Positions 1 to 64,000 of a stretch of DNA of 64,000 bases are shown in pieces (the first letter of the stretch is position 1; each line of letters starts with the position of its first letter). The translations under genes and the position numbers were made by a program. The notes beneath the pieces were generated by a model that ran no database searches, was not told the DNA's origin, and saw only the letters and a program-made list of their open reading frames with translations. The DNA comes from a virus: the IMG/VR virus record IMGVR_UViG_3300023174_000065. The stretch is one strand, 5' to 3'.

Positions 1-258
1 GATTCATACACACTTGAATTAGCTATTGCAAATAGACAGCCAGTTGATATACTAAGAACATTGGCACATGAATTGGTACATGCAAAACAACATGAACAAC
101 ACATTGACATCGATCCTACCACAGGATCGCCTGAAGAGAACGAAGCTAATGCTGTTGCCGGTATTGTAATGCGTCACTTTAATAAAGAGTATCCTGAGTA
201 TCTATCTTTTCAACCACTAGAAGAAAGTAAATCAAATGGGCGGAAACGTATTTGCTGA
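1..258 (+). CDS. HExxH zinc-metallopeptidase-like protein, 5' truncated by window
   Basis: Frame is open from base 1 (DSYTLELAIANRQPVDILRTLAHELVHAKQ...EENEANAVAG): HExxH plus downstream ExxA motif. Confidence 0.6.
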   Translation, partial: DSYTLELAIANRQPVDILRTLAHELVHAKQHEQHIDIDPTTGSPEENEANAVAGIVMRHFNKEYPEYLSFQPLEESKSNGRKRIC

Positions 259-1177
259 TAAAACAAGCAGCATCAAGCGTGAACACATTACTCCAACTTT
301 AACAGCATATTTTGCTGAATTATCTAATTTATTTCCATCTAAAAAAGACATTTTTAATACAGATCACTTCATTGCCCTAGGTTCTGTCGGCAAGAAAGCT
401 GTAAGTGGTGATATTGATCTTGGCGTTAGCATTGACGATATTCTCAATCTGAATGATGTATATGAGTCTTTAGAAGAGTGGGGATTAGCTGTCGCAGAAT
501 TTGAGAATGAATTTATTCTACTCAAGAAACGGGCCCGATCTAGTAATGATAATCAACTGCGTATTAAAGCGTTTCTTAAGTTGTTGACCAAGTACATTAA
601 CGACCATGCTGAACACATCTTCTGCGACGGGAAGAAGGTAACAGATGGTAACATCTTTACACTGTATCCACAGGTTGATGAAAATAACTCCAGTTTAGGA
701 ACAGATGTACAAATTGACTGGATGGTAGGTAATCTTGAATGGCTGAAGTTTTCCTACTACTCGGCTGCATATCCCGAAGATTCAAATGTTAAAGGTCTGC
801 ATCGCACACAGTTGATGTTAAGTGCGTTTCAAATAGCAGGATTATCATTTGGGCATGTCGCAGGCGTTAAGGATAAGCACACAGGCGAGTTAGTGGCAGT
901 ATCACCAGCAGGTGCATTAGCTGTGCTTGGCTCACATCTTGGATTTAAAATTACCGAAGACGATGCAGAGGATTATTACAAGCTCTACATGTTGCTTGCT
1001 GAAAATCTTGATCCCGATCAAATGTATCGCTTGCTTTGTACTTACTTTAAGATTCTGGATTCAACCCGTACTACAATTCCGGATAATTTAAGAACGCAAT
1101 GGATTGATATGAAAAAATCACTAGGATTGACTGGAAAATTCTTACCAGAAGATGATTGGTTACGACAGTTTCTTTAG
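236..1177 (+). CDS. Pol-beta/PolX-superfamily nucleotidyltransferase 1
   Basis: LGSVGKKAVSGDIDL (GS-x8-DxD) and third acidic strand VQIDWM; 313 aa. Confidence 0.7.
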   Translation: MGGNVFADKTSSIKREHITPTLTAYFAELSNLFPSKKDIFNTDHFIALGSVGKKAVSGDIDLGVSIDDILNLNDVYESLEEWGLAVAEFENEFILLKKRARSSNDNQLRIKAFLKLLTKYINDHAEHIFCDGKKVTDGNIFTLYPQVDENNSSLGTDVQIDWMVGNLEWLKFSYYSAAYPEDSNVKGLHRTQLMLSAFQIAGLSFGHVAGVKDKHTGELVAVSPAGALAVLGSHLGFKITEDDAEDYYKLYMLLAENLDPDQMYRLLCTYFKILDSTRTTIPDNLRTQWIDMKKSLGLTGKFLPEDDWLRQFL

Positions 1178-1963
1178 TTTACACTTATCAAAATGATATC
1201 CAGACATTCCTGAGACATCGCCCGTTTTTAAACAATAAGGACATGTTACAGTTTTTCTTTTGTTTTTATGTTTCATTTTTCTACCTTTGTTAACTCCTAC
1301 TAATTCACCAGTTTGTATTCGAGGATCATCTGTCATTACCATGAAAATATTACCTTCACTGTCGCGAACATTTGTTCTGCCCTTGTTAACTCCTACTAAT
1401 TCACCAGTTTGTATTCGAGGATCATCAAAAATTACCCTATGAGTCTGACCATTGGCATCTTTTACCGCAACGAATCCTTTATTTTTTTCACTTATTTTCT
1501 TATTAGTAATTTCTGAATTTACTTTTCCTCGATGCTGATCGCCTATCAGTTTTTTACGTTCATCGGTATGCTTATGGCCTGGCTTTCCTTTTTTTGATTT
1601 GCTTATTCGTTGCCTAGCGCCAATATCATGGATTCCGCTGTATACTATTTTGCCAGATATGTCATTGTATTGCTTATTCATGCATAATGGATTAGTAATA
1701 TGCTCTTTAATTAACTCTTGCTCAACTCTATAGATTTCTTTATAATTGTCATGTGACAGCAAAATATCTATTATAAATAGTTCCGGCGTATTTTTGAACA
1801 TTTTTTTCAATTTACCGGATGTAAAATATTTTATGCCAATATCCTGATTTGGAGTTAGATTTAGTTTAACATTCTGATATCTAGACCCAATGTAAAACTC
1901 TCCAGTATTGTTATTAGTTATTTTATACACATATGGTAAAATTAAATTGTTATAATTATTCAT
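1160..1963 (-). mobile_element. Free-standing GIY-YIG homing endonuclease with NUMOD3-like region and C-terminal Zn finger
   Basis: YVYKITNNNTGEFYIGS; basic HTDERKKLIG..HRGK segments; CPYC...HFDKC; antisense to the operon; own TAAATA (1979-1984) and AGGAG RBS. Confidence 0.85.
1287..1426. repeat. 44-bp exact direct repeat inside the endonuclease gene (1287-1330 and 1383-1426)
   Basis: TTGTTAACTCCTACTAATTCACCAGTTTGTATTCGAGGATCATC occurs twice with 96-bp period, within the duplicated peptide DDPRIQTGELVGVNKGR. Confidence 0.9.
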
Positions 1964-2016
1964 AATTTCTCCTAAATTTATTTATCAACATACCCGACAA
2001 TTTACATATTTTTATT

Positions 2017-2121
2017 GACATTCCTGACAACTTAACATATCATTGGTTGAACTACAAAGATGAACTAGGGTTGACTGGCAAATTCCTGCCTGAGACTTCT
2101 AAGCTGAAGGAACTGATATGA
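2017..2121 (+). pseudogene. Orphaned original 3' end of nucleotidyltransferase 1
   Basis: Translates DIPDNLTYHWLNYKDELGLTGKFLPETSKLKELI*; 18/33 identical to the current C-terminus; its TGA overlaps the ATG at 2118. Confidence 0.85.
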
Positions 2122-2987
2122 GCGGTGTAACTGGTGCAGAACGAGTGCGGAGTCGTGAAGACTTTGCACAGTTTGTCAAAGAGTACGAGGAAGTAATCTC
2201 TAACTTTCTCGGTTATATGTCTATGACTACTTCTGGCAGTTATAATTCCGACCTTAGCAAAGATACATTCGGCGACATCGATCTAATCATCCATTTTGAT
2301 ACATGGAACGATAAGAAGTTGCTCAAGCAAATGCTTGTTAAGTATTTTGAAACGCTACCTAATGATGTAATTGTGCCGTTTACATCTCCAAAGTATACCG
2401 GGAAGCGTACCAATAATACTGGAGAACTTGTATCAGTTCGGTTTCATAGCAAGATACTAGGGTATTCTGTGCAGATTGATAACATTGTTGCACTCTCCGA
2501 AGAAGAGATGGAGTTCAAGCGCGAGTTTCTTGATATGCCTGCTGAAAAACAGGGCCTTGTGCTAGGGCTTGTTAAGGTTGCTGCAATTGAACACGATCCA
2601 GCAGTAGCGTTAGCTCTATTAGAGATAGATGAAGTTCCAATTAATCCAGGCAGAAATGCCGAATGGGAATTTTCGTTAAGCAGTTCCAAGCTAGAGCTAC
2701 GAATGGTTCATTACAAGCCTGGTACAACTGAACAGTTGCAACACGATATCTACTGGATCAGTCAGAATTGGAATGATGTAAAGAAACTTCTTTGGCAGTA
2801 CGATCTTGACAAGAGCTTTGATCAACTGCTATTAGACGTAAAGAATACTATTGTAAATCCTCGTAGTGCAAAGCGTATTATGGGCTTGTTCAAGAGTATG
2901 GTCACAGTTAAGTCAGGTGAAGTTGGCACACCTAAAGGTGCTAACAAGGAAAAGTCATTGTCAAAGGTAATCTTATGTCTAGCATAG
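2118..2987 (+). CDS. Pol-beta/PolX-superfamily nucleotidyltransferase 2
   Basis: SGSYNSDLSKDTFGDIDLII (GS...DxD) and VQIDNI; 289 aa. Confidence 0.7.
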   Translation: MSGVTGAERVRSREDFAQFVKEYEEVISNFLGYMSMTTSGSYNSDLSKDTFGDIDLIIHFDTWNDKKLLKQMLVKYFETLPNDVIVPFTSPKYTGKRTNNTGELVSVRFHSKILGYSVQIDNIVALSEEEMEFKREFLDMPAEKQGLVLGLVKVAAIEHDPAVALALLEIDEVPINPGRNAEWEFSLSSSKLELRMVHYKPGTTEQLQHDIYWISQNWNDVKKLLWQYDLDKSFDQLLLDVKNTIVNPRSAKRIMGLFKSMVTVKSGEVGTPKGANKEKSLSKVILCLA

Positions 2988-3526
2988 TATTTGCATTTGG
3001 TCGATTTCAGCCGCCTACAATTGCACACGGAATGATGTTCCAGCTGATTAAGAATTATGCTGCGTCGGAAAATGCCGATTACGCAATCTTTGTGAGCAAG
3101 ACACACGACAAGAAGAAAAATCCGCTGACAATTGATGTTAAGATTGAGTTTCTGCGTGAAATATTTCCCGGTATTAACTTTATCGAGTGCAACGATACTG
3201 TTCGCACTCCTGTAGAGGCTGCTAAATTTCTAAATGAGAAATACAAGAATTTAGTATTCGTTGCAGGTGGTGATCGTATTGACACATTGGGCAATGTTAT
3301 CAAAAAACAAAACGGCATTGACTATATATATGACTCAATTGAACTATTGTCTATCGGCAAGCGCGATTCTGATAGCGATGGCATAGAGGGCGTAAGTGGC
3401 ACTGCTGCTAGGAAAGCTGCACTAGATGACAATTTTGCAGCATTTCGTAAGATGATTCCAGACACCATGGATGACAATCGTGTAAAATTTCTCATGGAAA
3501 TGATAAGTACTAATATACCTTTATAA
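2975..3526 (+). CDS. Cytidyltransferase/NMNAT-like (HxGH-class) nucleotidyltransferase
   Basis: FGRFQPPTIAH, KKNPL, VAGGDR, GVSGTAARKAA motifs typical of T4-like phage cytidyltransferases. Confidence 0.8.
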   Translation: MSSIVFAFGRFQPPTIAHGMMFQLIKNYAASENADYAIFVSKTHDKKKNPLTIDVKIEFLREIFPGINFIECNDTVRTPVEAAKFLNEKYKNLVFVAGGDRIDTLGNVIKKQNGIDYIYDSIELLSIGKRDSDSDGIEGVSGTAARKAALDDNFAAFRKMIPDTMDDNRVKFLMEMISTNIPL

Positions 3527-3541
3527 AGGAAGTATTTGTAT

Positions 3542-4864
3542 ATGAGATCCAACGAGTTTACTTTTTTCACTAATACTGATGAGGCAATAGAGCATAATTC
3601 AGAAAATCCAGATGATCCAATGATCACGGGTCATCTGGGAATAAATCCTGCAAAATTATCATACAGAATAAAACAAGCAAAGTCGATGATAGCAGAATTA
3701 GCAGAACGAGCACAATCTGCTGGTCCAGCTGAATGGCGCGTGATTGCCCATCACATGAAAGAACTTGAAATGAATATTGAGCAAATTCGTCATGCATATG
3801 AGGAAATGGACAAGAAGTATTTTGGCGAATCAATCTATGAAGATTGGCAAAAAGCCAATCGAAAAGATAGAACTCCAGGCATGAGTAAAAAAGCAGTAAA
3901 GGCATATCGTAGAGAAAATCCCGGTTCTAAGTTAAGCACCGCGGTAACCACCAAACCAAGCAAATTAAAAAAGGGATCAAAGGCAGCAAAACGCCGTAAA
4001 TCATTCTGTGCTAGAATGAAGGGCATGAAGAAAGCCCATGCGAGTGCCAAGACAAAGCGTGATCCTAATAGTCCAATCAACAAGTCACTTCGTCGCTGGC
4101 ACTGCGAAAGCATTGAAGAAATGCGTGACATGATCATTAATGCAGAACTGAAAATAACTGCGTTAAAAGAAGCAGCTAATCCAGCACAACAAGCTGCCAT
4201 TGCAATTAATATGAAGAAGAAAGGCAAAAAACCACATAACGTGGAGGAAAGCGAAAAAAGAATGAGCCGGGCAGCCAAGGGATATGAAAAATATGGCAAG
4301 CAAGGTATGATGGCGTTAGCAAAAGCAGGCCGTGATGGCGCTAGTGAAGAAGAACTTGATACAATCAGAGACAAGCACGACAAATATAATGAATCATGGA
4401 GTGCCAAGTATAAAAAATCAATCAACTGCTCTCACCCAAAAGGATTTAGTCAAAAGGCGCATTGTGCAGGCAAAAAGAAGCACAATGAATCTGTTGAAAT
4501 GGAAATGACTTGCCCGGAATGTGGCATGTGCAAAACACATGGCAATCTTAATGAAATTAAGAAGGGCCAAAAAGATTCAAACGGCGTTACTAAATGTTGG
4601 CCTGGATATCAAGCTAAAGGTACTAAAACTGGCAGAAATGGCGGCCAAGTACGCAACTGTGTCAAAGTAGCCGAAGAAAGCAAAGATTCAGAAGTAAAAG
4701 AAGCAAAGAAGAAAACTTTGCGCAATACAAATCCTTGTTGGAAAGGATATCATCCAGTTGGAACTAAAGAAAAAAATGGCAGAACTGTTCCAAATTGTGT
4801 GCCAGTTGATGAATCTTATGAAAATGAACTCAGAAGGTTAATAAAAATATTGGAACAAAAATGA
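3542..4864 (+). CDS. Modular basic/Cys-rich protein, probable capsid-internal polyprotein
   Basis: Likely ATG at 3542 (MRSNEF); short modules separated by xxE sites; KRRKSFCARMKG...SLRRWHC module and two CWxGY...NCV repeats. Confidence 0.6.
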   Translation: MRSNEFTFFTNTDEAIEHNSENPDDPMITGHLGINPAKLSYRIKQAKSMIAELAERAQSAGPAEWRVIAHHMKELEMNIEQIRHAYEEMDKKYFGESIYEDWQKANRKDRTPGMSKKAVKAYRRENPGSKLSTAVTTKPSKLKKGSKAAKRRKSFCARMKGMKKAHASAKTKRDPNSPINKSLRRWHCESIEEMRDMIINAELKITALKEAANPAQQAAIAINMKKKGKKPHNVEESEKRMSRAAKGYEKYGKQGMMALAKAGRDGASEEELDTIRDKHDKYNESWSAKYKKSINCSHPKGFSQKAHCAGKKKHNESVEMEMTCPECGMCKTHGNLNEIKKGQKDSNGVTKCWPGYQAKGTKTGRNGGQVRNCVKVAEESKDSEVKEAKKKTLRNTNPCWKGYHPVGTKEKNGRTVPNCVPVDESYENELRRLIKILEQK

Positions 4865-5139
4865 AACAATATCGAATAACTTCTGAAAACATTTTACAAG
4901 ATTCGGAAGATGATGCACATCTATCACCAGATGACCCGATTCAAGAACTTAAAATAGCCAGCTACCTTGGAGGTCTGGGATCAGAAGCACGACTAGAAGA
5001 ATACAGAGCTACTCAACTCAAAATAAATAATGCTGAAATTTCTATGTCTGGTCTAGAAAAACGTCAGTTTGAACGCAATAACAACATAAAACCAGGAGAT
5101 CCAGAATGGTTTCAATTATGGTTTGGAAAAAATAAATGA
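4861..5139 (+). CDS. Hypothetical phage protein (IKPGDPEWFQLWF C-terminus)
   Basis: 92-aa ORF with 4-bp ATGA overlaps on both sides. Confidence 0.7.
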   Translation: MKQYRITSENILQDSEDDAHLSPDDPIQELKIASYLGGLGSEARLEEYRATQLKINNAEISMSGLEKRQFERNNNIKPGDPEWFQLWFGKNK

Positions 5140-5537
5140 GAGCACGAGAATTTATAAATGAAGCCGACCATCAAGCCGATTTTAAAAAACTAGATCCAGG
5201 CGAAGCTGCGGCATTAAAAGGTGCTATCAGTATGCCCGGCATCAGCATAAACAAAGCAAATGGAAGTCCCTATGAACAATATCGTTTTGGTCTTGCACTA
5301 GCAGGTGCTCCTGATTATCCAACTAAAGCAGCAGGCGCTATTGCTGGTGATCCTCTTCTAACAACTTATACAGATGCAGAATTAGAAATAATTAATTCTG
5401 CTGCAAAAATGGTAGGAGCAGGACAAGTTAAAAGATTAACTACTAACCGCAGCGAAGAACTTAGTAATACCAACACTGTTAGTCCAGTTGCTGACTGGAT
5501 GAAAAACTCCAACTCAACTAAAAAGAAGAAATCATGA
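5136..5537 (+). CDS. Hypothetical protein with capsid-targeting-like N-terminus (MRAREFINE)
   Basis: 133-aa ORF, ATGA-coupled; N-terminus resembles T4 internal-protein leader MKTYQEFIAE. Confidence 0.65.
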   Translation: MRAREFINEADHQADFKKLDPGEAAALKGAISMPGISINKANGSPYEQYRFGLALAGAPDYPTKAAGAIAGDPLLTTYTDAELEIINSAAKMVGAGQVKRLTTNRSEELSNTNTVSPVADWMKNSNSTKKKKS

Positions 5538-6346
5538 AAGAAAAACGACCAGAAGTATATGTGGACATGGACGGCGTATTGGCAGACTTTTTTGCCGAAT
5601 ACGCCAAACTGGCCGGTATCAAATCAGGCAATTATCGAGATATTCCACCGGCAAAAACTGATCCAACCTTGAATAAAATGATTGGCACAGATTTCTTTGC
5701 TAGATTGCCAAAATTTGCAAGTGCGGATCAACTTATCAAAATGGTTACCAAACTATACGGAAGCTATCATATATGTTCTAGTCCGCTGCGTGGTGATCAT
5801 GAAAATTCAGAAGAACAGAAGAAAATCTGGATTAAAAAGCACCTAAGTCCAGCACCAGCATCTATTATAATAACGCCAAATAAAGCAAAGTATGCTGTTC
5901 AAAAAGATGGCACTCCTAATATACTAATTGATGATCGTGGCAGCAATATTTCTGCATGGGAAGCAAAGGGCGGAATTGGTATCAAATATCAAGCGGACGA
6001 AGATGGCCTAGAAAAAATAGTTGATGGCATAACAAGAGCACGAAAAATATTAAAAGGTGAGTTAGAACATATTCCTCAAGAGTTGCAATCTAAGAATCTC
6101 ACAACTGGCAAATTAGTAGCTAAAAGTGGTCATAATGACGACCACGGCGAGGAAGTCGAAGAAGCAGATGATATTAATCCACGATTTCAACAGAATCCAA
6201 TAATGGCCAAAGAATCTGCAAGCGCGGGCGGTACATCTGCAGGATCAGTTGCCAGTTCAACTGCTCAAGGCGGAGGCTGGTTATTTGGTGGCACAATAGG
6301 TGCACCTAACTCAAAAAAGAAAAAAGCCAAGGTGTTAAAGAGATGA
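5534..6346 (+). CDS. HAD-superfamily 5'(3')-nucleotidase-like protein with low-complexity C-terminal extension
   Basis: VYVDMDGVLADF (DxD motif I), KAKYA, ILIDDRGSNI..W...GGIGI. Confidence 0.85.
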   Translation: MKEKRPEVYVDMDGVLADFFAEYAKLAGIKSGNYRDIPPAKTDPTLNKMIGTDFFARLPKFASADQLIKMVTKLYGSYHICSSPLRGDHENSEEQKKIWIKKHLSPAPASIIITPNKAKYAVQKDGTPNILIDDRGSNISAWEAKGGIGIKYQADEDGLEKIVDGITRARKILKGELEHIPQELQSKNLTTGKLVAKSGHNDDHGEEVEEADDINPRFQQNPIMAKESASAGGTSAGSVASSTAQGGGWLFGGTIGAPNSKKKKAKVLKR

Positions 6347-7320
6347 ATAAAAAGAATAAAATAACAGTTCCAACGGTTAAGCCAAGAAATCCGGTTGCAG
6401 GATCTATGCAACAAAGTGGTGCCGGAACACATAAAGACAAGAAAGCAGCAATGAAGCGGGGCGAGACCAAACATAAAAAAACAGAGTATTTTGAAGATCT
6501 TGACCGTCGTCTGAATAAAAACTTAAAGGAATTTCAAGATAGAATGGCCGGGGTTGGAATGGGAGACTATAGACCAAGTGAATCATTTGATGGAGGCGGA
6601 GAATACAACGACGAAGTTGGAATGGTTAAAAATAATCTCATCACAATGGTACATGCTATTAAAGAATTATTGGAAATTCTAAAAACCAATGAAAATCTTC
6701 CTGAATGGGTGGAAGAAAAAATTTCAATATCAAAGAGTATGTTAATCACTGCTAAAGACTATATGCTAAGTCAACATGCAAGTGGAGAAATATACACAAT
6801 GGAAGCTAAATCCGCCACTAAAGTTTTGAGAATTGGCGACGAATGGCAAGTTCATATTGATAATAAAATTGTAAGAATTCCCGCAGATGAAGCATCGTCT
6901 AGAGAAGAAGCAATTGAGCAGGCCAAGCATAATTTAGGCATCAACGAGGGATGGGGCAAAGCTCTCCTAGGCACTGCTGCATTAATTGCATCTATTACTG
7001 GAATTAATCATATGCAGGCACAGCATCTCATGCGCAGTGATCCACAACTAGCAAAACTTGCGCAGTTTCGTGAACGAGCAGTAAAGTTGGGAGATGAGGA
7101 AAAAATAAAAGAACTTGATCATAGGATCCAAGTTACACTAGATCATTTGAGAATAACCGGCGATGAAGTACGCGATGATTCTGGCAAACCGATCGATCCT
7201 ATTTATGAAGAACCCGTAAACGAATGGACACATGATTCTCTTGCTGCAAAGCTGTTTGAACAAGAACTTACTTATGAGGATCAACTAATGGGAAATTTAA
7301 ATAGGAAATTAAAAAGATGA
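6343..7320 (+). CDS. Modular hypothetical protein, probable capsid-internal polyprotein
   Basis: 325 aa; basic N-module (KPRNPV..GAGTHKDKK), EVGMVK...LPEWV module, segments bounded by LKE/TME/INE/VNE. Confidence 0.6.
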   Translation: MNKKNKITVPTVKPRNPVAGSMQQSGAGTHKDKKAAMKRGETKHKKTEYFEDLDRRLNKNLKEFQDRMAGVGMGDYRPSESFDGGGEYNDEVGMVKNNLITMVHAIKELLEILKTNENLPEWVEEKISISKSMLITAKDYMLSQHASGEIYTMEAKSATKVLRIGDEWQVHIDNKIVRIPADEASSREEAIEQAKHNLGINEGWGKALLGTAALIASITGINHMQAQHLMRSDPQLAKLAQFRERAVKLGDEEKIKELDHRIQVTLDHLRITGDEVRDDSGKPIDPIYEEPVNEWTHDSLAAKLFEQELTYEDQLMGNLNRKLKR

Positions 7321-7763
7321 GTGATCTCACAGAAGCAGCAAAGGTTGCATTTTCTTCAGAATTTGCGTTTTATTTAAAAGCACACAATTATCACTGGAAT
7401 ATTGAAAGCTCGGACTTTTTTGAATATCATGAATTATTTGGAAAAATCTATGAGGAAGTTTTAGATCATATTGATAATTTTGCAGAAAAAATCAGATCAC
7501 TGGACGCATATGTTCCCGGTAGCTTTTCAAAATTTAGCGTTCTAAGTCAAATAGAAGACGAGAATGGTATTCCAGATCAAATTACAATGGTAAAGGTGCT
7601 ACTAAATGATAGTGATCATATGGTCAAAATACTAAAGGTAGTTTACGACTTGGCTGAACAAGAAGGCGAGCATGGCTTCTCCAATTTTCTTGCTGAAAGA
7701 ATGGACGCTCATAGAACACATTCTTGGATGCTAAGAGCAAGTATAAAGCGATCAAATTCTTGA
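7317..7763 (+). CDS. dps: Dps/ferritin-like DNA protection protein
   Basis: KAHNYHWNI, HELFGKIYEE, DNFAEKIR, HRTHSWML ferroxidase-centre motifs; 148 aa. Confidence 0.9.
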   Translation: MSDLTEAAKVAFSSEFAFYLKAHNYHWNIESSDFFEYHELFGKIYEEVLDHIDNFAEKIRSLDAYVPGSFSKFSVLSQIEDENGIPDQITMVKVLLNDSDHMVKILKVVYDLAEQEGEHGFSNFLAERMDAHRTHSWMLRASIKRSNS

Positions 7764-7788
7764 CTTTCAACAATAAATCACATATAAT
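7760..7788 (+). promoter_or_regulatory. sigma70-type promoter
   Basis: TTGACT-17 bp-TATAAT upstream of ORF 7809 and the polymerase. Confidence 0.8.
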
Positions 7789-7808
7789 GTTGGTCAAGGA
7801 GAAAAATA

Positions 7809-8078
7809 ATGAGTAAAGTTTTTGGTAATGCAGAGCAAGCAAAGCTTAAGCAGTTAATTTCGGAAGGCGTTACCGTTTTGCAGGAAATCGAAGACCTAAC
7901 CAATGGTTTAAAAGACACAATCAAGGCAGTAGCCGAAGAATTAGAAATTAAGCCTGCACTAATCAAGCGAGCTATCAAGGTTGCACAAAATGGCAACTGG
8001 AGCGATGTTTACACCGACTTTGATACACTTGAATCGATTGTTAGCATAACCGGCCATGATAACCGAGATCAAATTTAA
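7809..8078 (+). CDS. Small dsDNA-binding/regulatory protein (T4 DsbA/GapR-like)
   Basis: 89 aa helical; LQEIEDLTNGLKDTIKAVAEELEIKPALIKRAIK pattern; AGGAG RBS. Confidence 0.5.
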   Translation: MSKVFGNAEQAKLKQLISEGVTVLQEIEDLTNGLKDTIKAVAEELEIKPALIKRAIKVAQNGNWSDVYTDFDTLESIVSITGHDNRDQI

Positions 8079-8097
8079 TTAATATTTAAGCCATGGT

Positions 8098-8148
8098 GTG
8101 ATGAGCCATAAATCATTATGAAGATGGTTTTCCGGCCACAAGCGGAAA
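8098..8148 (+). promoter_or_regulatory. Tandem hairpins with GCCAYAA loops upstream of DNA polymerase (candidate operator)
   Basis: GTGAT-gagccataa-ATCAT (8098-8116) and TTTCCG-gccacaag-CGGAAA (8129-8148). Confidence 0.5.
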
Positions 8149-8160
8149 GAAAGAACTATA

Positions 8161-8286
8161 ATGATAAAAGAACAAAGAGAATTTCTGTGCGAATCTTGCA
8201 TAGACATAGATTACTGCTCAACGCGGTGCAAACTTCAAGAACAATTAGACGAAAACGTTGCTGACATTCGAGGAGAATCCGAATGA
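8161..8286 (+). CDS. 41-aa Cys-rich microprotein coupled to DNA polymerase (below ORF-track cut-off)
   Basis: MIKEQREFLCESCIDIDYCSTRCKLQEQLDENVADIRGESE*; C-x2-C-x5-C-x3-C; stop overlaps pol ATG (ATGA). Confidence 0.5.
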   Translation: MIKEQREFLCESCIDIDYCSTRCKLQEQLDENVADIRGESE

Positions 8287-10961
8287 GCTATGTTGATGCA
8301 ATTTGGAACAGAGACAACGATACCATACATGTTGTTGAACGAGATCCAAAAATAGGCAGAGTTTATCGTGATTATCCTGCAAAATATGTTTTTTATTATC
8401 CAGATCAAAAGGGAAAATATAAAAGTATTTTTGATGAATCATTAGCAAAAGTACAATGCAAAACATGGAAAGAGTTTATCAAAGAACAAAAGATTCACGG
8501 CAGTCATAAACTCTACGAAAGCGACATGAACGCTGTTTTTCGATGCCTCGAAGAAAACTATCTAGGAAAAGATGAGCCAAAACTAAATGTGGCCTTTTAC
8601 GATATCGAGGTAGACTTTGATCCAGAAAGAGGATACGCAAGTCCCGAAGACGCATTCATGCCCATCACTGCGATATCAGTACATCTACAATGGCTAGACA
8701 CGCTTGTATGCCTTGCGCTTCCTCCAAAAACTCTGACAATGGATGCAGCAAATGAATTAATAAAAGATATTCCTAATACATTTCTATTTGACTCTGAAGC
8801 TGAAATGTTGGGCACATTTCTTAACTTAATTGATGATGCCGATGTTATTAGCGGATGGAATTCTGAAGGGTTTGATATTCCGTATACCGTAAATAGAATA
8901 ATCAAGACATTAGGCAAAGAAGCAACAAAAAGATTATGCCTATGGAATCAATATCCAAAAAAAAGAGAATATGAGAAGTTTGGAAAATCTGCCGTAACAT
9001 ATGATTTTGTTGGCAGAGTACACCTTGACAGCCTATCACTGTATAAAAAATACACATACGAAGAACGTCATTCATATCGTCTAGATGCAATAGGCGAAGC
9101 AGAAATTGGTGAAAATAAAACAGTATATGAAGGCACACTTGATCAACTTTATAATAATGATTTTAGAACGTTCATTGAATATAACCGCCAAGATACTGCA
9201 CTATTGGATAAACTGGATAAAAAGTTAAAATTCATAGACTTAGCATGTTCAATTGCGCATGAAAATACCGTTCTTCTTCAAACAACTATGGGCGCAGTGG
9301 CTGTCACTGAACAGGCAATTATAAATGAGGCACATCGACATGGTCTAATAGTTCCAAGTCGATCTCGTAAAAATGACCGAGATGACACTCAAGCAGCAGG
9401 AGCTTATGTAGCTGTTCCTAAAAAAGGACTACATGAGTGGATTGGATCAATGGATATTAACTCGCTGTATCCATCAGCGATTCGCGCATTGAATATGGGT
9501 CCAGAAACTATCATCGGCCAATTGCGTCAGGATTATACTACTTCAGAAATTGAAGCAAAAATGGCCAAAGGCATGAGCTTTGCTGCGGCATGGGAAGGTA
9601 AATTTGGCAGCAACGAGTATGAATTTGTCATGAACCAAGATACCATGCATGACATTATAATTGACTGGGAAAATGGAAGCACTGTTATAACAAACGGCGC
9701 AGAAATATATCAATTAATTTTCAAAAGTAACAAACAGTGGATCCTTAGCGCGAACGGTACAATATTTACCTATGAAAAAGAAGGTATTATTCCAGGTCTA
9801 CTAAAGCGTTGGTATGCAGAACGAAAGGAAATGCAGGCCAAACTAAAAGACGCAATCAAAGCTGAAAATCCAATTGAGGAAGAATACTGGGATAAACGCC
9901 AGTTGGTGAAAAAGATTAACCTAAATTCTCTCTATGGTGCAATTCTCAATGCGGGTTGCAGATTTTTTGACAAAAGAATTGGCCAAAGTACAACTCTATC
10001 TGGTCGAAGAATCACGCGACATATGGCGGCAAAAATAAATGAATTTATCACAGGTTCGTATGATCATGCTGGCACTAGTATAATATACGGTGACACTGAT
10101 TCTGGGTATTTTACCGCATGGCCAACCCTAAAAAAAGAAGTTGAAAATGGATCAATTGTTTGGAACAAAGATACTGTAATACAACTGTATGATCAAATAT
10201 CAGAAGAAGTAAACGTTACATTTCCACAAATGATGCTCGAACAATTTCATTGTCCAAAAACAAGAGGTGAAGTTATAAAAGCTGGACGAGAGATTGTTGC
10301 AGATCGTGCTCTTTTTATTACTAAGAAACGTTATGCTGTTAGGTACTACGATAAAGAAGGCAAACGACAGGACAAAGATGGCAAGGACGGCAAAGTCAAG
10401 GCAATGGGTCTTGACCTAAAAAGAGCGGATACACCGAAATATGTTCAAGAATTTCTAATGAAAATCCTTGAAATGTTACTCGCAGGTTCAGACAAAAATA
10501 ACATAGTCAAAGAAATAATAGAATTCAAAGTTTGGATGTATGATCAACCAAGCTGGACAATGGGTTCGCCTAAGTCTGTTAACAAACTTGCGCACTATGA
10601 ATCTCTAGAAGCAAACAGCAAGACCGGTAGAGCTAATATGCCAGGACATGCACGTGCCTCATTGAATTATAATTATCTTAGAAAATTAAATGGAGATAAT
10701 TACAGCCAAAAAATCGTAGATGGATCTAAAATTGTTGTATGTAAATTAAAAGAAAATCCACTTAGACTTACATCAATATCATATCCTGTTGACCAGTTAA
10801 GATTACCAGAATGGTTCAAAGAATTACCATTTGATAACAATGGCATGATCGAGACGTTAGTTGATCAAAAATTGGAAAATCTATTAGGAGTCTTAAATTG
10901 GGACTTAAAGTCAGACATAAACACAAACAGTTCAATCAATGATTTATTCTCGTTTGAATAA
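8283..10961 (+). CDS. gp43: Family B DNA polymerase (T4 gp43-like)
   Basis: ExoI YDIEVD, ExoII GWNSEGFDIPY, ExoIII YNRQD, SMDINSLYPS, KKINLNSLYG, YGDTDS, KKRYA. Confidence 0.97.
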   Translation: MSYVDAIWNRDNDTIHVVERDPKIGRVYRDYPAKYVFYYPDQKGKYKSIFDESLAKVQCKTWKEFIKEQKIHGSHKLYESDMNAVFRCLEENYLGKDEPKLNVAFYDIEVDFDPERGYASPEDAFMPITAISVHLQWLDTLVCLALPPKTLTMDAANELIKDIPNTFLFDSEAEMLGTFLNLIDDADVISGWNSEGFDIPYTVNRIIKTLGKEATKRLCLWNQYPKKREYEKFGKSAVTYDFVGRVHLDSLSLYKKYTYEERHSYRLDAIGEAEIGENKTVYEGTLDQLYNNDFRTFIEYNRQDTALLDKLDKKLKFIDLACSIAHENTVLLQTTMGAVAVTEQAIINEAHRHGLIVPSRSRKNDRDDTQAAGAYVAVPKKGLHEWIGSMDINSLYPSAIRALNMGPETIIGQLRQDYTTSEIEAKMAKGMSFAAAWEGKFGSNEYEFVMNQDTMHDIIIDWENGSTVITNGAEIYQLIFKSNKQWILSANGTIFTYEKEGIIPGLLKRWYAERKEMQAKLKDAIKAENPIEEEYWDKRQLVKKINLNSLYGAILNAGCRFFDKRIGQSTTLSGRRITRHMAAKINEFITGSYDHAGTSIIYGDTDSGYFTAWPTLKKEVENGSIVWNKDTVIQLYDQISEEVNVTFPQMMLEQFHCPKTRGEVIKAGREIVADRALFITKKRYAVRYYDKEGKRQDKDGKDGKVKAMGLDLKRADTPKYVQEFLMKILEMLLAGSDKNNIVKEIIEFKVWMYDQPSWTMGSPKSVNKLAHYESLEANSKTGRANMPGHARASLNYNYLRKLNGDNYSQKIVDGSKIVVCKLKENPLRLTSISYPVDQLRLPEWFKELPFDNNGMIETLVDQKLENLLGVLNWDLKSDINTNSSINDLFSFE

Positions 10962-10966
10962 ATTTA

Positions 10967-10995
10967 TTGACTTTTTAATAAATTTACGGTATAAT
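10967..10995 (+). promoter_or_regulatory. sigma70-type promoter
   Basis: TTGACT-17 bp-TATAAT. Confidence 0.8.
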
Positions 10996-11017
10996 TAATG
11001 AAATAAGGATAATAAAA

Positions 11018-11752
11018 ATGAAAAATTTTCTACAAGATCTCATTCAACATACATACAGCCTAGGCATAATTGAACTTATAAAAGTAGAAAGTTCAACTAC
11101 CGAGACCAAGATTTCTGCATATTCAGAAGATAGAAAAGTTATTGTTTCTGGAGTGTCCAAAGTTCCTATTACTGAACTTCAAGGAACATTTGGTATGCCA
11201 AATCTTTCAAAGTTAAAGACAATTTTAAGTTTTGATGAATATGACAATAAGGCAAAAATAAATGTCATTCGTGAAGACAAGGGCGAAGAAAAGAATGTTC
11301 CTATAAGCATTCACTTTGAAACAGAAGTTGGCGATTTCGTCAACGATTATCGACTCATGGCAAAGTCAGTAATCGAAGACAAGATAAAAACAGTTATATT
11401 CAAGGGCGCAACATGGAATGTTGAACTTGTCCCTGCCATAACTAGTATTCAGAAAATGAAGAAACAGGCATCTGCAAACAATGAAGAACTGAACTTTGTT
11501 GCTCGCACTGATAAGGGTGATTTGAGATTTTATTTTGGCGATGTCGGTACAAATAACGGAAATTTTGTATTTCAAAGTAATGTAAATGGAGTTTTGACCA
11601 AATCTTGGAACTGGCCTGTAAAAGTTTTTATGGCAATCATGGATCTACCAGGCAATAAAGTTATCAAGTTCTCTGATGGCGGTGCTGTTGAAATTACAGT
11701 TGACAGCGGAATAGCAGATTATAGGTACCTTCTTCCAGCGGAGGCAAAATAA
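11018..11752 (+). CDS. gp45: Probable DNA sliding clamp (gp45-like)
   Basis: 244 aa, directly after the polymerase; GTFGMPNLSKL and terminal YRYLLPA resemble the clamp fold. Confidence 0.6.
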   Translation: MKNFLQDLIQHTYSLGIIELIKVESSTTETKISAYSEDRKVIVSGVSKVPITELQGTFGMPNLSKLKTILSFDEYDNKAKINVIREDKGEEKNVPISIHFETEVGDFVNDYRLMAKSVIEDKIKTVIFKGATWNVELVPAITSIQKMKKQASANNEELNFVARTDKGDLRFYFGDVGTNNGNFVFQSNVNGVLTKSWNWPVKVFMAIMDLPGNKVIKFSDGGAVEITVDSGIADYRYLLPAEAK

Positions 11753-11756
11753 TACA

Positions 11757-12104
11757 ATGACAGACGAATCATCAAAAATTACAGTTGAAGAATCAACTGA
11801 ATACGAAAATTGTATTGGAAAAGTAGTTCCGTTAGAGGAACCAGAAAACACCGCAGATACACTATTCGAAGGATGGGATGAAGATGACGAAGCTGAATGG
11901 AAAAAACATTGGAAGGGAATGCCTGAATTTGTTCAGGAAGACAATGCTCCATATATGAAAATTTATGTCAGCTTCAGGAATGAGGATGATTATAATGCAT
12001 TTGCCAAGTTAGTAGATCAAAATCTTTCTAAAAAGACTAAAAGCATTTGGTATCCAAAGCTTGATAGGTCTGCGAATTTCCTTAAGCGATGGATTGAAGA
12101 GTGA
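11757..12104 (+). CDS. Small acidic protein of the type accompanying phage DNA glycosyltransferases
   Basis: WKGMPEFVQED...VSFRNEDDYNAFAKLVDQ..KTKSIWYP; overlaps the next gene by 4 bp. Confidence 0.6.
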   Translation: MTDESSKITVEESTEYENCIGKVVPLEEPENTADTLFEGWDEDDEAEWKKHWKGMPEFVQEDNAPYMKIYVSFRNEDDYNAFAKLVDQNLSKKTKSIWYPKLDRSANFLKRWIEE

Positions 12105-13168
12105 GTTCCAGTCTTTTTTTTACAACTAGGCCTATAACAGGCAGGGAAGGCAAGTCTGTGGTTGCTCATATGAGTATTCTTCGCAGCAATGGCACATATG
12201 TCGATTACTTGTCATGTAAAAAAACAGATAAAACTAGTAAGTTCATTTCCAGCTACGCAAATATTCATATTAATAAAAATTTAAATATTTTTGGTGAATT
12301 TTATGAAAAAAATGCGATCAATATGTCAAATTGGAAAGAAGTTTATGATAGCATAGATATATCACCTCTGAGTGAATATGAAAATTTTTATATCATCGGA
12401 GGTGTCGATCTATGGAGGTCAAATCTCACTCGCGGAAGTAAAAGAAATGGAGTATTTCCACTCGACAGGGGACAGCTAAAATGGCAATCATGTGGTGTTA
12501 TATTGACAAACTTACTGGCTTTATTGAAGGCACATAGGACATATGATATTCCGTTACATGAATTAGCATTTGATCCAAATGAAATGTCATTAGATCTTGT
12601 CCACGAGGATTATGCTCCTAATAGTAATAACTACCATTTATATCATGGATATGATATAAAAGAGTATAATACTAAAAGACTAGACAGTCTTCAGTTTCAC
12701 TTCAACAATAAAAATGATCTTTTTGAAGTCAAGGAAGAAAAGATATATGATCTAACATTTGGATACTCTGTACTTGAAAATAGCAAAAGAGACTATGCAC
12801 TAGATTATGTAGATCAAATGTCTCCCTATTTTTCAAATACAAATATTTTTTGCAAGAACTATGTAACTGGCGAAGATAGTCTGGTTGATAGAGACACATA
12901 TCTGGACTATATTAAGAAATCAAAATTTACACTTGTTCTTCCATCATATGATCAACACTGTTTTTCAATTTATCGATTTATAGAATCATTGCATAACAAT
13001 TGTTTACCAATCATAAATGAAAGGTGTAATATTTCTGATGTTCAAATTTCATTTGATGTTGATTTAACCCCGCTTATCATGTATGATAAGCCAAATGAGT
13101 CCAAGAGACTGGAAATGTTAGAATACTATAAACACAAATTTTTGACGGTTGAAAAAGGCTTTAGATGA
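12101..13168 (+). CDS. GT-B glycosyltransferase, T4 beta-glucosyltransferase-like
   Basis: 355 aa (GTG start); KIYDLTFGYS..SKRD and SKFTLVL...YRFIESL resemble the BGT C-terminal domain (RxxE). Confidence 0.6.
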   Translation: MSSSLFFTTRPITGREGKSVVAHMSILRSNGTYVDYLSCKKTDKTSKFISSYANIHINKNLNIFGEFYEKNAINMSNWKEVYDSIDISPLSEYENFYIIGGVDLWRSNLTRGSKRNGVFPLDRGQLKWQSCGVILTNLLALLKAHRTYDIPLHELAFDPNEMSLDLVHEDYAPNSNNYHLYHGYDIKEYNTKRLDSLQFHFNNKNDLFEVKEEKIYDLTFGYSVLENSKRDYALDYVDQMSPYFSNTNIFCKNYVTGEDSLVDRDTYLDYIKKSKFTLVLPSYDQHCFSIYRFIESLHNNCLPIINERCNISDVQISFDVDLTPLIMYDKPNESKRLEMLEYYKHKFLTVEKGFR

Positions 13169-14151
13169 CAAATCCAAGATATCCCGTATATATTATAAGT
13201 AAAGGTCGCCATGAGTCAATGTTGACTTCAAGGTCGTTGTCTCGCATGAGAGTTCCTCATTATATTGCAATTGAGCCACAGGATGAAGGACTTTATGAAT
13301 CTGCATTAGATATCTTTGGCATTCGTGAATATGTGACTTTATTGATTGCTCCTTTTAGTAATCATGGAGATGGTCCAGGGCGGGCTAGAAATTGGTGCTG
13401 GGATCACTCAATTGCTCTAGGAGCAGAACGTCACTGGGTCCTAGATGATAATATTGCAGATTTTTATCGCTTGTACAAGAATGAAAGAATTCGTGTAGAA
13501 TCTGGTGCAATATTCCGAGCAGCAGAAGACTTTGTTGATAGGTACGAAAATGTGCCAATTGCAGGTTTTCAGTATAGATTCTTTATTGCACCAAATCAAA
13601 AATATCCTCCATACTCAAAGAATTGCCGCATTTATTCAACATTGCTTATCAAAAATGACTGTAAGCATCGTTGGCGTGGGCGATACAACGAAGATACAGA
13701 TATTTGCTTACGAGTCCTAAAAGACGGTGATTGTACTATTCAGTTTAATGCATTTTTACAAGGCAAAGCTGCAACACAAACGGTGTCTGGTGGCAACACT
13801 GCTGAATTTTATCACAAAGAAATAGGCCTGGATGAAAGCGGAGTAGCAATTACTAGTGAAAATCTTGAAATTAAAGAAAGATATAATGTTGCAGGAACAA
13901 TTGCAAAATCACAGATGTTAGTTGATTTGCACCCCGATGTTGCAACAGTTGTATTCAGATACGGAAGATGGCATCACCATGTAGATTATAGCTCATTTAA
14001 AAAAAATAACTTAATATTAAAATCAAATCTAATTTTACCAGAAAAATATGACAATTACGGCATGAAGCTAATCACCAATTATGATGAGTGGTGTGTCGAA
14101 AATAATATTACCAATAACAATCCAACAACAAACACACAAGAGGAAATATAA
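13165..14151 (+). CDS. GT-A DNA glycosyltransferase (TET-associated GT / glucosyl-hmC glucosyltransferase-like)
   Basis: YPVYIISKGR, ARNWCWD, WVLDDNI, RYNEDTDICLRVL, SGGNT, RWHHHVDY. Confidence 0.8.
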   Translation: MTNPRYPVYIISKGRHESMLTSRSLSRMRVPHYIAIEPQDEGLYESALDIFGIREYVTLLIAPFSNHGDGPGRARNWCWDHSIALGAERHWVLDDNIADFYRLYKNERIRVESGAIFRAAEDFVDRYENVPIAGFQYRFFIAPNQKYPPYSKNCRIYSTLLIKNDCKHRWRGRYNEDTDICLRVLKDGDCTIQFNAFLQGKAATQTVSGGNTAEFYHKEIGLDESGVAITSENLEIKERYNVAGTIAKSQMLVDLHPDVATVVFRYGRWHHHVDYSSFKKNNLILKSNLILPEKYDNYGMKLITNYDEWCVENNITNNNPTTNTQEEI

Positions 14152-14369
14152 TGCCAATTACTAATCAAACTGTTAACAATATCTTCAAGTCACTTGAGCA
14201 GTATCGCACATTTTGTCGTGATTTTGGATACAAGTTCAATGAACAGGATTTGTTTAATTACAAAAGTTTTTCATTCAAGCAGTATCAGCGATTCATCCAA
14301 GGCAAGGATGCAAAGAATCAATGGGAAGCTGACTTGGCAAGATTTAAAGGTGTAAAAACTTTTTCATGA
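14151..14369 (+). CDS. Hypothetical phage protein
   Basis: 72-aa ORF, GAGGA RBS, stop/start overlap. Confidence 0.65.
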   Translation: MPITNQTVNNIFKSLEQYRTFCRDFGYKFNEQDLFNYKSFSFKQYQRFIQGKDAKNQWEADLARFKGVKTFS

Positions 14370-14390
14370 CACTTGTTGAATAGGTAATAC

Positions 14391-14603
14391 ATGTACACTA
14401 ACTTATATTCAAATAGTCCACATATACACGTTAATGACAAACAATCTTCCAGTTATAATTTTTCACCAGTGTCTTTGCTTCCGAATGTAAGATATAATAG
14501 TGAGATCAATAATACGGTCAGCATTGCCGTTGAAAATTTCAACCGTGCAAAGAGCCAGTTAAAAACAACAATTGCCCTGGTAGAAAACAACTCAATAGTA
14601 TAA
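14391..14603 (+). CDS. Hypothetical protein
   Basis: 70-aa ORF filling the operon gap, AGGT upstream. Confidence 0.5.
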   Translation: MYTNLYSNSPHIHVNDKQSSSYNFSPVSLLPNVRYNSEINNTVSIAVENFNRAKSQLKTTIALVENNSIV

Positions 14604-14613
14604 GGCATTTATA

Positions 14614-14895
14614 ATGATTGGCGTAGACACGAAAATTGATGAGATTTTAAACATTCTTCAAGAAGAATGTGTTGAAGTCGTACAAGCAGTTTGCAAAATT
14701 CGAAGATTTGGGTTTGAAAGCTATCATCCATCAAGTAGTAAGGATAATAGGGAACACCTTGCGGAAGAGCTGGGTGACCTCCAGTGCATGATCAATTTAT
14801 TAATTGCATCCAATACTGTATCAGCAGAAGAAGTAAACGATGCTTGTTTAAAGAAAATTGAAAAATTGAAAAAATGGTCAAATATATATGAGTGA
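14614..14895 (+). CDS. MazG-like NTP pyrophosphohydrolase
   Basis: LQEECVEVVQA...LAEELGDL (EExxE...ExxD). Confidence 0.8.
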   Translation: MIGVDTKIDEILNILQEECVEVVQAVCKIRRFGFESYHPSSSKDNREHLAEELGDLQCMINLLIASNTVSAEEVNDACLKKIEKLKKWSNIYE

Positions 14896-14901
14896 TTTAT
14901 T

Positions 14902-15279
14902 ATGTTTAAATTAATTAAAAATTGGTTATTAAGAAATTCGATTCATAAAACAGCAAAAGAGTATTCTGTTACATCAGAACCAGTTGATCCAAAAACCGCG
15001 GCAACTGCTAATGGTGAACCTTGGGTGTCGGTTTTAGAAACGCATGTTAATCCAGATAACCCTAGAAATGGATTTTTTGATCTTGACTGGAACGAGCATT
15101 TCATAGTAATGTTACGAAGTCATGGATATACAGGAATAGCCGATGAAGAATTAGTAGATTCATGGTTCCAAGATCTTTGTAGAGAAATTGGCAACGAAGA
15201 AGGCGTAATGATGGATCGACGTTTTAGTGGATACATCAATGTAAATAATTTAGGCAACGGAAAATCAGAGGTTAGTTAA
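14902..15279 (+). CDS. Hypothetical phage protein
   Basis: 125-aa ORF (GEPWV...GFFDLDWNEHF) coupled to RNase H. Confidence 0.7.
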   Translation: MFKLIKNWLLRNSIHKTAKEYSVTSEPVDPKTAATANGEPWVSVLETHVNPDNPRNGFFDLDWNEHFIVMLRSHGYTGIADEELVDSWFQDLCREIGNEEGVMMDRRFSGYINVNNLGNGKSEVS

Positions 15280-16265
15280 TGACTTATATCATAGTAGATG
15301 CTGCAAACACATTTTTTCGGTCACGGCATGTAGTTCGGGGATCTGCTGATGAAAGGGTAGGCATGTGTCTCCACATCATGTTTGATTCAGTAAGAAAGGC
15401 ATGGAGACAGTTTGAGGGCAAACATGTCATATTTTGCCTCGAGGGCAGAAGCTGGCGAAAGGATGTGTATGAACCATACAAACGAAACCGAAGTGCCGCT
15501 CGTGATGCACTTACTCCAAGAGAGGCAGAAGAAGACCAATTATTTTGGGAAACTTTTGATACATTTAAGGAATTTCTAAAAGAAAAGACTAATTGTACCG
15601 TGTTGCAGCATTCTAATCTAGAAGCCGATGACTTAATCGCAGGATGGATTTCGACTCATCCTGATGATAATCATGTTATTATTTCAACTGATGGCGACTT
15701 TGCACAATTAATTGCACCCAATGTCAGGCAATACAACGGTATCATGGGAGTGACTATCACCCATGAGGGATATTTTGATGAAAAAAATAAGCCCATCAAA
15801 GATAAAAAAACTGGAGAGATTAAACCAGCTCCAGATCCCGAGTGGATGCTATTTGAAAAGTGCATGAGAGGTGATACTTCCGACAATGTATTCAGTGCGT
15901 ATCCAGGCGTTCGCAAAAAAGGCACCAAGAATAAGGTAGGCCTAGAGGAAGCATTCGCTGATCGCAATTCTAAAGGGTGGGCATGGAACAATATTATGTT
16001 ACAACGATGGGTAGATCATGAGGGCAAAGAGCACCGAGTTCTGGAAGATTATAATCGAAATGTTATTTTGTGTGATCTCAAGGCTCAGCCTTCTGATATC
16101 AAGCAGAAAATTATAGATACGGTCACTGACGAACTCAATAAAGAAAAAAATATCAGTCAGGTAGGCATAAGATTAATAAAGTTTTGTGCCCAACATGATT
16201 TAATAAAAATCAGCGAGCAAATTCAAAGCTATGCTGATCCATTAACAGCAAGGTATCATAAATGA
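15279..16265 (+). CDS. rnh: T4-type RNase H / 5'-3' exonuclease (FEN family)
   Basis: IIVDAAN, SWRKD...YKRNR, LEADDLIA, ISTDGDFAQL, GDTSDNV. Confidence 0.9.
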   Translation: MTYIIVDAANTFFRSRHVVRGSADERVGMCLHIMFDSVRKAWRQFEGKHVIFCLEGRSWRKDVYEPYKRNRSAARDALTPREAEEDQLFWETFDTFKEFLKEKTNCTVLQHSNLEADDLIAGWISTHPDDNHVIISTDGDFAQLIAPNVRQYNGIMGVTITHEGYFDEKNKPIKDKKTGEIKPAPDPEWMLFEKCMRGDTSDNVFSAYPGVRKKGTKNKVGLEEAFADRNSKGWAWNNIMLQRWVDHEGKEHRVLEDYNRNVILCDLKAQPSDIKQKIIDTVTDELNKEKNISQVGIRLIKFCAQHDLIKISEQIQSYADPLTARYHK

Positions 16266-16750
16266 ATATTACTGCAAAAGTGCTCATTCCTAACAAATCA
16301 TGGCTAGTAAATGATGGCAGGAATAAAATAGCAACTCTCAACAGAGAAAATAGTGGTTACAGACTGGTCAGTAGTGGTCAAACATTTCAAGTGGATACGT
16401 TAAATGAGATTAAAGAACGATTTGGTATAGTAATACCAGACGAAACGATCCAACAAGAAACTCAGACTTTTTCTCCGGAAAATGAAATATATGGATATCC
16501 CACTAAAGGTATTCCCACTAATCCTCTTTGGGATGTCAAGAAGAAACTTCCTATTTTTACAAAAACTAGTAGAAGTAAATGTTTTTTTTGCGCAGGATAC
16601 TATGCTGTTAAATTTTCCAAAATCTGGATCAGATCATTTTGTCCAAAACTGATCACAGTTTCTAGATATCCATATATTGGTCCGTTTAAGACTGAGGAAG
16701 AGGCAAAAAATATGATAAATTCATTAAACAGAGAAACAAACAATGAATAG
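16262..16750 (+). CDS. Hypothetical phage protein
   Basis: 162-aa ORF, ATGA-coupled. Confidence 0.7.
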   Translation: MNITAKVLIPNKSWLVNDGRNKIATLNRENSGYRLVSSGQTFQVDTLNEIKERFGIVIPDETIQQETQTFSPENEIYGYPTKGIPTNPLWDVKKKLPIFTKTSRSKCFFCAGYYAVKFSKIWIRSFCPKLITVSRYPYIGPFKTEEEAKNMINSLNRETNNE

Positions 16751-16967
16751 TCTTAATACTCTACCTATCGAAATGTTCTTGGAAAAAGCTAGAATTGCGC
16801 GAAAAAGCGGTCAAAAAACACTAAATTTGCCGATAAATGAAGCAAATATGCTCGAAGAATCATTGGCAGTAGTAATGACTCGTTTAGCAGGAGAATTAGA
16901 TGTAATTGCACTAAGATCGTCTGTACAAACAGAGGTCACTGTCAAAATGGACGGCGGCAATTTATAA
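16743..16967 (+). CDS. Hypothetical phage protein
   Basis: 74-aa ORF overlapping the previous stop; ends MDGGNL. Confidence 0.65.
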   Translation: MNSLNTLPIEMFLEKARIARKSGQKTLNLPINEANMLEESLAVVMTRLAGELDVIALRSSVQTEVTVKMDGGNL

Positions 16968-17013
16968 ATTTTGAATAAATAATAGCATATAAGCGAGTGA
17001 GATATATGCAACC

Positions 17014-17295
17014 ATGTCTAGACCAAAACCTAATGTAGTTTTAGAAATTACAAATAAAAAAACTTATAAGACTGAGCAAGTATTGGAAGCTGACGCTATT
17101 TGGGCAGTATTTTACAAAGGTAAACCGGTAAATTTAAAAACCACAAGCATGATTGCTCATCAATCAGGAACAAAATATAAAAAAGTATCCTTTTCAAATC
17201 AAGGACATGCATTTAATTTATCTGAGAAATTGAACAAAATGTTTAATTGCTCGGATTTTTCGGTTTATAAATTGATAAACGGTGAAAAGCAATAA
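17014..17295 (+). CDS. Hypothetical basic phage protein (MSRPKP...)
   Basis: 93-aa ORF preceded by TAAATA at 16976-16981. Confidence 0.7.
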   Translation: MSRPKPNVVLEITNKKTYKTEQVLEADAIWAVFYKGKPVNLKTTSMIAHQSGTKYKKVSFSNQGHAFNLSEKLNKMFNCSDFSVYKLINGEKQ

Positions 17296-17296
17296 T

Positions 17297-17674
17297 ATGG
17301 ACATTAAGCGACACCTCACTCAGTTGGTGATCAATGAAAAAAACGAGCCCTCCGAGTCTTTTGATAAGTTATATAATTACATTTGGCAAAATCCCAGAAA
17401 AAAATCATCAGGTGGCTTACGACTTACGGAAGAGGGATACCAACTTCTTGTAAACGAATTGGATTTGAAATCCTACAGCATTGATTTTTGCAAAGAAACT
17501 ACAATTACCAATCAAGTCATGATATGGTTGGATAAATTCATTGATAGTCCATATTATATTGATAAAAATTCAATAGTGGTTTTTAAAGAAAAAATGGCCG
17601 TTCAATTAATATTATTCAACGGCGATATACAAAAGTATGGAATTGCCAGAGCAATGGCTGAACAAGAAAAATAA
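17297..17674 (+). CDS. Hypothetical phage protein
   Basis: ATG at 17297 just after the previous stop (track uses GTG 17282); GGLRLTEEG motif. Confidence 0.65.
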   Translation: MDIKRHLTQLVINEKNEPSESFDKLYNYIWQNPRKKSSGGLRLTEEGYQLLVNELDLKSYSIDFCKETTITNQVMIWLDKFIDSPYYIDKNSIVVFKEKMAVQLILFNGDIQKYGIARAMAEQEK

Positions 17675-17679
17675 ACCTA

Positions 17680-17708
17680 TTGACACTGCGCACTTAATCA
17701 GCTAGAAT
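17680..17708 (+). promoter_or_regulatory. sigma70-type promoter
   Basis: TTGACA-17 bp-TAGAAT. Confidence 0.75.
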
Positions 17709-17756
17709 TATATCACAGCAAGACGCTGCATTCACAATAATTCATAGAGGTTTAAA

Positions 17757-18836
17757 ATGGCAGATGTATCCAGTGTTAATCGCACCCAAAGTCCAAACGA
17801 GGCCAAGGCTGCAATCCGTAAGTGTTTTAAGGTAAATCGTCCTGTATTTTTGTGGGGACCTCCTGGCATTGGCAAGTCAGATATCGTTCATCAGGTCGGT
17901 GCTGAAAATGGCCGAGAAGTCATTGACGTTCGACTTTCTTTGTGGGAACCAACCGACATCAAGGGCATTCCCTTTTATAATCCAGACAAGGGCGCAATGA
18001 CATGGGCGCCGCCTATTGAATTGCCCAGTGATCCTAATTCCACTGCTATTCTTTTTCTTGACGAACTCAACTCTGCTGCGCCTGCAACACAGGCAGCCGC
18101 ATATCAGTTGATTCTAAATCGTCGAGTCGGTACATATCATCTGCCCAAGGGCGTTAGTATCATTGCTGCTGGCAATCGTGAAAGTGACAAGGGTGTTACT
18201 TATCGTATGCCTGCACCACTTGCCAACCGATTCCTTCACCTTGAAATTAAGGTAAACCACGGTGATTGGCAAGAATGGGCAATTGCTAACAATGTCCATG
18301 AACAGGTAATCGGTTACATTGGATTTGCAAAGCAGGATCTGTACGACTTCGATCCTCGTAGTTCTAGTCGCTCGTTTGCCACTCCTCGATCTTGGTCGTT
18401 TGTTGCTGAACTACTAGAAGATGATGATCTGCCAGAGAACACTCTCACGGACTTGGTATCAGGCGCTATCGGCGACGGGCTTGCTGTCAAGTTTATGGCA
18501 CATCGCAAGATTGCTAGCAAATTGCCGAGACCGGAATCGATTCTTAGCGGCGAAGTTACCGAGCTGAAGGTAAAAGAAATCTCCGCAATGTACTCATTGA
18601 CCATCAGTATGTGCTATGAACTACTGGCAGCAAGTGAGCGAAATGAAAAAGACTGGAATAATCAAGCAGACAACTTTTTCAAGTTCATGATGAACAATTT
18701 TCCTACTGAGCTTAACGTCATGGGCGCAAAGGTTGCACTCACTCAGTACAATCTGCCTTTCGATGCTGCAAAACTCACGAGTTTTGACGAGTTTCATGAA
18801 AGGTACGGCAAGTACATCATCTCGTCAATGGAATAA
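17757..18836 (+). CDS. MoxR-like AAA+ ATPase
   Basis: Walker A GPPGIGKS, Walker B LFLDE, AAGN, PLANRF, FATPRSW. Confidence 0.9.
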   Translation: MADVSSVNRTQSPNEAKAAIRKCFKVNRPVFLWGPPGIGKSDIVHQVGAENGREVIDVRLSLWEPTDIKGIPFYNPDKGAMTWAPPIELPSDPNSTAILFLDELNSAAPATQAAAYQLILNRRVGTYHLPKGVSIIAAGNRESDKGVTYRMPAPLANRFLHLEIKVNHGDWQEWAIANNVHEQVIGYIGFAKQDLYDFDPRSSSRSFATPRSWSFVAELLEDDDLPENTLTDLVSGAIGDGLAVKFMAHRKIASKLPRPESILSGEVTELKVKEISAMYSLTISMCYELLAASERNEKDWNNQADNFFKFMMNNFPTELNVMGAKVALTQYNLPFDAAKLTSFDEFHERYGKYIISSME

Positions 18837-18843
18837 TACCGTT

Positions 18844-18891
18844 AAGGGGCTCGTATGGGCCCCTTGACATTTCAATATGTTAGTGTATAAT
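18844..18891 (+). promoter_or_regulatory. GC-rich hairpin overlapping a sigma70-type promoter
   Basis: AAGGGGCTC-gtat-GGGCCCCTT (18844-18865); TTGACA(18864)-16 bp-TATAAT(18886). Confidence 0.65.
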
Positions 18892-18916
18892 AGTTGAATA
18901 ACAATAGGAGTCTGCA

Positions 18917-20128
18917 ATGTCTGTTATGAAGCAAGAAAAAATCAAGAAGCCAGAAAAGAAAGAATATTCTCGCGAAGAGCAGCACTCGGCGGTGGAAAAG
19001 TTAGTCACTGCACGAATTGGACTACTTCTCCGTCATCCATTTTTTGGAAACATGGCAACTCGATTAAAAATCGTTGATGCATCGGACTGGCTATCTACTT
19101 TAGCAACAGATGGTCGTCATTTTTATTACAATGTAGGATTTGTTAACAAGCTTAGTTCCAAAGAATGTAGCTTTGGTTTTGCACACGAAGTACTTCATAA
19201 TGTATTTGATCATATGGGACGCTGTGAGAGCCGTGACAGAAAGCTTGCAAACATTGCAATGGATTATGCAGTTAATCAAATCTGCAAAGACGAAAAGATA
19301 GGCGAATTTCCAAAATTTATAAGCGTGTTTCAAGATAACAAGTATCGTGGATGGTCATTTGAACAAATCTATGAAGACATTTACGAAAAAGCTACTAAAA
19401 TTGACATTAGTAGTCTTGGTGATCTTTTAGATGAGCACCTTGACGGTGACGGAGATAACGATGGTCCTTCAATTTCGGAAGAAGATCGAAAGAAAATCCG
19501 TGACGAAATAAAAGAAGCAATGATCAGTGCAGCCCATGCGGCGGGTGCAGGCAGTGTTCCAGCTAGTGTTGCAAGACTTATAAACGAGTTTACCGAGCCA
19601 AAAATCGATTGGCGTGAACTACTCCGTATGAATATTCAAAGTATTCTTAAAAGCAATTTTAGCTTTTCGCGAGTAAATCGCAAAAGTCAGATGTGCGGAG
19701 CGGTTCTTCCTGGTATGATCAACGAGGAAACTATTGATGTAAGTTGCGCAATTGACATGAGTGGTTCTATCAGTGATCGACAGGCAACTGATTTTATTTC
19801 TGAAGTCAAGGGAATCATGGACGAATATACAGATTTTAAGTTAAATCTGTGGTGCTTTGATACCAAAGTTTATAACTATGCAGAATTTACCGGAGACAAT
19901 GCCTCTGACATTCTGACTTACAAAGTCAAGGGTGGTGGCGGCACTGATTTTGATGCCAACTTCAAGTTCATGAAAGACAACGATATTGAACCGAAGCGAT
20001 TCATAATGTTCACAGATGGATATCCTTGCGGAAGCTGGGGCGATGAGAATTATTGTGAATCTATCTTTGTAATTCACGGAAGTGAAAACATAGTTCCGCC
20101 ATTCGGGCAATATGCATATTATAAATAA
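18917..20128 (+). CDS. HExxH metallopeptidase-like plus VWA domain protein (MoxR partner)
   Basis: ATDGR, FAHEVLH, MIDAS DMSGS, GGGGTDF, FTDG. Confidence 0.85.
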   Translation: MSVMKQEKIKKPEKKEYSREEQHSAVEKLVTARIGLLLRHPFFGNMATRLKIVDASDWLSTLATDGRHFYYNVGFVNKLSSKECSFGFAHEVLHNVFDHMGRCESRDRKLANIAMDYAVNQICKDEKIGEFPKFISVFQDNKYRGWSFEQIYEDIYEKATKIDISSLGDLLDEHLDGDGDNDGPSISEEDRKKIRDEIKEAMISAAHAAGAGSVPASVARLINEFTEPKIDWRELLRMNIQSILKSNFSFSRVNRKSQMCGAVLPGMINEETIDVSCAIDMSGSISDRQATDFISEVKGIMDEYTDFKLNLWCFDTKVYNYAEFTGDNASDILTYKVKGGGGTDFDANFKFMKDNDIEPKRFIMFTDGYPCGSWGDENYCESIFVIHGSENIVPPFGQYAYYK

Positions 20129-20140
20129 AGTAGATATATA

Positions 20141-20416
20141 ATGGCGTTAATACGTGATAATGCAAATGCATATAATATAACAGGTACAAGAAGACTGTCA
20201 TATATGCCACTGCATTTTGCAAAAATGACACTGAAAGTATCTAGGGTAGATCCAGTTGATATCTGGATCTACCAAAATTTAGATAGCAGATATGCTATTG
20301 TTAAAAATTTACGAATAGATTCAAATAATAAGTTAGTTGAAATTCAAGAATTGGGGATCGAAGATCCAAAAGAACTAACTATATTGAGTCTATCGTGTCC
20401 ATACTTAGACAAATAA
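20141..20416 (+). CDS. Hypothetical phage protein
   Basis: 91-aa ORF preceded by perfect TATAAATA (20120-20127). Confidence 0.65.
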   Translation: MALIRDNANAYNITGTRRLSYMPLHFAKMTLKVSRVDPVDIWIYQNLDSRYAIVKNLRIDSNNKLVEIQELGIEDPKELTILSLSCPYLDK

Positions 20417-20430
20417 CATAGGAGATATAA

Positions 20431-20667
20431 ATGTCTGATCAAAATACAACTGATGTAGCCGCAACCGATGCTACAACTACAACTCCAGAACTAACCATTC
20501 AGGATCTAGGTAACCTTCGTTCAATTATTGATGTTGCTGCCACTCGTGGTGCATTTCGTGCTGCTGAAATGGCAGCTATTGGCACCGCATTTAATAAGCT
20601 CAACGATTTCCTAAACGCTGTTGCTCCACCTCAGGAAAACGAAGATACAACTGCGCCAGCAGCCTAA
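20431..20667 (+). CDS. Hypothetical phage protein
   Basis: 78 aa, AGGAG RBS; LTIQDL...IIDVAATRGAFRAAEM. Confidence 0.75.
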   Translation: MSDQNTTDVAATDATTTTPELTIQDLGNLRSIIDVAATRGAFRAAEMAAIGTAFNKLNDFLNAVAPPQENEDTTAPAA

Positions 20668-20678
20668 GGAGAACCAAC

Positions 20679-21287
20679 ATGAAACACGTTGGTAAAATGA
20701 AAAACAACGGAGCAAAGATTGTAATTGCTTATCGTACAATACCAGGCGATCCGCACTCTGCTCTAGTTATAGGAACACAGGCGCTCATGGACTCTTATCA
20801 CGACTCATTAATGAGTCTTGTTGAATCTGAAACCGGACAACAAGCCGATGAACTTGCGGATGTTATGTCTGTTCGTCGGTTTCCAGATGGTTCAAACATG
20901 CTACACTATGTTCACTCCAATGGATTAATGAAAAAAGTTCCTACCAATGGCGTATTGATTACTCCAGATAATAAAACATCAATACCACTTGATGAACTTA
21001 ATAACATTATTGCTCAACAAAAAGGAGTTTCGCTCAATGAGTTAGCTATCAAGGATGGTTCAAATGCAACTATTCCAACACTAGTAGACTCGAATGAACC
21101 CGTTGTCAAAGATGCTATATCTGATGAAACATTTGAAACATCTAGTATAACTTTGACTCCTGCCGAAATGCGTAGTCGTGCAGATGCACTCTATAAAGAA
21201 GCAGCGAAGTTGAGAAAGGCGGCCGACGAAGTGGATCCGCCCAAAAGTAAGAAAACAGCTACTAAAGACGCTGTTGAAACTGTTTAA
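20679..21287 (+). CDS. Hypothetical phage protein
   Basis: 202 aa, AAGGAG RBS. Confidence 0.75.
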   Translation: MKHVGKMKNNGAKIVIAYRTIPGDPHSALVIGTQALMDSYHDSLMSLVESETGQQADELADVMSVRRFPDGSNMLHYVHSNGLMKKVPTNGVLITPDNKTSIPLDELNNIIAQQKGVSLNELAIKDGSNATIPTLVDSNEPVVKDAISDETFETSSITLTPAEMRSRADALYKEAAKLRKAADEVDPPKSKKTATKDAVETV

Positions 21288-21296
21288 GTTGAATTA

Positions 21297-21325
21297 GAAA
21301 AGCCCTAGTTAGACTAGGGCTTTTC
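21297..21325. terminator. Bidirectional intrinsic terminator
   Basis: GAAAAGCCCTAGT-tag-ACTAGGGCTTTTC perfect 13-bp inverted repeat between convergent operons. Confidence 0.9.
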
Positions 21326-21358
21326 ATTATGGTAAATTAAAAATAAATTAGTTTATTT

Positions 21359-23767
21359 TCATATACCTTCCGCTCTCCATCTAACTCCGGCAGTTCCGGC
21401 TAATCCGCCGCCGCTTGGATCTTGAATAAAAATAGAAACACCCGCAGTAGTTCTAGTTCCAGAAAGTTCTTGAGGATAGTTGTCATAATTATTCTCGCCT
21501 ACGATAACCGCAGTAAGCTGGAGATCATAGTTGGTATTAGGAAATAGAATTGGAAAAATTATATTAATAGGACCTTGATCTGATATACCCGCAGTTAGAC
21601 CATATTGAATTATATATGGATCACCACTTGCATCTGGCATTTTTCTCCAATATCCATTGCTATTTGATCCTGAAGTAAATTGTCCTAAATTAACTGCATG
21701 AAGCCTAGTAGTACCAGATGACACCGATGCCGTTCCATTAACCGTTAACCCAGTAAATGTTGGACTGTTGCTTGTTCCTACATTTTGATTAACTGTATAG
21801 GCTGTAATATTTGCTGCATTTCCACTTATATTACCACTTACATCAGCCCCAGGAATGGTAGCAGTTGTAGTAAATGCAGTTGTTCCACTAGCTTTTAAAT
21901 ATCCAGCAGTAAATGTTACTGCGCCTGAACCACCATTACTAACACCGAGTGTTCCAGTAGTATGTGTGGTTAATCCCACTTTGCCCCAAGTAGGTAAAGT
22001 ATTGATTCCATTTGAAATAACAACATTACCTGAAGCAACTGATGCCAATTTACCAATGGTAGTCGGTGCACTAGCATATAACAAGTCACCTATGCTATAA
22101 CTAGTTAGTCCTGTTCCGCCGCTCTGAGCTAATAACGTGCCGCCCAATGATGCGGTTGCTCCAGTTATAGTAAATTTTAGTCCTAAGTTAGTAGCCGTAG
22201 TAATTGTAGCAGTAGTCAATACTCTATCGGCACTGTCATACAATGCATTTGCAGATAGAGAAGTTAATCCACTTACTGCACTGACCAAACCGACTCGTAT
22301 TGTCCCAGAATTCACAACAGTCACATCAGTTTCATTTGTCGTTCCCAAAACTGCTTGAATTCCAGAAGCAGGAATATTCAATGTATCTGATGTCAAGCAT
22401 TCGAATCCATTTGAATACACCGTATTACCGTAAACTGTCGCGGCAGTCAGACTATTAGTAATTCGAACAGAGTTAGGAAGACCAATCGTGACAGCTCCCT
22501 TTGATGGGCTTGCTGTTACCTCGTTAGCAGTTCCTGCGATTGAAGTAACGCCATAAGTTCCCAAAGTAGAGGATGTTAAATAATTTGCTCCATTAGAAAG
22601 TTGATTATTATTGGTTAAACTGGCTGCCGTCCAAACATTTGAGCCGTTGATTTGAATACTGCTACTTGCTGAAATGGTCGCTACATTAAAAGTGGTAGCA
22701 GTTATTACCGTCGAAAAAATATTGGTGCTTGTTAAAAATGCAGCCGTGACAGTGTTTACATATAAATTACTAAATCTTCGACCAGTAGCAGTCGATCCAA
22801 GTGCCACTGGATAACTTGCGTTAGGTAGAATATCAAGAGAAGAAGCTCCTCCAAGACTAATAACATTAGTATAAGTTCCTGCGATTCCATTGACATTTAA
22901 CAACAGTCTCGATCCACCAATTACACTTACATTTCCGATTACAGAAGAAGTAACATGCATTTGAATAACTCGTTGATTTCCAACCGTTATTCCGGTATCA
23001 TTGAGAGATGTTATTGGATAAGAAACTCCACTTTGAAGATCAAGAGCTTTTACAAAATTTGATGCCGATGAAATTGTTCCATTTGCATTTACCAAGGACA
23101 ACGATGATGCAGCGGTGCCCCAAAGTAAATATTTGCCGTCATTAGTGGACGTAGAACTTACTCCAGTGATAGAATCGGCGCCTCGAAGAGTTATGCCAGG
23201 ATTAATTCTTGTAAATGATGTTGCAATGTCCTGATCGCCCCTAGGCTGAAAGATTGGACCATTTGATATAACTGTTGCAGTTGTACCAGAAACAGCTATC
23301 TTTACAATATTATAAGGCAAACTGTCGTTGCCTAGTATAGTAGTGGTAGGAAGTCCACCACCTTCACTACTTTGAAAATTAGGTATCGTAGTCGGACCAA
23401 TTTTTATCCAGGTTGTACCATTATATGCATACAGTGAGTTGTCTGTATCAAAATGCAGATCACCTGCATTCATTCTCACGGGCGCAGTAGCGCCATAATT
23501 AATGACGCCCATAAACTTGAATCTGGAACCATCATACAGCTTTAGGCGCTTATCAGAGGTGTCAAACCAAAGCTGTCCTACTACTGGTACCTTTGGTGAT
23601 TTATTATTTGCAAAATTTTCTAATAATTTAACAAAATTTTCATTAACTTGTGTACCATAACCGGTATAATTTTTACCAACAAATGTGAGATCAGTGGTAG
23701 TATCCACTGTACCATCTTGTATGATTAAAAATTTTGATCCATTTGATTTGTATAGTGTATATGACAT
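21359..23767 (-). CDS. Tail fibre protein (paralog 4)
   Basis: Shared N-terminal anchor (VGKNY.GYG..NENF..LLENFA...P..GQLWFDT); Gly/Thr repeats GGTGLTS; C-terminal NGYWRKMPD..IIQYG..FPILFPN fibre-tip domain. Confidence 0.8.
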   Translation of the reverse strand: MSYTLYKSNGSKFLIIQDGTVDTTTDLTFVGKNYTGYGTQVNENFVKLLENFANNKSPKVPVVGQLWFDTSDKRLKLYDGSRFKFMGVINYGATAPVRMNAGDLHFDTDNSLYAYNGTTWIKIGPTTIPNFQSSEGGGLPTTTILGNDSLPYNIVKIAVSGTTATVISNGPIFQPRGDQDIATSFTRINPGITLRGADSITGVSSTSTNDGKYLLWGTAASSLSLVNANGTISSASNFVKALDLQSGVSYPITSLNDTGITVGNQRVIQMHVTSSVIGNVSVIGGSRLLLNVNGIAGTYTNVISLGGASSLDILPNASYPVALGSTATGRRFSNLYVNTVTAAFLTSTNIFSTVITATTFNVATISASSSIQINGSNVWTAASLTNNNQLSNGANYLTSSTLGTYGVTSIAGTANEVTASPSKGAVTIGLPNSVRITNSLTAATVYGNTVYSNGFECLTSDTLNIPASGIQAVLGTTNETDVTVVNSGTIRVGLVSAVSGLTSLSANALYDSADRVLTTATITTATNLGLKFTITGATASLGGTLLAQSGGTGLTSYSIGDLLYASAPTTIGKLASVASGNVVISNGINTLPTWGKVGLTTHTTGTLGVSNGGSGAVTFTAGYLKASGTTAFTTTATIPGADVSGNISGNAANITAYTVNQNVGTSNSPTFTGLTVNGTASVSSGTTRLHAVNLGQFTSGSNSNGYWRKMPDASGDPYIIQYGLTAGISDQGPINIIFPILFPNTNYDLQLTAVIVGENNYDNYPQELSGTRTTAGVSIFIQDPSGGGLAGTAGVRWRAEGI

Positions 23768-23779
23768 ATTACTATTTAT

Positions 23780-26359
23780 TTAAAGTTTTATAATTGGCAT
23801 AAGCGCAACGTTCTTAGGCCTAGTCTCATTGCCACCAACTACGCTTGTTCTGCCCTCAGTTGCATCACTGACTCCATCTGTGCCAATATTATAGCTTGAT
23901 CCAGATGATCCTCCAGAAGTGTTTGAAGAAGGAGCAGCTTCTGGATAAGATGACATATTATCATATGCACTATTAACATTCGCAAACATATAATGACTAT
24001 GCGACACAATATCATCAGACTGTGAAGATCCGAACACTCGGCCAGAATCAACTCCTTTGCCTGCATCATGTCCTCTTATGAATTGTCCCCTCAGATCTGG
24101 AACTCTAAATGTGTTACCAGAGCCACCATATGTATATCCTATAGCATTGAACAAATTAAGATATCGACTATCAGTGGTAGAATAAGATCCTCCATTACAA
24201 ATCACATAGCCGTTTGGCAATGCCTGCATGGCAACATAAAATACTGCTCCCGTTGGAACAGGAGGAATAGATGGCAACTGAGATAATAGACGAGCAATGT
24301 AACTAACTATTGCTCGCTGAGTTGCAAGATTTGAATCAGAATTGGCAATCATAAAACTATCAGTATCAATTTTATTGATAGACGTTGAAAACCTGTCTAT
24401 CAAAGTAGATACGGTTAGAGTACTAATTGTTGCAACGGTCGCGGTAACATTATTAAATGTTGAATTTCCTCCAGAAAGTCTAGTAATTGTTGCAGAAGGA
24501 GAATTAAGAGAATTTATAGTAGCATTTACAATTCCTGCAGAATTTACAGTTAAGTTACCACCAATAGTTGCGGTATTTGCATTGAAATTAGAAATTGTTC
24601 CTGTCGGTGCCGTAAATGTGCCACCAGCTGTTATATTATTGACCGATATATTGTTAAATGTGACCGAATTTGAAGTGTTTAAACTTTGATTATACGTGAC
24701 TACTGAAATAGTTCCACTAGATGACACACTAATACCATTGCCAACTTTGATTCCTCCAAGTACCACAGATGATGCGGTATTCAATACATAAGTTGCTGTT
24801 AATGCAGAATATCCATTTATATACACGGCAGGAGCATTGATTGATCCAGTGGCAGTAATATTAACGGCATTGACACTTGTAGCAGTTACTGAACTTATAG
24901 TAGCATTAGTTGCAGTAAATGTTCTGATTGTTCCAGTAGTTGAAATTAAACTACTTGATCTAACAGTTGTTGCGTACAAGTTAAGCCATTGAAAATTGGT
25001 ATTGCCTAATTCATAAGTGTTAGTTACAGAAGGTAATATATTTCCTGTTATATCTGGAGATCCAACAATCGATGTAATTCCAGAAATTACCGAGACATAA
25101 GCCGTATTAAATTTCTTATTTGACAGTCCAATGTTATTACTTAAATTCGAAAGTGGTGAAAATGTAGAATTAGCACTAAGTTGCCAAGCACCTGTTAATG
25201 TGCCTTGATTTGATGAGTTCCCGGTTGACAAGTTTGCAGCAAAAACATTATTAAATCTCAAAGATGCTGTGCCTACATTACTAGAAAGATCTGTGTTTGG
25301 CGAAATTACAGTCGCTGCGTCAATTTTCCAATCTCCACCGATAGTACCGGTTGTTGCTCCACTATCAATGCGTTTTGTATAGACAGAATTATACAAATAA
25401 TCATTTGATCCCAACTCTATTATTGAAGACACCGAAGGTATTAATGTTGCACCATTAAAAATCAAAGAAGTAGTAGTTGTTTTAAACGAAATATCTGATG
25501 TTGTTTTTAATGTCAATGAATTTGCGGACGACTTCCAGCTTATACTAGATTCTTGTGAAGATCCAAAATAGAAAAAGTTTCCAGTATCTACACTCCAATC
25601 ACCTTGTATATGCTCATCGATATTTCTACGAGGATATGATCGATCTAACTGCTCGTGTAATCCATGAAGGACAACGTCAGTTGATAGCGTGGAATACCTA
25701 GTAGAAGAACTATAATTTTTATAAGTCACGCCGCGATAAATTATAGGAAAACCAGCGACTGCATTAGTTGAGGTTTGCACAAAAGTAACATTGCTCTGGA
25801 TGCTAATTACTTCGCCATTGATGATTGTTTGAATAACTGGCCGAGCAGTGCCTGAATTGTCATTCATTGAACGCGAAGACATTTTGGTAGTAGCAAAGCC
25901 TTCTACCAATTCAGGACCAATCAACGAAACATCGGACGCAGTACTAGTTACCAAGTACATCTGTTTAGTAACACTATTTACCCAAAAATCACCAGGCTGA
26001 GATGCTGCAAATGGAATTGCAGGACTTGAGGTTGCATTGGTGAGCGTATCTCTAGCTGATGAACTATATATGGAAACAGCAAGAGGTCTCCACACCCTGC
26101 CATCGTATGCCAGGGGTCTGCATATATTACTATTAGTATCGAACCATATTTGTCCTGTTATAGGACTTATAGGCTGACCACCAACTGCACTAGACCTGGC
26201 AAAATTTTCCAACATATGGAGGAAATTTTCATTCTGAGCATCGCCAAAGTTGGATACATTTCTACCAACCAGTGATATAGATGCATTATTCTTATCAATG
26301 ATATTATCATTTAAAATTAAGAATAATTCATTATTACTCTTGTTTATAACGTAAGACAT
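23780..26359 (-). CDS. Tail fibre protein with tail-collar domain (paralog 3)
   Basis: Same N-terminal anchor; PTGAV...CNG...FRVPDLRGQFIRG collar; SHSH and ETRPKNVAL tip. Confidence 0.85.
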   Translation of the reverse strand: MSYVINKSNNELFLILNDNIIDKNNASISLVGRNVSNFGDAQNENFLHMLENFARSSAVGGQPISPITGQIWFDTNSNICRPLAYDGRVWRPLAVSIYSSSARDTLTNATSSPAIPFAASQPGDFWVNSVTKQMYLVTSTASDVSLIGPELVEGFATTKMSSRSMNDNSGTARPVIQTIINGEVISIQSNVTFVQTSTNAVAGFPIIYRGVTYKNYSSSTRYSTLSTDVVLHGLHEQLDRSYPRRNIDEHIQGDWSVDTGNFFYFGSSQESSISWKSSANSLTLKTTSDISFKTTTTSLIFNGATLIPSVSSIIELGSNDYLYNSVYTKRIDSGATTGTIGGDWKIDAATVISPNTDLSSNVGTASLRFNNVFAANLSTGNSSNQGTLTGAWQLSANSTFSPLSNLSNNIGLSNKKFNTAYVSVISGITSIVGSPDITGNILPSVTNTYELGNTNFQWLNLYATTVRSSSLISTTGTIRTFTATNATISSVTATSVNAVNITATGSINAPAVYINGYSALTATYVLNTASSVVLGGIKVGNGISVSSSGTISVVTYNQSLNTSNSVTFNNISVNNITAGGTFTAPTGTISNFNANTATIGGNLTVNSAGIVNATINSLNSPSATITRLSGGNSTFNNVTATVATISTLTVSTLIDRFSTSINKIDTDSFMIANSDSNLATQRAIVSYIARLLSQLPSIPPVPTGAVFYVAMQALPNGYVICNGGSYSTTDSRYLNLFNAIGYTYGGSGNTFRVPDLRGQFIRGHDAGKGVDSGRVFGSSQSDDIVSHSHYMFANVNSAYDNMSSYPEAAPSSNTSGGSSGSSYNIGTDGVSDATEGRTSVVGGNETRPKNVALMPIIKL

Positions 26360-26369
26360 TTATTTCCCC

Positions 26370-28250
26370 TTACCATGGATTCAGGTCATCCACCCATAAT
26401 GTATTTGATCCGCCGATATCAACAGGATAAGTTTGCCATGCATTTCCGGAAACAACGTATCGCTTTATTGCGCGATTAACTACTAACTGAGCACCTGGGA
26501 AAGTTACATTTGCAACATATCCCGTACTATATGCAATTGCCTGTATCTCATTATTGGTACCATACTGAACAACTCCTGCAGGAGTAAATCCAATAGCATT
26601 ACTAGCAGTTGTCAGTTGCGTCGTGTTATATCTAGTCACTAGAATTCTAGCGATTGCATTATTAGGTATATTTGATCCATCCGGTGGCAAAAGCCTAGTC
26701 AATAACTCAAGAACGAAATCATTCAGATTAGGATCTTCTGAACTATTAGCATGACCAGTGACATCAATGTTCAGAGTGTACTGTCCCACCCTTGCTAAAG
26801 TAACTGCACTATCAACATATTCTTTAGTTGCAACGTGATCTGGAGAATCCGTTCCTGTTGGAGTGGCAACATTACTTAATTTATTTCCGTCAAACTTGAC
26901 ACCATCTGAATTTCTACCTAGTATCAACGGTACATAATTAATAGTACCAATTGCAGAAGCTGATATATAAACTTGTCCTACGCCCAACTGTTGAAGTTGT
27001 CCAAGATTAACTAATCCAGGCGCATCTGTTACTCCTATTCCAAGTGAAGTTTCACTCAGGACAATGTTATTATTAATTCTAAATGATTTGCCAGCAACAA
27101 GTTCAAGACTTTCTGATGATGTCCATGATCCAAATGTGCCGTTTGCAGAATTCCAAAGAAAAGTCTTATCAGTGTCTCCATGTAATATAATACCGCCGCC
27201 ATCTGCGAGATTGTTACTTGGCAATCCCGGTGGTGCCACGTATGCAAGTTCTATAGCTTTATCATCGACTCTGAGATCAGCAGTTGTAACATAAGTTGAG
27301 TTTCCAGTGACATGAAGATTTCCCTGTATACCCACATCACCATTTACATGTAATTTATAGATAGGATTCGTAGTAAAGACACCTAGATTTCCTGAATCAT
27401 TTCTATAATATAAACAACTTCCTGGTCCAGCTAGTAGATTGAAATCATCATTAGAACTAATTGACATGGTGGCAACTTTAGGAGACGATCCCTCTGCTGT
27501 AAACTGAAAATCATTGTTCGTGCCAATTGACAGTCCTTCGTCGTTGAATATATCAATTGGACCATAGAGTAGTTGCAGAGACGAAGTAGATGAAGCTATA
27601 AAATCACCTGCATCAACACTGCCTAACCCATTTGAATTAGCAGATGTGCCGTTTAGTATAACATCTGATGAAAGATTAATTCCAGGAACTACGCTAGCAA
27701 TGCCCATAGTAGTTGCTAAACTTGTACTCAGAGAAAATGTTGAACTAGTTATCAAAGCAATTAATTTATCGTTTGAATAAAGATTGGCAACGGTTCGAGT
27801 TCTAGATAAATTGTCAAGAATATCCTCTACCATTATTCCAGATTTTCCGGTAGCAGAATTATATCCTGGACCAACTAGAGTAAATTGTGTGCCATCCCAA
27901 AAATGCAACTGTTGTCTAACCGAATCTATCCAAAAGTCACCTTCGGCAAGTCCCTCAGGCGCAGTTGCTTGTATAGTGGGACTTCCAATAGGTTTAAAAA
28001 ATTGTGAATTATTATAAACATATATTTTTTGATCTTCTGTATTAAACCAAATTTGACCCACAAGTGGACTTGTAGGTTCTGAGGTGTTTGCAAAATTCTC
28101 CATCAATCTAATAAAGTTATCATTAATGTCAGTACCATATGCATTGACATTTTTTCCAATCAATGTTAAACTAGTAGTGACACTATCCCTTTTTTGATCA
28201 GAAAGAGTTAATAGAACTTTGCCGTTAGATAGTTTTAATATATATGCCAT
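26370..28250 (-). CDS. Tail fibre/baseplate protein (paralog 2)
   Basis: Same N-terminal anchor (IGKNVNAYG...MENFA...GQIWF); VATKEYVD fibre motif. Confidence 0.8.
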   Translation of the reverse strand: MAYILKLSNGKVLLTLSDQKRDSVTTSLTLIGKNVNAYGTDINDNFIRLMENFANTSEPTSPLVGQIWFNTEDQKIYVYNNSQFFKPIGSPTIQATAPEGLAEGDFWIDSVRQQLHFWDGTQFTLVGPGYNSATGKSGIMVEDILDNLSRTRTVANLYSNDKLIALITSSTFSLSTSLATTMGIASVVPGINLSSDVILNGTSANSNGLGSVDAGDFIASSTSSLQLLYGPIDIFNDEGLSIGTNNDFQFTAEGSSPKVATMSISSNDDFNLLAGPGSCLYYRNDSGNLGVFTTNPIYKLHVNGDVGIQGNLHVTGNSTYVTTADLRVDDKAIELAYVAPPGLPSNNLADGGGIILHGDTDKTFLWNSANGTFGSWTSSESLELVAGKSFRINNNIVLSETSLGIGVTDAPGLVNLGQLQQLGVGQVYISASAIGTINYVPLILGRNSDGVKFDGNKLSNVATPTGTDSPDHVATKEYVDSAVTLARVGQYTLNIDVTGHANSSEDPNLNDFVLELLTRLLPPDGSNIPNNAIARILVTRYNTTQLTTASNAIGFTPAGVVQYGTNNEIQAIAYSTGYVANVTFPGAQLVVNRAIKRYVVSGNAWQTYPVDIGGSNTLWVDDLNPW

Positions 28251-28253
28251 AGG

Positions 28254-29873
28254 TTAATACTTCACAATATAGTTAATTGCGACTGCACTTGGTGCAATCA
28301 ATCCGGTTAAATCTGGCAATTTTGGTACACCACCAGTATTGCCATATCGACCATTTATTACTGTTCTCAATGCAGAGTATACAGTGGCGGTTGGTATCAG
28401 GCTACCATCACACCATAACCAGCCATGCGGAGCATTTCCAGCTGTACTTCCTGCATATGGCATCATTGTTCCTACTGGAACCAGACTGCCAAATGGAGTG
28501 GATGTCACTGTACCGGTATTATTATAATTGATATCTCGCAAGAAAGCACTTTTTGTTTGACTATTTAAAGTTTGAGTACCAGTGCTAAAAATCAATATCA
28601 TATCAGTAGTACTAGTAACTGATGTAATAGGTTTTCCTATAATTAGAGAGTTAGACGCGGTCACTGTTAATAAAACAGGATTGCCTGCACCTGAGAACGA
28701 CACTGATGGAGCAGTCATGTCACCATTGACTGCAAAAACCGACGGACTAGTCAATGACGTGGCAGATGACACACTTCCTACTATTGATCCAATTACCGTA
28801 AGATTTCCACCAACTCTAGCGCCTCCAGCTATAACAATAGAATCACTTGCAGTTGAATTTGTTACAATTTTTTGAAAAGATCCATTATAGGTTGCACTAA
28901 TAGATCCATAAACACTGAGAGCGGTACTGCTACTATCAATACTTGGGGCATTGACTTGCACAGTCTTAGTAGAACCATCAATTACAAGTGTTGCAGCTCC
29001 TGCACCGGTGACCTCAAATGAGAATCTTCCCTGAGTCTCTTCATTTGAAAATACAGCATCATATTGATTTCTTCTACTCAAGGTAAAAGTGGGATTTGTG
29101 CCTATTCCTAGTGCTGTACCTCCTTGTTCAGAATCAACAGCGATATCAAGGCGTCTTGATATTTTCTGAGGTATATCATTTCTTAAAAAAGAATTTGCAG
29201 AAACATTTTCAATTGATGGAGAAGTTACTGCCAGATTGTATGAGGATTTTGCATTTCCATTTAATATAGAAGTTTCTGATAAGTTTACACCAGATTCAAT
29301 TAAACTAAATCCGTCTATAGTAACATATGGAACAAAAGTGTCTTGTGATATAACACTAATAGCATTACCGTCAACATAATTAATTATAATTTCATGAGGA
29401 TTTCCAGTAATATCGGTTACAGTTTCTGGATAACTTCCAGTAATTGTATTTGATGAAACATTTGGCCCAACTAAAACAAATTCTCTTCCATTATAGATTT
29501 TCATTTGTTGATTAGCGGTATCTACCCAAATATCACCAATTTTAACACTTGATGGCTGTGTGGACTGTTGATAAACACCATTTACAGGCGACCAATTTGA
29601 ACCGGTTGCACTTCCGTCATTTACTCTTAATTTCTTATTAGTAGGATCACTGGTATCAAACCAAATTTGTCCTTCAATTGGATTATTTGGAGGACTAGAA
29701 CTTGAAAAATTTTCTAATAAATGTACTAGATTTGTTGCAATTGCTTGTCCATATCCAGGATAATTTCTACCAATGAGTTCAAGACTAGTTGCTTGAATAT
29801 TTTTAGTACCGTCATTGATCAATATTGGATTGCTAGCCTTTACGGGATCTGAATAATAAATGGTATATGACAT
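28254..29873 (-). CDS. Short tail fibre/baseplate protein with terminal collar domain (paralog 1)
   Basis: Same N-terminal anchor; VPVGTMMPYAG..WLWCDG..LPDL..INYIVKY. Confidence 0.8.
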   Translation of the reverse strand: MSYTIYYSDPVKASNPILINDGTKNIQATSLELIGRNYPGYGQAIATNLVHLLENFSSSSPPNNPIEGQIWFDTSDPTNKKLRVNDGSATGSNWSPVNGVYQQSTQPSSVKIGDIWVDTANQQMKIYNGREFVLVGPNVSSNTITGSYPETVTDITGNPHEIIINYVDGNAISVISQDTFVPYVTIDGFSLIESGVNLSETSILNGNAKSSYNLAVTSPSIENVSANSFLRNDIPQKISRRLDIAVDSEQGGTALGIGTNPTFTLSRRNQYDAVFSNEETQGRFSFEVTGAGAATLVIDGSTKTVQVNAPSIDSSSTALSVYGSISATYNGSFQKIVTNSTASDSIVIAGGARVGGNLTVIGSIVGSVSSATSLTSPSVFAVNGDMTAPSVSFSGAGNPVLLTVTASNSLIIGKPITSVTSTTDMILIFSTGTQTLNSQTKSAFLRDINYNNTGTVTSTPFGSLVPVGTMMPYAGSTAGNAPHGWLWCDGSLIPTATVYSALRTVINGRYGNTGGVPKLPDLTGLIAPSAVAINYIVKY

Positions 29874-29875
29874 TA

Positions 29876-30526
29876 TTATGCTCCGTTAGACAGACTTTGA
29901 ATTCGCACAGTGTAATCAATTTGAACAAGGCGATTTAGGCTTTTTTGCACAGGATGAAAAATAACATGAGTCAATAGCATTCCAGTACCGTCTTCTTCGG
30001 GACTATATGCTCTAAGACCCAGTTCATCAAAAACAAAAGAACTATTCATATCAGTTGTATTGTCAAACGCCTGTTGGCCAGATGGCTCACCGTAGTCTAA
30101 TAGACAACTTACTAAAATATCAGTATAAGCTGTTCCAGAAATATGTCTATATTCCATGAAATTTCTAGCGGGATCCAAATTTAAAACATTGTTTGTGTCA
30201 ATATTTTTTATATATGTTTGATTGTATAAACTAGAAGATGTGCCAACAACATTGGGAGTCAAATAAGTGATAATACCAGTAGGATCAATTCTACTACCGC
30301 CATTTCCAAAACACATTTCTGAAATAAATCCTCGGCCTTGATTACTCATTGCCTGGGCCAGTCCAATTGAGAAATTTTCGTAATGGATGGCATTTCTTTT
30401 ATTAATGTAAACCTCATTAGTCTTGGGATCAAAAATCTTAATATGTCCCTGAACACTCCATGCTCCTGATTCATTTGGAGCAGTTTCTACGACTACCGGC
30501 GTTGTTTTATTATGTTCGTTTTTCAT
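29876..30526 (-). CDS. Virion structural protein, probable baseplate component
   Basis: 216 aa in the tail operon; QGHIKIFD, FGNGG, FDELGL, LLTHVIFHPVQKS; TAAATA at 30532-30537. Confidence 0.7.
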   Translation of the reverse strand: MKNEHNKTTPVVVETAPNESGAWSVQGHIKIFDPKTNEVYINKRNAIHYENFSIGLAQAMSNQGRGFISEMCFGNGGSRIDPTGIITYLTPNVVGTSSSLYNQTYIKNIDTNNVLNLDPARNFMEYRHISGTAYTDILVSCLLDYGEPSGQQAFDNTTDMNSSFVFDELGLRAYSPEEDGTGMLLTHVIFHPVQKSLNRLVQIDYTVRIQSLSNGA

Positions 30527-30599
30527 AATTATATTTATCCAATCAATAATAAGGAAGATGAGTATTCTTTAACGTTTTGTAGATCATGCGATCTTATAC

Positions 30600-33500
30600 T
30601 TATATGACCAAATCAATTATTTCATCACTACCTTCTTGTAAAACATTGCCAATGTACCACTGTTTCGATGTTCTCTTAGTCACATCCAATCTTGCTCCAA
30701 CTACCGGAATAAAGTTCAATGTCAATATATTAGTGGTCGTGGAAATATCATACTGAGATGTTAGAACAATATCCGACAACTCAGATGAGTCATATGATTT
30801 ATCAAAGTCATGTTTTATCGTTGATTGTCCTGGCTTCAACAACAAGCGTCCCTGATATCGAACTTCTACTTGATCGGTATAAGAAGCAGTATCATCAAAA
30901 TAGAAGTTACTAAGATAATAATCAGTTGACAGAGTTGTAGAAGTGGAAAATGTCTGAGTCACATCAGTAAAACCTAATGTTTGTGCTGTTCCTTGATCTA
31001 TTACTTCAGTTCCTGCCTTATGAACCCTTCTTGGCGAGGTTCCTAAAGTTCCTCTTCTAATCTGTGTTAATCGATTCTCATTGATCTCAAAGAACTCAAT
31101 TCTTTCGCCATCTACCAAAATTACTCCAGGTCTATTTTCTAATTTATTTGGCGGAGATAATGAATGCGTATATGACACGGCTATATATGTAGACGTTGAA
31201 TACAAGTTCTCTGCCAAGACTACTGTATTTTTTCCTCTAAGAGCCTTATAATGAGTTCGTCCTAAGAGATCCCTGAATATTCTGTAACCAGAAAGAGTAT
31301 TCACAAGATCAGCAAAACTAGTAATCACAACACTAATGTCCTGCGTCTGAGAGATGCCACTGTTAATTATAACGGTATATCCATCCGCATCAACTGTGTA
31401 ATCAACTCCTAGCGCCATTGGTTTCCCATTAACACTTACCCACACATATGCGGAATTCAACACAGGTCGTTGTAATCTATATTCACCGGTTGCGTGTCCA
31501 ATAAATCGTTCTGTTCGGATAAAATTAGGATCATGGTTGGTAAAGGTAGTGATTCTAAACTCATCATACTGTTGAGTAGCATAAGTTAGAATCAACTTGT
31601 CATCCTGTACAAGATAATCATGATTTTTTTTCACAACTATCGCAATCACATCTCCATCAATCAATGAATTTTCGGCAAATTTAATAGTGTTTTTGTTTTG
31701 ATTTAATTTCCAAATTCCAGAAACTGTGGAAATATCTCCGTTTATATAAACTTCAAGATCGTTTAATGCAATAGTTCTACTCTTAAATGTATATGATTCG
31801 CTAATATTATAAACCAATTGTCCATTCACCACTTGGTAATAACTTGTTACAGGAGGATTCAATCGAAGACCATTGTTAGTAACAATTACCTGACTATGAT
31901 ATGGAGCCAATTTGCCCGGAGGATTAGTAAGTGAAATTACAGTGGTAGCTGTATATGCCACATATACTTGTTCAGTTATCTCGCTAATCGCTTTTATCGG
32001 CGCACTGAACAGATATGACTGTATTGTTCCTGCACTGAAGAAAGTAAATTCTGGAGTATTTAAGTTATCCACTAAGCTATAATCAACTCCAAATATTGCC
32101 GGAATTCCATTAATTGTAACATATGTACTTGATCCAGCACTGCCTATTGCATCAAATAGTACGGGAGGCGAATATTTGCCACCTGGCGCAGAAAAAGTCT
32201 CAACATTATAATCTATTAAAGATATAGTTCCTGCATGAATCGATGTCAAGCTAAGAGCACCTAATCCAGGAGTTGTTGAAGTGAACCTAAAAGTATTATT
32301 GGTAAAATCTATCACGTATTCATTTTTGTTCAATTTTCTATTATTAAACACTGCAATTACAGAATCAATATTAGTAGGTTTTAGACCTAGACTATAAGTG
32401 GAAGTGGATCCGTTCACTGTATACAATTTATTAACGATGTTAGGTTGTACCAAAGGAGATTGTGTATAAAGACTGATACCAACTGATTCCATAATCTGAC
32501 CAGGAACACACTCTTCCGGAGCAGGACTATTATAAGAATTTAAGAAACCATCGTCGATCATTCCTGTCATAAATCTAGTTGATGTTGAGCCACCATCTAA
32601 TATTATTTCACTAGGAGTTAATCCTAGAGCGGTAGTGTATGCCATATTGCCGCCATTAATAACGGAGTCCAAGCTTCTTTCAATATCGTATATTTGCAAT
32701 GTTCCATCACTATCAGAGTGCCTGAATTCAATTAGCGTACTCGTTGTCAGGAAAGCCGAAGAAGGAATGGTGATCACAGTCTGAGTGGTAGCCGAAACAG
32801 TTGTTGTGAACTCAGATTTTATCACTGCTCTTGCGTATGCTTGTATCGTGGATGGTCCAGTGATTGTAACTACTGGAGTAGAAGTGTATCCTCTGCCGCT
32901 ATTTTGTAATTCTATACCAGTAATTTGGCCTAACACATTCAGTATTGCAGTGGCGGTTGCAGCAGTTCCACTGATAGAATTAGGCGAAGATATTGTCACT
33001 GTTGTCAATGAAGATACATAACCTGAACCTGACACAGTGACTTCTATATTGTCAATTGCTCCTGATCCTATTCCAATAATCGTAGGAACTATTGCAGATC
33101 CCGTGCCGTCAATTCTAGTCTTATTTAGGTAAACATTAACTCTTGTTCCAGTACTGATTATAGTATCGGTAAGAACAAATGTCTGCGTACTCGTAGAATT
33201 TGTTGAATATGAAATATAACCAGATTCTAAAGAATAATTATCCCATGTCGTAGTCCCAAATGGCAACATATCCCAACCATTTGAAAAATCAAATGGCAAA
33301 GTTTCAATTGATAAACCATCATAGGCCACTCCCGACATCAACTGCTCGGGATCTTTTCCAGGCATACCAGCGGTTGGTTGATAATAGTATTCAATTCGAT
33401 CTACTGCTGTGTAAAACGACAGATTTTTTAAATAACTAATTCTAATTCTATCAAATTTATTAGGAATATACTGTAATTTAAGAACAGCATATGATTTTGT

Positions 33501-36500
33501 ATAGCTATTATTAAATTTTTCTTTTCGATATTCTATTGTATAACTATCATAAAGCTGTAAAGTATCGTTGACATATAGGTCTATATCTGCTTTGTTTAAA
33601 ATAGGTACCCATGTTAAATCAAATGAGACTTGGTTATCTATAGCAACAAACGAGTCGGTCCATGTTGATGTGCCAATTTCTCGTTGACCAGTCACTCTAT
33701 CAAACTTTAAGGCAACAGTGTTTGTTCTAACTGGACTTTTGCCTAGTCTAGCATACACCCTTGCAGGAGTTAGAGCACCATTTCCTCCTCCGTTGATAAC
33801 AACAGTAGGCGCAACAGTGTATCCATTTCCAGGATTTGTCACAATAATGTCGGTTATTTTTCCTAACGCAACATATGCAATTGCAGTTGCGCCATATCCA
33901 GTATCATTTGCGGCGGCTATTATTGAAATAGTTGGCACTGCATTATAACCAGATCCACCATCAAATACAGTTATTGACTCTATGCCATGAGTGTGATTTT
34001 CAAACCATGATTTCCAAGGATACTGTAATAGTTTCTTATTTCCAAAATCAACATTAGTAAAATTAGATGTTGAAGTATTGTAATACACTGGCAAATCAAA
34101 GTCAGTGGTGAAACTTTGAGTAAATTCCGTACTGGTATATGCCTCTACAAATTTTCTAATTTTTGTATGATATGGTTTAATTTCTTTTAAGAAATTTTCA
34201 TAATTTTTGCTATTTTGTAATTTGTAGGAATGACGCTGATCCAAACTACCCAAATTATTTATTACTGAAATAAACGTAGTTTTGAATGCCCAGTCTAAAT
34301 TTTTCTGCTCAGTCATTGCATATCGAACAGCTTTGAAGAAAAGCTGATTCCAATATATCTTTAAATTTCCTACGAATATATCATCTTTTAATGCTGTAAC
34401 GGCATAAAAAATTTCTTTAGAAGGTGATTGATCGAATTGAGTTTGGTCAAATCCAGCACGTTGATCCCATGCATACAATGATCCCGATAGGTTCCATAGT
34501 GGTTCAAGGAATTGTATAGTGCCATTTTGAGAGTACACAATATTCCAATTATCATCGAATGTGCCGCCAGTGCCAGCGGTTCTTTCAAGTATCAAATATC
34601 TTCCGTCACCGCCGTTTTCAACTTTAATATAACTGCCGATGTCCAACGACTCCCATGCATCAAGTGCAAATGTCGAGGATATTTTTGCAGATATTTCCAT
34701 TCGAGAATTATAATTAGGACTCATCCAATCTATATATTTCCAGTACTGAGTAGTGTCATATTCCTGTGTCCTGGACTTGTTCCAACGCTGTCTCTCAACA
34801 TCCCACTCATATACTGCCCACTTGCCATTAACCGTGGAATCAGTCTGCACCACTACAGTAAAGGGCCTAACTGTAATAGTTGCATAAGTGTATTGACTAC
34901 CAGGATTTATTATAGATACACGAACAACGCGACCAGATTCATCTATTCCATCCTTTTCAGGAACAATGATCTCTGCTCCCGTTCCGTCACCTGTAATCAC
35001 AAGCGTCGGTGATACTCTATAATCTGATCCAGGATCAACAATTACAACTGATGAAATTTTACCATTTAAATCAATTATTGGCCTAATATCTGCTGATTTT
35101 ATACTCTTGACATTTACAAGCTCAAGTGCGTAAATGTCTTCAACTAGTAAATCATAGGATGCCGCTGCTGGAATATGATCTTTTGATTCCAGATTCCCAA
35201 AGTTAATTTTATCGGTAATCAATAAAGATGCCAATATTGTATTACTGAATTCCATGATATTACGCATTGCTTCTAGTGGATATTTGAAGAGACTCTGCTG
35301 TGGTCTAATTCCCAGTCCATATCTAACCTTTTCTGGCAAGTTAGGAAACGGTACTGCATTTCCTATTTCATCATGCCCTATTAAGCTATCTATCAATTTT
35401 TTTTCTAATAATGCGTTTGGCTTACTATTAGGATCATTTTCTTGCAATAATAGCCATTCAGTGTGCCTATTTGCAGAATTTCTGGTATAATCAAATGTAA
35501 TATTAAGATTAACATTATTTGACACAAGAGCAGGCTTGATATTTGATATCATGGCCGATGTTGGACCTAGAATTGCTATTGATTTAATCCCTGAACCAAC
35601 AGGATCAGCTATTTGTGATGCAACACTAAATGCAGTAAGTTTCCTATTATGAACGTTGTCAGGAAGAATATTTTTGTTCTTTACCCAGTAATAGTATACA
35701 TTACTAAACGAGTTTGAAACTGAATTATATACCTGTTTTACCGACATTACTGTATTTGTGGCAAATTTTGGCTGGCCGCTTATTCCTCGTGCCAATCCAT
35801 CCGCAGTGTCTGCAAAAGTGCTCCACTCTATTGGCAAGAATTCCGATTTTACCCACTCATAAACGTCAATTGTACATCCAGGAAATAAACGATTCCAATT
35901 GTTTTTTCTATATTCCAACTCACCCTGTTCGTACCATACAAATTTTACATTAGAAAGATCCCACCACAATTCACCCACATGCTCATCAAGCCAGTTAGAA
36001 TTTGTATCAACATTTGTACTATCAATGCCAATACTGTAGATTGCAGGATCATAAGGTGTGATAAATTTTAATTCCTGCTTTGCTGTTGCCAAAATATCAC
36101 CCTTAACTGGATCAATAATGTCAAGGTAATCTTTGACTTGTTGTGTTTTTGAATCAATAGTTGATGCTTTTTTAACTAGTGTTAGATCGACCAGTGGTGA
36201 ATTTTGTCTGAGAAGTTTCCATGCATTTACAGACACTTCTTTTCGATCATAGATGTAGACCTGACCTCGGCCTTGATTGTATGAACTCAACAGTGACGGT
36301 GCACCAACACAAATAGTCTTTGAAGTAACTGATAAACCTGATCCAAATGAGCTTCCCAAATTGACTGAGGATGAAGGCAATTCTTGTGCGTAAGTCCAAA
36401 ATTCTCCATACTTGTAGTAAACATGAACTGTTCCAACATCATAAACTACATCATAAAAGGTGGTCGTTCCTGTATCAAAATCTGTAGTTGAATTCCTAAC

Positions 36501-39500
36501 GGGACTTGTAGGATCATTCACATAAATTGTACCATATAATGAGTTTGCAATGGTACTTCCTAGTCTTGTTGAGTTTCTATCATAAGTTGTTGTACCAGAA
36601 TATATACTATTCTTGGTCGAAATCACTAACTCAGTCTCAGTTTCATCCAATGCAATATCATACCCAAATTCCAATTTACCAAATTCAAATGGCGAATCCA
36701 GGCGCTGATTGAATGAATAATTGGTACCTGTCCACATGAAAATATCGACTACACCTGTATTGTTTCCTCTAGCAGAATCATTATAATTTTGTGTACCAAT
36801 AAACAAAAACTTTCCATCTTTTGTTAGTTTTATCGTTGATCCAAAATTATCAGATGCTCCAAAAGTAACTGGAAGTTCAGAGCTATCTCCTGATATTATT
36901 TTCAACTGCTCAAGTACATTGGTTGTAGAATTTTCACGATATACAAATACTGCACCGGTTGATCCCAATGTATTATTAATTCCTGGAGCAGTTACGGCAA
37001 CAATACTATTATTCCAATTTGCCGCAATATTTGTACCAAAGTTACTTCCTGTAGAAATAGAAGGCGAAGTTCTACTAGAATATGTCACATTGACCGAAGT
37101 TGTTACACCAACGGTATAACGATAAATTGCACCTATGCCATTAGCATATCCAGGAGAGCCAACAATTAATTTTGATGTCTGAGTTGAATACGCCAATGAT
37201 TTTCCAAATCGAGTATTGTTTTCAGGATTAGGAGTTGTTATAACGGTCGCAGTCGTCTCTGTTCGTCCATTTTCATTAATTATGGATAGTTTTACAACTC
37301 CCTGGTTGACAAATTGATTAGAAATACCCGATGCAGGATTAACTACTGTATTTGTCAAGGTTGATTTCACACTTGATGCACCGGATGCTCCTGCAATAAC
37401 CAATGATATTCCTGAATCAAACGCAACTGCTTCTCCAAAGAAACTAGTTTCAGTTCCATCATAGTATGTAATATTATCTTTATTAATAGAATAGCTAAAA
37501 TTAAATCGAGGATTACTATCGGCATTTCTAGTTAGAACGGAAATACGGCCAGTGTAACCGTAGATGGTCTCTTTGTATGTAGGAGATGATACGATGATAG
37601 TGGTAGTATTGACATTCTGAACAATTTTATAACCATACTGTTGACTGGTAATATCAGGCGCTGGAGCAGATATAACACTGGTAACTGTTGTAAAATTATC
37701 AATTTTTTGATATACTGCCCAATTACCGTCGCCCTTATCATCAATCCACATTAGTTCGCCGATGCGTCGGTCAGTATCATATGATAAACTGTTAGTAGCT
37801 GACCAGTTTAAATCTGACATTCTAGAGCTTTTAAATGTGTGTAATAATCCTCCTAGAAAATCAGGCAATACTGGCAATTCAAAAAGTACAGAGAATACTG
37901 TAAATTCTGTTGGACTGATAATTCGTGCAACTACATAACACCGATCAACATCAACTGCAATGCCTGTTATACTAACAATATCATTTGTATTGAGTAAATG
38001 TGGTCTACTGGTAACAAAAGCAGTTTCCTGACCAGAAATATAGATTTCAGCAGCAATAATCTTAGTAGCAACTTTGGTATATCGTAATACATCCCAATCT
38101 CTACTCTCAGTGTAACCTAGCCAAATAGCCGTTCCATCAGTGAGTGCTGCATTATTTGAAATATCTAAAATACTATTTTTATTAAAAGCAGTCAATGATA
38201 TATCATCAAATCTAGGATATCCCGCAACAGGTATTTCAAAATCTGTGTACACAGTGGATGTAGTCAGAGTTGGGAACGCCTGTTCAATATCAAAATTATC
38301 AGGCGAAATAATCACATCATTAATATCTTTGTAATAAATGGAGTCAGCAACATCAGTTGGTATTGTATTGACAAAGCCAATAATCTGTGGATTTTCAATA
38401 AATTTTGTAGGATCTAGAGGTGTTTCCAGTTCTTGATAAGTATTGAATCCACCATAATATCCAATGCGAAATGCCCACTCCTCGTTGAAATCTATACTTC
38501 CACTATCATTGATTAGTGTAGATTTGCTCAACTTAATCAAAGGATTTTTTGTACCCTTTTCACGAATATATCCCTGATAGAACTTATATTCCGCAACTGA
38601 ATTGCCAATAATATTGTTAAGATAAGGTCGTGGCAAGTAACCAACCAAATGCTGTGCCATGCGCTGTTGACCTGCATCAAAATTATCAATATCAAGACTA
38701 TAAAAATCTTCAAATTGATTAATCTTATAATCAAAGTTTGGATATAAAGTTGATTCCGGTTTACTACTCAAAAGGGTCCAACTAGTTAGATCAAAGGACT
38801 GACTGCCTTGTACTGACTTTGTGGCAGAATAATAATTGCCAGAAAACCGTACAACCTGACCAATTTCATAACTAGTAAATTTTTCCCAATCAACTATCGT
38901 TGCTCTATCAAATATAAATCCTGGACTAAAAAAGTCTCCATTCCAATTTTTAGTTCTGAATCCCTGAAGTTTTACCCTACGCTGACGATAACCTGTTTCA
39001 ATATCATATATAACATCATTAAACAGACTATAATTGTTAAAAATTAATGCATGTTCTTTTTGAACAAGATTTAATTTGGCAAAATATATACCATCCGTGG
39101 CATTGACCGTTGATATTGTGAAGTTTCCATCCGATCGAATCAACGTAAATCTATTTTGTAGGAATGGTGATCCATCTGCTCTAAGCAAACTATACTCATA
39201 AAATTTATTGAGTATGTTATCAACTATTCCAGTATTTGAATAAAAGTTCAGTTTATTTGCAAACGGACTCAGAGTTATAACTGAATTAGTTGTCCAATTC
39301 TGAGTTGTCCAAAATAAAAATTCTTTAGCACTAAGCGTCCAATCAGAAATTTCACCTAAATCATTTACAAAGTCATCAAATATAAATCCTTTAGATACAA
39401 GCCAGCGCCCATAACCGATAATAAAATCATACACTTCTTGTATAGTTTCAAAGGTGGTACCATAGGGAACATTCTTTGCAGTATCTGAAAATAACGAGCG

Positions 39501-42500
39501 AGTAGACACACTTATTCCACCGATCATTGGCAAATAAGGAAGACTTTGATAATAAGACATCACGAAGTCTACACCACTATTGTGCTTCTGTTTTGACCGA
39601 TAGTACCTGTCCATATAAAATACAATCTGACCAAGATCATATATAGAATTTGCCTGCCAATTTACAAAATTTTCGGATCTACCTCCAGAAACTTCAAGTC
39701 GGTCAGTTGCAACTGGTACTGGCTCAAATACTGTAAAGAATGGTTCATATTTGTCATAACCTCTAACAGAGAATCCCGTGAGAGTCTTTTGTACTATTAT
39801 TCCAGAAATTCCCAAAGTCTGTATAGGTGAACTTTGATTAAAAAATATCTGATAGTCTTCAGATGGCAATAATACTCCAGGATATGGACTCGTAGGATCT
39901 ATAGAGTCAATTGAGATTTGAAGTTTGTCTTTGCTTACAAATCCGCCTAATTTTACCATCAAATTATACGTAACGTTAGACAAATCATTTTTTAAGGAGG
40001 TAAGATATTTTGCATCATTCATTAGTCCACGTTCAATTACAAAAACACTATAACCAGAAGCAAGTACTCTAGTGCCGTTAACAACATCACGATATAGAGA
40101 AACCTTTGACAAGTTTAAAAACTGATGACTTTTTCCATACTTATATTGATTAAACTTATTTGCTATCAACCTATCAGGATCAAACATAAAAGCTGCATAA
40201 TCGGCCGGCTTAGTAAGCGCTGCAACAATTTGATAGATAAATGGCCAATAACTACTCTTTCTCCATGAGGTTTCGGCCGGACCTTGGTCTCCCACTATCC
40301 AATCACTGTCAATATTAATGCTTCTGATATTAATAATTCTTTTAGGATCACCAGGATTAATTATAGCAGTTGTGACCAGTCCAGTATCTGTTGGACTTAA
40401 TAAATTACCACTATCATCAACTGGAATAAAATTAGACAATCCTGGTCTTGAATACAAAGAATGTGTTCCTGCGCGATCACCACTTGCAATCTTGCCAGAT
40501 TCCAAGTCATTCCAAAGAATTGTATTTCCACGAGTATAAGGAGAAGGTCCATACTCGGTATTCCACCATTCAGGTTTTTCAGTAAATCCTAGCATTTCCC
40601 ATGGATGAGTATGAGGACGATCAGTGTCATAGAAAAATTTATATATTGCTCGCCAGTGTCCTGGCATTCTACGCTTGTGTATTCCATCAATCATTCCAGA
40701 ATAATTAAATGTAAACGTATCCAACTGATCAAATGTATTATTAGTTTGATAATCTACCCCAAAATTACCTGCCCACTTTAATATATCGGGAGTAATAATA
40801 TCGGTAATCTCATTTATTGAATAGTCAGTTGTTCTAAATGCACCTGGAATAATTGAGTTTATGTCGATCAAATGTCTCTTATAATCTGTTTTTATATTAT
40901 TATAAACACGAATTTCAAATTCTAATAAAACATCATCTCTATAGTCACCAAATGCAAGAGTGATACTACCATCATGACCCTGAATAACCAAACGAGGATC
41001 ACCTACATATGTGTCATCATAGAATTTTGCTGGAGTATATTTAGGATAAAGACCCAATTTTGTAGGTGTAGGAGGAACAAAATTACCTACAGTACTGGAA
41101 TAGTCAGAAACTAAAATAATATCACCGGATGAAAGAGGAACTTTAATCGTAAAACTTGCAGAAAATCTATCAATAATATAATCTCTGCCACTGATCAATA
41201 ACACATCATTCAAATATATCAAAATTGATCTTTCGCTCAGGACTGTATTATCAAAAATACTCTCCAAACTATAAATTTTGTTTCTTGAATCAGTGACTGT
41301 ATATGATCTATCACTATGATTTTTGCCATAAGCAATCATATCTGAAAAATTATACGAAACTGAATTGTCTTTTACCAGATTTAGTGAGGATATTGCCAAA
41401 TCTAGAATATCCCTGGGAAATAAATCGTAGGAATTTCTCAAATCAGTAATACTTCTAAGGAGATTGGATTTAAATTGGTTATAATCTTGTGCAACCTGTC
41501 TTACAGAATCAATTATACTGTGTTGTTTTGTTCCTAAAAAGTAATGAGCAAAACTCATGGGATTGGAATGACTTACTAATTTAGATCCATATTTTCCAAC
41601 ATTTGATAAATCTCGCAAGTTTCCATTTCCTGGAAAAACTCCAATAAATTCAGGACTATTATAGGCAATTGTTCTGACGTGGTCACTTAGTTCCGCATAT
41701 GTAAAATTGCCGATAGGTCCATTTAATGGATTGTCGGTTAAATTACTAGGTATTTCATAATAACCATGATCATTAGAAGGTTTTTCAGTAAACAGTTTTA
41801 TTAAAACTCTATCGTTCACTGAAAATGAATTTTCTACTACAACATATGCTCTCTCTGAATCCCTTGCTATTCTAAAATCAATATAACGACGCTTTTTGAC
41901 ATCATTTACATATAGATCAATCTCAAGATCAGGTGTATAACCAGGCTCGTCAATTGCAATAATTTGAACGTATATGATTTCTGAATCAATCACTTGATAT
42001 TGAATAATTGGAATATGTAGTTCGGACTGCTCTGTCCACACATCTAAAAATGATTCTGTACCATCGGCATATGTTATCTTTAGATAATTGCCAGCAACCA
42101 TTCGATCTTCGATCTGATTATTGACCGATAATGCAAACGTATCCGTCATAAAATCATTATTGAACAGATAGTCGCCTTGATTTGCTATATTTTTATATTT
42201 TAATGGAAAATTTAAAATGGCGTCTTTTGAATTATTGGTATCCACTGCGTAACTAAACACATTTGTTCCACGAAATGTGGAATTATATACGGTCTGGTCA
42301 GAAAAACTAATTCCATCATCGTCAAAAACATCAAACTTAGGAAATTGATTTAACGCAAGACGCTGTTGAGAATATGTCCATTCATTGCCGTTAAACCACC
42401 AATTTGTTCCCTTATATGTTTCGCCACGAAGAACTACCAATGAAGAATTGTACTCAGATACAGTATCCAGAGTTTCTACCAAGTCTACTACTTGTTTTCC

Positions 42501-43988
42501 GTTTACCGTAACAAAGTTAACTTCAAAAATCTTACCACGAGTTAAAGGATCTTTGTCTGCATTAAAAATTACTCTAAAACCAGGTTCAACCATTACTTGA
42601 TCAATATAAAATCCAGGACTATTTGCAAATGCCGAAAGAGCATCAACTGTAATCGTATCAATAAGATCAACTGTTTGTTTAGTAGTTGCACCAAAATTAT
42701 AAAGTCTTAATCCAGAAACAAATTCAATAATAGGACGCCTTGCTTGTTGAAGAGAAGAATATTCTGGTTGAACTCCGTTAGCAAGAGCAGTGGATTTAAT
42801 CACGTCAATATGAACCCAACGATTATATCGACTCCATGAATTTCTATCGGGACTTGCTCGATTGATTGTAATATATTCAGGCAAAAGAGGAACATAACTA
42901 AAATCATCAAATGGATATTGATCAAATGGAGTAGCATCAAAGTTAACATTCAAATTAGTAGTAGATATTCCAACAGTCTTTAGTTCGTTATAAGGAACAA
43001 GAGTGATATATGTACCAACTCCCTCTACTATGAAATCATTTTCTGCATATTCTTCAGGCATAACATTGCCAGCAAATCTAACTTTCATGCCATTTGAGAA
43101 TTCTACGCCGCCGATAGACGAATAAGTCTTTTTGCCTATAATATCAGCAGAAACATCTAAGATTGAATTTTCTATTGCGCGCTTTACTACAATTTGTCCA
43201 ACGCCGTAGAGATTTCCTTCTGGAAAATAAAATAAATTATCAGGAGTAGTGTCATCAATTGTTAAAATAAGTCTACCTTGTTTAACACCCTGATTGGTAG
43301 CTCCTCTATATAGACCAACTTCTCCAGGAACATATCCGGTTTTTATATAAAATGGATAGTCACTGTTAACATCAAATACATAGGTAGATCCTCTATATAA
43401 AGTTAACAAAGGAGATGTTGATAGACCATCTGGAGTAAAAATCAAACTTTTACCATCAACTGAATCAGTTACTGCGTAGGAACTAATAGTCGATGCTTGC
43501 TGACCTGCAATTTCAATAGTGTCTGGACCATTTGGTAACCAGTAGTATTGTCCGTAATTAATAAATTTATCCCAATCTATACACGGATCATATGAGAACG
43601 ATTTTGGCCTAAATAGTCTATCTAGGTTAGATACCTTGGATCCATTAAATTTCAATTCATTAATTAAATCATCATATGTAGATGAATATGTTATATTCAA
43701 ATTTGGATCTTTTATAACAAGAGACGGCTCTAATTGATAGCTATTTCTTAATGTGCCATTAGAATCGAGGTATATATCTTTTGCAGGATCATAATTTAAA
43801 CTGAGCTTGCTTCCAACAAATCCATCGAGTCGTTCTAACTGTGGCTCTTGAATAAATTGATCAAGTGTACTCGCTAAAAATTTTGCATTTTTATCTGTTT
43901 TATGATATCCCGGCAACAGATCAACAGTCCTACGTACATTTGAAGGATTGTTTATATCCACTGGATTAATAAATTCTTTATTGGCCAT
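30600..43988 (-). CDS. Giant (4462 aa) baseplate wedge-associated structural protein
   Basis: Uninterrupted 13.4-kb ORF downstream of gp6; FG-GAP-like repeats, CBM-like W..Y..G..V motifs, GSGY...PTV repeats. Confidence 0.8.
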   Translation of the reverse strand: MANKEFINPVDINNPSNVRRTVDLLPGYHKTDKNAKFLASTLDQFIQEPQLERLDGFVGSKLSLNYDPAKDIYLDSNGTLRNSYQLEPSLVIKDPNLNITYSSTYDDLINELKFNGSKVSNLDRLFRPKSFSYDPCIDWDKFINYGQYYWLPNGPDTIEIAGQQASTISSYAVTDSVDGKSLIFTPDGLSTSPLLTLYRGSTYVFDVNSDYPFYIKTGYVPGEVGLYRGATNQGVKQGRLILTIDDTTPDNLFYFPEGNLYGVGQIVVKRAIENSILDVSADIIGKKTYSSIGGVEFSNGMKVRFAGNVMPEEYAENDFIVEGVGTYITLVPYNELKTVGISTTNLNVNFDATPFDQYPFDDFSYVPLLPEYITINRASPDRNSWSRYNRWVHIDVIKSTALANGVQPEYSSLQQARRPIIEFVSGLRLYNFGATTKQTVDLIDTITVDALSAFANSPGFYIDQVMVEPGFRVIFNADKDPLTRGKIFEVNFVTVNGKQVVDLVETLDTVSEYNSSLVVLRGETYKGTNWWFNGNEWTYSQQRLALNQFPKFDVFDDDGISFSDQTVYNSTFRGTNVFSYAVDTNNSKDAILNFPLKYKNIANQGDYLFNNDFMTDTFALSVNNQIEDRMVAGNYLKITYADGTESFLDVWTEQSELHIPIIQYQVIDSEIIYVQIIAIDEPGYTPDLEIDLYVNDVKKRRYIDFRIARDSERAYVVVENSFSVNDRVLIKLFTEKPSNDHGYYEIPSNLTDNPLNGPIGNFTYAELSDHVRTIAYNSPEFIGVFPGNGNLRDLSNVGKYGSKLVSHSNPMSFAHYFLGTKQHSIIDSVRQVAQDYNQFKSNLLRSITDLRNSYDLFPRDILDLAISSLNLVKDNSVSYNFSDMIAYGKNHSDRSYTVTDSRNKIYSLESIFDNTVLSERSILIYLNDVLLISGRDYIIDRFSASFTIKVPLSSGDIILVSDYSSTVGNFVPPTPTKLGLYPKYTPAKFYDDTYVGDPRLVIQGHDGSITLAFGDYRDDVLLEFEIRVYNNIKTDYKRHLIDINSIIPGAFRTTDYSINEITDIITPDILKWAGNFGVDYQTNNTFDQLDTFTFNYSGMIDGIHKRRMPGHWRAIYKFFYDTDRPHTHPWEMLGFTEKPEWWNTEYGPSPYTRGNTILWNDLESGKIASGDRAGTHSLYSRPGLSNFIPVDDSGNLLSPTDTGLVTTAIINPGDPKRIINIRSINIDSDWIVGDQGPAETSWRKSSYWPFIYQIVAALTKPADYAAFMFDPDRLIANKFNQYKYGKSHQFLNLSKVSLYRDVVNGTRVLASGYSVFVIERGLMNDAKYLTSLKNDLSNVTYNLMVKLGGFVSKDKLQISIDSIDPTSPYPGVLLPSEDYQIFFNQSSPIQTLGISGIIVQKTLTGFSVRGYDKYEPFFTVFEPVPVATDRLEVSGGRSENFVNWQANSIYDLGQIVFYMDRYYRSKQKHNSGVDFVMSYYQSLPYLPMIGGISVSTRSLFSDTAKNVPYGTTFETIQEVYDFIIGYGRWLVSKGFIFDDFVNDLGEISDWTLSAKEFLFWTTQNWTTNSVITLSPFANKLNFYSNTGIVDNILNKFYEYSLLRADGSPFLQNRFTLIRSDGNFTISTVNATDGIYFAKLNLVQKEHALIFNNYSLFNDVIYDIETGYRQRRVKLQGFRTKNWNGDFFSPGFIFDRATIVDWEKFTSYEIGQVVRFSGNYYSATKSVQGSQSFDLTSWTLLSSKPESTLYPNFDYKINQFEDFYSLDIDNFDAGQQRMAQHLVGYLPRPYLNNIIGNSVAEYKFYQGYIREKGTKNPLIKLSKSTLINDSGSIDFNEEWAFRIGYYGGFNTYQELETPLDPTKFIENPQIIGFVNTIPTDVADSIYYKDINDVIISPDNFDIEQAFPTLTTSTVYTDFEIPVAGYPRFDDISLTAFNKNSILDISNNAALTDGTAIWLGYTESRDWDVLRYTKVATKIIAAEIYISGQETAFVTSRPHLLNTNDIVSITGIAVDVDRCYVVARIISPTEFTVFSVLFELPVLPDFLGGLLHTFKSSRMSDLNWSATNSLSYDTDRRIGELMWIDDKGDGNWAVYQKIDNFTTVTSVISAPAPDITSQQYGYKIVQNVNTTTIIVSSPTYKETIYGYTGRISVLTRNADSNPRFNFSYSINKDNITYYDGTETSFFGEAVAFDSGISLVIAGASGASSVKSTLTNTVVNPASGISNQFVNQGVVKLSIINENGRTETTATVITTPNPENNTRFGKSLAYSTQTSKLIVGSPGYANGIGAIYRYTVGVTTSVNVTYSSRTSPSISTGSNFGTNIAANWNNSIVAVTAPGINNTLGSTGAVFVYRENSTTNVLEQLKIISGDSSELPVTFGASDNFGSTIKLTKDGKFLFIGTQNYNDSARGNNTGVVDIFMWTGTNYSFNQRLDSPFEFGKLEFGYDIALDETETELVISTKNSIYSGTTTYDRNSTRLGSTIANSLYGTIYVNDPTSPVRNSTTDFDTGTTTFYDVVYDVGTVHVYYKYGEFWTYAQELPSSSVNLGSSFGSGLSVTSKTICVGAPSLLSSYNQGRGQVYIYDRKEVSVNAWKLLRQNSPLVDLTLVKKASTIDSKTQQVKDYLDIIDPVKGDILATAKQELKFITPYDPAIYSIGIDSTNVDTNSNWLDEHVGELWWDLSNVKFVWYEQGELEYRKNNWNRLFPGCTIDVYEWVKSEFLPIEWSTFADTADGLARGISGQPKFATNTVMSVKQVYNSVSNSFSNVYYYWVKNKNILPDNVHNRKLTAFSVASQIADPVGSGIKSIAILGPTSAMISNIKPALVSNNVNLNITFDYTRNSANRHTEWLLLQENDPNSKPNALLEKKLIDSLIGHDEIGNAVPFPNLPEKVRYGLGIRPQQSLFKYPLEAMRNIMEFSNTILASLLITDKINFGNLESKDHIPAAASYDLLVEDIYALELVNVKSIKSADIRPIIDLNGKISSVVIVDPGSDYRVSPTLVITGDGTGAEIIVPEKDGIDESGRVVRVSIINPGSQYTYATITVRPFTVVVQTDSTVNGKWAVYEWDVERQRWNKSRTQEYDTTQYWKYIDWMSPNYNSRMEISAKISSTFALDAWESLDIGSYIKVENGGDGRYLILERTAGTGGTFDDNWNIVYSQNGTIQFLEPLWNLSGSLYAWDQRAGFDQTQFDQSPSKEIFYAVTALKDDIFVGNLKIYWNQLFFKAVRYAMTEQKNLDWAFKTTFISVINNLGSLDQRHSYKLQNSKNYENFLKEIKPYHTKIRKFVEAYTSTEFTQSFTTDFDLPVYYNTSTSNFTNVDFGNKKLLQYPWKSWFENHTHGIESITVFDGGSGYNAVPTISIIAAANDTGYGATAIAYVALGKITDIIVTNPGNGYTVAPTVVINGGGNGALTPARVYARLGKSPVRTNTVALKFDRVTGQREIGTSTWTDSFVAIDNQVSFDLTWVPILNKADIDLYVNDTLQLYDSYTIEYRKEKFNNSYTKSYAVLKLQYIPNKFDRIRISYLKNLSFYTAVDRIEYYYQPTAGMPGKDPEQLMSGVAYDGLSIETLPFDFSNGWDMLPFGTTTWDNYSLESGYISYSTNSTSTQTFVLTDTIISTGTRVNVYLNKTRIDGTGSAIVPTIIGIGSGAIDNIEVTVSGSGYVSSLTTVTISSPNSISGTAATATAILNVLGQITGIELQNSGRGYTSTPVVTITGPSTIQAYARAVIKSEFTTTVSATTQTVITIPSSAFLTTSTLIEFRHSDSDGTLQIYDIERSLDSVINGGNMAYTTALGLTPSEIILDGGSTSTRFMTGMIDDGFLNSYNSPAPEECVPGQIMESVGISLYTQSPLVQPNIVNKLYTVNGSTSTYSLGLKPTNIDSVIAVFNNRKLNKNEYVIDFTNNTFRFTSTTPGLGALSLTSIHAGTISLIDYNVETFSAPGGKYSPPVLFDAIGSAGSSTYVTINGIPAIFGVDYSLVDNLNTPEFTFFSAGTIQSYLFSAPIKAISEITEQVYVAYTATTVISLTNPPGKLAPYHSQVIVTNNGLRLNPPVTSYYQVVNGQLVYNISESYTFKSRTIALNDLEVYINGDISTVSGIWKLNQNKNTIKFAENSLIDGDVIAIVVKKNHDYLVQDDKLILTYATQQYDEFRITTFTNHDPNFIRTERFIGHATGEYRLQRPVLNSAYVWVSVNGKPMALGVDYTVDADGYTVIINSGISQTQDISVVITSFADLVNTLSGYRIFRDLLGRTHYKALRGKNTVVLAENLYSTSTYIAVSYTHSLSPPNKLENRPGVILVDGERIEFFEINENRLTQIRRGTLGTSPRRVHKAGTEVIDQGTAQTLGFTDVTQTFSTSTTLSTDYYLSNFYFDDTASYTDQVEVRYQGRLLLKPGQSTIKHDFDKSYDSSELSDIVLTSQYDISTTTNILTLNFIPVVGARLDVTKRTSKQWYIGNVLQEGSDEIIDLVI

Positions 43989-43990
43989 TA

Positions 43991-46900
43991 TTAATTGCTC
44001 ACATTCGTATTGTTTATAATTGGAGAGATAGCGTTAATTTGATTTGATGTAACAGCATCAATGATATCAATGTCATTGATTGTTGCTCCACTTATTAATA
44101 TCTCATTTGACTGGCATGATATTTCAAACAAACTTCCAAATGGTAAACTAGGATTTTTAGGAGTTATGATGAAGTTAATGATATCAGGAGATACATATAC
44201 CATCACAAACGCAGACAGTTCCGTAAAGTTAAAGGTTTGTCCAAAATTCCAATTTTCCACTCTAAAAAAAGTATCTATTGCATAAATTATTCTAGATTTT
44301 AAATAGTTATCACTTGTAATTCTTTCAGGATTGCGGACGGCTTTAAATGTTGCCTGTAAATTAGGCGAAGCTGTACTACCAAATAATATTTTATAATTTG
44401 CAGGATGATATACCAATGTATCAGATATCGACTTTATAGGATCCAATATCGTCGAAAAATCATTTTCCAAGCTTTGACTAGTTGGCGCAGGTGGCATCAT
44501 TGCACCATTTACTAGATATTGACGGAATGCAGTGTCATAACTGGCTGTTAATACGTAGACATCAATAATATTACTTTTACTAGGGTCAATTCGTCGTTCT
44601 TCGCCACTATTGTGCATATAGTGAAATTTAATACCAGATCTACCAGGTCTAGCAAAATAGGTGTTGTTTAATATAAAAGATCCTGAGGCATCATATTCTT
44701 GAATCACATCAATGTCGTAAAAATAGTAAAGTTTTCCTACAACCGGTGAATTGACTTCATCAGAATTTTTGTACGAGGTTATCAAACTCTGGTCGCTTAA
44801 TAATTCATATCTACTACCATCTGATAATATTTTAAAATAAACAAATTTATCACGAGTTTTATTAGGATCAACTATATCAATAAATGCATCAGGAGTATCT
44901 ATTTGTCCGTCATTATTGGCATCATAGAAACTCACAATTACCTTTTTAGGTTCAATATATCCATCGGGTTCAATTATAGTACTTTCTATTTGCCAGCGAT
45001 AGTCCATACTGAGCCCTAGCGTTGATGTTGATACGTTTGAATTAACTGCCAATACATCAATCTGATCTTTAATTAATGTCCGAGTGACGTAGTCATAGTT
45101 GACATTATTATAATCAACAAAAAATGCAGTTTGATTAGCACTTTCAAATATATATTCCAATAGTCTATGAGTTACAGTATAACCCGTTCCATTCCACTCA
45201 AATGCAATCATCCAGCTAGAATCTTTTTGAGAATTTGTAACATCTTTTTGATAAATCAACGAAAATGCATTAACTAAATCCAGATTACTTTCTAGAATAA
45301 CAAACCACTGCCTAGAAAGTCTATCAAAACTCAGTCCAAAGTTTCTTTGTACCATGCAAAGATTTGAAATTTGTGTTTCAAACGCATAATTAAAAACACT
45401 CACGAATGCCGGAATAACTTCTATCATCTTGGCAGAAGTGGGTATTTTTCCAGACAGGATAATTGGTCCCGTCCCATCGTTTAGTTTACCTTTGCCGGAA
45501 TTTGCACCATCTCCAATAACTTGAATTACCTTGGACCAAACATATGTAGGTGTTCTATTAGGTTCAGATACAGTAGGAGGAGTTATATTAAATTTAATCA
45601 ATGCTCCGGTGGTTATGTAAATGGCACTACTAGAGCCAAAATATCCAACCGGTACCGGAATAGAAGTTGCGGTGTTACTTATATATCCAGTTGTCTGATT
45701 AGGCAAATTGGTAACAGCCTCCCATGCGTATGTGAAGGATTCTAAATTAGGCCGAGAATAGTTTTCATAATAGAAGTTTCTAAAACTACCAGATGCAACA
45801 ATTGGCTCAATTCTTTCTTTTATCACTGCGAATACTTGATTTCTAGTGGTAAACTTAAAAGTAAATGATACCTTTTTATTTTCTTTGTAGAGAATTCCAT
45901 CATGTGCAAAAATGTCAGTGTTTGAATATCTACCACTAATGTCTGACAATTCAAAATACTTGGATATTCCACTAGAAACACGGTTGATACTGGTGACCTT
46001 CAGTACATTATTACTGGCACTAAGAGGACCAATGGAATAATCTTCCGCTGTTATCATTCTATTTTGTAGATAATAATTTTGAGGAGCATTAGTTTTAATG
46101 TTATCAATTGTCTCCGAATTACTACTGTTTGACACTGTATTTTGAAGAGACAGAGTTAATGTTAATTGATGTGTTGCACCCATTTTGTTAGTATATGGAA
46201 TATTAACATTGATGCCAGACATCTGATCAGGAGTAATTGAATAATTCTGTCCGTTACTTTGCCTATAAAATACTACAAAGTCACCTTTAGGCAAATTACC
46301 AAAGCTACCATCAGCAAAATTTAAATCTATCTGATCATTATTTCTACTAGTAACCGAGTATATCGTTCGTATGTTTTTAGAAATATTGTTATATACCACA
46401 TTGTTACCAACTAGTCCATCGACTCGTGTCCATAATGTATCATAAGATCCGTTTGTGCCCAATTGCCATAGCCAAACATCATCATTATTGACACCGTTTG
46501 CATTTATTCCAATAATTTCGTTTGGCACAGGCGCAGGTACACTGAATACACTCGATGACATTGATCCCTGTCTAAAATAGACAAAGAATCCAGTATTAGC
46601 TGATCCAGTACCTTGATTGTCGTTTTGATACACCAATGAAAATGCTGCACCTGGACGAGGTGTTTGTTCATATATGTAATTTTTGCCAGTAAACGCAGCG
46701 CCAGTGATTTCAAATGTCATCTGTGTTCCATTTATGGACTTTGATAGACTGTAAATTGAAAGATCATCTGTTCGACTATTAAATCTATATTGTTCCGCAC
46801 TAATGCCATTTAATGTGGCAGTATCATCGGGAAGTCCAAAGACTGATCCTGGAGTCATAGCAGAATTCATGATGTTAATAAATTGCTGATACCAATTATT

Positions 46901-47344
46901 ATTAGAAGAATCATTCCATGCAACTACTTGATTTGCCAGATTAATACCGTTAGAATCTATGATATTATCAGTTGTTCTAATCGAAGTTATTTTCAATAAA
47001 CCACTTGCCGGAATATTTCTCTTGGGATTATAGCTAATCAATTGAGCCAATCGAAGTACGCTATCTTTTCGTTGAGCAGTCTCTAGAAAATTTTCCCGAG
47101 CATTGAGATCAACTCGAAAGCTTAGATTTTGGCCAACATACGCAATAAGATCAACCAATGCTATATATTCACTAGAATTTATATAGTCATTAAACTCTTC
47201 AGGATAAGTTTCCTGAAGATATGCAATCATGGTCCTACGAAGAGTATCAAAATCGTAGCTTTGAAAATCAGCATTACTAGAGTTTTGATAAAGTTTAGTC
47301 CAAGTCTCTGCAACGAGTAATTGTGCTTTAGTTGAGGGTATCAT
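43991..47344 (-). CDS. gp6: Baseplate wedge subunit (T4 gp6-like)
   Basis: DLIAYVG...ENFLETA..DSVLRLAQLISYNPKR; FADG..G; ETIDNIKTNAP..Y..QNRMITAEDY. Confidence 0.85.
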   Translation of the reverse strand: MIPSTKAQLLVAETWTKLYQNSSNADFQSYDFDTLRRTMIAYLQETYPEEFNDYINSSEYIALVDLIAYVGQNLSFRVDLNARENFLETAQRKDSVLRLAQLISYNPKRNIPASGLLKITSIRTTDNIIDSNGINLANQVVAWNDSSNNNWYQQFINIMNSAMTPGSVFGLPDDTATLNGISAEQYRFNSRTDDLSIYSLSKSINGTQMTFEITGAAFTGKNYIYEQTPRPGAAFSLVYQNDNQGTGSANTGFFVYFRQGSMSSSVFSVPAPVPNEIIGINANGVNNDDVWLWQLGTNGSYDTLWTRVDGLVGNNVVYNNISKNIRTIYSVTSRNNDQIDLNFADGSFGNLPKGDFVVFYRQSNGQNYSITPDQMSGINVNIPYTNKMGATHQLTLTLSLQNTVSNSSNSETIDNIKTNAPQNYYLQNRMITAEDYSIGPLSASNNVLKVTSINRVSSGISKYFELSDISGRYSNTDIFAHDGILYKENKKVSFTFKFTTRNQVFAVIKERIEPIVASGSFRNFYYENYSRPNLESFTYAWEAVTNLPNQTTGYISNTATSIPVPVGYFGSSSAIYITTGALIKFNITPPTVSEPNRTPTYVWSKVIQVIGDGANSGKGKLNDGTGPIILSGKIPTSAKMIEVIPAFVSVFNYAFETQISNLCMVQRNFGLSFDRLSRQWFVILESNLDLVNAFSLIYQKDVTNSQKDSSWMIAFEWNGTGYTVTHRLLEYIFESANQTAFFVDYNNVNYDYVTRTLIKDQIDVLAVNSNVSTSTLGLSMDYRWQIESTIIEPDGYIEPKKVIVSFYDANNDGQIDTPDAFIDIVDPNKTRDKFVYFKILSDGSRYELLSDQSLITSYKNSDEVNSPVVGKLYYFYDIDVIQEYDASGSFILNNTYFARPGRSGIKFHYMHNSGEERRIDPSKSNIIDVYVLTASYDTAFRQYLVNGAMMPPAPTSQSLENDFSTILDPIKSISDTLVYHPANYKILFGSTASPNLQATFKAVRNPERITSDNYLKSRIIYAIDTFFRVENWNFGQTFNFTELSAFVMVYVSPDIINFIITPKNPSLPFGSLFEISCQSNEILISGATINDIDIIDAVTSNQINAISPIINNTNVSN

Positions 47345-47395
47345 ATGTTATATTTTCCTAGATAACATATTTATTGAATGGATTAACTATACATA

Positions 47396-47836
47396 TTATT
47401 GTCGTGTTACAGTTCCTGAATCTTTATTAAATCCAAGCTTCATGTCCTGTGTTAAATCTAACTGCTTGTAATAAAGAGTTGCCTCCAATAGAAGTCCATA
47501 TTCTGCTTCGGAAATGTTGACTCTAGTAGGCGCCACTCTAGGATCATAATTCAAAATATTAGTGATATCATCACTGATTCTCTGCTTAACATCATTTGTA
47601 AATGGTTCATAAATCATTTCCCAGATCATTGTACCAAATTGAGGATCCATGACTCTTTCACCTCTGCGAGTTTGAAAAATATTAATAATATCTTGTTGAA
47701 TTAGATCAAAGTCATATATTTTACTAGACAACCGAGTGCTATCAGCGGTGCTAAAGCCTTTATAAAATTGACTTTTTTGCACACTTTGCTGATTGCTTAT
47801 ATTGTTAGGAGTTATTATGATGTTTTTATAAGGCAT
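47396..47836 (-). CDS. gp25: Baseplate wedge subunit (gp25-like)
   Basis: TRRGERVMDPQFGT..W..IYEP and YDPRV motifs. Confidence 0.9.
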   Translation of the reverse strand: MPYKNIIITPNNISNQQSVQKSQFYKGFSTADSTRLSSKIYDFDLIQQDIINIFQTRRGERVMDPQFGTMIWEMIYEPFTNDVKQRISDDITNILNYDPRVAPTRVNISEAEYGLLLEATLYYKQLDLTQDMKLGFNKDSGTVTRQ

Positions 47837-47849
47837 ACATTATTTACTC

Positions 47850-49877
47850 TTAGGCTGATATCGTTCCGCCGCCCTGTTTATAATAGGTTTGAACGGCTTC
47901 TAGGGATTTTCCACCCTGATTATCTTTGTTGCCTGGTAAACTTGCCCATACACTGGAAACTTTTCTAGTGGCATTAGCTATTCTTCCAGCTTTAACATCA
48001 TCCAGTGCTCCCTTCTGTTGAATCAATAAAACAGCAGCTTTATCCTGACTAGCTGGACTAAAATCCTTCAATGAAAGAGCCTTTTTTACAGAATCCCATG
48101 TACTAGCTAAAAATTGATATGCGCCTGCTGCTGTTGAAGTTATTGGTCTTCCTTTGACCGATGCTGTATTCTTAATTCTAGGATGATCTGCAAATCCACT
48201 GAATGTTTTACCGGTAAACATGGTATTATATCCATTTGCACCGCTTGTACCCTCACATACCCTAATTGTCCACAAGAATGCCGCAATATTATCTTGCTCA
48301 ACATTCCCAGTTTTAGTAGGAGGCGTTCCAACTGACGGAGGCACGTTGTATTTGACTGACTGACTTCCTTCGCCAACACTAACGTCTAGATTCGCTGGAC
48401 TAAATTGATCAGGATTAATATTTTCATGATGATCCCATGGCTCATGCGTTGGCGCTCGCTTCATAATAGTAATCACATCTGCGGCCTTGTATAACTCTGC
48501 ATTTGCCCACCCCTGAGTACTATCACGATTAGGCAAATTAAAGACGGTCAGTGGCGAAGCCGACGAGGCAGAGGATGGACCAGTTGCAGACGCAGCTGGA
48601 GCACCGTTCATATCTATCATGCCAGCAGTTTCTTTATGATGTGAACTTGTAACATTTGAAGTGCCAGATGCACTGACTTTCCAGTCTCCTCCTGAACTCA
48701 TATTGAACTCGCCACCAGCACCTTCATAAATTGAAGACGCTAAAATGTGAATATCTCCATCCGCGGTTTGATACAAAGACGATCCAGTACGTATATTCAC
48801 ATCGGATTCAAAAGTCAACTGGCCTCCTGCGGAAACATTCAATACATAATCTTTTGCAACATCCATGTGATAAGTGCCGCCAACGGAAACATTCATGTTT
48901 CTTTTGCATTCTAGATTTATATCCCTGTCCGCTAGAAAATTAAAATCTTGTTGTGTGTGGATACTAACACTATCCTCTGCATACATATCAATTTTGCCGT
49001 TGGATGTCAATTCTATCCAGGCAGTTCCTTTACTATTTCCGATATATATTAAATCTGAGCTATTGTGTAATAGAATTTGATGACCTGTTCTTGTTCGAAT
49101 GCGTAATAATTCATTTTTTCCATCTCTATCGCCATCATCCATGACAAGCTGATGTCCACCAAGTCTACTTACCGGCAATAAAATGGTTCCAGCACCTGAA
49201 GTAAATCCTGCTGATTTAAGTGGAGAATTTACATCAATTGGTCCAGGAGTACTAATTCCAAATACCTGACTTGGAACTTCTCTTCTAGCACTACTAGATG
49301 TAACTCCACGAACATCATCAACTAATAAACCCTGTTGAACCAATCTATCGGCAAATGGATGTATCGGCTTGGTAAACGTGTCTGGAGTAGGATTGGATAA
49401 ATCACGAGTACTTTTTAGAAACTCTGCAACAGGAACATTTCTAGTATTGTATTGGCGTAATTGATCATCTGTCATTGCTGAATACTGACTAGCTGCTATT
49501 CCCGGTACCATGTGATTTTGATACATATCTGGTATGCAACCAATCCAATAGCCCTGATTTATATCACCTGCAATAAAAACGACTAGAACCGTACATCCGA
49601 TATCCGGTGGAACCATCCACATTCCATAGGATTTTTGAACATCATTAAAACTCGCAGAGTTATTACCTTCAAATTTACTAGATGTTGCTCCAAAAAATGG
49701 ACTACAATATCTTACAATTATATTGGAAGATTCAGTTTCTGCCAAACCAGGAATAGCTTTTAATAATTGAACTTGTAGAGATCCCATGAATGTAGTATCT
49801 AAGTGATTTGTAACTCTTGCAAGATATGGTCCTGGATTAATATGCGACCTATCAGAAGAGCGTGTATCAATTGCCAT
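47850..49877 (-). CDS. gp5: Baseplate central spike (gp5/VgrG-like) with C-terminal lambda-type lysozyme
   Basis: OB-fold PPDIGCTVLVVF..GD...YWIGC; beta-helix repeats; AFL..IR.CEGT...YN...STAAGAYQFL..TW...DFSPASQD. Confidence 0.85.
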   Translation of the reverse strand: MAIDTRSSDRSHINPGPYLARVTNHLDTTFMGSLQVQLLKAIPGLAETESSNIIVRYCSPFFGATSSKFEGNNSASFNDVQKSYGMWMVPPDIGCTVLVVFIAGDINQGYWIGCIPDMYQNHMVPGIAASQYSAMTDDQLRQYNTRNVPVAEFLKSTRDLSNPTPDTFTKPIHPFADRLVQQGLLVDDVRGVTSSSARREVPSQVFGISTPGPIDVNSPLKSAGFTSGAGTILLPVSRLGGHQLVMDDGDRDGKNELLRIRTRTGHQILLHNSSDLIYIGNSKGTAWIELTSNGKIDMYAEDSVSIHTQQDFNFLADRDINLECKRNMNVSVGGTYHMDVAKDYVLNVSAGGQLTFESDVNIRTGSSLYQTADGDIHILASSIYEGAGGEFNMSSGGDWKVSASGTSNVTSSHHKETAGMIDMNGAPAASATGPSSASSASPLTVFNLPNRDSTQGWANAELYKAADVITIMKRAPTHEPWDHHENINPDQFSPANLDVSVGEGSQSVKYNVPPSVGTPPTKTGNVEQDNIAAFLWTIRVCEGTSGANGYNTMFTGKTFSGFADHPRIKNTASVKGRPITSTAAGAYQFLASTWDSVKKALSLKDFSPASQDKAAVLLIQQKGALDDVKAGRIANATRKVSSVWASLPGNKDNQGGKSLEAVQTYYKQGGGTISA

Positions 49878-49878
49878 A

Positions 49879-52800
49879 TTAAGTACTTCCCTGGATATTA
49901 TTGTTCTGTATTAGTTTCACCAATGGACTCGGTGATTGTTTACTGCCAAGTGCGGATATTACAGTGGTATCTAGAGATGAATTTACAGGAGTTGATCCCA
50001 TTTGTAGAACTGATTTAATCGTTAGCGCGCCACTTTCTACCGAACCTAGTCCAACCGATGCTGGCATGACTCCTGATACAGCATTTTGTGCTCTAGATCC
50101 TACAGAATTAACAACTCCAACTGCTTCTCCGACTACATTATTGACTATACTATTTACTGTGCCTATATTATCTGATAATCCTTGAACTGCTCCAGAAATG
50201 TTATCAAGTCCTGATGAAAGACTTCCCACTGAGTTTGTAATTTTATTAATATCAGTAAGTGCAGGAAGATTGGTCAAATTATCTAATGTACCAGATATAC
50301 TACCAAATGAATTTATAATACTCTTGAGCGCAGGATCTGGCAAAGGTTTAGGTGCAGAAACACTGGGCTGAGCTGGTGGCAAATTTGGTATGTTATCCTT
50401 AGTGATGAATTTAAACATTAGACCTTTATTTCCTAACGTTCCAAAATCAACGTTATCAGGAATCAAACTAGAAATCTTTTTCAATTCACCTGTAATCTGA
50501 CTGCCAACTGGACCCAATAGACCGGATATTTTGGATGTATCTATTCTCAATGAGTCTGCAATTGCAAGTGGATCAGATAAACTAGAGTTGAATGCTTTAC
50601 TAATTGCATTCGTAACGTCTCCCACTGTATCATCAACCTTGCCAACCACATTGGATATACTTTTATTGACATCTGATACAATACTATTAGCTGAACCACC
50701 TGCCGCTGTTATCTGTGTAGCAACTGATGTTGCCAGTGCAGTGGAAGCATCGGTCTCATCTATACCTATAGTTCCACTAATCGACCTACTGACCGCTGCT
50801 ATTGCAGAAGCGGATGGATTGGGTGAAACAATAGTTGAATTAAATAATTCCGCCGACGCAGATATTTTTTTGTCAATGTTATCAATTCCACCACTTAGTT
50901 GGTTTGCCAATTCTCCAGCTTGGCCTGCAAGTCCTGAAAAATCGGATACCAAACTTTTGGAAAAATTTCCAACACTTCCAACTGCGTTAGAAAGTGCGGC
51001 TTCTGCATCGGTCGCAAAATTGATAAAGTTATCAACTGGATTTGGTAAACCTCTGGATAACATATTCAGTATTCCCAGGGAATCCGACCGAATTCCAGTA
51101 GCCTGAACATCTGCTGGCTTGGTATCTTCTGTTTTTTGTTCTCCAGGTAAAGGCGAACTTTTTATTAAATTAGGAGATGTTTCAGTTCCTCCAGAATCAA
51201 TTATTCCCTGAGAACGGTTTAATGTTAACAACTGAGTAAAAACTCCATTTTTAAAATTACTAGTTAAGCTCATTACTCTATATAAACCACTAAAAGGCAA
51301 CAATGGAGCAAATTCAACAAATCCTGAATTTGCTCCATCAATTGATATGTCAATTGGATTTCTAAAATTAATTTGTATAAAAAGATCTCCTTGCCTAACA
51401 GCCGCCTGTCCATCATTCGTAATCATAGTGGTTCCAGTCATACCATCATCCAGTATAACACCTTCATTTATCATTCCACCATTAATAAGAAAATAAGGAT
51501 CACCCAATATTTCTAACTCTCCTGTTATCATTGAAGTATTATTCAAGATTGATTCATGAAGAGTACGAGCCATAGACTGATATGAATCATTCAATATCTG
51601 GCCAGTATGATCTTTTGGCACACTATTAAGTTTTCGATCATATTGTATGGTAGCAGAAGGAGTTTTATCAACAGGACTAGATGTATCGTTATTAGACATA
51701 GTTGCTGTTGCACTAGCCGGTTGTGCTATCTTAACTGGATTAGTTCGAGTAGCAGAATTTGGAACAGCTGAAGAAGACGGTTTATTTCCTAATAATGGTG
51801 ACTGTGCATCATAGAATAAATTATCAAATTTTAGTTGAAATTTTATAATATCTGTATTTTTTCCGGTATAGATATATTGATATTCTCTTTTTATTTGACT
51901 AAGAACCTGAGAAGTATCGATCTTAGCCTGTGATAATCCAGGAATATTAGTATATAGCGTTCTATATGGCTGTAATATGTATCTGTATACATAATAATAA
52001 GTATTATTTTCAATATCAAAATCTTCAGAATACACGGTCTGAGATTCAATTGTAAAATAAGTGACGTTTTTATCTTCTCCATTTTTTGCAGCAATTAGTT
52101 GCTTTTGTAGTAAATTAATTCTAATATATTCACTAGATATTATAATTGAAGTAATACAATCACTTATTTGACTACCCGCACTGAATTGAAATGATGGTTT
52201 ACCTGGAGCAGGTGCTTTCTGAGTAGTAACTGGTGCACCAGTCGCCGTTTTAGCAGATCCACCTTCTGGCTTTGCTCCAACGTATCCACTTGTTTGAGAA
52301 GGTTCTGAAAATTTAAATAAGTTAGGATCTGATAATCCATTATTCATTTTTTCTTTAATTATTTCATTTTGATAATTATTTGATTCGCCATTAGATGATT
52401 TTACTCCTTCTCTTGGAGAATAAAGCATCGCATTGAGAATATCACTACGATCAGTGGTGCTTGCAAGCTTAGGACAAGAAATTTCATAAAAATCATGCTT
52501 TGCATTAATGTTATCTTTTGATATTTTTGCATTATTTTTTACTGATTCATTAACTTTCTTAAAAAAGTCACACAAGACTTCACCCACTGTATATCCCTCA
52601 ACAGAAAGATCAGTTAGTAACATACCAGCATTGCCAAATGAAATATTATTGAGTGGAAGGACCGAGCATCGATATTTTGTTCCTGATTCACTTACACCAA
52701 CTTCAATTTGTGAAAATTTAAAAATAAAATATCGAGTACTTTTTGGAATAATTTCCGATTTTAATTCATTAACTGGAATATCATCTTTATATCCGTTAAA

Positions 52801-53706
52801 TTCTACCTTCATTCCATACGGCGTATTTAGGTAACTATCAAATCCAGCAGCCCTTGATGACACTTGTAATGATTCTATAAATCCATTCATGCTATATGGT
52901 TCTGTTACAGTAAACTTCATAGTCATTACCTGAGTGGATCCTGCAGCCGCATTTCCCGAACCAATAATACTATCAAATTCCAAATCATCAATAAATAAAT
53001 CAAATCTTCCGGGACTTTTTCTATTATAATCATCAATCATTTGAGATACTTCTTCTGACGAACCATTTTTATCTACATTTTTCTGATTGCCTTTGCCTTT
53101 AGAAGTCAAAACAAGATATCGATTAATGGACTCATCTACTAACGTATAGTCAATAGTATCACTGACTGCTGCTACTGGCAAACATCCAATAGTGAAATTA
53201 TAATTCCATGAATTATACTGATTTAAAATATTGCTTTCAGTTGCAAGAACAAACCGTAGATTACTATCTGGATTATTAAACAATTTGTTAGGCGCAGCAT
53301 CTTTAGCAGTTTTACGTGATGCCGTACCGCGATCGGCCGCTCCAGAAGATCCACGTTGAAACTCATAATGTACGGCATCATTCTTAACATTTTTCCAAAT
53401 AATTCCATATTTTTTTAATATATCTTTGGCTACCGGATCTCCGCCTTGTTGAATATCTACTGCAAGGCCGCGCGGATGTTTGGATACATCGGGATCCACT
53501 GCTTTAGGTCCCGCGTTTCTTTGCTCCTCACGAGTTCGATAAGAGGAATTGATTTGAAGCTTCTTACCAGTCTTTTTTAAATACTCTTGTCCTGCATTAA
53601 GTAGTGCATTTTGAAAATCCTGTGGCAGTTGTCTAAAATGAGCCTCATCGCCCGTTGGGAATTTTGTATAAAAATTTAACACATCACTTGGACTAATTGA
53701 TGGCAT
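49879..53706 (-). CDS. Baseplate hub-like protein with N-terminal M15 (LAS) peptidase
   Basis: INSSYRTREEQ, SKHPRGLAVDI, DAVHYE; later LEILGDPYFL and FSGLYRV..FKNGVFTQ hub motifs; Ser/Ala-rich tail. Confidence 0.75.
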   Translation of the reverse strand: MPSISPSDVLNFYTKFPTGDEAHFRQLPQDFQNALLNAGQEYLKKTGKKLQINSSYRTREEQRNAGPKAVDPDVSKHPRGLAVDIQQGGDPVAKDILKKYGIIWKNVKNDAVHYEFQRGSSGAADRGTASRKTAKDAAPNKLFNNPDSNLRFVLATESNILNQYNSWNYNFTIGCLPVAAVSDTIDYTLVDESINRYLVLTSKGKGNQKNVDKNGSSEEVSQMIDDYNRKSPGRFDLFIDDLEFDSIIGSGNAAAGSTQVMTMKFTVTEPYSMNGFIESLQVSSRAAGFDSYLNTPYGMKVEFNGYKDDIPVNELKSEIIPKSTRYFIFKFSQIEVGVSESGTKYRCSVLPLNNISFGNAGMLLTDLSVEGYTVGEVLCDFFKKVNESVKNNAKISKDNINAKHDFYEISCPKLASTTDRSDILNAMLYSPREGVKSSNGESNNYQNEIIKEKMNNGLSDPNLFKFSEPSQTSGYVGAKPEGGSAKTATGAPVTTQKAPAPGKPSFQFSAGSQISDCITSIIISSEYIRINLLQKQLIAAKNGEDKNVTYFTIESQTVYSEDFDIENNTYYYVYRYILQPYRTLYTNIPGLSQAKIDTSQVLSQIKREYQYIYTGKNTDIIKFQLKFDNLFYDAQSPLLGNKPSSSAVPNSATRTNPVKIAQPASATATMSNNDTSSPVDKTPSATIQYDRKLNSVPKDHTGQILNDSYQSMARTLHESILNNTSMITGELEILGDPYFLINGGMINEGVILDDGMTGTTMITNDGQAAVRQGDLFIQINFRNPIDISIDGANSGFVEFAPLLPFSGLYRVMSLTSNFKNGVFTQLLTLNRSQGIIDSGGTETSPNLIKSSPLPGEQKTEDTKPADVQATGIRSDSLGILNMLSRGLPNPVDNFINFATDAEAALSNAVGSVGNFSKSLVSDFSGLAGQAGELANQLSGGIDNIDKKISASAELFNSTIVSPNPSASAIAAVSRSISGTIGIDETDASTALATSVATQITAAGGSANSIVSDVNKSISNVVGKVDDTVGDVTNAISKAFNSSLSDPLAIADSLRIDTSKISGLLGPVGSQITGELKKISSLIPDNVDFGTLGNKGLMFKFITKDNIPNLPPAQPSVSAPKPLPDPALKSIINSFGSISGTLDNLTNLPALTDINKITNSVGSLSSGLDNISGAVQGLSDNIGTVNSIVNNVVGEAVGVVNSVGSRAQNAVSGVMPASVGLGSVESGALTIKSVLQMGSTPVNSSLDTTVISALGSKQSPSPLVKLIQNNNIQGST

Positions 53707-53707
53707 A

Positions 53708-54007
53708 TTAAATTCCCAAAGCTCTGTTTATAGCATCTTTTCTAGGAATAAAGATAGTCTGACCAGGAACAAAGTCAAAAATTGAATCTTTAATTACATC
53801 TTTATTCCTAACGGCAAATACCCACCAAAGTTGCGGATCGCCATACACATCTGATGCGAGTAAATCAGGCCTATACAGATGTCTACTAGTCAAGGTATAC
53901 TGAGAGTCACTTGCCAATGCAGGAATATCAATGAAATTTAAAATATCAAGAATTCCGCCATTTATAGGAGTTCTATAGTATGGACTTGATTTGTTATATC
54001 CCGACAT
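53708..54007 (-). CDS. Baseplate wedge gp53-like / LysM-like protein
   Basis: Likely ATG at 54007 (MSGYNK); YRPDLLASDVYGDPQLWWVF...GQTIFIP. Confidence 0.8.
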   Translation of the reverse strand: MSGYNKSSPYYRTPINGGILDILNFIDIPALASDSQYTLTSRHLYRPDLLASDVYGDPQLWWVFAVRNKDVIKDSIFDFVPGQTIFIPRKDAINRALGI

Positions 54008-54936
54008 TAGATCAATCCTTTGCCAATAAATGAGCCGGTTAACCAATCAGGAATATTATGATTAAGCATTTCTCGTCTACTATACATTATGTTCATATCA
54101 ATTGTAATATTACTAGCTATAGGTACCATGGATGCAAGAGGTGTTCCTCTTCCTATTGTTACATAATCAACGTCATTGGGCAACTCATGTTTCCATGAAG
54201 TTATTGCCACAGGTACATTATACATCATATATTGTCCATATGCATAAAATCTACATACAGGCGGCGGACTACCTGCTTGATCATCTGCACCAAAACGCAT
54301 TTTAGTCAATGCTCTAAGTAAATGAATTACAGATAATAATACCTTGCCGTCCTGTTCATTCTGGACTGTGAATTTAGCAGTCATATTAATTGGACCCACT
54401 GAACTATTTTTATAAAAATACTGTGAGAAATTTGAATGTAGTGGAGTTTGTTGCGCATATTCTGCTTTATTATCAACACTGATAGTAGGAGTATAAGGAA
54501 ATAATATGCCTCCATTATTTGTCAAAATGTTATTTGGACCAGCACTTGGAGTTCCAGGTTGTATGTATTCGCCTGGAACTTTTAATCTAACACGTAAATC
54601 TTTACCGGCAGTAGGATCGGCATTCACAGTTATTCCTTCTGCTGCTACTAATGCTGCATAGTTCTTCTGTACTTGAGTGTCCAAGGACGCGGCAAGTGCT
54701 GGCAAGTCTAGTTTCGGGCTATTAATTGATGCAGTAATATTAGCATTGTAGGCAGCGATCTGGGCTTCCACTGAAGCATCCTTCGACCCAAATGTTATAG
54801 GTGGCAAAATTGGATTAGTAAGTTTACTATTACCCACAACATTAAAATCAGCAGAGCTTGGATCCGGAAATAGCGATGCTGCATTAAAGTCTGGTCTAGT
54901 GGGGTTAGTTGCAAAATTAGGTGGATTACTTGCCAT
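54007..54936 (-). CDS. Baseplate/tail-tube initiator-like structural protein
   Basis: GILFPYTP, HSNF, GSPPPVC...YG..M.NVPV; first gene of the late operon, with TAAATA (54955-54960) and GAGGA RBS. Confidence 0.65.
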   Translation of the reverse strand: MASNPPNFATNPTRPDFNAASLFPDPSSADFNVVGNSKLTNPILPPITFGSKDASVEAQIAAYNANITASINSPKLDLPALAASLDTQVQKNYAALVAAEGITVNADPTAGKDLRVRLKVPGEYIQPGTPSAGPNNILTNNGGILFPYTPTISVDNKAEYAQQTPLHSNFSQYFYKNSSVGPINMTAKFTVQNEQDGKVLLSVIHLLRALTKMRFGADDQAGSPPPVCRFYAYGQYMMYNVPVAITSWKHELPNDVDYVTIGRGTPLASMVPIASNITIDMNIMYSRREMLNHNIPDWLTGSFIGKGLI

Positions 54937-54992
54937 TTATTTTTCCTCGCAGTCTATTTACTCGATTAAATAATGTACATACTTAATAATTA

Positions 54993-55021
54993 TTGCTTTT
55001 TTCACGGTAATCAGTTATAAT
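54993..55021 (+). promoter_or_regulatory. sigma70-type promoter for the late sigma gene
   Basis: TTGCTT-17 bp-TATAAT. Confidence 0.7.
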
Positions 55022-55045
55022 ATCTGGATAAGGAGAGCATGTAAA

Positions 55046-55954
55046 ATGCCTAGATCACCAACACCAACGCCACCAGGAAGAAAACAAAAATATCTAAACA
55101 ATAAAGAATTGTTATCAGAAATTCACAAGAGTAAAAACAGCTTCAGTAGCTATATATCTCCAGAATGTTCACAATATGATCTAATTCTACCTGATTTAGA
55201 TAAAATTAACATCAGAACTATAGCTGATGCAAAGCGAAATCGAGCAAAAAGAATTGGAATATTAGCTTTGCAAGAAGCAAAACTTGCAGGAATTAAGAAT
55301 ATTAAAATTGCCGACACTACTCCTGACTATAAAACGATTAAAAAAACCGACGTTATATTCAGAATAATGACATATGATCATATTCCACTTGCTCCGGGTA
55401 GAAAAAAGACTACAAAAACAACTGCCGACAGTCACGCAAAGCTAAATTTTCCACCATATCAACATTGGAAATTTGACGAAGAAGGAAATCTAATATGTGT
55501 AGGCAAGAGTCATTGGAAAGACGGAATTCATAACGGTCATTTTAGTTGTGACCATGGAAGAATCACTGAAAATCTTGGTCAAATGTTTATTAAGCTATCA
55601 GAAAGATATGCACAAAGACCAAACTGGCGAGGATATACTTACATCGATGAGATGAAGGGACAAGCTCTTTTACAACTGAGCTATATTGGATTAAAATTTG
55701 ATGAATCAAAATCTGAAAATCCTTTTGCGTATTATACGGCGGCAGTGACAAACTCTTTTACAAGAGTATTTAATCTAGAAAAGCAATCTCAGAACATCCG
55801 CGATGATATTCTTGAAGAGCACGGATTAACTCCAAGTATGACACGACAGCTTAGTCAGGAATTTTCAGGAGAAGTTTCTAGACAAGCAATTCTTTATAAA
55901 TCGCACCGTATGAAGAAATCAAAAGAATCCGATGTTGAAGACGGTGAACAATAA
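55046..55954 (+). CDS. gp55: Late-transcription sigma factor (T4 gp55-like)
   Basis: YLNNKELL; RPNWRGYTYIDEM; FDESKSENPFAYYT; adjacent to gp47/gp46. Confidence 0.9.
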   Translation: MPRSPTPTPPGRKQKYLNNKELLSEIHKSKNSFSSYISPECSQYDLILPDLDKINIRTIADAKRNRAKRIGILALQEAKLAGIKNIKIADTTPDYKTIKKTDVIFRIMTYDHIPLAPGRKKTTKTTADSHAKLNFPPYQHWKFDEEGNLICVGKSHWKDGIHNGHFSCDHGRITENLGQMFIKLSERYAQRPNWRGYTYIDEMKGQALLQLSYIGLKFDESKSENPFAYYTAAVTNSFTRVFNLEKQSQNIRDDILEEHGLTPSMTRQLSQEFSGEVSRQAILYKSHRMKKSKESDVEDGEQ

Positions 55955-55983
55955 TTGACTTCTTGCCTATATACATATATAAT
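55955..55983 (+). promoter_or_regulatory. sigma70-type promoter
   Basis: TTGACT-17 bp-TATAAT. Confidence 0.8.
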
Positions 55984-56011
55984 ATAGAAAAATAGGATAA
56001 TAATAACAAAA

Positions 56012-57025
56012 ATGGCATTATTCAAAAAAGTAGCCGCCTTCACCGATATTCATTTTGGTCTAAAGTCAAATTCATCGACACACAACAAAGATTGTGAAGA
56101 TTTTGTTGACTGGTTTATAATGGAAGCTCAAAAAGCAGGCGCAGAAACCTGCATATTTTTAGGTGATTGGCATCATCATCGTAATTCCATTAACTTGACA
56201 ACATTGGATTCAAGTTTGCGATGTTTAGAAAAACTAGGAGCTGCGTTTGAGCAGTTTTTTTGGTTTCCCGGCAATCACGACTTATTTTATAGAGATAAAC
56301 GAGACATTCATTCCAGTGCATTTGGTAAACATATTCCCGGAGTAACTGTTATAGATAAAGTTACCACAATAGGAGATGTTACACTAGTTCCATGGCTAGT
56401 AGGAAACGAATGGAAAACTGTTCCTAAGATTAAAAGCAAATATATGTTTGGTCATTTTGAATTACCATTGTTTTATATGAACGCAATGGTACAAATGCCA
56501 GATCATGGTGAATTACAGGTTGCACACTTCCAGCATCAAGATTATGTATTCTCTGGACACTTCCATAAAAGACAAAATCGAGATAAAATCTGGTATATTG
56601 GAAATACATTTCCACACAACTTTGCGGACACATGGGATGATGATCGAGGAATGATGTTACTCGATTGGGATGGAGAACCCGAGTTCAAAATATGGCCAGA
56701 TGCTCCAAAATTCAGAACATTAAAACTCAGCGAACTCATCGATAAAAAAGATGAGATTATGAAGGGCAAAATGTATCTAAAGGTAAATCTTGATATTGAT
56801 ATTAGCTATGAGGAAGCAAACTTTCTCAAGGAAACCTTTATCAGTGAGTATGATATTCGAGAAATTAGTCTTATTCAAGAAAAGATCAGTTTAGATGCCA
56901 CTACTGACGATGATCCTGATGTAGCTTTTGAATCTGTAGATCATATAGTTACAAATCAGTTAGTAAACATTGATTCTGAATCATTTGATAAACAAATACT
57001 CTTAAAAATCTACCAGGAACTATAA
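56012..57025 (+). CDS. gp47: Mre11/SbcD-like recombination nuclease
   Basis: TDIHFG, LGDWHH, GNHD, GHFE, SGHFH phosphoesterase motifs. Confidence 0.93.
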   Translation: MALFKKVAAFTDIHFGLKSNSSTHNKDCEDFVDWFIMEAQKAGAETCIFLGDWHHHRNSINLTTLDSSLRCLEKLGAAFEQFFWFPGNHDLFYRDKRDIHSSAFGKHIPGVTVIDKVTTIGDVTLVPWLVGNEWKTVPKIKSKYMFGHFELPLFYMNAMVQMPDHGELQVAHFQHQDYVFSGHFHKRQNRDKIWYIGNTFPHNFADTWDDDRGMMLLDWDGEPEFKIWPDAPKFRTLKLSELIDKKDEIMKGKMYLKVNLDIDISYEEANFLKETFISEYDIREISLIQEKISLDATTDDDPDVAFESVDHIVTNQLVNIDSESFDKQILLKIYQEL

Positions 57026-58821
57026 TGTCGTTTTTAATTAAGAACATAACCGTAAAAAATTTCATGTCGATAGGTAATCAAACACAGGCAGTTGATTTTG
57101 ACAAAGAATCATTGACACTAGTAATTGGCGAAAACTTAGATCTTGGCGGAGATGACTCTGGATCTAGAAATGGAACAGGAAAAACCACAATGGTTAATGC
57201 ACTGAGTTATGCTCTGTATGGCCAGGCGCTCAGTAGTATTAAAAAAGAAAACCTAATCAACAAAATAAACGGCAAACATATGTTGGTAACGGTTGAATTT
57301 GAATCCAAAGGCAATCATTACAGAATTGAACGCGGAAGAAAGCCTAATATCCTAAAGTTATACGTCAACAACCAAGAACAAAAATCAAAAGATAATAACG
57401 ACGATGACGCACAAGGTGATAATCGAGAGACTCAGAAATCTATAGAACATTTAATAGGAATGAGTCACACGATGTTCAAGCACTTAGTTGCGTTGAATAC
57501 TTACACAGAACCATTTCTATCAATGGGAGCAGGCGCTCAACGAGAAGTAATTGAGCAGCTATTAGGAATCACGGCACTGAGCGAAAAGGCCGAGAATTTA
57601 AAAAATTCTATAAAGATAACAAAAGATAACATTCAATCAGAGACCTATAAGATTGATGGCATCAAAAAAGCAAACGAAAATATTCAAAAAAGCATAGATA
57701 GTTTGATATTGAAAAGCAACGTCTGGGAAAAAAAGCGAGAGGCTGACCTTGAAAGTTATGGAAAGGCAATTCTTGAACTTCAGGATGTTGATATTGAGGT
57801 AGAATTAAAAACACACGCGATTATTAAAGAATTAGAAACTAAGATTTCTCGTTCGAGGGAATTGAATGTACAAAAAACCACATTACAATCAGCACTTGCA
57901 CAGAATGAAAAGATAACAAGCAAATATCTAGCACAAATAACGTCACTGGATGTAGATAAAAAATGTCCTAGCTGTGACCAGACTCTTCAAGATCACAAAC
58001 ATGAAGAAATGCTTGCACAGCTAGAAACAGAGTTGGCGGAGGCATCAGAGTATTCCACTAAAGTAGGAAATGATCTATTATTAGTAGTAAACGAATTGGA
58101 AACAATTGGCAAACTGCCGGTAATGCCAACAACATTCTATGATACCGAAGCAGAAGCACTTGGTCATAAAAACAATCTAGCATCTCTAGAAAAAACATTT
58201 GAAGATCGTTTGATAGAATATAATCCGTATGTTGAACAAATTGATGATTTAAAAGAAACTGCATTACAGGAAATTGACTGGACAACTGTTAATGAACTGT
58301 CAAAATACAGAGATCATCAGGAATTTCTACACAAGCTATTGACTAATAAGGATTCATTCGTCAGAAAGAAAATTATCAATCAAAATCTAAGTTATTTAAA
58401 TAAGAGACTCAGTTATTATATTGATCAACTGGGTTTACCACATCTTGTGGTTTTTCAGAATGATTTGACCGTGGAAATTACACAACTAGGACAAGATTTA
58501 GACTTTGATAACCTAAGTAGAGGCGAAAGAAACCGTTTAATCTTAAGTATGAGTTTTGCTTTCAGAGATGTTTGGGAAAATCTATACCAACATATTAATC
58601 TCTTGTTTATTGATGAGTTGATTGACAGTGGAATGGACACTGCTGGAGTGGAAGCAGGCCTAGGAGTTCTTAAGAAAATGGCAAGAGAACGAAGTAAAAA
58701 TATATTTCTTATTAGTCACAAAGAAGAGTTAATAGGCAGAGTAGGAAATGTATTGAGAGTAATCAAAGAATCTGGATTTACCTCGTATGCTTCAAATTCA
58801 GAACCTGTAGAAGCGGCATGA
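57025..58821 (+). CDS. gp46: Rad50/SbcC-like recombination ATPase
   Basis: KNFMSIG, NGTGKTT Walker A, CPSC zinc hook, LSRGE signature, LFIDE Walker B, ISH. Confidence 0.95.
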   Translation: MSFLIKNITVKNFMSIGNQTQAVDFDKESLTLVIGENLDLGGDDSGSRNGTGKTTMVNALSYALYGQALSSIKKENLINKINGKHMLVTVEFESKGNHYRIERGRKPNILKLYVNNQEQKSKDNNDDDAQGDNRETQKSIEHLIGMSHTMFKHLVALNTYTEPFLSMGAGAQREVIEQLLGITALSEKAENLKNSIKITKDNIQSETYKIDGIKKANENIQKSIDSLILKSNVWEKKREADLESYGKAILELQDVDIEVELKTHAIIKELETKISRSRELNVQKTTLQSALAQNEKITSKYLAQITSLDVDKKCPSCDQTLQDHKHEEMLAQLETELAEASEYSTKVGNDLLLVVNELETIGKLPVMPTTFYDTEAEALGHKNNLASLEKTFEDRLIEYNPYVEQIDDLKETALQEIDWTTVNELSKYRDHQEFLHKLLTNKDSFVRKKIINQNLSYLNKRLSYYIDQLGLPHLVVFQNDLTVEITQLGQDLDFDNLSRGERNRLILSMSFAFRDVWENLYQHINLLFIDELIDSGMDTAGVEAGLGVLKKMARERSKNIFLISHKEELIGRVGNVLRVIKESGFTSYASNSEPVEAA

Positions 58822-59111
58822 GCGAAGAACTAAACAAGTATGAAAAGAAACATGAAGAACACACAAAGTATATAGAAAATTATAGTAATTTTGTAGATAC
58901 TTTGGTAGAATTTCAAAGTTTACACGTGGACTATATGCAAAAACAGAGTCTCCGAAAAAAGGCTGCTCTAAAAAAAGTACTAAAAAGATTGAGATTTATT
59001 ATTAAGGAAATGGAAACATCTTCTCTACGCAGAAAATACGAGAGTAGAAAAAATCAACTCCTAATAGATTCTCAAGAAATAATAAACAACAAGGAAGAAA
59101 CAAATGAATAA
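58818..59111 (+). CDS. Hypothetical basic helical protein
   Basis: 97 aa, ATGA-coupled to gp46. Confidence 0.6.
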   Translation: MSEELNKYEKKHEEHTKYIENYSNFVDTLVEFQSLHVDYMQKQSLRKKAALKKVLKRLRFIIKEMETSSLRRKYESRKNQLLIDSQEIINNKEETNE

Positions 59112-59298
59112 CACATCTGAACTAATTAAATCAACAGTCGATACATTTTTGGCTGAAAACACAAAGTTTGAAGAGGGAAATGCAGCAGCAGGAACTCGTG
59201 CCAGAAAGGCACTAGCTGACCTCAGTAAACTTATCAAGTCTCGCCGAGGCGAAATTACCGAAACAAAAAATTCACGCAAGGAAGCAAAGGCTTCATAA
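59104..59298 (+). CDS. Histone H1-like Hc1-family nucleoid protein
   Basis: KFEEGNAAAGTRARKALADLSKLIKSRR matches the Hc1 core pattern. Confidence 0.7.
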   Translation: MNNTSELIKSTVDTFLAENTKFEEGNAAAGTRARKALADLSKLIKSRRGEITETKNSRKEAKAS

Positions 59299-59300
59299 GT

Positions 59301-59732
59301 GTGAATTGGTACTATAAAGATAATATAGTATCTGAAATACCAGAGGACGTGATTGGATTTGTATATCTTATCACAAACACGTCCTCCGGACGCATGTACA
59401 TTGGAAAAAAGCTGTTTCACTTTAGTAAAACCACATATAAAATGGTAAAACTAAAAAATGGCACAAAAAAACGTAAAAGAATTCGAGGCAAAGTCGAAAG
59501 TGATTGGCAAGATTATTATGGATCAAGTGACAATTTAAAAGTTGACATTGACTTATTAGGTAAAGATAAATTCAAACGAGAGATTCTATACTACTGCAAG
59601 AGTAAATCGGAATGCAGCTACATTGAAGCAAAAGAACAATTTTCTCGCAAGGTATTAGAATCCGATGATTATTATAATGGACATGTACAAGTTAGAGTAC
59701 ATAAAAAACATATAAATGGTAAAATTAGTTAA
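59301..59732 (+). CDS. Small GIY-YIG endonuclease
   Basis: IGFVYLITNTSSGRMYIGKK; ESDWQDYYGSS; FKREIL; YYNG; catalytic domain only, 143 aa. Confidence 0.85.
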   Translation: MNWYYKDNIVSEIPEDVIGFVYLITNTSSGRMYIGKKLFHFSKTTYKMVKLKNGTKKRKRIRGKVESDWQDYYGSSDNLKVDIDLLGKDKFKREILYYCKSKSECSYIEAKEQFSRKVLESDDYYNGHVQVRVHKKHINGKIS

Positions 59733-59737
59733 TTTTC

Positions 59738-59766
59738 TTGACTTTTATACTCATATAAATTATAAT
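59738..59766 (+). promoter_or_regulatory. sigma70-type promoter
   Basis: TTGACT-17 bp-TATAAT, 8 nt before ATG 59775. Confidence 0.8.
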
Positions 59767-59774
59767 TACACATT

Positions 59775-60017
59775 ATGGCAAAATTAAAATGGAACCGCAT
59801 TGCAGAAAAATCGCTAATACGCAGACATGGTCATAAAATAGTACAATCTGAATATACGCAAAAAGTTCAAAAAAACAAAAATTATATAAATCTAGGCATT
59901 CACGAAAAACACAACTGGCAACCACTCAAAGGACCGTTTGGTCCACACTCAGGCAAAATAATTTGTAAGACATGTAATGATAAATGGATTACATGGCTTC
60001 CTAAAGGCTCCATCTAA
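59775..60017 (+). CDS. Small basic protein with putative Zn-binding site
   Basis: 80 aa; HEKH...PHSGKIICKTCNDKWITWL. Confidence 0.65.
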   Translation: MAKLKWNRIAEKSLIRRHGHKIVQSEYTQKVQKNKNYINLGIHEKHNWQPLKGPFGPHSGKIICKTCNDKWITWLPKGSI

Positions 60018-60081
60018 GGCACATCTCGCAAGTAATCGATAATACGGATTGCATTGCAATAGGCACAACAAATCGTAACAC

Positions 60082-64000: not shown

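Follow-up and report, generated by a model that had tools for sequence, protein, structure and literature searches.

The locus described here belongs to an uncultured giant phage and lies in a window of 64 kb from IMG/VR (the window being the whole stretch of DNA analyzed, to which all coordinates refer). The features found around the 3' end of a nucleotidyltransferase gene (NTase 1) were the following:

236..1177, plus strand: NTase 1, a hybrid gene with a native body (236-1065) and, by sequence, foreign last 36 codons plus stop
1064..1066, plus strand: left junction, codon T277 (ACC); the match to the empty allele stops at 1065
1066..1177, plus strand: foreign replacement tail, R278 to stop; left part of the putative cassette
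1160..1177, no strand: convergent 18-nt overlap of tail and endonuclease gene, read from the sequence
1160..1963, minus strand: free-standing GIY-YIG homing endonuclease, 267 aa, intact, with a GIY-YIG domain, NUMOD3-like repeats and a C-terminal CPxC...H..C
1276..1436, minus strand: two 65-nt direct repeats in the endonuclease gene, 89% identity, from a repeat search and protein alignment
1964..2014, minus strand: endonuclease leader, 51 nt, right end of the putative cassette, from the sequence and junction 2014/2015
1987..2010, no strand: third tail fragment ("copy B"), AACATACCCGACAATTTA-CATAT, aligned by eye
2015..2043, plus strand: sigma-70-like promoter match TTGACA-N17-TATCAT, 11/12 in a consensus scan, a consensus match only
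2015..2121, plus strand: relic native tail, untranslated, comprising TT of the V279 codon and D280 to stop
2118..2987, plus strand: NTase 2, a second Pol-beta-like nucleotidyltransferase with a weak Pfam DNA_pol_B_palm match

NTase 1 is a Pol-beta-like nucleotidyltransferase with 1151 homologues and a GSx..GDIDLG motif in its sequence. Foldseek matched it to the palm-thumb of Pol beta/lambda (E about 1e-4), and its AlphaFold model (pLDDT 91.9) includes the new tail, which was modeled confidently at 86-93. NTase 1 and NTase 2 are directly adjacent, 0-20 nt apart, in about 70 of 80 IMG/VR loci. In the window, the translated NTase 1 gene ends in IPDNLRTQWIDMKKSLGLTGKFLPEDDWLRQFL and a stop codon (1076-1177), and a second tail without a start, IPDNLTYHWLNYKDELGLTGKFLPETSKLKELI followed by its own stop, is found at 2020-2121. 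The TGA of this second tail (2119-2121) overlaps the ATG of NTase 2 (2118-2120), and no ATG, GTG or TTG occurs in its frame between the stop at 1963-1965 and position 2020. The two tails are identical at 18/33 amino acids and 58/102 nucleotides, and half of the codons for shared residues (9/18) are spelled differently. The original prediction had pointed to both tails and their diverged codons, the antisense reading frame between them, the TGA/ATG overlap and a short IPDNL-coding fragment, and all of these were found where it had placed them.

The antisense gene encodes a protein that matches PHROG 314 "homing endonuclease" (1.8e-24) and, in profile searches, the I-TevI catalytic domain 1LN0 (E 0.0045), with a Glu aligned to E75; 1LN0 and 1MK0 were also the top Foldseek matches (TM 0.56 on target). 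Its catalytic motifs read VYKITN...GEFYIGSR...E(81)...N. The match to Pfam SegE_GIY-YIG (14.8 bits) fell under the cut-off of 25, and homologues reached 3.3e-07; likewise, NUMOD3 was detected in 6/7 aligned homologues (best 4e-09) and scored 0.025, under the cut-off, in the enzyme of the window. The C-terminal CPxC...H..C is an invariant zinc-finger-like motif, and the 65-nt direct repeats encode repeated DDPRIQTGELVGVNKGR modules predicted to bind DNA. A ribosome-binding site (AGGAGA, 1968-1973, minus strand) precedes the ATG by 4 nt, the spacer being AATT (1964-1967). The closest homologues, P0140 and P0141, are 62% identical and of the same length. Megablast of window positions 1-3600 against cultured phages gave no match, and tblastn of the endonuclease against cultured phages gave a single partial match, to a jumbo phage of Vibrio. 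When IMG/VR was scanned with the single endonuclease protein, there were no matches; a broad endonuclease alignment yielded 80 distant endonucleases there, none of them adjoining an NTase 1 gene, and a scan of JGI metagenomes with the close homologues found 3 distant loci.

At the convergent overlap, the end of the replacement tail (LRQFL and stop) is the codon-for-codon antisense of the end of the endonuclease (LKKLS and stop) over the last five codons plus the stop. The tail and the endonuclease cannot separate because their ends share the same DNA, and this arrangement offers a simple account of their joint movement.

Two identical IMG/VR contigs, L002 and L003 (= L089/L092), lack the endonuclease. 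Their NTase 1 runs through LDSTRVDIPDNLTYHW to KEFI and a stop and then straight to the NTase 2 ATG; the gene ends in KILDSTRVDIPDNLTYHWLNYKDELGLTGKFLPETSKLKEFI, and its TGA shares bases with that ATG. That endonuclease-free alleles should read directly into NTase 2 had been set beforehand as a test, and these two do so. Their flanks are 98-100% identical to the window while the insert is missing, i.e., the locus shows a presence/absence polymorphism at one site. The ungapped comparison with L002 gave exact breakpoints at 1065/1066 on the left and 2014/2015 on the right, delimiting a 949-bp insert at 1066-2014 that replaced 5 nt (AAGGG) of the empty allele. The insert sits inside NTase 1 codons 277-279 (T277-V279) and not in an intergenic region, within a conserved block with a nucleotide identity of 0.69-0.72 as compared with a mean of 0.61 for the NTase 1 gene. 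A CNNNG motif (CAAGG), of a kind common by chance, is located exactly at the empty-site junction and would be the one hint of a site-specific double-strand cut. Between L002 and the window there are 19 mismatches in 1-805, none in 806-1065 and dense mismatches from 1066; on the right, a single mismatch occurs in 2015-2108 and the divergence is 25-40% from 2109. The mismatch-free left flank is of moderate significance only (P about 0.002-0.01).

The comparison with relatives also revealed the origins of the two tails. The untranslated one (2020-2121) is identical to the working tail of the empty allele at 97/102 nucleotides, which bears out the earlier proposal that it is the ancestral terminus of the gene, and the protein cluster representative P0002 ends in KELI exactly as this relic does. 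Since the translated replacement tail matches native tails at only 58-62/102 nucleotides while the relic reaches 97/102, the former is, on sequence grounds, foreign and not an in-place duplicate. Its nearest relatives in a tail-only search of 5.8 billion proteins were the tails of P0080 and P0122, at 70%, and the donor lineage is therefore unsampled. The proposal of an insertion that brought along a replacement C-terminus is supported, but the junction lies at T277-V279, 3-4 codons upstream of the IPDNL codons at or near which it had been placed. A second copy of the tail in relatives that lack the endonuclease would have refuted the original prediction, and it was absent from all of the about 75 such loci. 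The replacement tail retains all family-invariant tail residues (I281, P282, W289, LTGKFLP and L309), which, together with the intact hybrid reading frame, suggests that NTase 1 is under selection; the hybrid enzyme is presumably functional. The possibility that the relic is a leader of NTase 2 was rejected, NTase 1 and NTase 2 not being detectable paralogues by BLASTP.

The same design recurs in a second lineage, for which only protein sequences are known. This lineage comprises a hybrid NTase 1 (P0080), an endonuclease 49% identical to that of the window (P0142), a relic ORF (P0221) and an empty allele (P0219). Over the first 305 residues, P0080 and P0219 show 2 differences; over the last 34 they show 12, the divergence setting in at the same codon, and the inserted tail of P0080 matches the native tail at 22/33 amino acids. 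P0221, an ORF of 36 aa, is a relic because it is identical to the native tail of P0219 at 33/33 positions. The end of P0142 (SNKLS and stop) is the exact antisense of the end of P0080 (LRKFI and stop), and the longest contig is 4864 bp for each; P0080 and P0142 are presumably adjacent because their longest contigs are equal and their protein ends fit as antisense, in which case the register of the overlap would be the same as in the window. The inserted tails of the window and P0080 are alike at 22/33 positions, as compared with 16-19/33 between the tail of the window and any native tail. Given this recurrence with an enzyme of 49% identity and a related tail, the unit would have moved or persisted over a long divergence. 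A more distant GIY-YIG gene (34% identical) occupies the same place in locus L157, antisense and convergently overlapping the NTase 1 end; that contig stops 34 nt past the endonuclease start, short of any relic position.

We consider that 1066-2014 is probably a 949-bp homing-endonuclease cassette, inserted into the 3' end of NTase 1 and propagating by homing. Homing endonuclease genes often reside in group I introns, and here the old tail, still intact, shares bases with the NTase 2 start, so that a self-splicing intron with an antisense endonuclease gene, joining the NTase 1 body to the old tail upon splicing, had to be weighed. However, no group I or II intron or other credible RNA family was detected at E <= 1 in 800-2400 on either strand, and the reading was rejected on this result. 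Further points against it are the antisense orientation of the endonuclease gene, the separate stop of the new tail with its full set of invariant residues, and the frameshift that excision of 1066-2014 would cause, the joint AC|TTGAC giving a stop. These findings make an intron the least probable reading of all, with hardly any likelihood left to it. Only marginally better placed, and still very improbable, is a duplication in place, in which a tandem doubling of the NTase 1 tail in this lineage was followed by the arrival of the endonuclease gene between the two copies and by divergence of the translated one. The equal lengths of the tails on both sides of the endonuclease gene would be explained in this way, yet an unselected copy should drift more, and here it has drifted less: the untranslated copy is the one close to the relative's working tail, and the translated copy is the diverged one, with saturated silent changes. 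This contrast in tail identities (97/102 versus 58-62/102) led us to reject the duplication, and the translated tail moreover groups with that of another hybrid allele (P0080).

A one-off accident is a more serious competitor, although we regard it as unlikely. Here, an ordinary free-standing endonuclease gene that followed NTase 1 in a distant phage would have been transferred a single time, along with the end of that NTase 1, through illegitimate break repair or recombination; the element would not be self-propagating and the relic would be a fossil. The 5 nt lost at the junction and the tandem, unfused arrangement of copy B and relic point to non-homologous joining and are unlike clean homologous repair, and the founding event was therefore at least partly illegitimate. 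Occupied alleles are also rare (one phage among about 80 loci), and the endonuclease of the window is present on only 2 contigs. On the other hand, an accident does not readily account for the recurrence of tail, endonuclease and relic at the same codon in the second lineage, whose enzyme is 49% identical and whose tail is related, nor for a tail and an endonuclease that end on the same DNA and are inseparable. In addition, the pattern of the flanks (806-1065 and 2015-2108) resembles, and would fit, a homologous co-conversion tract.

The homing cassette would consist of the foreign last 36 codons of NTase 1, the antisense GIY-YIG gene and the 51-nt leader; in exactly this form it is represented by one DNA sequence. 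As regards cleavage position, immunity and repair route, we infer the following. During mixed infection, the enzyme would cut alleles that lack the endonuclease, within or close to the conserved block coding for KILDSTRVDIPDNL. Repair of the break would use the occupied allele as the template, with the NTase 1 body as the left arm and the stranded native tail plus NTase 2 as the right arm, and would thereby copy the cassette into the endonuclease-free allele. The occupied allele would be protected by the splitting of the site by the insert and by the different spelling of the replacement tail, which would also keep NTase 1 whole without splicing.

The third tail fragment, copy B, matches the native GACATTCCTGACAACTTAACATAT (D-IPDNL-TY) at 19/24 positions with one 1-nt gap. 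Its IPDNL codons, ATA CCC GAC AAT TTA (1990-2004), are in frame with the second tail and 30 nt upstream of it. The recurrence of IPDNL is beyond chance, because the back-translated pattern has 3 matches in the 64-kb window, all of them at these three sites, against 0.07 expected. Copy B lies 24-47 nt upstream of the endonuclease ATG and the relic at least 52 nt upstream of it, and the CAAGG of the empty site is absent beside both. Copy B is one of two things, the remnant of a tail from an earlier host or a mimic of the target site (an operator). In T4, I-TevI of the td intron represses its own expression through an operator that resembles the homing site and lies just upstream of the endonuclease ORF (PMC2988022), and the look-alikes here are likewise placed. 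The I-TevI operator matches at 15/20 positions (PMC2988022), as compared with 19/24 for copy B and identity for the relic, and in neither case is there a suitably placed cleavage motif. These look-alikes could also simply be leftovers of the insertion. No sigma-70-like sites were called by a consensus scan of the minus strand in 1964-2100, and a late promoter of the T4 type ahead of the endonuclease was rejected, TATAAATA and GATAAATA not being enriched in the window.

More tentatively, and with a good deal of doubt, we propose that the relic serves the element in as many as three ways. As the likely right-hand homology arm, it would be needed for homing into diverged phages: between relatives, NTase 2 is only 60-75% identical and the tail DNA 91-95%. 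Together with copy B, it could form a non-cleavable binding site upstream of the endonuclease and thus mediate self-repression as in I-TevI. Finally, its promoter-like TTGACA-N17-TATCAT, which begins exactly at the right junction, may drive NTase 2 and, with the ribosome-binding site that the relic also carries, would keep it expressed after the interruption of the operon; similar TTGAC(T/A)-N17-TATAAT sites are found ahead of other genes of the window.

No published phage case of an endonuclease with a spare gene end was found. The closest parallels are the gene hybrids made by mobile endonuclease ORFs (mORFs) in fungal mitochondria, described in PMC3630166 for Allomyces macrogynus atp6 (Paquin et al. 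1994), Rhizopus oryzae atp9, Mortierella verticillata cox2 and Glomus sp. atp6/atp9/cox2/nad3. The mORFs and the present cassette both combine an endonuclease ORF with a foreign C-terminus in the 3' part of a conserved gene, with no intron; in both, the native C-terminus is left downstream and is near-identical to that of a close relative, while the inserted end is strongly diverged. The order of foreign C-terminus, endonuclease and stranded C-terminus (1066-1177, 1160-1963 and 2015-2121) also matches mORFs. The differences concern the host, a giant phage here and an organelle there, and the orientation: the endonuclease is antisense and overlaps the tail codon for codon in the window, whereas mORFs mostly share the strand of the host gene and are often in phase with it. 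Moreover, unlike in mORFs, the relic still reaches into the start of the following gene, and a short target look-alike is found in the endonuclease leader.

Among phages, the Seg (GIY-YIG) and Mob (HNH) enzymes of T4-like phages are phage-borne and intron-less as well (PMC2988022), and a GIY-YIG domain with modular DNA-binding repeats is also present here. Their intronless homing shares with the present locus the presence/absence among close relatives, the flanking sequence carried along and a target presumed to lie in a neighboring conserved gene (PMC2988022). T4 enzymes are nevertheless intergenic and leave no stranded gene end, whereas the insert here is intragenic and the gene depends on the carried tail to stay whole. 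For T4-like phages, Belle et al. (2002) reportedly described intronless homing in which flanking markers are co-converted. T4 mobA with the gene 60 bypass cassette is reportedly an endonuclease insertion that splits a phage gene and leaves its function intact with neither intron nor intein (Bonocora et al. 2011). In Aeh1, mobE within nrdA is an endonuclease gene inside a phage coding region whose function is kept without intron or intein, as here (PMC2988022 and PMC10448857). The Aeh1 mobE and T4 mobA cases involve two reassembling polypeptides or ribosomal bypass, whereas here the gene is in one piece and its end is replaced.

Judged by its sequence, the design would appear to be the mitochondrial spare-gene-end trick operating in a phage. 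With such a gene end, a free-standing endonuclease needs neither intron nor intein to settle within a conserved gene. Because both lineages offer natural alleles with and without the insert, the target site, the immunity and the homing route are directly testable. In phage genomes, gene ends beside endonuclease genes may be foreign and distort phylogenies and gene calls, and short ORFs that lack annotation, P0221 being an example, may represent gene ends left stranded.

The start of the window carries two neighbouring genes for Pol-beta-like nucleotidyltransferases (NTase 1 and NTase 2). The features that had been noted there from the sequence alone (two copies of the tail, i.e., the last 36 codons of NTase 1, a TGA overlapping the ATG of NTase 2, and a third IPDNL-coding 15-mer) were all present:

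1-258, plus strand: ORF, 3' end of the gene for a 444-aa HExxH protein
236-1177, plus strand: ORF, NTase 1
1076-1177, plus strand: end of NTase 1, IPDNLRTQW...QFL and stop
1160-1963, minus strand: intact 267-codon ORF (the endonuclease), between both NTase genes
1990-2004: third IPDNL-coding 15-mer
2020-2121, plus strand: second, start-less end, IPDNLTYHW...ELI and stop, its own TGA overlapping the NTase 2 ATG
2118-2987, plus strand: ORF, NTase 2
2975-3526, plus strand: cytidylyltransferase-like gene (Pfam CTP_transf_like, PHROG 3041)

A back-translated IPDNL pattern gave exactly three matches in the 64 kb, all of them at these sites, against 0.07 expected. The only relatives in culture, represented by Flavobacterium phage immuto (locus L001, 4911-7634), encode the NTase 2 homologue as the N-terminal portion of a 907-aa protein carrying the annotation NadR / NMN adenylyltransferase; NTase 2 and the cytidylyltransferase-like gene are thus fused in them. 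Elsewhere the window contains one ORF that spans about 4460 codons (30600-43988, minus strand). At 59301-59732 (plus strand) another GIY-YIG gene, a small one, may be present, since 21 aa (59349-59411) weakly match the region of the GIY-YIG motif, with 43% identity.

Scanning IMG/VR with NTase 1 retrieved contigs L002 and L003, from two different metagenomes, which are identical over 8.9 kb and from which the endonuclease gene is absent. Their NTase 1 ends in ...KILDSTRVDIPDNLTYHWLNYKDELGLTGKFLPETSKLKEFI and a stop codon whose TGA overlaps the NTase 2 ATG; NTase 1 thus reads straight into NTase 2, as predicted for an empty site. Base by base, the window equals this empty allele up to 1065 (...GGATTCAAC) and again from 2015 (TTGACATTCC...), and between these breakpoints the empty allele holds AAGGG only. 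Relative to the empty allele, the window has thus gained a 949-bp insert (1066-2014, the cassette) and lost 5 nt; the downstream tail (2015-2121, the relic) follows the cassette. The original prediction placed the insertion at or near the IPDNL codons: it is indeed near them, but the junction maps within codons T277-V279, 3-4 codons upstream. Its central claim, that the endonuclease supplies its target gene with a replacement 3' end, was supported by this comparison with endonuclease-free alleles, which it had proposed.

Which of the two tails is native was evident from their nucleotide identities. The downstream tail (2020-2121) is identical to the working tail of L002 (also L089) at 97/102 nt, whereas the translated tail reaches only 58-62/102 nt with any native tail, and half of the codons for residues shared by both tails differ in spelling. 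On this basis, the downstream copy is the native tail, stranded recently, and the translated tail derives from a distant lineage. Duplication in place followed by divergence is excluded, since it is the copy without selection that has stayed unchanged. An intron was likewise rejected: no group I or group II intron or other credible RNA family matched at E <= 1 in 800-2400, the endonuclease is antisense, and the new tail has its own stop. Excision at the mapped boundaries (1066-2014) would moreover shift the frame, which counts against an intron.

When 5.8 billion proteins were searched with the tail alone, no close source of the foreign tail emerged; the best match was the NTase 1 homologue P0080 (70%). 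The foreign tail retains all family-invariant tail residues (I281, P282, W289, L298-P304, and L309), and the model of the hybrid NTase 1 has a pLDDT of 86-93 across it. The NTase 1 model matches the Pol beta/lambda palm-thumb fold, which makes the label "NTase" seem reasonable. Native tails, taken as the final ~100 nt of NTase 1, are conserved far beyond the rest of the gene (DNA 91-95% identical versus 63-88% for gene bodies in L089 and L090). At the protein level, 35-37/37 residues are identical in homologues P0009-P0027, which are only ~70% identical overall; P0004-P0007 are closer homologues, yet their tails are more diverged. This pattern suggests tail exchange between lineages or a constraint at the DNA level.

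The endonuclease matched PHROG 314 "homing endonuclease" (1.8e-24) and has GIY-YIG motifs at its N-terminus. A profile built from this protein and six homologues matched 1LN0, the catalytic domain of I-TevI, at E 0.0045, and the alignment paired the catalytic Glu; the best PDB matches to its AlphaFold model were 1LN0/1MK0, followed by other GIY-YIG domains. NUMOD3 and SegE_GIY-YIG are present in the homologues, and the window protein alone falls under the Pfam cut-offs. A CPxC...H..C motif is invariant in the alignment, and two repeated modules, predicted to bind DNA, are coded by a 65-nt repeat. The gene looks intact, since its product has the same length as 62%-identical relatives. The exact protein occurs on two contigs, the longer of 334 kb, so the arrangement is unlikely to be an assembly artefact and its host is a jumbo phage. 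At 1160-1177, the tail end LRQFL and the endonuclease end LKKLS are encoded, codon for codon, by opposite strands of the same DNA (five codons plus stop). Recombination separating tail from endonuclease would thus damage one of them, and this shared DNA would be a simple reason why they travel together.

Mismatches between the window and L002 number 19 in 1-805, none in 806-1065, and one in 2015-2108, followed by 25-40% divergence over 2109-2815 (most of NTase 2) and then 98-100% identity. At the local rate, the mismatch-free stretch has P ~0.002-0.01, as estimated from mismatch counts. This looks like a co-conversion tract made up of the cassette with ~260 nt to its left and ~94 nt of relic to its right. 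The tract would have come from an L002-like donor that was itself occupied, and the recipient genome would have had a different NTase 2. On the right, the exchange would then fall within the relic, which is plausible given the high identity of native tail DNA relative to gene bodies. The mosaic block 2109-2815 (60-75% identical to L002/L089, both flanks 98-100%) begins within the final four codons of the relic. Judging from the 5 nt lost at the junction, and from the third IPDNL fragment (copy B) and the relic standing in tandem, not fused, the founding event cannot have been as clean.

Copy B (1987-2010, AACATACCCGACAATTTA-CATAT) matches the native GACATTCCTGACAACTTAACATAT at 19/24 positions with one 1-nt gap, and continues into codons for TY, as a native-type tail does, where the new tail has RT. 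It lies inside the cassette, 24-47 nt upstream of the endonuclease ATG. It may be a remnant of an earlier host's relic that travelled with the cassette, or a candidate target look-alike that the enzyme may bind uncut, as I-TevI does at its operator, which matches the homing site at 15/20 positions without a well-placed CXXXG (PMC2988022). CAAGG is found exactly at the empty-site junction and is absent beside copy B and the relic; CNNNG is too common to weigh. No endonuclease promoter was identified in promoter-motif scans of the window. The start of the relic reads TTGACA-N17-TATCAT (11/12 to the sigma-70 consensus, a consensus match only), and near-consensus TTGAC(T/A)-N17-TATAAT sites lie upstream of genes at 7809, 11018, 18917, 55046, 56012, and 59775. 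Therefore the relic may keep NTase 2 transcribed despite the interruption of the operon. The T4 late motif TATAAATA is under-represented in the window (3 versus 9.5 expected), and motifs resembling ATTATAAA are found ahead of some genes, for the most part minus-strand ones (23767, 43988, and 47836) but also the plus-strand gene at 17014.

We surveyed 80 IMG/VR loci with NTase 1 homologues, in ~70 of which NTase 2 follows within 0-20 nt. None carried a second tail copy; endonuclease-free relatives with both tails, which would speak against the original prediction, were thus not seen in these loci. The NTase 1 / NTase 2 junction is an insertion hot spot, with a 128-136-aa ORF in L135/L137 and L154/L156 (about 3440-3850) and two ORFs (207 and 98 aa) in L151 (3427-4343). 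These inserts are unrelated and bring no duplicated tail; they lie on the same strand, and stop and start codons overlap. Locus L157 (2471-4157) has an antisense 250-aa GIY-YIG gene, 34% identical, overlapping the end of an NTase 1 with an odd tail (VPDIL, SLTGKYLP); the contig stops 34 nt beyond the endonuclease start, before any relic position. This NTase 1 is ~93% identical to its nearest relative up to its 3' 140 codons, where identity falls to ~55% and family-invariant residues are altered (HATQG for HRTQL, GKYLP for GKFLP). Either a long foreign tract or decay of the gene may account for this.

A second lineage is known from proteins alone. It comprises P0142, an endonuclease homologue (49% identical), and P0080, whose tail is closest to the new tail of the window; the longest contig of each is 4864 bp, and we infer that the two are adjacent. 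P0219, from the 90% cluster of P0080, differs from it at 2/305 positions and then at 12/34 at the end, starting at the codon that matches the window junction. A 36-aa gene call of this cluster, P0221 (MDDIPDDLQHEW...KKEL), is identical at 33/33 residues to the native tail of P0219, the appearance expected of a stranded relic called as a gene. The P0142 end SNKLS is the exact antisense of the P0080 end LRKFI, stops included, in the register of the window. Both inserted tails have derived residues in common (R after IPDxL, EDD, and LRxF) and are identical at 22/33 positions, compared with 16-19/33 between the new tail of the window and native tails. We read this as one tail-plus-endonuclease unit, which would have endured as its enzymes drifted apart to 49% identity.

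The nearest described phage systems are intergenic Seg/Mob endonucleases, which act with co-conversion (PMC2988022), and gene-splitting insertions such as Aeh1 mobE in nrdA. The literature searched yielded no phage example of an endonuclease that brings a replacement gene end with it, which is not proof of absence, as subscription papers were largely outside it. The mobile endonuclease ORFs of fungal mitochondria share the anatomy seen here: in Allomyces atp6, Rhizopus atp9, Mortierella cox2, and four Glomus genes, a foreign C-terminus has been inserted, the endonuclease ORF comes next, and last stands the stranded native C-terminus, near-identical to that of a sister species (PMC3630166). By its sequence, the arrangement in the window is a phage variant of this known mitochondrial kind.
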